NCBI GenBank assembly: GCA_964106645.2
Contig: OZ067043.1
Reading direction: 5' to 3' (one strand)
Source: Podarcis pityusensis
Taxonomy: Eukaryota
Length of the DNA: 64,000 nucleotides
The position numbers and the translations under genes were made by a program. Below, piece after piece: positions 1-64,000 of the stretch (position 1 is the first letter of the stretch; each line of letters starts with the position of its first letter). The notes beneath the pieces were generated by a model that saw only the letters and a list, made by a program, of their open reading frames with translations, had not been told where the DNA came from and made no database searches.

Positions 1-1088
1 TTAAGCTGTCATGGAAAGAGTTGGTGGTGGCCTGAGGAAAGGGCATGTGTCTGGGAAAGGGGTGTGGCATGGGGAGAGCCCCAGAGGGCAGACAGGCTTG
101 GAGGGTTCCCCACCCTGTTCTAAAGACTGCTGCAATACTTGTCCATGCTCAAGGAACTACCTCCTTACTCAATTTCCTCCCTGGCACTTCCTATAATTAC
201 AGGATACTTCAGAAATAAACTTTTCCTCTTGCTGCTATGATTGTACCACTCCTCTATTGAATTCCATTATATGTCTTCCTATAATTATCTAAAATGAACC
301 TTAACATGCCATTCCACTCAAAATTACTCAACACTGATGACATATCCTTAAAGATCCTTTATCTGTCTTGGGTGAAAACCAGTGTGAGGTTGCCGTGCAA
401 TACATTTCTGTGTTTGGACCTAGCTAAAAGGGCTGATACGTTCAAACGTTTACACACACACAGTATCATTTGATGACTGCAACATTGTGTGATGTGTATG
501 CAATTGCACCATCTCAGAGTCGGATCGCCCACCGTGTCACATATCGTTGCAATGCTTTTAAACAGAGTCAGTTTATTGTGACCATCACAAGTGTGTTCAA
601 ATCAAATACAATACAAGGATATTTTATTGTACCACAAAATACTGCCTTGCAATACATTGCAGACAACCAACCCGATCCACAAGGATAGTATGTAATAATT
701 TGATATGCATTATTTATTTACAACATTTATACAGCGCTTTTCATAATGACTTCAAGGCAGTTTACCAAAATGTCAGCATATAAGCTAAACTTAAGTCATA
801 CGCAGCATGACTCACCTTTACAGTTCATCCATTAATTGCTTAGAATTTGCAGACAAATCTTATCTGTGTCCACTCCAGACAAGCTTACTTTAAGAATTAG
901 ATAGCAGACATCGAGCTGAAACTTTGCAGGATAACCTGATTATTTTGACCAGATATGCACCAAAAGGGGCCAAGGGATGATAAAGCACACACTGGCCGAT
1001 CTCTTAGGAACAAAGGGACGCAACGCAAAAATAAAAAAGGGGTTTGGGAAAAGCAAAGGGGTGCTTGCATGAGAGTTTGAACTGCATC

Positions 1089-1865
1089 GGAGGGGAGGAG
1101 GGCACCAGAGTCGTGGAAAGAAGCATATATTACACTTGTACCAAAAACAGAGGCTGAAAAGACACAACTAAAGAACTACCGCCCAATATCATTACTTAAT
1201 GTGGATTATAAAATTTTTGCAGATATTTTGGCAAAGAGATTTAAAAAAGTGCTGTTGGAAGAGATTCATAAAGACCAAGCGGGCTTTCTCCCAGGAAGAC
1301 ACTTGTCTGATAATCTGAGGAATATAATTGATATTTTGGAAAAACTAGAAGTGAATATAAACACTAAAGCAGTGTTGATATTCGTAGACGCGGAGAAAGC
1401 CTTTGACAATATTTCTTGGAATTTTATGAAGAAGAATCTCCAGGGTATGGGGGTAGGCCAAGGTTTTGAGAATGGTATAAGTGCAATTTATTCAGAACAA
1501 AAGGCTAAACTAATTGTAAATAACGTTGTGACGGAAGAACTTAAAATTGAAAAAGGGACACGACAAGGTTGCCCAATTTCCCCTCTTCTTTTTATTTCGG
1601 TCCTGGAGGTGTTGCTGAATATGATTAGAAGGGACCAGATGGTTAAAGGTATACAGGTCGGAACTAAACACTATAAATTGAGAGCATTTGCAGATGACTT
1701 AGTATTGACGTTACAGGAGCCAGAATCTAGTACAAAAAGGGTTTTAGAACTGATTCAAGAATTTGGTCAAGCGGCAGGATTTAAATTGAACAAATCAAAA
1801 ACCAAGGTTTTAGAGAAAAATTTAACACCGTTTGAAAGAGAGATTAAAAATTTTTTTAAAAAAAA
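1089..1865 (+). mobile_element. L1-clade LINE fragment containing only the ORF2 reverse-transcriptase domain, with A-rich tail and 11-bp TSD
   Basis: Frame open 1081-1929 with WKEAYITLVPK, NYRPISLLNVDYKI, QAGFLPGR, DAEKAFD, GTRQGCPISPLLF, FADD and GFKLNKSKT motifs. TGAACTGCATC is repeated at 1078-1088 and 1866-1876. Confidence 0.92.
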
Positions 1866-1929
1866 TGAACTGCATCAAGCAACAGGGATCCTGCATGAAC
1901 TAACGTGCAGCACATTCTTCCGAACGTGA

Positions 1930-3150
1930 GCACACAGCTGCGCGCGCGCGCAGGTTACACGCGCAGCGATTTCCAGCTGCGTCCTTGCTTGCGGCGGGAG
2001 GTTGACGCCTCCCCCTCCATTTCTTTGCAATGCCCGAGTCCTCCCCTCTTAGGCGGCTGGCAAGCCAGTTGTTTGTCCTCCTCGCGCGCCGAGAAGGGTT
2101 TCCCCAAAGCCTCCAAATTGCCCTCTGGCGACTCCGCCTCCCAGAGGCTCGCGCGGCTGCTTGCTCCCTAGGCGGAGCGGTGCCTACCTAGCAAGCCTCG
2201 CCTGGGCTTCCGCTTGGAAACGGAGAAATAAACGAGGAGCGGCGGCGGCGGCTCTCTCCCCGCGGCGCCGATCTACGACGCAGCCGCGCCTGAGGAGGCC
2301 GGCCAGGCTTCCCCGCTTGTGCCGCAGTGCCGTGCGCTGCCTCTGAGGCCAGCCAGGGGGCGCTGGTTGCCGGCAGCTGAGGCGGCCTCGGAGCGGGCGA
2401 GGGAGCCCAGCCAGCCAGGAGAGGAGGCAGCCTTCGCCGTCGGGAACAGGCGGGCAAGCGGGAGGCCGGGCAGGCGCAGCGCTGGCCTTCCTTGAGCTCG
2501 GGAAGAGGCCTGCCCGGGAGCCGAGCGAGGGGAGCCTCTCCGACATGCAGGCCCGGCGGCGCTCGCTGCTGCCGCCGCCTCCCGAGGTGAGTAAGCTGCT
2601 GGCCGCCTCCCGATTTAGCCGGTCTCCGCCGGGCCGCTAAGGCCGGGCATCCTCTCCCAGGCCCCTGTGGGGCGGCGTGAGAAGGGAGGCTCTCTTGGTA
2701 GGGGGCCGCCCCACGGCTCCTGAGGAGAGGAAGCTGAGGGAACCTTCCGCCAGAGAGGGTGGCCCAAAAGGGGCGAGAGGCGACATAACTGAGGGTCGGA
2801 GCGCGTTCGTCCACAGCACACCTTGGGTCAGTTCCGCCGCCCCCCAACCTTAGGGGCGCGAGTTTCCCTCCTTCCTACTAGGGATCATGAAAGCCTCGGG
2901 ACCTTGAGAATAGAGGCAGGCGAGGAGCTTCTCGTCCCGGCTTATCCCTCGCCTTGTTTGTCTGGCTTGTCCTGATGGAGCGGGTTGGGGGGAAGAGAGC
3001 CCTGCTCCCTTCATGGCAACCGGGAAGCCTTCCGCGAGGAGTTCCTGTCTTCTTGTTTATAGCGCTTCCCACCCCTCTTAATATCTCAGGGGGCGAGCGA
3101 GAAGACGTGGCAGCCCCCCGCGCCGCCGCCCCAAACAAACAAGCGAGCAA
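1930..3150. promoter_or_regulatory. ZFYVE9: CpG island / promoter of ZFYVE9
   Basis: Very GC- and CpG-rich stretch in AT-rich surroundings. It contains a (CG)n run at ~1939-1951 and the exon 1 donor GAG|GTGAGT at 2586/2587. Confidence 0.88.
2220..2586 (+). other. ZFYVE9: ZFYVE9 exon 1 (5' leader; start approximate), carries the uORF ATG at 2545
   Basis: Consensus donor GAG|GTGAGT inside the CpG island. The transcription start cannot be determined from sequence. Confidence 0.7.
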
Positions 3151-6100
3151 GCCTTCTCATACCGCTTCTGTTAATTAGTAGATTCCCCTCCCCCATACAT
3201 CCAGCCCCCCTCCCCCGTAGAGCATATGCATCGCCTTTTCACACTCCTTGCTTGTTTTTGCAGTTGTGCATTCTTGCATCCCCTTTCTTTCCTGTCCTGC
3301 TGCTTTACAGGCAGCTCCCATTTGTTCGCAGCCCAAGTTTCTCATACTGGATCTGACGGGAATATTGCTGTCAAGGTGTCCTATTTTGTGCCCGAAGTAC
3401 CTTCCCTTGCTCTGGCGTCGTTTGTTGCAGTCTGTTCACTATTTAAATAATTTGAAACGTGCCATAACTGCCGAAATAGAGCGCTTACCAGGAGGCAAGG
3501 TTACTTTTAATTGTGTGTGTTGTTGCGCTCACTTGAGTGATACTCACCTTGGTGATAAAATTCAGGTATTTTTTAGTTCTGTGGATGTGGGTAAGTAGGT
3601 CCAGATGACTGGTTGCAATGGAGGGACTGCATATCTTGTAACATGAATAACTGATGGGAATTACCTTGATAAGTTTGAATGTTTAGGTATTTTGCATATA
3701 TGTAAACAAATAGTATTTGCATGTACCGAAATAGAAGTATATATGACAACAGAATATATTTATTAATATATTTAAACAAGGTGAAGTTCCACATGTAAAA
3801 TGTCCACAAAACTTGAATGGTCTTGGGGTGTTAGTGCAGATTTTCATATCTGAACCTGCTGCTATTTATTTGTGACTTAAGATGGATGCAAAATTTCAAA
3901 GAGCCTGGTAGAGTGAGTAAGGGAAACATGGAGGTCACACTAAAGGTTATAAGGACAGCAGGTTGATTATTTTTAGCACATAGACATCTAGAAGGATAAT
4001 ATATTTATTATGTAAAATATCAAAATCTGAATATAGGTGCATGAAAGTGGAGTGCTTATTTGGATTGTACTGAAAACTGTTAGGTTGTCTGAGCTTGGCC
4101 CAACATAGATAAAACTGCTTTTATTGATCAGCAACACAAAAATGCACATATGTGGTAGTGAATTAGTGTTTGTTTCTCTGGTGTGGATTTAATATCACAT
4201 GCCTTATATCAGTATAATTTAATGGCCAGGATTTACTAAACTAAAAATGTATTTACACTTGATTAAACTTAGTACAGTAGACAAAAAACTTTAGATTTTG
4301 ATATCTGGTAAATGCTGGCACAATTAAGAGGGCTCTTCAATGGCCCAGAGGTCCTTTAAATGTTGCTCAGCTGCACAGAAGCATTTCATTAAAAAAGCAG
4401 CTCTCACTTGACCAAAATTTAAAGGGCCCCATAGAGATCTGGTTTTTTAAAAGCAACTTTACTTCACTGATAATTGCAGCATGTCTCATGGCATCAAATC
4501 TAGGCTTTGGTTTAGTCTCATGCTTGAAATCTTACTGAAATTTATTTAAAGATTGTGAATGTCTATGCTGTTTCTTTTTAAAAATGCAAAATATTTAATC
4601 CTTCCATAATCCATGAAGCTCTAAATCTAAGCAAATATAATTTAACATATAACTTAGGCAGGCTTTACATTATTTTAATAAATTAATTCTTAGTGCATAA
4701 GTAAAGGATGAACTATTCAGAGCAGATGCTTTTCAGCATGTATTTTAGCATTTGTGTTCTCATTGTTCTTTTACATTTGAAAATGAAAGTGTATATCTAG
4801 ACCACTGGGCTCCTTAGATGAAAAATGTAAATGGATGCAGAAATATATGCTGAAGTCAACAGGCAAATAATATGCCTTACTAGAGCAGGATTGCTAACAG
4901 CTAAGAATTTTTATGCCAACATCTAACTGTTTGGATAAAGTATAACTAACAATATTTATTTTGGAATAATATTTCAAAACAGGCTTACAGGTAAATATTT
5001 AGGATTGGAATAGCAGAAACAGTGATAAAGTATGTATGTATCCCTGTAGTTGTGAATGGTCCTGTGCGAAGGGTTATGGAAGAACTTTAATCTACTTAAG
5101 CTGCGGTCTTAACACACACCTACAAGGAAATAAACCTAATTAAACATAGTGGGATTTACTTTTAGGTAAATATGCATAGAATTGCTTTGTTAGAGCTGGA
5201 AGGTTATAACTTGACCAATCTGCCTCATAAGAGCCTGCTGGATGTAGTCTAGCACCCTGTCTCATAGTGGTCAACCAGCTGCTCTAATGGAAGCCCATAA
5301 GCCATGTTAAAATTATCAGTTTATACCACCTTTGTATAAGCAAAGTTATGGATATTAGGGCGCTATACTATACTTTTTTCATGGTGCTGGTATTAAGGCA
5401 GTTTTTAACCCACCAGCCCAAGCATGCTTAAGTTAGTAGTTTGTGGTTTAAAATAAAAATAAACAGTTTATTTGTTGTAAATATCCTTATCAAGTGGCTT
5501 GAAGGCAATTTTTACTCACACAGGAGACCAAGCAGCTATTTACAAGCCCTATACAAAGGTGTTGAAACAAGTCTCTAGTAATTTTGACTTCTTTTTGCTA
5601 AATGAAACCTGGGAGTAGATGCAAAGGTTTTTGGAGCGTGTGGCCACAAGTGAAATTTTGGAAACTGTTTGAAATGCTCAGTGAACAGTAGTTGCCTAAA
5701 CCTTTTAATTTATGTAAGAAGATGTGAAAGATCGAAGCAAACAGTGTTTCTCTGCCGATGGAAGGCATTTTTTATAGAACTAGAGGGCCGGCAATTCTTC
5801 CTCCCTGCCTGCTCCCCAAAATTTGCTGAGGTTTTGGGGAACCCCTTGGAGCAAATTTCTGGGGGTTTGCAGGAGGGAATTTATTTCCTTCACCAATGAG
5901 GGAACACCAATTGAATTCTATTCAAAATAATACAGTATTTAATTTTCTCCATCATTGTGTGTTTAGAAGGACTATAGGTAGCTGTCTTATACAAGTCAGA
6001 CCATTGGTCCACCAAGCTTAGTATTGCTGCTAATGGTGTCTCCAGGTAGGGCTGGAAAAGACTCCTGACTGAAACACTGGAGAGCCAGTTCCTAAAAGCC

Positions 6101-9100
6101 AAGCTCTAGCAGCTATGTAGCTTAGGATGCAGGTTTAGCTGCTACTGAAGTAGAGTCATAGGGTGTGATTGATTATGATTACATGTATGTTTATTTTAAT
6201 TCACAGTAAGTCTCTCTTCAAGATGACCAATCACAATAAGCATATGAGGAAAATAGTTGAGTCATAAGTACTGTGACCTATTTATTTGTTTAAAGTATTT
6301 ATTTCCTGCCCCTTCATTGTAAAAGCAGTGCTCAGGATATGAAAGAAACAAAATAAAATTGCATATTTTTAAACAAGCAAGATTGGGGAATATCACAGCA
6401 GGGTTGTGGGGTCAGTACAATAAAAGTGTGTGGAGTCAGTACAATAAACACATCCGTCCAACAGGCCAGACTTGCCCCAGAACACAAGTGTCTTCACTAT
6501 GTACTAGACAATTATTTGGGTGAAACAAACCTCCTTTGAGTAAGAACTTTCACAGCTTAGATGTGATCCCAAGAAGATTGTCTTCCACATCTCAACCAGG
6601 AACCTCTCTTCCACTGGTAGAACATAGAGAAGAATCTCTCCTGGAGATGTTAATGAGGAGAACTGCTCTGATTGGAGGAGGCAGTCCTTTAGATTAAATA
6701 ATAAATCTTTAGATAAAGGTAATTAACAGTAGCTGGAATTGTAAAGAAGTTTGCGCAAGTACGCTTTCCCAACGGAATATATATTGTATGTTTTTGATTA
6801 AACAAAAATAGCTTTTAAGAGCAAGACCCTAATTATATACAGACTTTGCAAGTTCCTGTCAATGGGACTTGCTTACCAGTACTTCAAAGATTCAGTACTG
6901 GTAGGTTAAGCCTATTTTGAATAATGGGAAAATAATGGACTTTTGTAGAAAAAAGAATGCTTTGCTCTCAAACTCCTTAAAGGCATCTGGCCTCAGAAGG
7001 TCCGGCCTTTGTATTCTGTTTGTAGACATCTTTTTAGTAATAGCTGTGGAAATTGAGCTTCATTAAATGACCCATTTAATTTTTTTTAAACGAAACCTTC
7101 ACTGCCTCCATCTAATTAACTAAGAAGTTGAGTGGAAGGTTTGTTTTAGTTCAGTCTGTCAGCTCCTATGGTGAGATTGTACTGCTACTTTACAAATTAT
7201 TTTTTAAAAAAACAGATTAGTTTATGTGCTGTGGAAAACAAAGCATGTATCCAGAAATGTAATAAAAGGCAGTGTGTGTTTTTGTCTTGGTGCAAATGTT
7301 AAGAAAGCTGGTCCATATGTCAGCTTCTTAGTGAGTGTACCTGAGGCAAGTACTCATGCTGCAAATTTTGCATAGTGTGTATGTGGGGGGAGGATAATTC
7401 CTGTCTGGTTCACCTCATACAGTTATCTGTCACATTTGTTTCAGTTGAGAGGAACAGCTGGCCTAGAGGTGCTGTTTTTACTGCAACTGGTACTTATAAA
7501 CTAAAATAGGAGGTCCTATATATTTTTTGTGTTTGCATACTGTTGTGACTTCTTGGATAAGCATTGTTTACTTTTTGTGGTCCATTACTTTCAATTGCTT
7601 TAGTGCAGATCTAGGCCAGTACAAAAGAAGAAGGGTTAAATGCATGTCTCAAGCACAATAGCTTTTGTTTTGTCACTGGAGTGGCAGATGGGAAACCAGA
7701 ATCTCTTACATTCCCGCATACATTGACTATGGGGGAGAGGCATTTACCATCAGCTGATGATCTTAAAATTAGACTTCATTTGAGCCTGTGCTTCTTGAGT
7801 GTTCTGTAATAAAAAGCATGTTTATTGTATCAATGCACTCTTAAAATTTTATACAGATGATTACATTTTGAGCTAATGTATGCTGTAGAATCATCTTCTA
7901 AATTGACTGAAATTCATATAAATATATGAAGTAAACCTATGAATTGGTTGTATTTTGCTTTATTGCACAGTATTCAAATACATCAATTTTCTAGATATGT
8001 TAAATGTCTCTTCTGGTATACAGCCTTTTTTGTTAGAACATCTGTAACTGTCAGAAACCTCTGTGTTGATCCCCCCCATAATATAGCAAACATAGAAATC
8101 TGTAACGTTCCCTGTAAAAGGCAGATCAAAGTGCTGTACAAATCTCCTAATAGCTGTGCCTAGCTATGAAAGACACTTCCTCGTTATAAACACTTTCATA
8201 TTTTCTGATTTCACTTTGCTGTGTCAAAATTTTGCTTTGAACTCACTCGTAGCTGTGTTCACCTAGCTGGCTGTACGCTGTTTGGTATACAATTACTATG
8301 TAGGATCAGTAGGATGAAAGCTTGTTTAGATGTTTAGTTGTCTTATGTTTGCAGTACTGTTCGCACCAACATTCTAAAATTCATAAGACTGAAGTTAATT
8401 ATTCTGCATCTCCCAGTCCTTACATCACTCCCTGTCCTCCTATTCATTCTGCTATTAAATTGAGAGTGAATATGGCATAATGATTCTTTTGTGTTGTTTA
8501 TCTCTTCACCTTGTTGTCATGGTGCCATGCCCTTTTGCTGGATATTCTGCATCCTTGGTGTACCTTGGCTCATGGGACTATTGGGTCATGAATACAGTGG
8601 TGCCCCGCAAGACGAATGCCTCGCAAGACGAAAAACTCACTAGACGAAAGAGTTTTCTGGTTTTTGAGTCGTTCCGCAAGACGAATTTCCCTATGGGCTT
8701 GCTTCGCAAGACGAAACGTTTTGCGAGTTTGTTTCCTTTTTCTTAAAGCTGCTAAGCCGTTAATAGCCGCTAAGCCGTTAATAGCCGCTAAGCCGCTAAG
8801 CCGCTAATAGCCGTGCTTCGCAGACGAAAAAACCGCAAGACGAAGAGACTCGTAGAATGGATTAATTTCGTCTTGCGAGGCACCACTGTAATCTTCATGA
8901 GAAGAAATGTTTTATGTATATGCCTGCTGCACATTGAAACGCCAAAATAAGCCTTTCCCCAGATAGCCTTTTAGTAAAATGTCTACTCAACACAAAATAT
9001 GCATAGTACTCAACTTATCACCACTTCGGCATAACATCCATCACTCATTTTCACTATATAATTGCACTTTGCTCTACTCATGCTTAACTCTGATCTAATT

Positions 9101-9758
9101 TCTCTCCACCTCTCCACATTTGGCCTCCGTAATTATTGATCATAGAATTGTAGAGTTGGAAGGGATAACGAGGATCATCTAGTCCAACCCCCTGCAATGC
9201 AGGAATCTTTTGCCCAACATGACCCTGAGAGTTTCATGCTCTACTTACTGAGGAAGGGAGAACAATGTTGAAAGTCTCTATTGATGATGGAACCAGAAAT
9301 TGGAAAAAGCAGCACAAAATATGTTGACCAGGGACTGCGTCATAGCATAGGAAAGGTAGAGAGTAGGGCTGGGTTATAAATCAGTATATCATCCCAAACT
9401 GTTTTTGAATTCACATTGTGATAACTGTTTTGACCTGGCAATATATCACGAGGGAAATTTGGACAAAACAATTGGAAACTGATGACTTCCCCATGAGGTG
9501 GCTCAGCTGAACCAAGACTTTTCTCTGCAGGAAGGGGAGAATCGCTGCTGCTGGGATTAAAATATGTAGAGCAGGGGTACTCAACCTTTTTATACCTACT
9601 GCCCACTAATGCATCTTTCTTGATGGTAAAATTTCCTTGCCGCCCACCAGTGCTCGATGGAAGGAGGATTCAGCTTGTGCCGTAGAACCCCCTACCGCCC
9701 ACCTAGAATCCTGAAACGCCCACTAGTGGGCGGTAGGAACCAGGTTGACAACCCCTGA

Positions 9759-9803
<45 letters not shown>

Positions 9804-12342
9804 TAATAATAAAATTTATTTATATCCTGCCCTCCCCAGCCGAAGCCGGGCTCAGAGCGGCTAACATCAAATGTATAACATTAACATAAAATCAGACAAT
9901 CAATTAAAATACATCCTCAAATCAGATCAGGATCAGAATAAAATCCAATCAGATGGCAACCAGATCAGATGGAAGGGGACTTCCCTCTCCCAAATCGCGC
10001 ACACACAAGTTTGGAGAGGGGCAGGCCAAGCAGCGCACCACCATCTCCCTCCTTTGCTCGCTTGCTCGCCTCCCTCCCCAGCGCCACAGTCCCTTCTCCT
10101 TGCACTGAGGGAGGCGGCAGACGTGCATCTTTGCCTCAGAGCTGCTCCCCCACTACCACCCCTGCCGCTCCCATCCCTGCTACCACCTCTTCTCCCATGC
10201 CCTCAGTTCTGTGGTCAGCTTTCCCACCCCACAATGTGGGAAAAACCGTGAAGCTAGTCAATGCTTCTCAATTCCTGTTACTCGTCTTCTGCATGTGCGT
10301 GTGTGTGCACGCATGCATGTGTTTGTCTGTCTCCCTGTGCTAAGAATCTGAATATAGGGGTGGGAGTTCCCCCTCCAGGGTCTGTCTCTTCTGCTTTCCT
10401 TCTCTATTCCACCCCATCCAGAAATTGACACAAGGTTTGGCTGCTTCTTCCTCCCCACCTCTCCCTGTCTGGGTAGCAGTTGCCAGGACATTACCCCATT
10501 TGCTTCTACATGGTTCCATCCTTATTTCAGGCATCGTTATATATCCTTATATCACAGTATGTAGCTGGTATATCACAATGTTGAAAACCAGATATCGTCC
10601 AGCCCTAGGAAAAGATCAGTGTGTAGGAATGAAGTGATTAGGACCCATTCCCATTGGCATAATTTTGAGGACTATTGTAGTCAGTGAATACACACAATGG
10701 TTCTGTGGTGTTGAAAATGTATTTTTATGTAGTGTGATGGGCACATACCCACAGCCTTGTGGTACATCTTCAGGAGAAGAAAAGACTAAGGAGTAAACCC
10801 TACACCTATCTGGAATGGAGTCTGTAAGATGATTGAATGATGTTTTGTATACCTCCTTCTGGCAACTCCTGCAGCCAAGCTGGTACCAAACATATTGCTC
10901 TGCTTTCCTTAGCAAGGCTGAGAGGGGGTCTTGTTGTCTGGGCAGCCTAGGACCTGCCCAGACTTTTGCCCCGGAGAAGTCACTTGGGTCTGCCATTTTT
11001 AAAATTTCTGCAGGCATCAAAGTATGCCAGTCAAATTGATAGTCCTGTTCTGTATGATTATTTTCCATTACACATTTGTATTTATTTGGTTTTGGTATTT
11101 AATTTCTCATGTCACTCTATTAATTTGAGTCAGAGAGGAGGGAAGGTACACTAACCAGAGGGACAGTTACCCGGTGGCTTAGTTGAATGCTTCTGTGGAA
11201 AGATGTACACCAGGGGTGTCCAAGAGACTGCGATCTACTCCCACTATAAATAAACTGACAGTGATCTACCCATTGGATTTGACCAGAGCTGTTGAGCTTT
11301 TTTTGGGGGGAGAGATCACAGTAGTTGAGCTTTTTTTAGGGAGAGAGGTCAGATCGACCGGTAGATCGCGATCAACCAGTTGGACAGGCCTGATGTACAC
11401 AATCTAGGAACAAGGATACATTGAAGAGCTCAAGTTGCAGCCCTCATGTTTTGCCATCTTCTGCGTACTTTGGGCAAAAACTTATTCCTGGTTATTTCCT
11501 TAAGACTATTTCCTCCATACTTCGGTGTTAGTCTCCAGCCAATCTGGTAAAAAGTTAATCCTATCACAGAAAACTTGGTTTATTATAATAAGAAAGTCAT
11601 GTTTCCTAATGAAAGTGAGAACCACTATAGATTAGGTGCCCAAATCTTTTATTACCTGAGATGAATAAGTACAAATTTCTGTTGTAGGCATAAGCAAGTG
11701 TTACCAATTAAGCTAGTGAGAAAGTGGCAAGTCTTTTCAAGTTTGTATCTAGCAACTTATTGTGATGCCTTTGTAGTCTTAGGGCTTGTTTACTCTTCTA
11801 AAGTTGCTTTTGACTGTGTTTCGGGAAGCACATTTACACAAGGATGCATGGCCTCATAAAGAGACTAGATGCAGTTCAGGACACTGATAATAAACTAGTT
11901 TAAGCCCATCTTACCTCCTGCCTCTTCATGAGATCAGATGTGTGCTGTCTACACCTTATTTGGGAAAGGATAGTTGATAGTTCATCTGTGTAACTGCTGT
12001 GGAGATTTGGGAGCATGTGTTGGAGACAAGGAATAATTGGTATCTTTTTGGTGGGGGGCTTTCTTTGGTGGCCACTTAAATGTAGTGGAGCGAAGGTTAT
12101 GTTATCAAATTGTTTTTAATAGGTTTCAGAGGGGGAAAATCTTACCCTAACTTGGCTTTCAAGATGAGGCAGGCTGAAAATAGCTAAACTACATACAACT
12201 AATAGCAGCTTTAGGAATTCTAATGTGGTGTTTGTTTCATTTTTAGGATCAAGCAGAATATACAGATTCAATTCAACTAGCTGATTGGGCAGTGTATATC
12301 ATGGATAGACATTGGTTCATTCGTTTCTTTATGCATGTGTAG
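2545..12342 (+). CDS. Spliced upstream ORF, join(2545..2586,12247..12342), 45 aa MQARRRSLLPPPPEDQAEYTDSIQLADWAVYIMDRHWFIRFFMHV
   Basis: ATG 2545 plus 14 codons to a phase-0 donor, then 31 more codons in frame in exon 2 to TAG 12340-12342. Confidence 0.5.
8595..8888. mobile_element. Tc1/mariner-pogo (Tigger-like) MITE
   Basis: TA-flanked. TIRs CAGTGGTGCCCCGCAAGACGAA / TTCGTCTTGCGAGGCACCACTG. Internal CGCAAGACGAA repeats. Confidence 0.9.
9138..9252 (-). mobile_element. POM/Squam2-type tRNA-derived SINE, internally deleted
   Basis: Reverse complement matches the 41344-41490 copy (GGGCAAAAGATTCCTGCATTGCAGGGGGTTGGACTAGATG...CCCTTCCAACTCTACAATTCTATG). Confidence 0.8.
9572..9757. mobile_element. 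186-bp hAT (Charlie-type) MITE, copy 1
   Basis: TIRs CAGGGGTACTCAACC / GGTTGACAACCCCTG. Near-identical inverted copy at 60921-61106. Confidence 0.9.
9759..9812. repeat. (AAT)n microsatellite, next to a reverse L2-tail-type fragment (~9813-9970)
   Basis: Direct reading. Followed by TTTATTTATATCCTGCCCTCCCC...GGGCTCAGAGCGGCTAACA. Confidence 0.85.
11211..11392. mobile_element. 182-bp hAT MITE with perfect 8-bp TSD
   Basis: TIRs CAGGGGTGTCCAA / TTGGACAGGCCTG. ATGTACAC at 11203-11210 and 11393-11400. Confidence 0.9.
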
Positions 12343-12351
12343 GAGAAAAAG
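12247..12351 (+). other. ZFYVE9: ZFYVE9 exon 2 (5' leader, 105 nt)
   Basis: Acceptor TTTTTAG|GAT and donor AAG|GTAAGA. Resembles the mammalian ZFYVE9 leader exon as I recall it. Confidence 0.75.
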
Positions 12352-14165
12352 GTAAGAGGATGGCAAATGACAGTATACATCTGGAATATTTGAATTAAGA
12401 GAGCGCCTTTAAATTTGCATCCTTGGTATGCTTCTTATATTGCAGTCCTAAACAGATCAGAAATTTATTTATTTATTGAGCTTCTGGCCTGCTGTTCCTT
12501 CTAGGGCAACAAACAACCAAGCAGGAAAACATATTTTCACCCCAGAGCCTTCCACAATAAGAGTTATGAATCAGTCTAATTTCTAGTAATGTTTCTAGGG
12601 TGTTTTGTTTAAAGCAAGGACAAGGAAGCTGTGGCCCTCAATATATTATTACTTTTATCATTGCTGGCCACAATAGTGTTCTGCAATAGAATCATGCATT
12701 TTTTAATTTAAAGTTTAGAGTTTCCTGTTTGTAAGAAAATTATTATGGGTGGCGACCATTTTGGGCGTGATTGCTGATGCGCTGGTCCTTTTGAACCCAG
12801 AAGAAGGTGGAGGGGTGGTGCACTTATATGTGCTATGCCGACATACACAGGTTAGAAGTGGATCGCCCACATGAAATGGTTGCCATCTGTACTGTAAATT
12901 TAACAACTTTTAGCTGTGCTTTTGCAGTAAATGGGTGCTGTGAATATTACATACTTACTAATTGGATTGTGAACTGAAGTGTATTTAAGGCCAAGTTTGC
13001 CTGCTTTTTCTTTAGACTTCTGGTTTTTTCCTTGAAACCTAGCTGTGGAATCAGGCACTGTCACTAAGTTCTTGATTTAATGTATTTTGGTTGCCTTCTC
13101 CAGCACAAATGTTTGCAGGATAGATTTGGGATAAAGTTTTAGAAAGGTGCACATAACAAGCTAGCTTTTTTGTTTCACTTATGAGGTTACATACGATATA
13201 TTGAATGACTGGGTTGTCTGGTTCATTGTCTGCATGCAAGGCCTCCTATTTTGCATACCAGCACAGACTTCTTCAATGTTTATTTGGATGGTGGCATTAA
13301 AAATTGCAGGCTTTGCTTCTGGTTAAAGAATTGGTTGATCCCTTGACTGTGTGGAGGAACAGGTCAGTTGTGTGTACTACACTTTATCGTTACAGTGTTA
13401 ATTTTAAAATTCTGTGTTCAGATTTCCTTCCCTATATAATAAACACTGTTGTAAGATATTCAAATCTCTCTTTTAATTTCTGTAAGGTCCTAGATCTTGA
13501 ATGAGTCATATCAGTCACATTGCATTTAAGACTTTAGTGTGAAATAGTATTACTTCCTTGACTAATATGTTGGCTTGTTTTGAGTTGTTGTTCCAGTCCA
13601 CCAGGATTATGTGGTTGGCAAAGCTTAGGCTAAATGCTGTATCCTGTCATGCATTAATCTAGGTTAGATATTGTAGATGCTGCAGATTCAAGAATGCAAA
13701 GCACAATAGACAAAATATTATTGAATTAACAGGAGTCATCTTTTAAAATGTCCATTATATAATTTATTTGACTGAAATGGTCAAGAGCCCATACTACAGT
13801 AAAGCTCACTAGATAGCTTTGGACAAGTCAGTGATTTTCAGTATAGCTTTGTTTCCTGTGGAGTTGTTAAATGTTCTATGGAAAAGAAAGGAATATATAT
13901 TTGTATAAAGTGAAGATTTCTGAACTGTCACATCTACTCCTCTTTGCAATTATTGTTTCACCTCATCCATTCAAAACTTTTTTATGTAGAGATGGTTTAT
14001 AAAGTTACTTGGCCATTGAGGAGTTACCAAGATGATATATTTATTAGGTAACATCTCCCAATGCGTCCTTGTAGTTCAAATCTGTTATACGGATGAGAAA
14101 TTACTGGTAGCATTCTTGGGTCAAGCATAGATAATGAGTTGTGTGTATGGTCGGAAGACTGATTA

Positions 14166-14334
14166 CCATATTTTTCCATTTATAAGATGCCCCCATATAT
14201 AAGACACCCCTATTTTTGGGGACTCCAAATTAAGAAAACACCCCTCAGCATTACCCATGTATAAGACGAGCCCCAATTTTAAACCTAATTTTTTGGTTTA
14301 AAAACCCCTAGTCTTATACACGGAAAAAATATGA
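14166..14334. mobile_element. TA-flanked Tc1/mariner-type MITE
   Basis: Imperfect TIRs CCATATTTTTCC...TATAAGA / GTCTTATACACGGAAAAAATATGA with repeated TATAAGAC motifs. Confidence 0.65.
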
Positions 14335-14499
14335 TAATTTTTCCTGATTTGATACTTTAGTCACTACTTATTGAAATCCTGCTGATTTCTGTCTGAGTTA
14401 GTAACTGGATGCAACCCTGAGCCTGAGTGCCCAGGTTTCTGCAGTGGCCAGGAGTGCATCTGCATAGCTAAAGCCAGTGTGCTAGCTGTGCCCATTCCT

Positions 14500-15090
14500 G
14501 GAGATGTCTGATCTGCCCACAGTGACACACACCTTAGTTACATCCCATTTGAATTACTGTAACATGCTTTACATGGGTCTGCCTTTGAAAAGTGCTAGAA
14601 AACTTTTAAAGGGCCCAAGGAGCTCCACTGGCTACTGGTCTGTATCCGGTCACAATTCAAAGTGCTGGTTGTGACCTATAAAACCTTATACTGCTTAGGC
14701 CTAGGCTATCTGAAGGCCCAGGGTATTTTCCCATACAAACCTATTTGGGCTCTTGAGATGTTCGAGGTGGCCCTTCTCTCATTCCTGCCACGCTCACAGG
14801 CACCTTTTATGGGAACGCGGGAGAGGCTGCTCCCAGACTTTGGAACTCCCTTCCCGGTGAACCTAGACTGAACTCTGTCCTTGTGGCCTTCCTCTGGCAG
14901 GTGAAGATTGTTTTATTCCAGCAGGCCTTTGGGAGCTGATTGCTTTTAAGGAAAGGGTTTTTAATAGTGTTGTGCTGTTTTTACCGTCTGTATTTTAATA
15001 GATTTATTTTTTACATTGTTTTAATTCCATTGTTGTTTAATTACTTTTCAACTATTATTGATTATAACTTTTTAGCTTTCTGTGTTTTAG
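14500..15090 (+). mobile_element. Degenerate L2 LINE 3' fragment
   Basis: L2-like remnants (TACTGTAACATGCTTTACATGGGTCTGCC, CTCCACTGGCT...CAATTCAAAGTGCTGGTTGTGACCTATAAA) and a T-rich tail. Confidence 0.7.
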
Positions 15091-15625
15091 CTGTGTTTGT
15101 ACAATCTGGACAAATCTAGTTTTTATTCTTTTGTTTATTTATTCCCCACATTTTTCCCAGAACCAGGGCTCAAGGCAGCTTACAAAAAATTAAAACAACG
15201 CTAGGCGATGCAGAAGGTGGGGCCTAGATTAGGACTGATGCCATCACGTGATGGCACTGGGGCTCACTGAAGATCCAGTAGCTCCTGAGCCAGCTTAGTG
15301 CCCTTCCCCCTCTCCCACTAGAGCACACACACCTGGTCTGGTGGGTAGAATGGGGGAGCTCTGCTTTGGTAGAAGGAGTAGATACTAATGGAGGCTGGCA
15401 GTGTTAGGCAGTAAATTGGTTTCAGTAGTTGATACATATTAATTTTGTTTCAAAGTTATTAATAATTGCCATTGTGAAGCTCACTGAATGCGTTCATTTA
15501 GGAAGTCCTGCAATGTTTCATATTTTACATAGGATCTTAGTTTTAGTGGATACATAAAAGAATAGATTGGTACATTTTCTATCATCATGCCAGTCATCCT
15601 GCTGTCATTTAACCAAATTTATATA

Positions 15626-15866
15626 CAGTGGTACCTCGGTTTACAAACTTAATCCATTCTGGAAGTCCGTTCTTAAACCGAAACCGTTCTTAAACCAAGG
15701 TGCGCTTTCCCTAATGAGGCCTCACACTGCCGTTGCCCTTCCACCGTTCGGATTCCATTCTTAGACAGAGGTAAGGTTTGCAAACCGGGACACTATTTCT
15801 GGTTTTGCAGAGTTTGTAAACTGAATCGTTCTTAAACCAGACTGTTCTTAATCCAAGGTACCACTG
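15626..15866. mobile_element. Tigger/pogo-like MITE (CAGTGGTACCTCGG family)
   Basis: TA|CAGTGGTACCTCGG ... CCAAGGTACCACTG|TA. Confidence 0.88.
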
Positions 15867-16766
15867 TACTACTTAACTCAAACAAGAACTCTCTAAGTTG
15901 CTTACAAAAGACTTTTATTTCCAAAAGTTAGCTAAGAGTGTGATTCCAAGTGAGTTGTAGGTTGGGGTGTGAAGTGACAGATTGTATTCTATTTTTAATC
16001 CTATGTTGGCTAGCACTGGCAAGGTTGGAGGTGTAAGGACAGACTTGTCTTCTTCTTGGCTCCCAGGGAGCCTTTTCTTTTTTTAAAAGAATCACCCCAT
16101 TGGTTCTAATGGAGAGGGAAATTAGATATACCAGTTCCAGAGTGGCATGGATGCAGACCTGATCCTGTCTCGGCCAGTCATACTCTGCCCTTGGAGTGCC
16201 TTGTTTCAGGGCCTAACATTGATTACTGCTAGTGAAAATAGAACTGTGCCTATGGATCTTTCCCACATAACGTCCCCCCTCTCCAATGGAGACATCTTCA
16301 CTGCCATCAGAGGGGCTCCTCCATGCAACCCTAACCCCTTCCATCCATTAGATCTGTGAGTTAGGATTCCCCTTCCCCTTCCCGTCTTTAGAAAGAAAAG
16401 GAACAATATGATTTTATTAGGGTTTTTAAAAATATTAATAATAATAATACTTGCAGCAAATAACTGATAAAACCAAAATAAATCCTTAAGTCCCTTCTTA
16501 GTCTAGAAGGCTTCTAATTTATTTGTATATCTGGCTGATATGGATGAGGCATTAGGAATTAGAGGATCAATACAGTTTCATCATCACAGTTTTGTAATAC
16601 TGGGAAATGCTTTTGATTTTATAGGAAATAGTCAAACTAGCTTAAATTTTAAGCTTGGTAATAATCTCTAAATCTTGTGATGGGACATTGGAATATTGCT
16701 AGAAGTTCATAACTGGCTGTCTGCTTGACAGGTTCAGACAAGGAGCTGGGTGGCATTTCCTGACAA

Positions 16767-16836
16767 ATGGAGAACTATTTCCAGGCAGAGGCTTTTAACC
16801 TTGATAAGGTTTTAGATGAATTTGAACAAAATGAAG
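16767..16836 (+). CDS. ZFYVE9: ZFYVE9 exon 3, coding part (exon starts 16732)
   Basis: [23 protein letters not shown]. In-frame TGA 6 nt upstream of the ATG. Donor AAG|GTGAGT. Confidence 0.95.
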
Positions 16837-19800
16837 GTGAGTAACTTTTGTTAGGGCTGGAGATGCAAACTAATATCTGGATCTGTGACTCTGGTTGTAT
16901 TTCTTTGTATTTCCTGTTCCATTGTAACTAACATCTGTTATGCATTTGCTGGGAATAAAAGTCTGAAAAGGATACTGAGAAATCTACAATTTTTTTCTAG
17001 GTAGAAACAGTTAAAATAATTGTCTTAAAAATTTCAGTGATTACATGAATGATATCCCTGTATTAATTGGGTGTCAAACATTGGCACAATTGCATAGATA
17101 TATAATTCACAGGTGAGAATTGCTTGCAGCTAGAGCTAGTACAGATAAGATTAGCTGTCTGTGCATAAGAAGTAATCAGCTTCCATCCGCTCTTTTGCCA
17201 CCCAGAATGCACATACTTCCAGATCAATCCCCCATTTTACACTAAGTTCAGTGTTACATTTCATTGTGCTCCTAGTTATCACAAGTCTTAACTAGCTTTT
17301 ACAACACTGCTTAATTGTCTGTTTCCTATACCTATGACTCTGCTAACTGAAGGCTAAAATTTGCACATAATACTAACATAAACTGTGGCTTAGCACAAAT
17401 GAGCAAATGTGTGGGTCCAGGGGATTGTGACCACTGCTGTTTTTTCCTGCTCCTGCTGCCACTGTGCTACCCAGGACTAAGCCATAGTTCGGCTTAGCCT
17501 TGCATTTGAACCCAGGCTCATGGTCTCTCTCTCCTCCAGATGAACCAGGAGTGGTAAACCAAGAACAAATATTGGTTACAGCTTGTTGTTTGTGTTAGCA
17601 TTTGGATTACATCACAAAATAATAATAGTAAACTCCCTGAGTAATCACAAATAACTAGGGGGGAATTCAGCTTCACGCAGTTACAAATATTCCATCTGTA
17701 CAAGCGTATCAGTTTCCCAGATGGAATGATCCCTTGCTCTTGTGTGTTGTTTTGGGGATTCTCCCAACCCCTTGAGCAAATTATAGATGTTGCATGTGTG
17801 GGAGGGGAAAGCCCTGTTGTGGAAGCCTTCCTCTAATGGGGTTTGGTAGGTGTATTCCTCCCTAGGTTCTGTGGCTTGTTGTAGGAATACAAGATCTTAT
17901 CAACTTACTAACTACATTACTAAATGTGTACATTGAGGAGGGAGAAGAAAAAATGGCATTCACACAATACTGAAACATCAAACATGTTTTGTAAAATTAA
18001 ATTCCCAAGTGGTTTGTTTGTCTGTGATTGCTGTATTCCCTGTTACGTGATTTGTATGTAGCTAAGTCACTTTCCCCCTTATACTATGCTACTTCACTGT
18101 TCTGCTGTTATGAATGCCTGCTAAAACATGGATAGGATTTATCATTGTATAATTTGTACAAGTAGGGCATTCTCTGGCATGAAAAGTGTAACAATGGAAA
18201 CAGGCAAACCCAAAAAGAGCTTGGCTGGATTAGATGAAAGGTCTGTCAAGTTCAGCATCATGTTTCTCACATAAACCAAAGAGGTGCCTTTGGGGAGATT
18301 ATAAGTAGGCTATTTCCACTCCCACTTTTTCTCCCCAAGACCTAGTAATGTGGTATACTGCTTCCAGACATGGAGGCTTCATATAGTCATCATAACTAAT
18401 AGGCATTGTCAGACTAATTGATGGAAGGTCTAATCCCATTTTTAAAGCCATCACAGCTAATGGTCATCTTGTGGCACCACATGCCATTAATAAATAAATA
18501 GCTTTTCTAAGGAAAAACACAACCTTTGGTGTTTAATGACTCCAACTACAGAAGCAATCAAAGTGCTATTTGAGAGTTAATGTGATTTGGTTACCTTTTT
18601 TGGCCAACATTTATTCACTAGTTGGGCTGATAGAAATTGCTTTCTTAGGGCTTGTCCACGCTGTAGTGTTCTTCTGAGAAACGAAAATAGTTTTAGTCTG
18701 TGGGTATAACTCATAGACTAATTGCTTTCCTGAGTGGTTTCCCTTTTTATGGTGCTAAATGATGTATTTGCAAAAAGCAGATATGATTCCTGGATTGCTG
18801 TTTGAGAAAGCACTGCAGCAGTCTGAAGGGCGGATGCTGGAGGAAGGACGGTTGGAGAGGCAAAAAGCAGCCCCTTTTGGGGAGTGTGAGGACTAAATTT
18901 TGAGAGGGTTTTTGCTTTTGCTGTTGCTGGCATTGAGCATTGTGTGCCAAGAAGATATCATCGTCAGCCACATGTGGCTGAATTGGGTGAATCTGTCTCT
19001 TTATCCAGCCGTTCTTCAGTGGGTGGAGAAGTTGCAGTTCTTCATTTATTATTATTTTTTATATTTACTAAATTTGCATACTGCCCTTCATCCACCGATC
19101 TCAGGGTAGTTCACCTGAATGCTGTAGTGACAGATTTTGCTCCCCAGAAAGGGTCTCTGCTTCCTCCCCAGTCACTACTGCAGCTGAAGAGTTCTTAAAA
19201 CACTCACCACCTTAAACTGGTATAGCACTGCAAATTTGTTACCATATGAATACCAAAATAGTTTTGATTGGTTTATGTTTGTGTGCATGTATAAAAGGCA
19301 GTAGGTGCACTTTGATGAAGTATTTATATTTTGGCCATGGTTTAGATTGCAAACTGGCAGCCAAGCTAGATGATATTAGAAATGCATGTTCTCCTTTAAT
19401 GTGGCCTGCTTTTAAAAAATAAATGGGGGGGGGGGGAGGTGGAGGGTGTATGAACCCTCCACTGCTATTTGCCCTGAGGGAGAAGCTGCCATTGGTGACA
19501 GTGGCAACTCTCCTTTCTGGTAAATAGCACCATCTGTATCGTGTGTATAAAAAGAACCATGGTCCGGGGGAAAGGGCCAAGCTCCAGTTTTTAAGCATTG
19601 TAGCTCCAGTCCTGATGAGCTTCTTAATGTTTGCTATTCCTCCCTCCCAAAAAAAGACATGAAATGCAACCATGCATTTCTCATTTTGTCTAGTTTTAGC
19701 CAGAACAGTATATACAGTTGGCAGCAGTATACTAACTAATGGACTTTCTGTGCTTGGGCCCTATTACCTCTACAGAGATTTTCAGTATAGTATGTGATTT

Positions 19801-22800
19801 TTTTTATTATATGTGGAACAAACATGCATTTATTTAATTTTACATTATCTCTGTTTTGATTTTGGCAACTGGAGAATGTATAAAGCAGTTTATTCCAGTG
19901 TTTCCGCAGTGTTCCTAAGCTATATAGTTATGTAAAACACTTAAGAATTGCTATACAGTTAACAATGCCATCTACAAAGGGAACAGTAACTAGAAATGCT
20001 TTTGCTTCCACAATATTTTTCAGTATAAGAAGCGATTTGCAATTATTTTAATCTCATTTATGCTTACGATAATTCTGTGAAGTTAGCTAAAGCTGCAAGA
20101 TGATGTCTTGCCCAAGGTCACCCAATTAGCTTTAAGATTAAACAGGAATTTCAATGTGCTTTTGAGTCTCCAAAATTGACATTCAGTTCAGTTTGCTGTG
20201 CTATATTGTCCCCAGCTTCTTTGAATAACTTATATGATGTCAATTCTTGTTTGGGTTTTACATGTTTGTCTTAATACTGTTGTTTTCTACTTCCTATGGT
20301 TTGCAGCTAAATATATCAATCAAGATGTTAAGATTACGTATTCCCATAAAATGTGTATTATAAAGAAATATTTCTGTTCCAGGCCTTAGAGACTAATCAA
20401 AACCAGAAATCTAACTTGGGAGCCAAACTGATAATCTAGAGAAATGTATGACTGCATTTTCATCTTTTTGAATTTGATTTAAAAAATAGCAGTTGTGGGA
20501 GTACCTAATCTGCATTGGGTCTCCAGCACAGGGTAAGGAATATTTTAATACTTGTCTCTGTGCTTTTTTCCTCACAAAATTTCTCCCTTAAGCTACTATT
20601 CACTCTGGAATGAAAAACATATGACACCCATTTGTGTGTTCTTCTAGGGCAAATAGCAACTTATGGGTGGTTTTCATTGGGAAACTTCAAGAGGTAAAGT
20701 GTTAAACCAACCCACACTGTGGTTCTGATTTAGACTGAGACCTTTGTGACTGTAGAACTGCATACATTTCAAAAGATGGAAATACAGTAATTTTCATGCA
20801 AACTGGGATCTTGTTTGATCCTGGGTTTAAGCTAGTTTAACTATAATTGCTTCTTGCAAAATAAGATAATAATTATTGTTACGCAATACACTTGTAATGT
20901 AGTACCCACACAGGGGTGAAGGATTGCTGCACTTCAGGGGGTTGGACTAGATGGCTCTCGTGGTTCCTTCCAACTCCGTAATTCTGTGGTCTACAGTTCT
21001 TGGAATAGTAGCGTATTGACCCGAATATAAGCCGCACCCGAATAAAAGCCGCATCTTTAAAATTCATGGGGGTGGGGGGAGGAAAAAAGATAATACCTGA
21101 ATATAAGCTGCTCCCTTAAAATTCTGCAGGCATTCACACCCATTCCATTTTACCATATGTCTGTTTCAGTAGCAATATCATAAAAGCCAATTTTTGTAAG
21201 GTCGCAAATTTAAGCCACACTTTAAACTTTTCACGGACAGAATTTGGAAAAAAAGTGAGGCTTATATTCAGGCCAATACAGTATTATGTATTTTCCTTTG
21301 ATATACAAACATTTGAACTTCTTGTGCAAAGTACAAGTTACATATGCTGAATTTATTGCATATTGATTTAAGTTACTTATCTTTTCAGATGAAGCCATTT
21401 CACCTACTTTGTTGGATGCAAAGTGGAATAAGATCCTAGATCCTCCTTCCCATCGGCTGTCTTTTAACCCAGCTCTGGCCAACGTGAATGAATCCACAAT
21501 TCCTAATGAGTGTCCGCAAAAGTTGAAGTCATTCTCCCTGTCTCAGTTAGCCACTACATCAACAGGAGGAGGAGATTGCTGTTCTAATGGAAAGAATCTT
21601 AATATAAGACAAGAAAGCCCAAACATGTGGATTGATGATCAGGCAGCAACAGATGATCATCAGCTAGTTAAGAGAAATAGCAATCGAAATGCCCTGTACA
21701 ATTTGATGGATGAAGAAGGAAGGAAAAAGAAACCAGAGGAAAAAAACGTTCTTGTAGTAGCAGTCATGCATAACTGTGACAAAAAAGGACTGCAAAATGA
21801 TTTGTTAGATTGTAGAAATTACAGCAATTCCCCCAGAATGGATACTGTTAGCTTTACACTGGATAATGAAACCCAACAAACTGATCACATTGATGTTACT
21901 GTAAACGGGTCCATTGAAAAAGATTCAGATACTGAAAAAGATGCAGTACAAGCAAACAGGCTACCTGCAGAAGAAGATTTTTTCAACCATTGTAGTGTTG
22001 CTGCTTCTGCCTGCTTATCCAGTGGATATTCTTCTCGTTTAAAGGAGAATGATAATTCAAATAAAGACCTTCATTTCTCAGAAACTGCAGCAGCAGGGAT
22101 GAATGTAATTACATTGCAGAGGCCACTTGGCCCTAGTGTTAAAATACAGCAAAGCTGTGCATCAGGTGAGGGTTTTGATACTGATGCTGTTGCTCAGCTG
22201 GAAACTAGAAACTGTTTACCTAGTTCACGTAATGGTGGTTTCTCCACAGAGGTTTCTGTTGCAGAACCAGCAGCCCAGCCATTTCAGTCAGGGATATGTG
22301 AGGTCTCTGCAACTTGTCAGCCAAATACGCTTGAAAGTGGTAATCACGGTGAAAGTTCTGACAGACATTTGGCCTCTATGGATGTTGGTGCTGCTGACAA
22401 TGAAGCTGACAAATATGAAAAAATACTCAGCTCAACTGAATTGCTCAGCACGACAGTTTGTTTATCAGAATCTCAGGAGATGGCAAATGGGGAACTGACT
22501 AAAGAAAATCAGATCAGTAATGAGCAAACACCTGGGGAGGATGAAACACTGTTGCATACAGCAAAGCGGGAGGAAGCATGTAGTAGTAATGGAGATAGCA
22601 GCGATGGCATGACAGTAGCAAGTCAGGACTTAAAGGGAGCATATATGGATGAGTTTGAAGATTCCAGCCCCACTGATGTCATGAGTACATCGGCATCAAG
22701 TGCTCTGCTCAATTGTTGTGATTCCTATGGAATACAGAACCCAATTCTTGCTCATATTCCAAAGACTTTACCCTCCAAGGAAGACTCAGTGACTGAGGAA

Positions 22801-25800
22801 AAGGAGATAGAGGAGAGCAAATCAGAATGTTACAATAATGTTTATGAACAAAGAGGAAATGAGGCCACAGAGAGAAGTGGGCTCATTTTGAACTGCACTG
22901 GTGACCAAATTAAAAAAAAACATTTACATAATCTCTGCAGTCAGGTACCATCCGAAACAAGTCAAGCATCACCAAAACAAGCAGGTAGTCTGCAACCTCT
23001 CAGTGTTCCTTTTGGTGGTGCCCGACCCAAACAGCCTACAAATCTTAAACTACAAATTCCAAAGCCATTATCGGACCATTTACAAAATGATCTGGTTCCC
23101 CCAAACTGTGGAGGAAACAGTAAAAACAAAAATGATGTATCTGGAAAAGTAAAAGTAGGTGAAAACATAGCAAATGTATTTTCTGATGAAACATCACTGA
23201 GTGCATCAGTCACAGATATTGGCGGGGAGCATTCTGATGGTTATAAGTCTGGGGTTTCTAGTAGTTCGTGCCTTGCAGCAGCTTCAGATAGTCCGGACAA
23301 CGACCTTGGAGCTGGCCAGTTTGGAGTTCCTACAAGAAAGCCATTTACTACTTTGGGCGAAGTGGCTCCGGTCTGGGTTCCAGATTCTCAAGCACCAAAC
23401 TGCATGAAATGTGAGGCCAGATTTACATTCACTAAAAGGCGACACCATTGCAGAGCCTGTGGGAAGGTATGTTTATATTTAATGAAATATTTTCACAAAT
23501 GATTGAAGCCACAGAATTGAGGGGATATTTTTAGTAAGCATTTTGTAGTTTTTAGCAAATCAAGGTTAGATATCTATTTATTTTAATGGCTACTGAAAAT
23601 AACATGAGTGTTAAAGGTATTATTAATTGTTATTTTTGCGTCAAGCTAGAAAACAAGTGTACACCCCAAATAAATAACTTTTTGAATCTTATGGGGTCCC
23701 CCCCAGCACACTTTGTGATTAAGTACAGGCAGAAGCAGAGCTGCAGCACTAGGTTTCTGGCAGAGGTGTTGTTGCTGCAGCTTACTGGGAGGTAGTGGAG
23801 CAAGGTGACAGAGAGGTCAGTGTGGTGTGGCTCAACTGGCGGGAATGCCGGATTGGCTTTGCCAGTGTGGACGCACCACACCAACTTCTGTGATGCCTCA
23901 TACCTTGGCTTCCTCCTCCTGTTAAGTAGCAGCAGCAGCAGCCCAGCTGATGGGAATCTAGGGTGCTGCTCTGCCCCACTGGGTAAACCACTTTTCACTA
24001 TAGGCTGCTTGTCGTGGTGAGTGTGGCATCACATTCTGGCAAGAGTAATAAACAGCCAACCTTCACCCCAGCTTCCAAGCTGTGGGGTGGTCCATGATGA
24101 GAGGTTGGGAGGTGGTTTGGCAGCTGGTGAGCCTGGCCACGGAGACCAAATTGGCAACCCTTCTGCTGGCCTTTCCTACTCCGGATCAGAAAGGGTGAAA
24201 GCAGAGGGAGGGGGAAAGAGGTGTCTTCAGGCAGTGGCTGTTCCCTGACTTGCCTTTTCCTTTTTAAGTAGAGAGTTGTATGTAGTTCTCTAAAGGTGCT
24301 TGCCATGCTTTCAAGCCATTGCTGCAAGCAGTAAGCAATCTCTGCCCTGAATGTTTGATCAGCCAAAAATTAACTGATTTGCTTGTTATTTCATACATTT
24401 GTGGTATCACTATTACAATATAACACCACTCCAAATTCTTAGAAGATTCTAGGGTGGAGAGGGAATGTTGTGATAGCTAAAAATACATGATGTTGGTAAT
24501 GGGTAAAGCACTTCTCTGTACAAGTGCTTCTTATACAGGTTGGACCATTTTACAAGTGAATTTAGCACACATCAGTAGAAATAAGTCCACAAACAATATG
24601 TTCCCACAAAATCTTTATATCCCACCTGCCTTCATGTAACTAACTCGTTAGCAGATTTAGAGATGATGAAAAATATTTTCTGTCTGGTTGCCTGAAAGGA
24701 ATGCTGACTTAGCATAAGTGACCAAACAAAAAGTCATTCGTAAGCCTGGTTTTGTATCATGTTATCCGGTTTTCAGCTGAAAAAATACCAATATTTTGTT
24801 TTTTAAATATTCCTGAGAAATAAGTAAATGTGTGGCATTTAGGATTTCTGTGCTTTCATTTTAAATTGGATGTAAAATAAGCCTGATAGCTTGGGGCCTT
24901 ATAAAAATACAGACTTGAATATTGTTCTCAACTAAGACAAGGTAAAGTAGAATTAAGTGAATAAAAGATCTGTAATCAGCACAGCTGTGCATGGTGCTGT
25001 AGAAATGGAAGTGTTTTCTTTAGCAATTATCCATTTTATTTATCAAAGAAAGCACAGGGGCTTTTCTTTCAGTGGGATTCCTGCTTGTAGTAAAACTTTA
25101 GGCCTTTTTAAACCATTTAACTGTAATAGACACCTCTTTCTTCCCATTTGAAACTTGTTTTACACTGAGAGCCCCTTCAGGCTGGTGTTTTATCACAGGT
25201 TTATTCTGCAACGTATCCTTGGCACAATAATAGTGCAAAAGTGGTGGATTTATTTTGCTTAAATTTGTTCTGTGATGCTGCCCCAGTCCTGCCTCATTGT
25301 TGTTGTAACAACAACTGTGCAACAAAACCAGAACGTTTGCAGTATAAAAAGTAATAGGGTTTCAGCAGACAGTTACAGGATATGCACTGGTTGAAAATGA
25401 AGAAATGTGGCTGCCCCAAAACCTTTGCAGGTACAAACAGTATTGAAAGTGGGATTGCATGTCACTGCCCTGACAGCACCACTGTAGTTTATTGCTGTAT
25501 AAGAACCTCTCTCTCCCTTAATATTTCATGCTGATGCACAAATTGGTATAGGTAATAATCACTATAATACCCAACACTATGCTGATGTTTTCCTTTACAT
25601 GAAGCATTTTGGCATTGCTTTATTTACAGTTCATTTCCTCTGGGCAGCAGATTTTTCATTGACCTTGACTTTGTTTGAATAAGCATTACTGTATCCAGTG
25701 TGATACTCTTTTTCTCCAGTGAATAAGTTACATAAGAACTTGCACCTCACTGAATTCAACTTTAGCAAAGATTGTCCTGAACATGGGTTAAAAAAAGATA

Positions 25801-28800
25801 TAACAATTGATTTGGGGAGATCCTCTGTAGAGATTAGGCCAGTTTGTATTTTTCTTTCTCAGTGAGATAATGAGGGAAGAGACATCTTCTATACATGTTA
25901 CAAGAATTTTCAACAATTAATCTAAAGTTTTCATTTCTGTGAAAGGATTATTGTTAAATATTTGGTTTGTTTAATGTAGTTGGGATGTTTGGAATAGTAA
26001 ATTATGAATGAAAAGTTAATATTTCATTTCCCAGCTTAGGGCACTGATTTTTTTCATAAATTTAAATTTCCATCCTAGTCTACTGTTGAGCTGAATTTTC
26101 CAGCAACAACCCCTCCATGAGTGTAGAAATATAAAATATTGTATGTTTTTTTGGAGTGTGGAAAATTTCATTCAAAGTTGAGCGGCTGTTTAATTTTTCA
26201 TTAAATATATATTGTTAGATCACAGGAAGGAAAGAGTACAAGAACCTCATTAGAAATTGAAATGCTACTGTCTATGCAATATAAGGCAATAACTAATAGG
26301 ACAAAACCAGCCTTACTTCCTGAATTAAAACCAGGAGCTATTTTTGGTGCATTTTGACTATGCTTGATTATATTTGCTGTTTGATAAAGGTGAAGTAAAG
26401 CTTGGCCACTATGAAACTGTAAATGTTGACTGGCTAACTGTTTCAGTGTAGGTGCCGGGAGACCTCAACACAGAGTTGAGGGCAAGTGTGTTCAGACCTC
26501 TAATGACTTTATTTTATGAAGTGAGAAAGTGGCCAAGGTTATAAAGACTGTAAGATTCTGATATTCTGCATAGGATTATCACCTGCATACCACAATATTA
26601 ACTCAGACATTTCCTGTTTTCGGCATAATCAAATAATGTGAATAATGGGTGCCTCTAGTTTTATTATATCCCATTATGTTATATTCTGTCTTATCAATAT
26701 AAATCCCGTAACTCATTACAAGACAGGAATCTTGTACTAAGGTTGTTTTGGGTTGTTGTTGGGGGTTTTTTGGGGGGGGGTCATTCTAGCACTTTTCCTG
26801 TAGGATGAGGATAAAGCGGCACTGGTGAGTGTTGGCTATATAGGTACAGAATTCAATCTGAAAACTTGTAGTTATAAAAGAGTGCTAAGTGACTGAATAT
26901 ATTTTTCCTATTTTACTTAAGGTCTTCTGTGCAGCCTGCTGCAGTCTAAAATGCAAACTGCTATATATGGACAGAAAGGAAGCCAGAGTGTGTGTAATTT
27001 GCCATTCGGTCCTAATGAATGGTAAGTAACAGGGTAGGAACCAAATGTAAGTTCCACTAACATTGTGCTGTACAGAACCAACCATGTACATGAGTAGGAT
27101 AAATAATGTGGCCTAGTGCATTTTGTTTCCCTACTGGAAATTATTTCAATATGGATAATTATTTTCTAAAGTGATGTCCCAATCTAAAGCCTATCTGTAC
27201 TCATGAGCTATTTCAAAACTAACCTGTTTCCACAATTCCTGATTAATAGAAGAAACTAGGCAGGCTCAATGTTTGTGCATGGAGTTTGATTGATCTGGAT
27301 CCCATCAGAGCTTTAAATAGTGTCAGATGACTTGAACTCACTTTTCCAGGTAGAAATCCGTGCACCTCCTATACAAGTAGAGGTAGAGGTAGGTGTACGG
27401 TTTGTTGCGATTTAATCTTCTATCCCAAAACAGTGTTCCTGGTTGTGGAAACTCCTTTTGAGCACACAAAAACACAGTAAATCTTGCTTTCATGACTTAG
27501 AAGATGAGAGAGAATAAACGCTTGCAAGTGATTTATGTAAGGCAGTGATCTTGACAGTAGCTCCAGACATTTTGTGCCTCGTACATTACATTTTTGGTGC
27601 CTGAAAAGATGCCTGGCCTAAAAAGCTGAGTATATAAGCTCAGAAATGTCACTTCTTATCTGTCTCAAAAGGATTCTAAGAATTATGTTGTTAAAATTTG
27701 TACTGCGTTTTGACAATGAGCTACCGCAGTTTAAGTGCAGTGCTATTTAAAGCATTAAATATTAACATCTCTCCCTATAGGCTGATAGAAATGTGACAGG
27801 AAATGGTGGGTTTATTGCAACTATGAATTAAAAAGTAGTGACTAAAGTGACATTGATTTTTGAGGACAAGAAATATTATTCTCTGAGAAGAGGGGGGAGT
27901 TGCATAGGAAGCTGCATTATTTCAAGTCAGACAAGTGGTCTATCACACACCGTGTCATCTGATTGAGTAGCAGCAGCTCTGCAGGCCTTCAGGCAGGTGA
28001 CATTCCCAGTCCTTCTTGGAGATGGCAGTGACCGAACCTGGAACCTTCTGCTTACAGGGCAGATGCTTTACCACTGAGCTAAGCCCTTCTTAAGGATGCC
28101 CTGAGTGTATGTCGTGAAACACCCTTGCTTTTGTAACAAAGGTAGCTGACTCCATTCGGTTAAGGCATAATACTTTTGGGTTGTACTTGTGCAAGGTTGG
28201 AACCTGATATAGGTTCATTTGTATCTGAACACCTTTTGTTAACAAAGTCTAATAAAATTAATTGAGCTGTAATTTCCCTTCAGAAGCCTTTCCTTTCCAT
28301 TACTCATTAGTGATGGGAAAGAAAAGTATTTATAAGAGGGTCCACATTGCCTGTAGGTGCATGTATTTCTGTGCCTGGAACCAAGCTGCATCTATGTTCT
28401 ATGAAGTTGCAGTGGTAGGTGATGCTGCTGTTTTCCTGTTGTTTGTCAGTTAGTTACTTTGGTGTATTTGGGTACAGTACAACAAGTACTTCATCGTTCT
28501 TTGCTTCAGGAGGCTGAAGTAGTGATTGTTCAATTGGTGGCTGACTTGTGGGAATGTTGAAGTGGATGGGGTGGAATAGAGAAGTGTGGTGTTTGTGTTT
28601 TGGTGCTCATCTACTTACAGTCCCAGACATGTTCCTATTTTTTAAAAAAATCATTTCCAGACAATTCATAAAGATTGTAAAGGAAAGTTGGATAGTTGGA
28701 TGGGAATCCCTTTTACAGTGGTTATATTTTTTTCATACCACAGAGGCCCAAGAGGAGATAAGATCAGACTCTTGAACATGCCACCACCTTTTAGGTATCC

Positions 28801-31800
28801 TTTGAAGCTCTAGGCTGAGTCGGTATTTTGTAGTAAAAATATTTTTTCCAGTATTAATAATTTCAATAATCATATTTCTCAGTACACAACATTTGATGCT
28901 AAAGGTGCCAACTATTCAGTGGAATTCGTCTAATATTTTGAGATTCGTCTTTATTTTTGCTTTTTGACTTTGTTAAAGTTATAATCTAGTTCTGTGCTTT
29001 CCTGAGCATGGGGTACAGGGCTATTGGCATAAGTGGACAGCTCCACTATCTCTGCCAATCATCCAGAGGGCATCCAAGGAGCAGCCCTGTCCCAGTAGTG
29101 CTGATGAAAAAAACCAGTATGGATGTGAGCATGAAATATTTTAGAAAAGGCAGAGCTGTCTACATTGCCTCCTACAGATTGCTACTTCATCTTAGGGAGC
29201 AGAGGCAGATGTTTAGACCACACCTGGATAGGTTCAGGACTTATAGTTGCATAAATATATTTTCTGATGAAGGAAAAGAGTCATTAATCTGATATATCGC
29301 AAAGTTTAGGATTGCAGTGGTTGCATGATTTTTCTGGTGTACTGATTGCCTTTTTGTGTGTTTTGTGTTTCCTTAGCACAAGCCTGGGAGAACATGATGA
29401 GTGCCTCAAGCCAGAGCCCTAATCCTAACAATCCTGCTGAGTACTGTTCTACCATTCCTCCTTTACAGCAAGCACAGGCTTCTGGAGCTCTGAACTCTCC
29501 ACCACCTACTGTTATGGTACCTGTGGGAGTCCTAAAGCATCCAGGTGCAGAAGGTAGGGATCTTCTTTTCTTCTGCTTAGATTCCATCTCCCTACTCCCC
29601 CTCTTTATGAGAGTGGGTGGTCCCTGCCTGTTTGAAGGAGGCAGTGGTGAAACCACTCCTTAAAAAGCCTTCCTTGGATTCGAAAAACCTAGCTAACTAC
29701 CAGCCAGTTGCTAATCTCCCTTTCTTGAGCAAGGTTCTGGAGCAAGTGGTTGCAGACCAGATCCAGGCACTTTTGGAATAAATTGATTTTCTGAATCCAT
29801 TTCAATCAAGGTTTAAGCCCAGTTTTGGCACAGAAACTGCTTTGGTCACCCTGTATGATGACCTCTGCCATCATACAGAGTACTTCTGAATTCTAAGTGT
29901 GTTATCAAAATGCTGATTAGTGTTAATGCTGATTAGTATTATTTACTTGGGCTGCAATCCAAAGAAGTGACATGCACACATAAGGAAAAACTATTTGCAG
30001 AGCCTGAGCTTCATTTGTTGTTTCTGCTGTAGCAATTTTTCCTACCCAAGTGACTTGAATAAAAGACATGTATGTCAGTAGTTTATGTCAAGTTTCTCTT
30101 TGATACTACTTCATATAATTCCTAAACAGTGGTGCAAATCTGACCACTCAACCATCTCTGTTGCACTGTATACATTTTACAACCTTACCTGTTTTTACCT
30201 ATAAAGAGATTGTTGGCATATAGGGTCTTTCAGATGACCAGCACCTGTGATAGTTTGTGTAAATAACAGTAGAATCCCAATTCAATGGGATTTACTCAAA
30301 GGCAAGTGGGTATATGAAACACCCATGGCTGATGAGAAGAAGTATGGTCTGATAGTTACTCAGCACTCTAAAGCAGTTTATTTTCATCAAGTGAAAATCA
30401 AATGCCTATATCTACCTGTGTAAATGTCAATGTTTGAGAACTGCTCAAACTGGTTCTTTATTTGCATAGGAAAGCCTCCTTAACTCGATGTATCTGGTGG
30501 AGGTATTTATTCAGTTTAGAGATTAACTATAGGATCAAGATGCTTAGATCTAAATGATTGAATATTAATCTGGTTATCACTAAAGATAAAATTACTATTT
30601 ACAATGTTCTTTTTAAAAAATATCTTCAACTGCTGATGAAAAGACAAGCTGCCTTAAAAAACAACCACTATGGGAACTGTTGAACCAAAATCAGATTCTT
30701 CTTCTTTTGGTTGTGGCCTTGGATATATTCAAAATCCCTACCGCTGCTGTTTTTTAGTTTGTGTTTCAGTGTATTTCTGTATCTCAGTTAAAGCCAGCTA
30801 GCTTCACTTCTCTTTTCATGCATGCATTTCTTTTGATGAGTTGTTCCCATCTCTTTCTTAGTGGCTCAGCCCAGAGAACAAAGACGAGTTTGGTTTGCTG
30901 ATGGCATCTTACCCAATGGGGAAGTTGCTGATGCAGCCAAATTGGCAGTGGCTGGAACAACCTCCCCTGGAGCGCTAGCAGTGTCACATGATCCAAGCAA
31001 ACCCATGAGCAACACTACTTCACCCGTAGAGGTGAGGAAAAGCTCTGATTTTTGTTGTAATATGTTGGACATGTCTCTTGGTCAGAGGGTACAGGCAGAA
31101 GTAGCTTCCCTAGCAATGTATTTTTACATGAGAGCCTATAGTACAGATTGTTTTTTGTATCTTGTATTTTACAAAATGAAGAGTAAAATATGTCTAGTTA
31201 TGCATTTACATAGTGTTGTTGTTTACTGCTTCTTGTAGACTGAAAACACACTTGCATTTTCAAGAAGCATTACTCAGGTTGGAAGTCCAGTTGGCAGTGC
31301 GATGAATCTTATTCCAGAAGATGGGCTTCCTCCAATTCTTATTTCTACTGGGGTGAAAGGAGGTGAGAATTAAACTGTGGTGTGTCTGTTTTTGGGTTTA
31401 ATGAGTAACATTCCATCCTAGAGCAGTCCATATTGAAACCAAAGTCTTCTGGATCAAGGTCAAATAGTCTTGACTGTCAGTTGGCTGAATATTAACAGGC
31501 AAGGTCAGGCTTAATAAAATATCTGTTATCTCTAACACAAATGGGGATTATGTGTACATATAATCTTTCAGGTGTACTGAATAGTGATGGGAGTTCAAAA
31601 GGTTGACTTGGATGCATGTGAAATTGGAAGAAGGGATTGCCTTTCTAGGAAAGTACTAATTTCTGGGGTAGTCCTTCTCTGAGCTGGGCTAGAGGTTATC
31701 AGCACTATGGTGTGTGGTCACACCCACAGCAAGTACCTAATATCTGATCTCTTGGCATACTGCCAATTTTTCTTGGTCACATCTTTCATATCAATGTCAT

Positions 31801-34800
31801 GAAGTTTCTGCAATTTGAAGCAGTGGAGAATAATATCTATGTGTAGCTACTTGTTTGCAATAGATAAAACTAAATGATTGCCTGTGAAATAAGACTCTTC
31901 ATAAAATACTACCCCGAGTGGCAAGTACTATTTGTTTAATTATTTAAACAACTAAAACTGATCAGTTGATAAACTTAATAATTAAGAACCAATGACTATG
32001 GATATATTCCAGAATTATGGATATATTCCAAGTTATTTTTTTTGCAGTAAATTTTATATCTGACAAACACTTCATTCTGTCAAAAGTCCTGATGTTCAAA
32101 GTTTTTTAAAAAAGGAAAACTAGAAAGGATTCATGAATTTGTGTTTATGGGAATGCTTCACAATATAGCCTTTAAATATGATTTCATTAATGGATATTGT
32201 GTTGGGACACAACAACATATTGTAATTATATTATGGCACTGTAAACATAAGCAAATAAAAGCCACTTCCCAATATTCCATCATACTCTAGCATGGGCATG
32301 GAACAGAAGAAAGGCCAGGGCTATGCAGATAGAAGAAGGCTTGGTGATCGGTGGCTAGGGTCCGCAGTTATAGGGAGAAAAATTATATCTTACCCAGTGG
32401 TACCCCTGTGTGCATACCTTTAATATCTCCCATGGCAGTAAAGGATTCCCATTTGCTCCTTTCGGGGAAAATTAAGGACTTTGATTGAGGAGTGAGAACC
32501 TGCATTCTACCCCTCGTACTTAGTGGCTGAACTTCTATTGACAGGATCACACAGGAATGTATGTCCACATGCAAAGCACATAGTTATATTGTACCCCTGG
32601 CTTCCTTAGCATATATAAGCTGGTCTTCCCCATGGAAACCCCACCAATCCTTTTGATCATTCTGAGGGGCAGCCTGCATATATTTGCAATACACGACTGA
32701 GATGCCAAAGCTGGTTTATAACGGTTGTGTTTAATGCCATATACAGTGCTTGACATAGAGATGTGTTTTGTAGAAGCCCCAGGGTAGAAATCTTTTTTTT
32801 GTTCCACTATCAAATAAAGATTTACAAAGGTATTTATTATGGGTCTGTTAAACAAATGCTATTTTATTTTTTAAGAACAGGCAATAGTATTCAGTAATTG
32901 ATTTCACAGTAATACTTTCACTGTTATCTGAAAAATGCATGCTATCAGTAATACCTACAACAACAGTAGGTATTACTGATAGCATGCATTTTTCAGATGT
33001 TACCTAAACCCAATGAAATGTTGGGGGGAAATCTCATTTTTTAAAAATCCTCCACCCATCCATTTGAATAAGATGATAGACCACACAGTACTTAAATATG
33101 AGAGGTATGCTATTGCCAAATTGCATAAGACACTTGACAACCATCATTTGACAGCTACCTTTTTTGCTTTCAGATTATGCTGTAGAAGAAAAACCATCTC
33201 ATATATCAGTGATGCAGCAGTTGGAAGATGGTGGCCCTGACCCCCTTGTGTTTGTTTTAAATGCAAATTTGCTGTCCATGGTTAAAATTGTGAACTGTAA
33301 GTCCAGTTTATTTGGATGATGATAAAACAATCTTGCAATGAATCAGTTTTCTTTGCTTTGTAAAACATTTCCCTGTGAAAAACTTCTTGCATTGCAGAAA
33401 ATCACCTTCAAGTAACAGTAGTGAATTGTCTTTCTGGTCTGTGTCTTGGAAGTGATTGTGTGCCAAAGTCCAGGATATTTTTTTCTGAGACCCAATATAT
33501 GAATTCACATACTCATGCAGTGGGACTTCCCTTGCTCTTCTCTCCCCATTTGTCCCCTAAACCTGTTCTGAGGGTTCCTCGAAACGCTCCATAGCTGATT
33601 TTGGAAAGTACAGGTGGGAGAGGGGGAGAGAAGTCCTGTTGCGCAAGGTACCTCATTTCACGCATGATAGCAGCTTAGATGAATGCCTAGTTTAACCTAT
33701 GTGGTTAAACTAGAGGTGGCTAACCTTATTTGGTCTAAGGGCTTCATGTCAGTGGAGGGTGTTGTCAAAATGAACTTTGGTGTCCCCTAGCTTTGTGCCT
33801 CTCCCCGACCAAGCCTGTGCACACACAGGCAGGCACACAGATGCACACTGGCAGACACAAGCCATAACCCTGCCAATTTGAGGGATTCCTCCCCATTGCA
33901 GTGCTGTGCTGAGAGGAGAGACTTAAAATGTAAAGACTAGCAAATGCAGAGGTTGCCGTATTGGGTTAGAAACACAACCTTATAGTAACCAAGACTTTTA
34001 ACCTGCAGGTTGAATAGCTTGGGAAGGATTTTAATTGAGGAATGTGATATTGCAAGAAGGGTCTAACCCTGAATCACCCAGTACTGTTGTCTAAAATCTA
34101 CACACAACCCATACACAAAAACCATACATGGTTTTTATATATATAAATGAGATCCTGAGTCAGAGAGCTCTGTTGTGTTTAGTTTGGCCTTGGCAAATAA
34201 GCAGCCTACAGTAATGTCTGCATTAATTTTGCATTTACCGTGGTACCTCGTGTTATGGACAGGATCCATTCCGGAGGCACGTCCGTAACGTGAAATGACC
34301 GCAACTTGAAGCGCTGTGTTTGCGCAGGCGCGCGGCACAATTTGGCGCTTCTGCACATGTGTGAAACACGATTTAGCGCTTCTACGCAGGCGCGAGCAGC
34401 GAAACCCGGAAGTAACATGTTCTGGTACTTCCGCGTTGCCGCGGGACGTAACGCGAAAAGACGCAACATGAAGCGTACGCAATACTAGGTATGACTGTGC
34501 TCCATATGTTTATTTTTACAAACCCTCATTGTGCTTTCTCTTCTACAGATGTGAACAGGAAGTGCTGGTGCTTCACTACAAAAGGAATGCATGCCGTGGG
34601 CCAGTCAGAAATAGTAATTCTTCTCCAGTGCTTACCTGATGAGAAGTGTTTGCCGAAGGATATTTTCAACCACTTTGTGCAGCTTTATAGAGATGCTTTG
34701 GCAGGTGAGAGAACTGCCTATTTGAAAATTGTGATGACTTCTGACAGCTAAATTACTTGAATTATTAAGTCATCACAGTTGTATAGCTGTGCCTTCTAGA

Positions 34801-37800
34801 TTCTTTTATAAAATAGTCCATATTTGTACACTATTAAATAATATTTAAGTAACCAAAGGGCTCTCTGCCTTTTCTTCAGATGCTGATTGAACTTTGATCC
34901 AGCATACTACAGTTATTACTATGTGCAATTTCACTACAGTGTTGCATAATTTATGACCTCTACATAATGTGTATTTGAATTCTATTTTTGGTATTCTTTG
35001 ATATACTATCCTTCAATGCTGTGAAGGAAGCAGGGTTTCGGGGCTTTGTTATTTTTAATCAAAAGCCAAAATTTAATACCAGTAATGCTGACTTTATGAT
35101 TCTTTTTGGGGAGGGTTCTATTTCTGTAGTTCAGAAATGTAAGGCAATCAAATTAAATCATGAGTTACTGTGCTGGATACAAAAAGGATTCTTGTTTTGT
35201 GAGCAGATGATCTTCATGACTCATAGCACTCTAAATCAATTTCTGCAGTGGTCCATAATACACTCTTAGTATGTGGCTTGCTTATGTTCTGACATGGTAA
35301 GTAGTTGAGAGAGAGTTGTGGAGGGATGCAATACAGTACACTAAATTAACACTGCTAGGGGGTTATCAGAAACAGCTTGCTGTAAAGTTATTTACTATAA
35401 GTGCAATGAATAAGACAACTGTGTCTTAACCATTCTGCTATATATTTTGGAAAGTTGTTCATTTGTTTGCTACGCTTTGGAACACCTCTTAACACAGCAT
35501 TTTAAAAAATTGCTGGTTCCCGAGATCAGGGAGCAGGTTTTTCAAATCAAGATAGCAGACTGAACCTTTCAAAATGGTGCTGATTTTGGGATTTCTTAAA
35601 ATTTCCGAGTAACGCCAGGTAGAAGGCTGCTGGTTTCTTATAATGCAAAACATGCCTGTAATAAATAGAGGGTACACTGTGTGTAATTATTTCTGAAAAG
35701 CTGAGGGGAGTGGGAAATTTGTAAAGGATTTCTGCTTTATAACAGTGGAGAAATTTTCAGCAGGGCTTAGAGCTTTAAGAGTTGTATGCGCTTGGGCTGC
35801 ATATCTAGTACCTGCAGGTCATAGCTTCATGGCTGAGTAGAAATTTGTACCTGAGTGTCCTTAATCTTAGGTCCAACATTTTCAACATCACATATTATTA
35901 ACTTTTAAGCATTCTCTGTTTCATTAACATCCTTTGTTGTTAAAATGCAACAATATAAAGCATGGTATTGGTACTAGTTTAAAACCTGTGACATATAATT
36001 TCACTATTGAAACAAAGGTTTTCTCTGTATATAATAGTAATAAATAATCTACCAGGTTAAGCCCAGAGACAAAGTTTTCTCAGGAAGTTGGGAGTGAATT
36101 AAGTGTGCTGCTCATGGTATGTATATACTCATCACACCTTCACATCTGATAAAATTGCTTGGCAGGATTTGGTGTCATTTCTAAGACCTGCAAATCCTGT
36201 TTGACAAGAGGTCAAACTTTTGGATAAAAGTATTTTGTGCTAATCATGAGAAGTGCAACATATATTTCAAAGCACTTTCTTAAAATTACCGTATATTCCA
36301 TCTCTAACCTAAGACTCAGCATATGGCTGCTTCAGAATGCTCCAATGTTTGTGGAGTTGCTTTTTTCGGATCCCTTTTGGGATCAGGGTTGTTGGGTTTT
36401 TTTGTGGCAGAGAATCTACACTGTAGAGATTTCAGTTGCAAATACCTAGAAATGACATAAATAAGTGTGTGCAGAACTTTTCTAATTAAACTGGAAAAAT
36501 AAAGCATTATATACTATTGAATAAAATTCCATTTGCTTTTATTTGGTATATCTGCTGCAAATGGGTAATTTAAGTTAGTATACCTTAACATTTCTTTAAA
36601 AAGGTTTTCTTCTGTGTAACAAGTAGCACAAGAAGAAGTAGGATCTCTGTGCAATTTTATCTTGCCTTTTTGATATATAGCCATTAATAATAACTATTTC
36701 TCTTGTTTTCATAGGCAGTGTTGTGGGTAATTTAGGACATTCATTTTTCAGTCAGAGTTTTCTCGGCAGTAAGGAGCATGGCGGCTTCTTGTATGTTACA
36801 CCTGTGTATCAGTCGCTGCAGGACTTGGTGCTCCCCACTCCACCATATTTATTTGGAATCCTTATCCAGAAATGGGAGACTCCTTGGGCCAAAGTATTTC
36901 CCATCCGACTGATGTTGAGACTTGGAGCTGAATACAGGTGTAAGTCCTATTACTCTTCAGTGTCCTGTTAGATCCCAGCCTTGGTTTCAGAGTGTCATAT
37001 ATACATATTTTACCGTTTTGTTGCTGGTAATCACGTTGCCTTGGATTCAAACTTTTTGCTTTGTGAGCAAAGGGAGTCTTCTGTTCATGGAGCAAAAGGT
37101 TAGGGTCCAAGCTACCATTGTAAGGACATTACTAAATGTGATTCTGTTGGCCAAATTAACCTACATTAAAGTAGTTGCTTGTGCACTTAATGCACAGTAG
37201 GGTATGTTATATGGGAACAGTGTCTGAAGTGGGTTTAAAATGGCTTTCTGTGTGATGCAGGGCTCTGTGGCTCCCTATCAGACATGGGAGCTTGGAGTAA
37301 CTGGTGCAGCCATGGTTTTCAGAGTTGTATTCAGTGGTTCTTTTGTGTGTGCACCACTTTCATAAGTAACTGAAACCTAGGCAAACTTGAAAATTAAAAT
37401 GGTTACAAATACCTAGTACTGAATATAAGCTGTTAAGATCTCCACAACAATCATTTGTTTAAGTCAGTTGGGGTTAGTGTTAGATCACACACAGTGACTT
37501 CTTGTGCTCCCATTTTGGCTCTGTAGTGTACAAATAAAAACATGGAAAGTGTTGCTAGAAAGGCAGAGCATCTTTCCTCGGCACACATCTGTGCTCCAAG
37601 TAGAAATCTGAAGGCCCATCCTGTTATTCTATTCTTACAATTGTCCTTGATCAGACAGGCACCAACATAGGTAGAATGATTCCTTCCTTGTATGTGACTA
37701 TATGTAGACCACTGGCAAAGAGCCACAATGAGGGAGAACTCTGGGTTGGAGCAAGACTTGCTGCTTTGCAAAAAAGGACTCATTCTATTTGCAGAGGGAA

Positions 37801-39698
37801 TCAGAATCCAGTGGGGGTTCTCCACTTGTGAAAGGACCGTGGTTTTTGTTGTGCAAATGGAACTTCTTCCTGTGCAAGTGGAACTTCTCTGAGCATGTCT
37901 GGATACAAGCCATGGTGTTATTTTGATCTTCCTACTGTTGATATTTTTCTAAATTTGATTTTCTAGCTACCAAATGCAAGGTTTTTGGAGTAAACTTCCC
38001 CATAGATATGTTTGACTCTGAGATCTTTTTTCCTACTTTCTTAGTGTACCCGTGCCCACTTTTCAGTGTCAGATTTCGTAAGCCATTGTTTGGAGAGACT
38101 GGACACACAATTATGAATCTTCTTGCAGTAAGTGATGGTTACAAGATTATTTTGCAAATAGAAAAATGTATGTGTCCTGTTCACTCACCTAATTTATATG
38201 CACTGTTATTCTGAAAATATAATAATACGTAGATTTCTTAAATCTAGATATGATGGAGTAGTATTTATTTATTTATTTATTTATTTAACAAATTTATATA
38301 CAGTTTTCAAGCAAAAAATTATTCTCAAAGTGTTTTACAAACTACATACAAAAACGTAAACAAAAAATATAATTTAAAACTGACTAAAACATCCATATGA
38401 TTTCAAAAGAGAACACTAAAGATCCTTTTTTTTTTAACATCTCTGAACTGGACCATCATATAGCTGTAGGCACACTACTGTTAAAAAAAACCACCTAAGC
38501 ATTTCATCTGTACCTTTATACCAAGGAACCGCAGTTTAGTGTCCTGTAATTTTTTTTGTATGCTAGAGAAAGAGCACAGGTGTGCTCTAGGACAGAAAGA
38601 ATACCTTGGAGTGATGCTGATGCCCCATAGCATTTAAGGAGCTTAAACAGGCACCTGTTCTAAATGTGAAGTGTGTTCCAGGAAGGAATATAGCAGAAGT
38701 GGGTGAGTGGGTGGGAATGGGAGATTATCAGGTGCTCCTTTCCTGTTCTTGTTCACCCAAAGGCAATTTCTATTTTCTCACAGCTAAACGTCCCCAGCTT
38801 ACTCTGATACACATTATGTCCCATGAAACTCATTGGTACAATATCAGTTCTTTCTACTTAGTGTTGTTTTCAGAGCCCCTACTGATGGGTTAGGTTGCTC
38901 CTGAAACAAAGTGTATTTTTCAATATTTTAAACAAAATAATGAGTAAAGAATACTGCTTATTGCGAATGGATTTAGTCTTTTTATTGTAATTTTTCAAAG
39001 TTGACCCATAGTTCTTGCGTTGCTGAAACTCAAATGCCAGCAGCAATTGTGATTTTCATTGTTCTGTGTACTGACAGGACTTCAGAAATTACCAGTATAC
39101 ATTGCCAGTTGTCCAAGGCTTAGTGGTTGATATGGAAGTGAGGAAAACCAGCATCAAAATTCCCAGCAACAGATACAATGAGGTATGTAGTGTGAATAAA
39201 TATATAACACACATGTCCTAGAAGCATCACAGTGATTCTTCTATTGATGAAATATTGCATGAACTAGGAGTTACTTGATGGGTGAATAAAACTGGATCGG
39301 TGAGACTGGGTTTCAAATTCTTGCTCAGCAAGCAACTGAGGGAGCAGCTTTGGTTAAGCCATGATAGCTCTTTACCTTGTCTCCCATCTGAAAAATTATC
39401 AATAATGACATACCTTAATATCTCATGTTGATATGGCAGATCAGGTGTAAACTGTCTTGCATGTTCTTCTCCTCCAAAATATTGTATGCCATAAATCATA
39501 TATTTCTTTTGGAGGACTAAAATTTTAATTCAGTGATTGTTAATTTTTTTTTTCAAAGAGCCAAGAAACAGCATTGCAAATAGTTTAATTTGGCCCTATT
39601 CCTGGGGTGGGCACTCTACAGCCATTGGCCTGATTTTATGTGATCGTTGGCAAGCATCGCCTCAGACCCTTGGCAAGAGTGAAGTACCCCCTATGAAA

Positions 39699-39739
<41 letters not shown>

Positions 39740-42700
39740 GAGACAGAGACTACCTTTGGCTCTGGCCTTGGCCACTGCTGACTTTAGCCCCCCCCCTCCC
39801 CCCAGTTATCCCTGAAAGGAGTTCTTTGACAGAAAAAAAAAGTTTGCTTCCATCTGCCCCGTACAGATGTCATTTTTCTTCAGGGTTTGCACCTGTGGAG
39901 ACAGTTCTCACGTTTCCTGGGTGGTGGTCTCATATTATGTGGTAATGGTGAATGTTTTGGTTGCAGATGATGAAAGCCATGAACAAGTCCAATGAGCATG
40001 TTCTAGCAGGTGGGGCATGCTTTAATGACAGGGCAGACTCTCATCTCGTGTGTGTGCAGAATGATGATGGGAACTATCAGACACAGGCCATCAGTATTCA
40101 TAATCAACCGCGGAAGGGTGAGAGTTGCTGACAATGTATTCACCCCCCCATAAACAGTCTGCTGTTTGCATTGTTTTCTTGTTTGTTGTTTTTTGCTTGT
40201 AAGCCCTTTTAATTTTGTAAGTGCATGATGAGCAAAGAGCCCTAGTGCCTGATGGCAGTTATGGCCTGAATGAGAGCCACTAAACTGAGACTGAATCTTG
40301 ATAAAACAAAGGCACTGTTGGTGATGGTTCACAGGTGAGAATTGGGTATACGGCCTATTCTGAACGAAGCTGCAACCCTTCCCGAAGCGACAGATTCATA
40401 AGCTGAGGGTGCTTCTAGAAGCTCACGAGGCTTCAATGGCAAGAGGTGCCTCAGCCCAGCTTCTGCTGGTTCATCATCAGGGCAGCCTAGGTATATGGGC
40501 TGGTAACCTCACGTTTAGACTACTGCAGTGTGCTCTATATGGGCCTGCCCTTGGAGATGCAGTTGGTGAAGAATGTGGCTGCAAAATTCTTGACAGGTTC
40601 ATATGTAAGTGATCTTTGACACTGGCTGCCTGGGCCCAATTTAAGGTGCTGGATTTGGTGTACAAAGCCATATACAGCTTGGGACCTAAGTACTTAAAGG
40701 AACAACTATCCCATTATATGCTGACGTTATTCTTTTAGATATGTTAGAGATGTCCTGCTTGCAGTTTCATGAACAACTGCAGCTGGTTGTATGCTAACAG
40801 TGAGCAGGGCCTTGATGGCACACTGGGTGGGGAATTCCTTCCCATAGGAGATACAGTTGTTGCTCTCATAAACAGTTTTTCCTCTCGTTAACAGTTGTCT
40901 GGTAAGAGATTTTTTCATTCAGGCCTATGGAGATGTCTGATTTAAAGAAGTTGCTTCTCTGCTGCTGGATTACTATTCTGCAATCTCCATGGTTTTAATG
41001 TCATAGCTGTAATTTTGAACCTTAATAAAATGTGTTATACTGCCCTGAGAAATTCTGGGTTATAATTAATTTTAATATTAGTATTAATATTAATTGGAGC
41101 ACTTTGTGCAAGCACATTGAATACTATGCAGCTTTTCACTGCTTGTTTCCATTTGCCTCTCCATTTTAAAAGTCAATTTTTCATCTTTCTTATGCTACAC
41201 ACCATGGTGGGATTCATCAGCTATACTGTGATTTCAGATCCTGGCTTCTTTGTACTATCACAGCTTCTGAACTCAGGAGATAAAGGGAAACATGAATGCT
41301 TTCAGTCTCCTCTTCACGTGTGTGGAGGAGGAATGGTATACATAGCTGGGATAGCTCAGTCAGTAGAGCATGAGACACTTAATCTTGGGGTTGTGGGATC
41401 GAGCTGCACTTTGGGCAAAAGATTCCTGCATTGCAGGGGGTTGGACTAGATGACCCTCATGGTCCCTTCCAACTCTACAATTCTGTGATTTGGTGACAGT
41501 GTGAAGCTTTTTGTGGCTTGATCTTCTCCTGCTAAACAATGCTTTAGTGTTGCATCTGAAACAGGCCAATTAATTTGCTTTCCTTTCTGAACCTTTCTCA
41601 GCCAGTAATGATTAGCATTTATTTGGCTGAACTTTACATTCTACATATATATGAATGCAGCACTCACAACTGAATTGTCTTTTCATAACTATAGGAGATC
41701 CCCTTTGCAGAGATACATATTCCTAGTTCACAATTCTGGTGCTAAAGTCAAGTAATGATCATCCTGTCACCACTTATGTTAACAGACGGGTGGTAGATTC
41801 TATACCAGCTTCCAAACAGCCTTTGAAGGCAGCTCCATGTAAACATCCTTGCAATAATTCAATTTATGAAGCTTGAAAGATCGTGCCAAAGCTTTTGTTC
41901 CAGCTGCTTAAACCAGACGCAGCTGATACCGAGCATGGGGGTCCACTGTGGCTGCTTAGATTCTACTTTGCTCCTGAAGTCCTAAGAATACCCACAGATC
42001 TCCTTTTTGAAGGAGAGCAAATAACCATTTAAGCTTTTTGACTGGCCAGTTGTATGAAATACGTTTTCTGGAGGGAATTCTATATAAGACTGTGAGTAAT
42101 CTTGAACACTGCAACGGGGTGAGCTCTCGTTGTTCGGTCCCAGCTTCTGCCCACCTAGCAGTTCGAAAGCACGTCAAAGTGCAAGTAGGTAAATGGGTAC
42201 CGCTCTGGCGGGAAGGTAAATGGCGTTTCCGTGCGCTGCTCTGGTTCACCAGAAGCGGCTTAGTCATGCTGGCCACATGACCCGGAAGCTGTCTGTGGAC
42301 AAATGCCAGCTCCCTCGGCCTATAGAGCGAGATGAGCATACAACCCCAGAGGAGTCCGCAACTGGACCTAATGGTCAGGGGTACCTTTACCTTTAATCTT
42401 GAACTGGCTGAAAGATGCTGGAAGTAAAATCGCCTTTCACCCACAGCTAGTTGGATTCTGGGCATTGCACTGATTCTGCCTCTGGTTGATTTTTTTAAAA
42501 AAGTTCTATGAATTGCTCACATTATAAAATATCAGAGTGGCGCACAGAGACCTTGTATACTATTTCTTTGCCATTATCTAATGCTTAAATTTTAGTAAGT
42601 AAAGAGGTTTTCATGAAGACAGCACACACCTCTTGATTCTTCAAGGAAAGTCCCCTTGCAGAATCTGTTTGGAACTACTCATTACTCAGGTCCATGCTGA

Positions 42701-45700
42701 AGTAGTAATTTTCCCAGGACGTCAAATTTTAAAGCTCTAGGATTACTTTTAGTGATCAGGTGGAAAATGTGGGTTTCTTTTTAATACTTGGACTTACCAA
42801 AGTGTTTTACTTGGCTTAGAAAACGCTATTGAAAGGCGCTTTCCTCCATCATTCAATATTGGTAGTTGCATACATTTGTTTTACATGGGCTTTGTTTGGA
42901 TTATTGGCTGCTTTGTTGCTGATCTAATTCTGAAACATGGCTCTTATATACAGTGTCTTAATTTTAGAATTACTAACACATTACCTTGGGTTTTTTTTAC
43001 ATTTTAATATAATTATATTTCTCATGTTTTTTATCTTACATAGTTTTTAACTCTACATGTAATATCTAATATATTTTATTGTGTTTTGTGTGTTTTCTTT
43101 TTATCTTCTCTACTGGTCATTGACTTAAACAAACAATATGAATCTTATTCATGTCTCCCATTTGTTGCAGTGACTGGAGCTAGCTTCTTTGTGTTCAGTG
43201 GAGCTCTAAAGTCTTCTTCAGGCTATCTGGCAAAGTCCAGCATTGTAGAAGGTAAATTTTGAGTCACCTTTCACCATGTACACCAGTTTCTTCTTGGTTA
43301 AATGTAGCAGTGCTTTGGTGGTAGTTAGAACTTAACCTTGTTTACAAAACGTATTGCTATTTTTAAACTAAGTACTGTGTTCTTAGAATCTTAGAGCAAG
43401 AGACAAGCTTAAATAAACAAAAAAGAGGATGTACTTACTCCTGTGCTTAAAGTACCAGGCGGTGGTGGAAAACTGAATGTGGATAATGTGCTCTTTTTTT
43501 TAAGGCGTGACAATTTCTGTCTGTGAAGATTTTAACACTAGAACAGGAATATAGATGATAGATAAGTAGTAGTTACGAAAAAGGCTCTTTAAAATTAATT
43601 TGTACTCTTGCTGTCAATACCAATTATATTGTGTATATATAATTTCTGTAAACTGCTTTTGATTTTTTTTTAATGAAATGGCAATATAGAAGTATTTTAA
43701 AACAAATAAATAATGAAATAAACACCTGATGTTTCAGTTTAGGCTAATTTTGTATAATGTGCTGCGGAATGTAGCACACAGAGTACATCCTGGAATGTTT
43801 TCTTCTGGAGGGTGTGTGTGTTGGAGATTGGGATTGTGCTGTCCTATCCAGGCTTTTGATTCCATTTTTATACCAAGGCCTAATCCATATAATTTTATGC
43901 CTTGATTTTTGTAGTGTGTGAATTGTGTGGGCTGCACTGTTTACATATAGACCCCTAGGCAAATCTGAAATCCAGGGCTCAGGATTCCACCCACCTCCTA
44001 TTAGCAAGTGTATGTTCAAAAGTTTGGTTTAGGACTTTGATATTTGCAGCATGAATCCACTGTACATTTGTTCTCTGGTTAAGAATACAGCTGTGGGCTG
44101 TTGTCCTGATTGTGTCTTGTCCTACCTAGATGGAGTCATGGTCCAGATAACGGCTGAAAATATGGACTCCCTGAGGCAGGCTCTGAGGGAGATGAAAGAC
44201 TTCACTATTGCCTGTGGTAAAGTGGATGCTGAAGAGCCTCAAGAACATGTGCACATTCAGTGGGTGGATGATGACAAAAACTTCAACAAGGGGTAAATAT
44301 AGGAGTATTTTCTTGATATTAAATGAGCTTGTTTGGTTTTATATGCTTTCTTGGTAAGGAAAAGATGGCACATTCATCTGCCTGTTTGCATGGAGTGCAT
44401 GTTCATATTCCAGGAGGTGATATTCTTAAGGGGTATGAACTAGCACCTTCAAATTAATTAGCAGAGGGTGTTAGCTGATCTGACTCCCCAGAGGTGTTTT
44501 TTATTTTAAAAAAGCCTGATGCTAAGGCCAGATGTCTCACGAATTAATTTATCATATGTATATCTTGCTCTACAGCATCACCTGAACACTTGTTAATGTT
44601 ATAGGAACCAAGCTACCCCTTAAAACTTGCATGAAAGATTAAAGTATGTACTACATGAGTATCTTTGGTATTTGAAATTTGTGTATGCACCATCTTTTGA
44701 GATGAATGCACAGGCATTGTGTCGACACACTGAGGGAAATCGCAGCAGCTGGTGCTTTCTGTCAGCATGTGTGTGAGTGTGCAAGGAGGAGACATATCCT
44801 TTGTTGTCTTAAAATAATTGCTGTAAAGAAATTGATAAGGTATGTTGAACCACTGACGTAAGATATGTGCACGGGATGTTAACAGCTCTAACTGCATTTT
44901 ATGCTTCCACATGTGGTGGCAATTACTTTTCAGTTGCAGGGGTTAACACACTGTTTGTTGTGTTAACTGTGTTACAGTTATTATGCTTCCCTAGAATGTC
45001 TTCATGCTTTTCTGTTTAATGCAGTAGTAGAATGTGCTACATTCCCCTGCTGCAGGGACATTACTTCAAAGAGGCATTTACCTCTGATATGTATTCAGGA
45101 TGCTGCCGTTGTAGTAGTATTCCAGATGACTTCCTGGGGTGTTCTGTGGTTTCACACAGACAATTATTTTTGTAGGTTGATGGGAGCAGCTTCCTGTTTA
45201 CCTTTACAGTGGCATTAGCCTTAATCTTGCTTCAGTAGCTTGATGATTACCAAAACGAAAAAGGGAAGAGTTTTGCTACCGTGTGAAAAAGACTTCTGCA
45301 TTAAAACAAACACCAAATGTTTACACTAAATAGTGGGGAACCTTAGATCTGGGGGCAGAATATAGCCCTCCAGACCCCTTGTATCATCCTCCCACCCCAC
45401 CATCCCTGCTCCATGTATTCCTTGAGTGTTTCTGTCTGGCTGGAATGTGTCCTTGAATTGTTATGACTTTCGTTTGCCTGCATTGAGAGATGTTGAGGGG
45501 AAAGGGTGTAGAAACCTCTCACATTTGTGCAGTAAGTTACATTCCAGTTGCTCATAAAGGTAAGACTCATCTCCTGCCCCACCCACCACTGACACGCGTC
45601 TCATGAGAAAATGCAATTGTCTGGTTGGAAAAAGTTCTGTGCCCTTGCAGCCATACATTGTCCAAAGTGTTGAAATGTTAGGGTATTGGTATGGGGACAA

Positions 45701-47803
45701 AGACAGCTTTGAACTGTGTTTTTCTTTTTAAAAGGTTTCATAAGTATTCAGATGGTTATCTATTTACTGTATAGAGATGGAACCTTAGAAGTAATTTAGT
45801 CCAACTCCCTGATTAATACAAAAGGGCCATGGCAGCATCCCTGCCAGTACACCATTAAACTCTGCTTCAGTACCATACACATGCTTTGCAACTGTACCGA
45901 TCACATTTCTGGCTTTGACTTTTCTGTGGTACAACTGGAAGCACCGTTAACATGTGCAAAATTGATTTGACCAGAAATGGTGGTAACAAAAAAGCTGTAT
46001 ACGGAAGGCTCTCTCATACTACTTTGTGTGTCTGCACACAGTCCGTTTAACTGCTTGTGGTGTTCTATTGCAATTTCCCCAACGTATATGAAATTGTCTT
46101 GATGAAGGGACTTATTTTTCTGCATAGTCTTCTGATCTGGGTCTGTATTCTTAAATTCTGCTAACAAAAGTTTCTTACTTCCTCCTTTCTAGTGTTGTAA
46201 GTCCCATTGATGGAAAATCAATGGAGTCCATCACAAGCGTGAAAATATTCCATGGCTCAGAGTATAAAGCAAATGGGAAGGTCATTAGGTGGACAGAGGT
46301 GAGGAAGCAAAACTGTTTTTGTATGTTAATGCAGAAGTATTGCTTGCTTTGGGGTGGGGGGAAAGCCATGTTAGCCCTCACCAAATACTCTGGTTGAATA
46401 CAAATGTGTTCCTTTTTATATAGCCCAGGCTGAGACTCTCATTGTGTGGGTTCTACTATACAGGTCCTTGAATATAGCCTTGGCACTTAGCTCTGAAGGA
46501 TATAGTACACTACTGTATAGAAGGTATCCTAGAAAAGACTCTTGATACATTTATTGGCAGTCCATCTACCCTAATTATTCTGGCTATTTCTTTCATACTG
46601 ATGGGATGAGCAGAAACCTGAGGCTGAGTTTTTATTTGTTAAAATGTAACAAACTTCTAGATCTAATTATCAAGGAGATCTTAAATACTCCACAGAGATA
46701 AAATTCACAGTGATATAAGGGCATCTGCCCACCACCATGTCCTATTGGAAAATGCCCAAATGTTTTCTTCATTGATTTGATGCCCTTCTAGGTCTAACTA
46801 CTTTCCCTCAATTGCCAAAATCCCTGCCATTAATTGGAGTAGAAGCTTGCCCTCGTCACAGTGATCTTGAGTTACAAGAATAGGACGTTATGGTACAGAA
46901 ATTTAGAGACTGGGAAAATTGTTTTCTTCAGGTTTTCTTTCTGGAAAATGATGACCAACACAATGGCCTAAGTGACCCTGCTGACCACAGCAGGCTGACT
47001 GAGAATGTGGCCAAGGCTTTCTGCCTGGCCTTGTGCCCTCACCTGAAGCTTTTGAAGGAAGACGGGATGACCAAGCTGGGTTTACGTGTTACGCTTGATG
47101 CTGATCAAGTAAGTGAACACATCTTGTGGGGAAAATTCTCTCCACATCTTTGGCGTTGGTAATTAAATAAGCTGGAACCTATTTTGGGGGTGGGGGAGAT
47201 ATGCTTTTTTACAGAATTGCTGCGAGCCTAATGTGAAAACATGCAGATTGAGGTTACTGTACTATTCATTCCTTGAAAATGATTCTTCTTATTCAGTTGT
47301 TAGGTGACACAAGCTCTTCCTGGACCTCACTTCCACTTTTTGAGTTGGAAAGGACCTCCTTTTGCACTTGTTTTTATGTCTGTTGTATTTCAGAAAGCTG
47401 AAAAAAGCCTCTTTTAAACTTCTGAGGGTGATTATTTGAAAAACTCCAAGTTGAAGCCTATTGTGGATTATGTTTCATGTAATCTTGAAGGGTTGCTTCA
47501 AGATCACAGGGTGGGCCTGCTTACCTGCATTCTTCCATGGATAAATTTTTATTAGGCGAGAACCTCTTCCGTCATGCTAAGGGATTGCTTTAGTCTCTAG
47601 TTTCAAAACAAAATAATATTTTCTCTTTACTTACTTTTTAGGTTGGCTACCAGGCTGGGAGCAATGGGCAGCCACTGCCTGCTCAGTACATGAATGACCT
47701 GGACAGTGCCTTAGTTCCAGTGATTCATGGAGGGGCATGCCAGCTGAGTGAGGGCCCAGTCATAATGGAGCTTATTTTTTATATTCTGGAAAACATCTCA
47801 TAA
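16767..47803 (+). CDS. ZFYVE9: Zinc finger FYVE domain-containing protein 9 (SARA, Smad anchor for receptor activation); 17 coding exons, 1416 aa
   Basis: join(16767..16836,21389..23466,26922..27021,29377..29553,30862..31031,31239..31362,33174..33296,34549..34704,36715..36939,38045..38127,39078..39182,39967..40117,43171..43251,44130..44292,46193..46298,46932..47108,47642..47803) = 4251 nt, all introns GT-AG, phases consistent. Starts [23 protein letters not shown] and ends [11 protein letters not shown]. Confidence 0.97.
20915..20990 (+). mobile_element. POM/Squam2-type SINE 3' fragment
   Basis: GGGGGTTGGACTAGATGGCTCTCGTGGTTCCTTCCAACTC matches the 41344 copy. Confidence 0.7.
21011..21281. 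mobile_element. TA-flanked Tc1/mariner-type MITE
   Basis: TIRs GCGTATTGACCCGAATATAAGCC / GGCTTATATTCAGGCCAATACAG. Confidence 0.75.
21389..23466 (+). CDS. ZFYVE9: ZFYVE9 exon 4 (2078 nt; disordered N-terminal region and first half of FYVE finger)
   Basis: ORF 21409..23502. [13 protein letters not shown]...[10 protein letters not shown]. Confidence 0.97.
26922..27021 (+). CDS. ZFYVE9: ZFYVE9 exon 5 (FYVE finger, second half)
   Basis: [33 protein letters not shown]. Confidence 0.96.
27910..28086 (-). mobile_element. tRNA-derived SINE, degenerate
   Basis: Reverse strand reads GGGCTTAGCTCAGTGGTAAAGCATCTG...GAAGGTTCCAGGTTCGG (A/B boxes). Related pieces at ~5975-6095 and ~56135-56230. Confidence 0.6.
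29377..29553 (+). CDS. ZFYVE9: ZFYVE9 exon 6 (Smad-binding domain)
   Basis: [41 protein letters not shown]. Confidence 0.96.
29600..29870 (+). mobile_element. L2 LINE RT fragment
   Basis: Translates to [19 protein letters not shown]...[19 protein letters not shown]...[14 protein letters not shown] with an in-frame stop. Confidence 0.8.
30862..31031 (+). CDS. ZFYVE9: ZFYVE9 exon 7 (PP1-binding RVxF motif)
   Basis: [20 protein letters not shown]. Confidence 0.95.
31239..31362 (+). CDS. ZFYVE9: ZFYVE9 exon 8
   Basis: [41 protein letters not shown]. Confidence 0.94.
32926..32998. repeat. Perfect 33-bp inverted repeat with 7-nt loop
   Basis: ATCTGAAAAATGCATGCTATCAGTAATACCTAC-AACAACA-GTAGGTATTACTGATAGCATGCATTTTTCAGAT. 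Confidence 0.95.
33174..33296 (+). CDS. ZFYVE9: ZFYVE9 exon 9
   Basis: [40 protein letters not shown]. Confidence 0.95.
34238..34497. mobile_element. CpG-rich Tigger/pogo-like MITE
   Basis: TA|CCGTGGTACCTCG ... AGGTATGACTG. Same terminal type as the 15626 element. Confidence 0.7.
34549..34704 (+). CDS. ZFYVE9: ZFYVE9 exon 10
   Basis: [32 protein letters not shown]. Confidence 0.95.
36715..36939 (+). CDS. ZFYVE9: ZFYVE9 exon 11
   Basis: HGGFLYV...[22 protein letters not shown]. Confidence 0.95.
38045..38127 (+). CDS. ZFYVE9: ZFYVE9 exon 12
   Basis: [27 protein letters not shown]. Confidence 0.95.
39078..39182 (+). CDS. ZFYVE9: ZFYVE9 exon 13
   Basis: [35 protein letters not shown]. Confidence 0.95.
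39700..39750. repeat. (GACA)n/(GA)n microsatellite
   Basis: Direct reading. Confidence 0.85.
39967..40117 (+). CDS. ZFYVE9: ZFYVE9 exon 14
   Basis: [50 protein letters not shown]. Confidence 0.95.
40240..41075 (+). mobile_element. Degenerate L2 LINE 3' fragment
   Basis: L2-like remnants (AAACTGAGACTGAATCTTGATAAAACA, TTAGACTACTGCAGTGTGCTCTATATGGGCCTGCCCTTG, CAATTTAAGGTGCTG). Confidence 0.7.
41344..41490 (+). mobile_element. POM/Squam2-type SINE (tRNA-Lys-like head, CR1-like tail)
   Basis: GATAGCTCAGTCAGTAGAGCATGAGAC...GTGGGATCGAG head and GGTCCCTTCCAACTCTACAATTCTGTGATT tail. Confidence 0.85.
42108..42393 (+). mobile_element. Sauria SINE (Squam1), 5'-truncated, 11-bp TSD
   Basis: CCTAGCAGTTCGAAAGCACGTCAAAGTGCAAGTAG...ACCTTTACCTT tail. 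TAATCTTGAAC at 42097-42107 and 42394-42404. Confidence 0.92.
43171..43251 (+). CDS. ZFYVE9: ZFYVE9 exon 15
   Basis: [26 protein letters not shown]. Confidence 0.95.
44130..44292 (+). CDS. ZFYVE9: ZFYVE9 exon 16
   Basis: [30 protein letters not shown]. Confidence 0.95.
46193..46298 (+). CDS. ZFYVE9: ZFYVE9 exon 17
   Basis: [35 protein letters not shown]. Confidence 0.95.
46932..47108 (+). CDS. ZFYVE9: ZFYVE9 exon 18
   Basis: [59 protein letters not shown]. Confidence 0.95.
47642..47803 (+). CDS. ZFYVE9: ZFYVE9 exon 19, coding part (3' UTR probably extends to ~50010)
   Basis: [53 protein letters not shown]. Confidence 0.95.
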   Translation, partial: VGYQAGSNGQPLPAQYMNDLDSALVPVIHGGACQLSEGPVIMELIFYILENIS

Positions 47804-47854
47804 GGACTTCATTTTCTGTTCAGACCTGTTCCAGCAGCAGCTGTATCTGAATCA

Positions 47855-47865
47855 TTTGCACTTTA
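47855..47865 (+). promoter_or_regulatory. Composite miRNA seed site TTTGCACTTTA (miR-19, miR-130/301, miR-17/20/93/106)
   Basis: Contains TTTGCAC, TTGCACT and the 8mer GCACTTTA, ~50 nt after the stop. Confidence 0.55.
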
Positions 47866-49978
47866 AAACTGGAAAAATTAAGCTTTTGTTAACACTATGA
47901 GGGGGTGGGTGCGTGATTGAGAACAGTTGTTCCATAATTCTGAATCGTCTATGCATTTGTCAACAAACAGGATCAGGGCAGCTTCTATACTACAAAATGG
48001 CTATGCTATCTTTGCAGCTAATACACTTCTGTTACGGATTAGAAACAATGGTCATGTTTTAAGACAATTGCAGTCATGTATTCAATGCTCAAACGGGTGC
48101 AGAGATCACTGGGGAGTAAATAAAAGGAAAGGAAATGTAAACATTTCTGATGTTTGTAGGTGAACTTATTATGAAGACCTCCATTCTGACCTCACTATAC
48201 TGCTGCTTATGGTTAATTTCTCTAGACATTAAAATTATCGTTTACATTATCTTGACCAGATTATTGGTTGAAGTACCTCCAAGACATGTCGGAATATTCT
48301 ATAGAGATGTACAGAGAAAGAAAGCAGCATGACTGAGGGTACCTTCTACGTCTGTCCCAAGCAAAGCAGAATCTCTCTAGAAGCTGTATGTAAATTACGC
48401 TTGCAGTTTTGTGTGTATAAATAGGATAGTTTAACTTTATTTTTCTTTATTTGTGATAAAACTGTTCCCTAAGCCTGATGACATAGCAAAAATCTGCCCT
48501 CGTAAGTTTTGAGACAGCCTGTCACAGGCGTGAGAATTGTTAGGCTTAAAAAAAATAAGTTACCATGGAAATTTGTTCTTTTTGTAGTTGGCCCTGGGTT
48601 TTTTTTTAGGTAACTTTTTATTTTCCCATTTGGTGTGCATTTATCCCCACCATTAAGCCTGCACTTATCTAACACTTTATAGTAGCAGCACTCTGTAAAG
48701 CTAGCCTGTGAAAACTGTAATAGTTTGGCTGCTGTTGCATGTTTTGCTTTCACTTCAGGCTGAGAAGTTTGCACTCTGTCTCACCTAAGATGGCACTTAT
48801 GAGAAGAACGGCTTGAGCCCTCTCACTGCAGCGTACAAAGCCAGCAATGAGAGTAAGCAAAAGAACACGAGCACGTTCCTATTAAATCCGATTTCCATCC
48901 CTGAGCAACTGATAGTCCCGTGGAAAGAGCTGTGTCCACATAAGAGAGAAAGCAGACCTAAGCTTCAACAAGACACAGGCTGCTGTTATTCAAGGCTGGC
49001 CACACACCCCCATGGGTAAGGAGGACAGAGTTTCTGGCCTTTTAAAGAGCAATCTAAAATTGGAGCAGCATGGGCAAAACGGTGAGCATTCAAGGGTAAG
49101 GTGGGGACAGCAGTTGCTCCAAGCCTGTCAAGAAATTATTTTTTTAAAGCAAACATATAGCAGTGAGAGCTGTAATAGTTAACTTTCCTCTGTGGGTAGG
49201 AAATCACTAGTTGAGCAAGGTGCTACTGCTTGCCTAAGATTAGTAATAACAAAAAAAGCCCTCCTAGTACAACCTATGTAAACTGCAACTAGAACATAAG
49301 GAAGACAAGGCATTAGAACTAGACCACAAATTAAATGGCTGGAGAAGTTAACCCCACCTGAATACAAACACTTCTACTGAGTTTATTAATGGTGGGCCAT
49401 ATGCTATGAAGACAGTTAAATTCTTAGCCCATGCTGAACCTGAAAAGAACTCAGGTGCTCAATATTCTGCCCTGGGAGACAGGGTGGGCATAAAGAGGCT
49501 CCTTTGCAGAAGAAGGGCCTTACATTTCCTGCTCTTTCTTTTCCTTGCATATAAAAAGTTGCTTTTAAATTTTACTTCCTTCTGTGACAACGTTCAGTTT
49601 TACAGACGGAAGCTCAACTCTATTTAGATTTTACATGGCTGCAGTAGATTCCTACTTCAAGAGATGGCATTCCAATTTTACCACAGAAGTAGCTTTTTCA
49701 ATAACTTTGTTTTGCTATTAAACTTACTGATAGATGGAAAATACTGACTTTTCCTTCCTCCTTTCCCCCCTGCAGAAAATCATTTGTTTGGGTTATGTTT
49801 GTGCAAAATGCTATTGACTGACTGGTTTGCTTCAACCATAGCCTTTAAAATGACCTTAAAATTTACCATATTGTTAAGAAATGAGTACTTGTTTAAAGAG
49901 AAAAATGTACTTTTAAAATTCAGTTACACTGCAAAAGACTGCATATTATATTTTTATTTTCAACATGTAGTTTTGTAT

Positions 49979-49999
49979 ATTAAATTTATTAAAATTAAA
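49979..49999. terminator. Poly(A) signal cluster: ATTAAA x3 on + (ZFYVE9) and AATAAA on - (49985-49990)
   Basis: ATTAAATTTATTAAAATTAAA, preceded by a U-rich TGTA-containing tract. Confidence 0.55.
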
Positions 50000-50459
50000 A
50001 ACTGAATATTGTATTGTCTCTATCCACTTAAGATAAACAAACTCTGCCTCGTTGGCAGACTTAGTTCTATATTCAGGTACACACCTAGGTTTAACATTCT
50101 AGAAAACAGGCAACTCTTTCTTTTGTCAAATTACTGTTTCAACTTACACCCAAATGCTGTGCTTCTCAAAATCCTTAAACAGTAAAAAGTTTAATTCTTC
50201 CTCTCCACTGAAAAAGAACACAAGAACATGGGCAGATTGAGGAAAACAGCTTAATAATAAATCAGCTACTAGCCATCTCAATATGGTATGGGCCTTTCCA
50301 AAAGGCTCATGATAATGTTGCTTTAGAGCAAGGTTATGAGTAAACTTACAGAGAAAGTTGGGGGGGGGGGGGATGCAGTGATGGTTTTAAAAAAAATTCA
50401 TTGCAGGCAATGTCAAATGCATATTCATGCTGCTGTTAACAGTAATATGCTTAACCTAA

Positions 50460-50869
50460 TGCTGTGTGCAAGAATAGAATTTATTCCAGGGCTAGGAAAC
50501 ACTATCTTATTTGCAAGTTTACATGATAAACTTCCACTGCTGCAGCCCATCTTAGTATATTGTCAGCCATTAAAACCAAACCTTTTTGCCCTCGCCTGCA
50601 AACATGCCCTTTGCATAATAACAGCAGCCCAATGGGTAACAGTCACGTAGTACTAACATTGCTACTTTCAGCAAGGTTTAAGGTAGGTCTATCTTTGTGG
50701 ATCAGCACCTTCTTTCCCAGTAGTAGACTTACAAAGCTTACCAACTCATACTATATGATAGTTATGAAAATAAAGATGTTATGTTCAGTAGTGCATTCGT
50801 TGAACATCTTTGGTGCTTGCAGAAGCTCTATGTATAAAGTCCATTCTGCAGCTTTTAGCATTTCTGTAT
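50460..50869 (-). other. CC2D1B: CC2D1B probable non-coding terminal exon (3' end uncertain)
   Basis: Minus-strand acceptor TTTTTTTTCTTGTCACCCACAG|ATA at 50870. AATAAA on - at 50480-50485, with a distal alternative at 49985-49990. Confidence 0.5.
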
Positions 50870-51281
50870 CTGTGGGTGACAAGAAAAAAAATAGGAATGT
50901 TGCTTTAGAGGAATAATGGAAGGATTAATGAAAGATGATCAAACATCCATGATAGAAGTACAGAGTCTTCCTAGTGTGCTCTCAAACATTAACTGAAGGC
51001 AAGTCCATTAAAACCACTCAAATATAAAGTTTTAGAAATTTATAAGGGACCACAACCCTTCTTTAAGGATTCCTTCCTGTGGCTACATTGTCCTTTTGTT
51101 GGACGGTGACTCATTTTAATTTTAAAGATGAATTGTTTGCTATCTTGCATATTTTTAAACAGAAAACTGCTTCATGCATGTATCTATAGAATACATTCAC
51201 TTGTGGTAATCAAAGCAAAATCTTGAGATTGCTCATGCCAATTGCCATCCTAAAAGACAGATGTACATACCTTAGGTGGAA

Positions 51282-51401
51282 CTAATGTTCAAGGACTAGC
51301 CAATTTTCTGTAATTGTTTGAAGATCCTGCCCACTTAGTGGCTCCCTGAGTCTCACTTTTACTTCTAATTTCCCTCCAGTAGGCTTCCTGCCATCCAAAA
51401 C
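51282..51401 (-). CDS. CC2D1B: CC2D1B last coding exon (exon continues to donor at 51271/51270)
   Basis: VLDGRKPTGGKLEVKVRLREPLSGQDLQTITENWLVLEH*. Confidence 0.94.
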   Translation of the reverse strand, partial: VLDGRKPTGGKLEVKVRLREPLSGQDLQTITENWLVLEH

Positions 51402-53652
51402 CTAGACACAGAAGCAACATGAGAAGTTTAATCACAAGAGACATAACCTAGAGAACTGCAATTGGCTTTGAACATTCAGTAGGGTTTTGGACTTCACTTG
51501 TGGCAGCTGTATGTATGGCAGGTGGGATCCAAAACAAAAAGTTCAGTGTGGATTGCTCAGTCATATTCTCTAGGATATGGGAAAAAAAACCCTGTTAGTC
51601 AGCATTTCCTGCCTGGTGAGCACATTTGGTCCTCATTGGGTTTTTTTTCCCCAAAGGGGATTGTCTCGTGCCCGTAGGTTTTTTTCACTACTATATTCCC
51701 CCCTACTTTTGCCAACCTTGGTGTTTCCCTGTAGCTGCTAGTACTTCTTCTTTGGTGGAGGTGGCAGGGGGTGGGGGTGGCCTAGACCACCAACAGTGCT
51801 TATGTTGGAGCATCAAACAGGGAATGATACTACAAAGTTTACATGGCCAAACATTAGCATCATTAATTCCTTTCAGATCCTGATTTGTCACAGGAAGCCA
51901 ACAAACTACCCCGCCACCCCCCCCCCCATTGATAGAAGTGGTTTAAATCCGTTGGCATGGCATCCCTTCTGGAGAGGATAAAATTGCCAAATTGTAGGCA
52001 AATAGGCAACATTTTAAAATGGTTTAAAAAAAATATGAAATGTAACTTTTCAGAATTGGATGAAATTTGCAAGAAGGTTTACCCTTTCTGAGGGCAGCAA
52101 TCCCACCAAATTTCAGAAGCTGCAGCTGTTTCCCCACAAGGCTAATAGGTAGAGTTTAGAGTGGATTAAAAAATCACTTAATATCCTTGGGTTTTTTTGT
52201 GGGTAATTGCCATTGTAGTAGGAAACCTGCCAGATTACAGACAAATAGAGCTAGGTGCTTTTGTGCTAAGCACCGTTGGGGGTGGGAAGAACTAAAAGTA
52301 GGGGGACCTTCCAGGTAAAATATTTCCCTCTGATTCAAAGCTTGACATGTCAGCCACAATATAAGCTCTCCTTTTCCCTGTTGCATAATCAAGTTTAGAG
52401 ACATGACTTTTGTTTTCAGCAGCATTTTCTAAAAATAACTGACTGAGGTGTCACAAAGGCCTTTGGGGGTTCCTGCTTTGCCTAGGGGAAAAAAATCCCT
52501 CTAAGGCATCCCGTATCGCATCATAAATTGGAATTAAGCTGAATATAATGTGTATCTCTAATATCTGAACACAGGCACCACTTTTTTCAAAGTGGCACAG
52601 CACCAGTTGCAGTGCATAAAAGCTAATTCCAGAGGTGTTTACATACACACAAGGGAGAGACTGTAACTGAATCTCTCCACCACAGTCCAGTAGAAGCAAA
52701 CTTGGCTCTCCAAGCTTCCCTACTCCTTTGCTGCCAGAATTCCCTGTGGTCATCGCTCTCCTCCCTTCCTTAGGACTTTTGGGGAGCTATGTTAGTCAGC
52801 ACACTATTTTTGTGCTACCCCCCAACAACATCCTTGGAAAATTCTAGTTGTGCCTTAAGGAAGACCTGCATCCCCATGGGCAACCCTAGTTTCCAAGCAC
52901 ATTTATATCAGCATATGGCAGGTACAGCCTGTGCAAGTAACGAAACTCCTATGAATGAGGAAAGTCAGTGCAGCATATCCTGTTTTACAAACACACTTTC
53001 AGCAGGACTACTGTGCAAAGAAGAAGAAAAAGGTAGTCCTTACCACAGCTTTCTTTGAGAACAAGAAAGGTACGGTACCTCAATAATTTCTCTGATTTCA
53101 CATTCAAATTCCAGTTTGTCCAGTTTCAAGTGTGCTGTCCCCACTTGCTTGTCACTTCTGAAAAAGGACCTGGGGAAGGGGAGGCATGTCAGTGCAAGAT
53201 TCAGTTTCTTCTCCTAACTTCCACGATGGGAATCGGCAAAAGAACCCCAAAGACTCTCAGGATCTCAAATTGAGACACAGATCCTTCCCAACTCATACCT
53301 CCAAGGTTAAAAGCGGGTTATAATGCCATTGTTCAGTAGTGCTGCCAACAAAAGCCGTAGGCAAGGGTCAAAAATATTTTGCACTGTATAAACTAGAGAG
53401 TAGAATGATGTTAAAATGAACAAAAATCACTAGTGTTATGTTCAGTGATCAGACGTGTTTTAGGCTAAGGAAGCAACTGAATGGAATGACCTATTTATTT
53501 CCAAATACGCCTAAAGATCATGGCTTGGTTCACAAAAAAAAAGAACAGTGCAGAACAGTGCAGAAGGGGAGGGGATTCTCAGGTGCACAGGGAAAAGGCC
53601 CAATGCATTTTGATGAAAGTCTTCAGCAGCACTGAGAGGCAAAATTGTAAAC

Positions 53653-53690
<38 letters not shown>

Positions 53691-56600
53691 GTGCTTCCTG
53701 CAGGCTCCCTCACTTTCAAGTGAGTACAGATTTGGAGACAGAGCTTGCAGAAAAGCAGAGCAGTAGTGCTTCTCAGTGGCTCTGAAGACTTTCCTCAAAA
53801 CATGTCAGGCCTAATAAACTATCTCCCTATGAGCTCTGCCCCCACCCCTTCTGTTAGGAGGAGCCACAGCAAGGCTTGAGCTTATCTGCTCCTATTTGTT
53901 TGAGTGCAAGGAAAGATTAGAGGCTTCTGCTTCTAGTCTGCAGCAAATTGCAAGTGCTCTTCAGCTGTTAGTCACATGAAAGGGCTACTGTGGTGGAAGG
54001 GGCTGTGGCAGGGACACGTTTTTAATACTACCGTCAAAAGCCATATGAGTCTTTCTGTCCCTGAAGTTCATAGCACAACTTCTGAAGTGGGGGTCCTGTT
54101 TCTGCGTGTGGAGGCTTCAGACCTCAGAAATTACACCCCAACATGGCAAGGGTGGGAGATTCCATGTGACTTCGGAAGGTGGGGTGAAATGTACAGCCCT
54201 GCTACACCCTTCATGTGAATGGCTCCTGAAGAGCTCACCCTCAAATCACATTCAAAGGTTCTGGTTGCTGCATTTGGGCAAAAGGGCAAACTAGAAAGAA
54301 AAGCTCTCCCTTGCATGTAAAGGAAGGAGCATGCAATCCTGCTAATGGCCTGTCATTTCATCTGAATCAAACCCACTTGTGGGGCTTGCCATAGTGTGAA
54401 CTTAAGAACAGCAAACTCACCTATGGCCCTCCCTCTTACAGCTTAAAAATAGTATTGCCTTCCACACTTTTTGGCCACTAGAAATTTTGGATGCATGCTT
54501 ACAAGAGACATGACCACTCCCGCAAACAGATCCTATTAATATTCTTTCCCACTGTTTTCTTCTAGCCTAAACAATCATGCACCCCATCCCAATGAAGACA
54601 CTTGTACAATCTTAAAACTATACACCCGTGAAACAGGAACTAAGTTGTAGTCAATGCTATATCACAATTATACATTATAGTGCTTATTATAAGCAAATTA
54701 TTTTGGCCACTAAGGAATCCTTTCAAACAGTTTCCTTAACGCCAGACAACTTGACACTAAAGGCCACGCTGCAAATAAGGGCAGCTATTCTTACTGTTAT
54801 ATGCCAAATTGACTTAAGATATTCAGTGTGAGATACAGATGTAGCCTTGTAGTACTCAACCAAAAGGAGAAAAGCATCTTAAGTTCATCATGGAAGATTT
54901 CCACCCTCCCGCACCACAACAGTCATGTGGGTGCATGTCCTGTTTCAGCTGTGGCTTAGATCCCTTGGGGGCAACAGGCATCAGAAGCAGTGAACTGGCC
55001 TGCTTGGCAAAGGGGATTCTGTGTTTTGATATGGAATCAGCACAAAAATGCATTAAGGTCTACAGGATGAAAAGATTGACAGCCCCTGATCCCTGCTGAA
55101 CTGCCAGCCTTAGTATACAGGCCTAGTAGTATAGAGCCAAAATTCTCAGGAGTTTTCACAGCTTTTGGCTTTAGTAGAGTATTAACAACACCCAAATACA
55201 GCGCCTGTCCGTCATCTAAGAAGATCAAGCAGAAGACCAATATTACGTGACTGTAGTCTAAAAGTTCAAGCACTGCAAATGTCTGAAAGACGTATCTGCT
55301 GCATATGAGCAAATCTCTACAAAGACTTCAAAATAGTTCCTTCCCATATTCTCAATTATATCTTCAGCTACCCTGTAGCTAAAAATTCCAAACACACAAC
55401 GATGCCTACAGATTGTATGCGACAAAGAGTTACATTTTTTTTAGCTCCAAAAGAAATCTGGGAATTGTTTTAAAGCAGAATTAACAAAGTCCTTGAGCTC
55501 AAGCAATCAAACTGTTTCCCATTAGGCATGAACCCCTACTCACCCTTTGTGGAAGATTTCAAATTTAATTCCTTTAGCCTGAATCGCTCTTCGGAAACCT
55601 CTGTGATTTCGGTTAATGTTCAGCTTGAACAGCTGATCATATTCTGGAAATGCACAGACAGATAATCAGATACAAACAGCTGATGAGACGACTCTGAACC
55701 AAATAAAAGATCAAGAAAAGCATGTGGTCAACACCTCAAAATAAGCAGGTGGGAGATATTTTGCCATGGAAAAACCTTTCAATCAAGTAGGCCCCACAGG
55801 TGCATATCTGAGAGGTACAGATTGTACTGAATGACACAGTGACTTGGTCCCTACGTTTTCCTTTGCCAGAAGAAGAAGCCAAGACAAAGGACTGCAAGTC
55901 CTTCTGTATATTACCCTATTCAGTAAGTTGTTTTTTTTTTTTTTTAAAAAGAACCTGCAAAAAAAGTGCTACAGGATTCATGCTAAATAGCTGTGAAATA
56001 ATAGATCCCAAACAATTCTATGCAGTTGGGGGTAAGAGGGTGACATCTTTTCTGTGGCAAAATGAACAGCAGTGTTGGATTTCTAAGGGACAGAATGCAG
56101 AGGGATCCAAATATTCCAGGTACAAGTCCTTCTGGAGTCGTATAGCTCAGTAGCAGAGCATGCACAGAGTTCCAGGCCCAGCCTTTGGCCATCTCCAGTT
56201 AGCCTGTTGAGAGCTGCTGCCACTATACAGAGCAGTGTTGCAAGTTAGGTTAACACCGTCACAGATGCGGAAATCGCTTAATTAAGAAACCCACAATACA
56301 AAATTACTACTGCTCTGAAATGAGAGTCTTTGAATTCTGTTCAGGTAGCCGATGCAAACATAAAATGGAACTAACCCTTTTCAGCCTAGCTCTGAAATGA
56401 AAATCCAAGAAAAGACAACGTAACGATGGCAATAATAGTATAAGCACATGCACCCACCTGGGCAGTTGGTATTTTTTATCACTGATGTTTTACTTTTCTG
56501 AGCTTGCTCCTGTTTTAATAAAAGCAAAACATAGGTTAACAAAACCCTAAAACTAAACACCTACAGCCACACACCATTAATATTCAGCAGAAATCACAAC

Positions 56601-59600
56601 ATCTTTGTTTGCTTTTCATTTGGAAAGAAAGTCCTGCATAAGTGTAGATAAAGTTTTCTTGGGCACAGCCCATTCAATATGGAACAAAATGCAAATACTG
56701 AGATTCAATACGAAATATACAAGAGATAGAAACAAATGGCGCATGGGGATGTTAAAAAGATAGGTTAGATCCAATGCTAGCATTGCAACCACCATTCAGT
56801 CATTTTGCTTTGCCGTAGAACAAGAGCCTGGTGCAGGTAGATTTCTCCAGGACCTTTTCATTTGTCTTCCTTGTCCCCAAGAAGGGAATGGGTATGGATC
56901 TTCAGAGGTTGCAACAAACGTGCTCCAAAGAGATTGTTTAGCAATTACTATTCTTTTTAACAACCCAATCATACAACAAAACAAATTAACTTCTAGCCCA
57001 AAGCACAGAATAAGTCTCTAGGGCGTGAACAAGGACAAGGTGACCCAATTACTGCCAGCACTTCTAGATGATATCCTAGTTATCAAGCAACATAGCCCTT
57101 TCTCTATTTCAGAGGCAGCTCCTTCCCCAGCTGCCTCTCAAGCATCACATATACAACCCTATTAGAAATGCCATTCTCTTTTCTACTGTGATAAGGCCAC
57201 CAGAGATGCCACCAGTGACCCTGCCTTCCTAACTATTCTCAGAAAAGCCAGTGCAGTTCTCTGTCCTTGCCTTTACTTGTGAAGACCAAGCTCCCCCCCC
57301 CCCCCCGCCCCACCATGGGCTGGTTGCTCTAAAGCAGGGATGTGTAAGTCAAGCCACTCCAGAGGACCACCTTTTCACTTTTGTTAATTCAAGAGAGCTG
57401 AAGGGTGGCATAATGGTCAGAATGTTGAACTATGACCTGGGAGACCAGGGTTAGAATTCCCACTCAGCCACGAAGCTCACTGAATGACCTTGGGCCAGTC
57501 ACCACCTCCCAGCCTAACCTACTTCACTGGGTTGTTGTCAAGATAAAACGGGGATGAGAACGATGTGCACCAAACAGGTGGTATATAAATGTAATAAGCT
57601 CATTTCTGTGTATCTCCCCCCCCACCTCAGTGATTTCTTTTCAGCCTTGTTAACCCCCTTTAGCACATTCTTTCCCCTCCTGATCTCTCTGTAGCCTTGT
57701 TTTTTCCTCTCTATTTCTCATTAACACCCATGATCGTCTCTTTGCAGCACCATAGATCTTGCTTTGTCCCGATCTCTTTTGTCTCAGTTATCCCACTCAC
57801 TTCAAAAGTTGATAGGGCTTCTCTGCACCTTTATTTTATGCTCTGCTTCTACCCCTGTCCTGATATTTACACGGCTGCTCGCTTAACGCAGCAGCAATGC
57901 ACAAGTCATCCATTCTCCCAATCTTTGCATATATTACATGGCGGCAAACTGAGGGTTTGCATCTGAATATACTTGATAGGGAACTGTCACCCTAGGGCCT
58001 AAAAATTAAGGAGGGAGCAAAAGCCTTGATGTGTACTCACTGTATTCGGGTAATGGAATTCAAATTTCACAAATGCGTCCAAATCATTGGGTGCCACACC
58101 TGTGCAAAGAGAGGAATTTAGCTGAGCAAACCGCTGCAGGAACAAAAAGAAAAATGGGCCAAATCTTATGAACACAAGACTGCCGATTATCTCACAGGAA
58201 AGAAGAGGCCTCTGCTCAGAGATGCTTGTTCCCGATTGTGACCCAATTTGCTTGATAAAAACAAAATGATCCTAACTACTGATTAACAGAGGTCAAGTTC
58301 TCAGCTCTATCAGCTGCAGGGAAGATTGCAGAGCAGGAAGGAATCTTAAAAATTCATGTCAATGGTAGACTACCTGGTGGAGCTGGTAGATTTATTCCTC
58401 GGACAATGATAAGATGCATTTCTGTGCTACTGAGTTCAGAAAATATTCTACAAAGCAAACAAAAAGAAAAAGTTTACTCCAGCAATCCGGAAGTACTTCA
58501 CATTGCAATACCAAATGTAGTGAACATGTAGAAATAGGAATCATGAAGAAATACACAGCATACTTGCTTTCTGACAACTAATTGCAGGGTGAAAACATGG
58601 TTTGTTGTTAGTTTATGAACCACAAAGCCTTGCTTAACCATGGTTTGTTTGGTCACTGCAGCCCAGGCACTCTCCAAGCTACAGAGGCACAAGGCAAGAG
58701 TAGCTGGAAAACCAACTAGCCTTGTCTGTTTGCCTACTGAACAAGCTGCAACTTAGTATTACATATGCAAACACAGGCAACATCAAGATATGAACAAAGT
58801 TAAAGCCCTTTGACTCAAGGGGCTGGGGGAGAGTGGTCCCATTTTCATGGCAGCCCCACATTTACTGAAATGCCTAGTTTCCACTATAAAACATTGGTCA
58901 CTTTTTTGGGAACAGAAATTCACAGTATTCCAGGTTGCTTGTTCTTGTAAGGTTCAGAAAGGTTTTGTAAAGCTCATCTATCTACAAAGATAAGACATTT
59001 GAAACCTTCCCATCTTTTGGACATCCATACCTTACAATTTTAAAGGTTCTCTCTTCAAAGTGGTGGCTTGGGGGATCCAGCCCCTGGGCCTGTGCAAGCT
59101 GTAAGATGTCCAGATCTTTTTTACAAATCTGAGCCAGCTTCTCAAACCTGAAACGCAACACAGAAATACACAACATATAGTAAAAGTGAGAAAGATCAGG
59201 AAGCATATTGCCAGAGCTGCTCTGGTTTCATTAATGTTATCAGTGGGTGGCTGCTAAACTCATGGAGGCAGCTCCTACTCAAATGAGAGAATGGCTGGGC
59301 TCCACTTAAGGCAGAAATAGCTCCTTGCCAGAGGTCAATGGGAAAGCTGTCTAGAAACTGAGCAAGCCGGTGGGGCACCAGAGGGACTTAACTTTCATTA
59401 CTGATGGGATTTGGGAGCTACCTTCATCAAGCAAGCACAGGGAGCAGAACACTGGTTGCTCAACATGAAATTTCCTTCTTGTTTGACATATGGAGAAAAC
59501 CACCATGTAGGCTGTAATTCTCCAGCTCACCCAATGTAGGGACATGCCATTGAGCTTCCCCTGATGTGAAAAAGTCAAGTTACACTTTACATAGTTGAGA

Positions 59601-61425
59601 AGGGAGGAACAACTTTTTCCTCAGCCACAAAATGATTAGACCCAAGGCATAAAGGCAAAATTCATTCTGCCAAGTGGAATTTGTATTGCACCCAATTGAG
59701 ATGTGCCTTCAATACTAAACTCATAATAAACCTACCGGGAAGTTTCAGATACATTTCCCAGATGTGTGAACTGCTTCGAATACTGCAAACATTTCTATTA
59801 ACAGAAAAAAGGAGGGAGAAGTCAGACCACAAGCTACCTTCAAAAACTGATCTGAGAGTATACAGTCATCTGCATAAAATCTGCTGCTGGATTATAGTAT
59901 TAGTACCATAACTCACAGATGTTAACACTGCCACTAGAAGTTCTCTCTTATTTCCTCTTAAAAACACACATACAGGGGACCCATAAAGAAGGCAGCAAAT
60001 TTTCTGAGCACCTTTATTTTCAAATCACTTTTGAAAGGAGAGAGAGGGTCACTGACGCTTGTGCATATATCATAAAAGAACAAGAGTTTAGAGTTGTATG
60101 CAAAATAATCCAGTTTAAAGTATAGAGAACATTCTACTTCCACTATAGGACCCTTAGCTATGTATAATGCTATAGGAGAGGAAGGAGGCACACACCTCAT
60201 GCTGGTCTCTCATTAGCTTGATGAGCTGAACGTACACCTCTTCTGCTTTCTGAGAGAGTCTGACATCTTCATGATGTATGATAATAAAGTCACCTTCATC
60301 ATCTGTAGGTGGTGATGGCAGCTACACAGCAACACACAATACATGTCAGAGCTTGTCTGGTAAAATTGTGACAGAGAAAGGTGAGCACTGACAAAGGGAC
60401 ACTCATTCAGAGCAGATAAAAAAGGGGTGGGGGAAGGATATCAGGAAAGGGTAGCAGGATACTTTTAAGGTTCCTGCCATACTGAGTTAATATGCTGTTA
60501 ATGCACTCTTCCCCACCCAATCTAGTGTCCTCAACATGCTACAGACTACAACTCTCATCACTGCATGGTTGCTGGCTGAGGCTGATGGGACTTGTAGTCG
60601 AAACCACATTGGAAAGGCTGTGCCAATACATCAGTTTTCTGAGACCTGCAGGTAACGACGAGGAATGATACATCCAACTGTCTTGAATTTCCAACAGCAC
60701 TGCAAGCATTTATCAATATGAGAAAACCAACTAGTGACTGCAAGTTTACCACACTCCTCAAGTAAGGTTTTAAACAATCTTGAAATGCCCTACGCTTCTG
60801 ATCATTACCACAGCAGTGATTCAAGATACCAAACAAGAAAATAGAAGACCAAAGGATTCCAGGGCAAATATAAATAGTTGACTACAGCTCATGCATATGA
60901 AAAAAATTGACCCATTACATCAGGGGTTGTCAACCTGGTTCCTACCGCCCACTAGTGGGCGTTTCAGGATTCTAGGTGGGCGGTAGGGGGTTCTACGGCA
61001 CAAGCTGAATCCTCCTTCCATCGAGCACTGGTGGGCGGCAAGGAAATTTTACCATCAAGAAAGATGCATTAGGGGGCGGTAGGTATAAAAAGGTTGACTA
61101 CCCCTGCTCTACATATTTTAATCCCAGCAGTAGAGATTCTCCCCTTCCTGCAGAGAAAAGTCTGCACTACATTCATATATGTTAAGGGACAACCATAAAC
61201 CCAGTCAGTTCTGTTCATCTTCCAAACTGGAGGCACCCAAAGTAACTTAAGGCAATATGTAAAAACAAAGTCTCATTTTTGTAACCTGCACGTATGTATT
61301 TTTATATGTGTGAAAATTGCAAAAATGTAAGGCCATCTAGGCAACAGAATTAGGTGCCTCCCTCCCCTTATTCCCTACAGAGTGGCTGGGGAAACTCAGC
61401 CAGATGGGTTGGGTATAAATAATAA

Positions 61426-61463
<38 letters not shown>

Positions 61464-62112
61464 TCTGAAGTGGCTATAAAGTACAAAATAATAACTCAGA
61501 AGAGGCAATTTTGATGGCTGAGAATAAAACATACAAGCAAGCTCCCATTTACATGCAGGTTACATTCCAAGGCACCACACGTTTAAGTGAAGTTTTATAT
61601 AATTAATATACATATGTACATATACATATAAATGTGTGTGCATGAGAGAGACAGAGACTGGGTGCAACTGAACAAATTCAGAATTTCAAAAAAAGTAAAA
61701 GGCTCCTACAATTCAAGGAGAGGAGGCAGGGCAACAGCCAGGATGAGAGTGAAGGCCTATGGTCAGGCCCAACGGCAGAAAAGCTTGCCTCTCTCTCAAA
61801 AGAATTACAAGGTTTTCTGAAATAAAATCCACAAAAGCTGTGTTCAAAGGCAACAAAGGACATCAGATGACAGATAGTGGTGTGAACAGTGCTTCCTTCA
61901 AAGCAGACCTGATACACTCTTAGGAATCTTTCTACTAACCTTGGAAATGTCGACCAGTTTGCCACTTTTTGCCCGCTCGATCTTTGGCTCCAAGCTCTTG
62001 GCTGTTCTTAGGAATGCCTTGGCTTGCTCCAGATCATTTCTCTTCTTTGCCTGGACTGCAGCCTTTAAGTACTGTTTCCTTCTACTCTCCAGGAATTCAA
62101 GGTGCTCTAAAG
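51282..62112 (-). CDS. CC2D1B: Coiled-coil and C2 domain-containing protein 1B (Lgd/Freud-2 homologue), 3' part; 5' exons lie beyond the window
   Basis: complement(join(51282..51401,53079..53169,55544..55643,56458..56509,58041..58099,58374..58447,59031..59147,59736..59794,60196..60321,61940..62112)), phases consistent. DM14 repeat followed by C2 domain. Tail-to-tail with ZFYVE9 as in mammals. Confidence 0.95.
53079..53169 (-). CDS. CC2D1B: CC2D1B exon (C2 domain)
   Basis: SFFRSDKQVGTAHLKLDKLEFECEIREIIE. Confidence 0.93.
53654..53689. repeat. (CAG)12 microsatellite, intronic
   Basis: Direct reading. Confidence 0.95.
55544..55643 (-). CDS. CC2D1B: CC2D1B exon (C2 domain)
   Basis: YDQLFKLNINRNHRGFRRAIQAKGIKFEIFHK. 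Confidence 0.93.
56458..56509 (-). CDS. CC2D1B: CC2D1B exon (C2 domain)
   Basis: EQAQKSKTSVIKNTNCP. Confidence 0.9.
57393..57595 (+). mobile_element. Squam3-type tRNA-derived SINE
   Basis: GACCTGGGAGACCAGGGTTAGAATTCCCACTCAGCCACGAAGCTCACTGAATGACCTTGGGCCAGTCAC...GGGTTGTTGT. Confidence 0.8.
58041..58099 (-). CDS. CC2D1B: CC2D1B exon (C2 domain)
   Basis: VAPNDLDAFVKFEFHYPNT. Confidence 0.92.
58374..58447 (-). CDS. CC2D1B: CC2D1B exon (start of C2 domain)
   Basis: IFSELSSTEMHLIIVRGINLPAPP. Confidence 0.92.
59031..59147 (-). CDS. CC2D1B: CC2D1B exon
   Basis: FEKLAQICKKDLDILQLAQAQGLDPPSHHFEERTFKIV. Confidence 0.93.
59736..59794 (-). CDS. CC2D1B: CC2D1B exon
   Basis: KCLQYSKQFTHLGNVSETS. Confidence 0.9.
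60196..60321 (-). CDS. CC2D1B: CC2D1B exon
   Basis: LPSPPTDDEGDFIIIHHEDVRLSQKAEEVYVQLIKLMRDQHE. Confidence 0.93.
60921..61164. mobile_element. 186-bp hAT MITE copy 2 (60921-61106) plus co-mobilised flank (61107-61164)
   Basis: Reverse complement of 9515-9757 with 5 substitutions. Flanked by CATTACAT / CACTACAT. Confidence 0.9.
61426..61462. repeat. (ATT)n microsatellite
   Basis: Direct reading. Confidence 0.9.
61940..62112 (-). CDS. CC2D1B: CC2D1B exon (DM14 repeat)
   Basis: LEHLEFLESRRKQYLKAAVQAKKRNDLEQAKAFLRTAKSLEPKIERAKSGKLVDISK. Confidence 0.93.
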
Positions 62113-62188
62113 CTGCAAAGAAGCAAAACAACTGGGGTGTTGTCATAGTTGTGGTTTTTTTTTAAAAAAAAAACCACACTTTTCAGAT

Positions 62189-62518
62189 TTGGAGATATTG
62201 CAGGCTCGGTTCCAGACCACTGCAATAAAGTGAATATTGCAATAAACCGAGCCACGTAAACATTTTGGTTCCCCACTGCATATAAAAATTATGCTTGCAC
62301 TATATATAGTCTATTAAGCCAGGTTCCCCCGCTGGCTGCAGGGGCGGTAGGGGAAAAACCCACCTCCAACCCTAGCCAGCTCCACTCCTGTGGCCAGAAG
62401 CGGGAGGGGGCGACAGCAGCAGGGCTTTCTTCCCCAGAAGCAGCCAGGCTGCCTGCAGCTGCACCCGCGTCCTCGCAATGAGCAATATGTGAGAAGCGCA
62501 ATAAAACAAAGTGTGCCT
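62189..62518 (-). mobile_element. Tigger1-like non-autonomous element with a GC-rich core
   Basis: GGAGATATTGCAGGCTCGGTTCCAGACCACTGCAATAAAG...TAGTCTATTAAG and GAAGCGCAATAAAACAAAGTGTGCCTG resemble the two Tigger1 ends as I recall them. Confidence 0.7.
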
Positions 62519-62534
62519 GTGCTATTGGAGGAGA

Positions 62535-62960
62535 GAATTTATTTATAAATTTATAAAATTTATAAACCGCTTGATTGTTAAAAAACACACACTCCCTCAA
62601 AGCAGTTTACAATGAGGATAAACAATAAAATTACCAGTAAAAACAACTAATTTAAACGTTAAAGGAATAAATTCAGCAGTAAACCCAAAAGATATTAAAA
62701 CATACATTCACATTCTACACATCTGGGTTGGCTCATCTAAACAAAAATGTTTTTAACAGGCGTCATAAAAGCTACAGCGAAGCTGCCTGCCTGATGTCAA
62801 TAGGCTAAGACCCTATCAGATTCATATCTTACAAATGTGAAATGGGCAACAGTTGTTGCTTGTAACATTGCCAGTTCTGCAGACTGAAGTTGAGTGGGCA
62901 ATATAGGGGGGTCAAGCGATCTTGCAGGTAAACTGGTCCCAAGTTATTAAGGGCTTGATG
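62535..62960 (-). mobile_element. L2 LINE 3' fragment
   Basis: TTTATAAACCGCTTG...CTCAAAGCAGTTTACA tail and body remnants, interrupted by the adjacent MITE. Confidence 0.55.
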
Positions 62961-62962
62961 TA

Positions 62963-63317
62963 CAGTGGTGCCTCACAAGACGAAATTAATTCATTCCGCG
63001 AGTTTTGTCGTCTTGTGATTTTTTTCGTCTTGCGAAGCACGGTGTCGGGAAAGTTTTGGAAAAGCTTCAAAAATCACCAAAGTCTTTAAAAACCTCAAAA
63101 AAGGCTACCACACCGCGTTCTATGAGTTGCTCCTCGAAGTCAAGTCGCAACTGTATTAACGGTGTTAAGAAAAAGGAAACAAACTTGCAAGACGTTTCCG
63201 TCTTGCGAAGCAAGCCCATAGGGAAAATTGTCTTGCGAAGCAGCTCAAAAAACAAAAAACCCTTTCGTCTAGCGAGTTTTTTGTCTTGCGAGGCATTCGT
63301 CTTGCGAGGTACCAGTG
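62963..63317. mobile_element. Tc1/mariner-pogo MITE, same family as 8595-8888, inverted
   Basis: TA|CAGTGGTGCCTCACAAGACGAA ... TTCGTCTTGCGAGGTACCAGTG|TA. Confidence 0.88.
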
Positions 63318-64000
63318 TACTAATAGTAACACCTATAGAAAGCTATTTCCTGCTTAGCTGTATTCCCACTCTGCACACAAGGCTGTATGAGAGAAACAGA
63401 AGGTTTTCTCATCCCAGGGACACACAGAATAGGCAGTAATGGTGCAGAAAGAAATGTGTGGCAGTGGCTCCTATTTATTTCCGCCCTCACACCGTAGCAT
63501 CTCCTGTGTGCAATCTGCCCAGTCATCCACAGCCACATCCATTAGATAAAGCCTTGCTTGCCAGGCTTTGACTCAGATGGAATACTTAAACTGTGTGTGG
63601 GAGCTCAACATTTGCAAGGAGTGGGGGAGGACATGAAAAAAGAGGGGCAGAAAGGACACTTCTCAGGGAGGCAAGAACTTTCACTAAGCCTGCCAGGTAT
63701 CTTTATGATGTCCTTTCCAGAGAGCACACACTAGCTCTTCCAAGCTCCTTAAAGTAAGAGAAAAAAACAGACCTAGCCAAGAGGTAGTCCTGTTTTCTCA
63801 AATGCAAGCTTGCCATCTGCATCCAAGCTGTGCAAATGTGTGGCATATCTCCACGGAACACTGTCAAGCATGTGTCATTGAACTGCTTAGGAGGAAGACA
63901 AAACACTGACTAGCTTGAACCAGTGCAAGTAGCAGTGTCCTGGTAGTTATCTTGATTACAGCAGGGGGTCTGTCTGTTATGTGCACATTTAAGTGGATAA

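Follow-up and report, generated by a model that had tools for sequence, protein, structure and literature searches.

Conserved upstream open reading frames (uORFs) form a common kind of leader element. ASDURF (ASNSD1) and MIEF1-MP are bicistronic uORF microproteins with strong amino-acid constraint and recognisable folds. The uORF of the ZFYVE9 (SARA) leader analyzed here resembles them in being spliced, AUG-initiated and deeply conserved in its leader position, and differs from them by a negative mammalian PhyloCSF score, a drifting C-terminus and the lack of a family match.

A second type is represented by ATF4, in which the first uORF has 3 codons and the overlapping inhibitory uORF is conserved. 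With ATF4-type delayed reinitiation (PMC2172506) the ZFYVE9 leader shares a short uORF of strong context before the main start and, in the lizard, an overlapping out-of-frame ATG. Its frames, however, are longer, with 13 and 45 codons, and the overlapping ATG, which is weak and has no human equivalent, is located within the uORF; a very short first uORF together with a conserved downstream inhibitory uORF, as in ATF4 and GCN4, was not found in the ZFYVE9 leader. A third case is TRPM7, whose leader contains two conserved vertebrate uORFs for which repression and Mg2+ sensitivity were measured (PMC4227784). As conserved vertebrate uORFs by which the main frame for a signalling protein is repressed they may serve as a model for the mode of ZFYVE9, although repression was measured for TRPM7 while ZFYVE9 is known here from its sequence, and the two ZFYVE9 starts share both frame and stop.

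We consider it rather probable that the spliced uORF, which is common to lizard and human, restrains the translation of SARA in cis and that its position counts for more than its peptide. The human uORF is a catalogue entry already, and nothing points to an unusual mechanism.

Anatomy and splicing of the leader

The window, i.e. the whole stretch of DNA that was analyzed, comprises 64,000 nucleotides of Podarcis pityusensis. It contains the following features:

2001..3000, unstranded: CpG-island promoter region holding exon 1; GC 0.68, CpG observed/expected 0.64-0.98 in 200-nt bins
2454..2586, + strand: 3' part of exon 1; covered by contig X2 (2454-2579) and joined to exon 2, donor GAG/GTGAGT; transcript start at or upstream of 2454
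2545..2586, + strand: first part of the uORF; ATG (G at −3, C at +4) and 14 codons with Arg-Arg-Arg, Leu-Leu, a Pro run and Glu
2587..12246, + strand: intron 1; 9,660 nt, GT-AG, repeat-rich
12247..12351, + strand: exon 2, a 5' leader exon of ZFYVE9; 105 nt, single copy in genome searches
12247..12342, + strand: second part of the uORF; 31 codons and a TAG stop; human counterpart 96 nt
12301..12342, + strand: inner uORF in the same frame; 13 codons, Kozak context strong (A at −3, G at +4)
12335..16798, + strand: ORF of an out-of-frame ATG; weak context (T at −3, T at +4), 27 codons, running across the main ATG once spliced
12352..16731, + strand: intron 2; GT-AG
16732..16836, + strand: exon 3; 35 leader nt, then the main ZFYVE9 ATG at 16767 (C at −3, G at +4), 70 coding nt
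16767..47800, + strand: ZFYVE9 (SARA) coding exons; tblastn of the protein P0004 tiles 17 pieces; FYVE domain PF01363

The first-pass annotation had described a 45-codon uORF across exons 1 and 2, and on recheck of the sequence all of its coordinates were correct. The same translation was obtained, with 14 codons in exon 1 and 31 in exon 2 followed by TAG. The exon 1 donor after 2586 lies 42 nt from ATG 2545, in phase 0, the intron given as 9.7 kb has the length listed above, the inner ATG 12301 has the strong context ascribed to it, and 9 + 35 = 44 spliced nt separate the stop from the main ATG. An AUG and an in-frame stop thus precede the main AUG on the spliced mRNA.

In the region 1900-2586 the only ATGs are those at 2030 and 2545. 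Exon 2 is preceded by the acceptor TTTTTAG, ending before 12247, and stays open until TAG 12340-12342. It contains two further ATGs of weak context that were absent from the earlier annotation, one at 12331 (in frame with the uORF, 3 codons) and the out-of-frame ATG at 12335. A search of the own genome with exon 2 gave one match by DNA and one by protein. The encoded ZFYVE9 protein is 99% identical to that of Podarcis muralis, and the N-terminus starting at the main ATG matches at 22 out of 23 residues in 7 out of 8 records from birds, crocodilians, turtles and mammals; the remaining record is shifted by an N-terminal extension. Another contig contains an orphan copy of the exon 1 end that is 82% identical and lacks 1 nt at a point five bases within the uORF (a single case).

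Evidence for the junctions comes from Logan contigs whose kind (“RNA?”) was guessed by the tool and which stem from organisms B, C and D, i.e. from species related to Podarcis pityusensis. The junction 2586^12247 predicted by the first-pass annotation is supported by 3 out of 4 exon-2 runs with a loose end reading as the end of exon 1, and all four have a loose end reading as the start of exon 3. If at least 31 letters are demanded for bridging, as in the rule of the tool, X2 alone bridges the junction of exons 1 and 2, where X7 reaches 27 letters and X11 26; the junction of exons 2 and 3 is bridged by both X2 and X4, with 26 letters for X7 and 21 for X11. All four contigs cover exactly exon 2 without a single difference, which says little because organisms B, C and D are close relatives. 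Contig X2 (one run, related species) matches exon 1 with 3 differing letters and continues into exon 2; this transcript therefore reaches upstream of ATG 2545. This contig speaks against a transcription start downstream of that ATG, which the annotation had named as an argument against the uORF; one must keep in mind that contigs cannot show the start site itself.

Counterparts in human, rodents and birds

By its sequence the lizard element is the orthologue of a catalogued human uORF and is not new for human. The human counterpart is c1riboseqorf100, a 41-aa entry of a Ribo-seq catalogue labelled “conserved” (PMC10032668, supplementary file 2, row 583). It lies in the same gene and shares the phase-0 intron position, an ungapped exon-2 part of 31 codons, the inner Met at codon 19 and the terminal Val-stop. 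The first-pass annotation had described the human leader as equivalent, and this proved to be right according to the catalogue, which assigns 30 nt to exon 1 and 96 nt to exon 2 and places Ile-Met at codons 18-19 of exon 2 and Val-stop at 31-32 (PMC10032668). The difference between 41 aa in human and 45 aa in lizard is due to four extra Pro in exon 1 of the lizard. The primate-specific uORF c1riboseqorf99 listed upstream in human is not present in the lizard, and the overlapping weak ATG 12335 is impossible in human, where the codon is Arg (by eye).

The human inner ORF of 13 aa is listed separately as ENST00000371591_44_83 (PMC10032668, supplementary file 5, row 105), with 540 P-sites, 78% of them in frame, and the age “vertebrata”. 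At the rat counterpart 168 P-sites (heart) and 123 P-sites (liver) are given, and the inner ORF is tabulated with 9 aa in mouse and 8 aa in rat compared to 13 (PMC10032668).

Outside mammals, the owl gene model P0069 carries the exon-1 part with 9 out of 11 residues matching, and 2545..2586 is the best-scoring place for it among 1,858 CpG-island stretches. The exon-1 part of the uORF differs by whole codons throughout, with 10 in human, 11 in owl and 14 in lizard, and with one and three additional codons in organisms D and B. The human catalogue entry and the owl exon-1 part together are an argument that conservation among amniotes holds, human being the one full orthologue (compared by eye) and the owl gene model the one partial orthologue. 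The earlier claim of an amniote-conserved uORF thus stands for the architecture shared with a human orthologue listed as translated and for the owl exon-1 part; for rodents the stop would come earlier if the tabulated lengths are right. The human entry gains depth through those of lizard and owl.

The owl model fuses the exon-1 peptide to SARA, and this raises the question of whether ATG 2545 could be an alternative start of SARA, reached by an in-frame join 2586^16773 at an AG inside exon 3. Such a join would be in frame in the lizard window as well. We regard this as very improbable: the fused form occurs in 1 out of 152 ZFYVE9 records, 141 of which begin at the usual Met, P0069 is a single “unnamed protein product”, and the best 120 of 517 matches to its first 40 residues contain no second fused case. 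All four exon-2 contigs use the normal exon-3 acceptor, although contigs chosen for exon 2 cannot show skipping of exon 2.

Counterparts were also searched for in other sources. In metagenome host DNA 52 loci were retrieved by a degenerate pattern and none was exon-2-like, with at most 32 out of 84 free positions identical (51 scored). In the 30 kb upstream of the paralogue ZFYVE16 (G000:C11:30817875) neither uORF exon had a significant match (best blastn E 0.43; short scattered tblastn matches only); a diverged uORF may still lie there.

Retention of the frame and drift of the peptide

In the lizard 19 out of 41 aligned residues (46%; by eye) are identical to the human peptide, and 12 out of 31 in the exon-2 part. 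Of the last 12 residues only 2 match, and conservation of length and C-terminus was not found. In a neutral simulation of 20,000 runs, with divergence set to the observed identity of 12/31, without indels and with features chosen after the fact, exon 2 keeps the open frame, the stop and the inner ATG in a fraction of 0.0285. The architecture of the uORF therefore appears to be kept beyond neutral expectation while the peptide drifts, with the reservation that this fraction refers to features selected post hoc.

The retention could have another cause, namely that splicing or other needs at the RNA level preserve exon 2 and the exon 1 end, the uORF being translated merely as a by-product without selection. 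The best-kept residues flank the splice sites and lie within an unmethylated CpG island, the stop lies in the purine-rich end of exon 2 only 9 nt from the donor, and the other two frames of exon 2 contain just 1 and 2 stops. Such an origin is nevertheless improbable in our view, as lizard and human have both retained the two ATGs along with frame and stop, without any gap over 96 nt (the simulated fraction covers the exon-2 features alone), and the orphan exon-1 copy (a single case) carries its deletion within the uORF. Unselected upstream ATGs of strong context, furthermore, tend to be purged. A special RNA fold was found neither in exon 1 (z 0.52) nor in exon 2 (z 0.45), and the leader exons had no match in Rfam; a structured RNA was rejected on these grounds.

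The peptide itself could also be of importance. The uORF might encode a functional microprotein or a nascent peptide, the N-terminal part of which would act on the ribosome or on a partner, making the mRNA bicistronic. The candidate element consists of a basic cluster, Leu-Leu and an acidic stretch, Glu-Asp-Gln, that spans the splice junction. Lizard and human diverged about 320 My ago, and 17 out of 29 N-terminal aligned residues are still identical (by eye), compared to 2 out of 12 at the end (Fisher p 0.019, with the split chosen after the fact); for exon 2 alone the values are 10 out of 19 and 2 out of 12 (p 0.065, split again post hoc). The owl matches and the whole-codon lengths of exon 1 in human, owl, lizard and organisms D and B point in the same direction. 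The identity of the uORF peptide to human is comparable to that of the SARA coding linker (45-49% against four mammal records). This equality and the better-kept N-terminal part leave room for constraint on the peptide. In addition, the catalogue records one mass spectrometry study for the 41-aa peptide of human and a primate PhyloCSF score of +9.58 (PMC10032668).

The same catalogue gives a PhyloCSF score of −443.81 for mammals, the rodent frame ends sooner, and for the 13-aa peptide no detection is listed, neither by shotgun nor by HLA mass spectrometry (PMC10032668). Radical substitutions occur (Trp-Gly, Tyr-Asp, Trp-Arg, Arg-Cys), and the 19 exon-2 mismatches between lizard and human have a BLOSUM62 sum of −12 (by hand) compared to −12.4 ± 7.0 under neutrality. 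The mean of −0.63 per mismatch is not separable from that of the SARA linker (−0.27 to −0.44). The length changes in the lizard fall within triplet repeats of CTG/CCG, for which slippage in steps of 3 nt is expected in any case.

Searches for homologues used the 31-aa exon-2 part only and were limited in sensitivity. They gave no Pfam family, two chance matches in PDB (E 0.5-0.7) and, among 1.84 billion representatives, three matches without a true homologue (P0001 and two repeat proteins). P0001 was rejected, being the same genomic stretch with the intron included and TAG read as Gln; a search with it returned only itself. No hydrophobic or membrane helix was predicted in the uORF peptide (best 19-residue mean 0.55). 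A C-terminal PDZ ligand was dismissed because the human class 1 motif is absent from the lizard peptide, and polyproline stalling as a conserved mechanism because lizard has four Pro, owl two and human no run.

The “bicistronic microprotein” of the first-pass annotation is thus weakened by the mammalian score, the 8-9-aa rodent inner ORF and the neutral-looking substitutions, and retains the better-kept N-terminal part, for which reason we still allow a peptide role a small chance. Any peptide function, if it exists, would lie in the first 30 residues and not in the 13-aa tail. It is likewise rather unlikely, though conceivable, that a bicistronic ZFYVE9 mRNA dates back to early amniotes, with a 41-48-aa microprotein or a peptide acting on the ribosome, a functional N-terminal half (Arg-Arg-Arg, Leu-Leu, Glu-Asp-Gln) and coupling to SARA output. 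If true, this mRNA would be an unrecognised control point in TGF-beta/Smad signalling.

A candidate brake on SARA translation

A brake in cis agrees best with the leader as a whole. Two in-frame uATGs, the first of moderate and the second of strong context, have a common stop; the main ATG, suboptimal in its context, follows 44 nt later. Most scanning ribosomes would initiate at either uATG and terminate at the shared stop, and SARA would be made by ribosomes that reinitiate or leak past both uATGs. Reinitiation would be more plausible after the frame of 13 codons than after that of 45. A point against the brake is that 45 codons are long for efficient reinitiation. The ZFYVE9 mRNA could also be exposed to nonsense-mediated decay.

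On endosomes, SARA brings Smad2/3 to the TGF-beta receptors. A brake kept from lizard to human would therefore amount to a control of dosage in this pathway, holding the amount of this endosomal TGF-beta/Smad scaffold low or buffered. The tuning of SARA levels put forward by the first-pass annotation would be of this kind and is likewise a proposal.

In open-licence main texts no functional study of the ZFYVE9 uORF was found, no paper mentioned a ZFYVE9 sORF or microprotein or c1riboseqorf100, and SARA together with UTR led to general reviews only. The combination of ZFYVE9 with uORF or ribosome profiling gave one such text (PMC12859497). If the brake is real, variants in the ZFYVE9 5' UTR might have consequences. 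As an indirect hint at repression, a variant in this 5' UTR, taken from a neurodevelopmental cohort, increased the reporter protein made from a truncated construct (PMC12859497).

The ZFYVE9 leader and its upstream reading frame

The window spans a lacertid lizard's entire ZFYVE9 (SARA) gene: the Podarcis muralis ZFYVE9 protein covers 16767-47800 as 17 pieces, and the large exon, which matches that protein at 99%, carries the FYVE domain. From 2400 on, the leader holds four upstream ATGs (2545, 12301, 12331 and 12335), the first of which opens a spliced upstream ORF (uORF) that stops 44 spliced nt before the main ATG. The ATG, donor, exon 2, stop, main ATG and spacing proposed by the first-pass annotation all hold on checking the sequence.

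Features of the leader (strand as presented)
~2001-3000: CpG island, contains exon 1
2545: uORF ATG (G at -3, C at +4), 14 codons to the phase-0 donor at the exon 1 end (2586)
12247-12351: exon 2, adds 31 uORF codons, then TAG at 12340-12342
12301: ATG in strong context (A at -3, G at +4), inner in-frame start
12331: ATG in weak context, same frame as the uORF
12335: ATG in weak context, other frame, 27 codons, overlaps the main start
16732: exon 3 start; main ATG at 16767 (C at -3, G at +4)

A LINE-type reverse transcriptase fragment at 1081-1929 (PF00078, E 1e-37) abuts the edge of the CpG island.

Splicing and conservation

Splicing was followed in contigs of four runs from related organisms, presumed to be RNA although no run is recorded as such. 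Contigs of all four cover exon 2 exactly, with the exon 1 end upstream in three of four and the exon 3 start downstream in four of four. If 31 matching letters are required to bridge a junction, run X2 qualifies at both junctions and X4 at that of exons 2 and 3, the other runs reaching 21-27 letters; the X2 contig alignment also includes 2454-2579. The 2586^12247 junction that the first-pass annotation wished to see checked is found in related-species contigs, in X2 by the 31-letter rule. Compared to the window, the exon 1 end is longer by 9 nt in X2 and by 3 nt in run X11, both inside CTG/CCG triplet repeats; this leaves the reading frame intact but is weak evidence of selection.

The human entry c1riboseqorf100 in ZFYVE9 (PMC10032668, supplementary file 2) lists 41 aa from 30 nt of exon 1 and 96 nt of exon 2, class "conserved", one MS study and PhyloCSF of +9.58 (primates) and -443.81 (mammals). 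In file 5 the human inner 13-aa ORF has 540 P-sites, of which 78% are in frame, is dated to "vertebrata" and has no MS detection; its counterparts measure 9 aa in mouse and 8 aa in rat, the rat one having P-sites in both heart and liver. Compared by eye with this human entry, 7 of 10 residues of exon 1 and 12 of 31 of the gapless exon 2 are identical in the lizard, and inner Met and stop codon coincide. The owl gene model P0069 (Bubo scandiacus) begins with 11 residues, nine of which match the lizard exon 1 peptide; when the 1,858 stop-free stretches in the CpG island were scored, 31 was reached at the uORF alone, and the next places without in-frame overlap scored 17. The conservation in human that the first-pass annotation had proposed is therefore right, and the human case was already on record. 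By these comparisons, the lizard uORF is real, spliced, conserved across amniotes and the orthologue of the catalogued human uORF.

Tests of constraint on the frame and on the peptide

When exon 2 was mutated neutrally to the observed identity, using substitutions only and features picked post hoc, open frame, stop and inner ATG were jointly retained in 0.0285 of 20,000 runs; the uORF architecture therefore appears selected. A natural control is provided by an orphan 234-nt copy of the exon 1 end and donor in the lizard's own genome (G000:C15:43569179-43569411; 82% identical), where the uORF has lost 1 nt after 2549 and differs at 8 of 41 nt, four of these differences being of CpG type. This single case shows the speed of frame breakage once unconstrained. 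That the uORF is a by-product seems to us quite improbable. The copy neighbours a 241-nt piece copied from C10:43969560-43969802, and the locus looks like a patchwork of captured GC-rich pieces, with retroelement ORFs lying a few kb away.

Regarding the encoded peptide, adding up BLOSUM62 by hand over the 19 exon 2 residues that differ between lizard and human gives -12; the 808 matching neutral runs average -12.4 +/- 7.0. Pointing the other way, total identity is 46%, equal to that of the SARA coding linker compared with four mammal records (45-49%), and conservation is higher over the initial 29 aligned residues (17 identities) than over the last 12 (2 identities; p 0.019, post hoc). Family, structure and database searches gave no homologue of the 31-aa exon 2 part, and no second copy of exon 2 was found in the lizard's own genome. 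The published mammalian PhyloCSF and the fact that the frame is shorter in rodents favour a cis element over a peptide, the selection comparison being one of two sequences; a peptide function appears unlikely. Exons 1 and 2 fold no better than shuffles, and no Rfam match was obtained. The database "protein" P0001, on a vertebrate contig, is a gene-calling artefact of exon 2 and intron read with TAG as Gln.

Probable translational control and possible alternative transcripts

We consider it probable that the uORF is a cis-acting brake on SARA translation, repressing it in cis. Scanning ribosomes would mostly begin translating at one of two upstream ATGs, 2545 or the strong-context 12301, and, from either, terminate 44 nt short of the suboptimal main ATG; SARA would then be made by reinitiation, likelier after the short frame, or by leaky scanning. 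Applying the exon-junction-complex rule of decay to the stop, which lies 9 nt upstream of the exon 2-3 junction, the complex of that junction would be displaced, while later ones would stay and could trigger decay. Translation of the human and rat uORF is listed in published ribosome-profiling tables (PMC10032668). A functional study of the ZFYVE9 uORF was not found in open-licence main texts; a ZFYVE9 5' UTR variant is described as raising protein in a truncated reporter (PMC12859497).

ATG 2545 could instead provide an alternative SARA N-terminus, which is very unlikely, a uORF-fused form occurring in 1 of 152 ZFYVE9 records. In P0069 the exon 1 peptide is fused to SARA via an AG inside exon 3 (16773), probably a prediction artefact; a 2586 to 16773 join would also be in frame in the lizard window.

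The paralogue ZFYVE16 (G000:C11:30817875) shares the short first coding exon with ZFYVE9, and counterparts of the uORF exons are not detectable within 30 kb upstream of it. Five lacertid records (P0146, P0150-P0153) carry a shorter SARA isoform starting at an internal Met of the large exon, which suggests transcripts without exon 3 (16732-16836); the uORF would be unaffected. Skipping of exon 2 (2586^16732) would leave a uORF of 41 codons that overlaps the main ATG out of frame, in principle a stronger repressor. The beaver record P0133 shows SARA with an 18-aa N-terminal extension. Assuming 35 leader nt in its exon 3, as in the window, its ATG would lie 19 nt before the exon 2 end, near the lizard out-of-frame ATG 12335 (17 nt) but in the frame of SARA.
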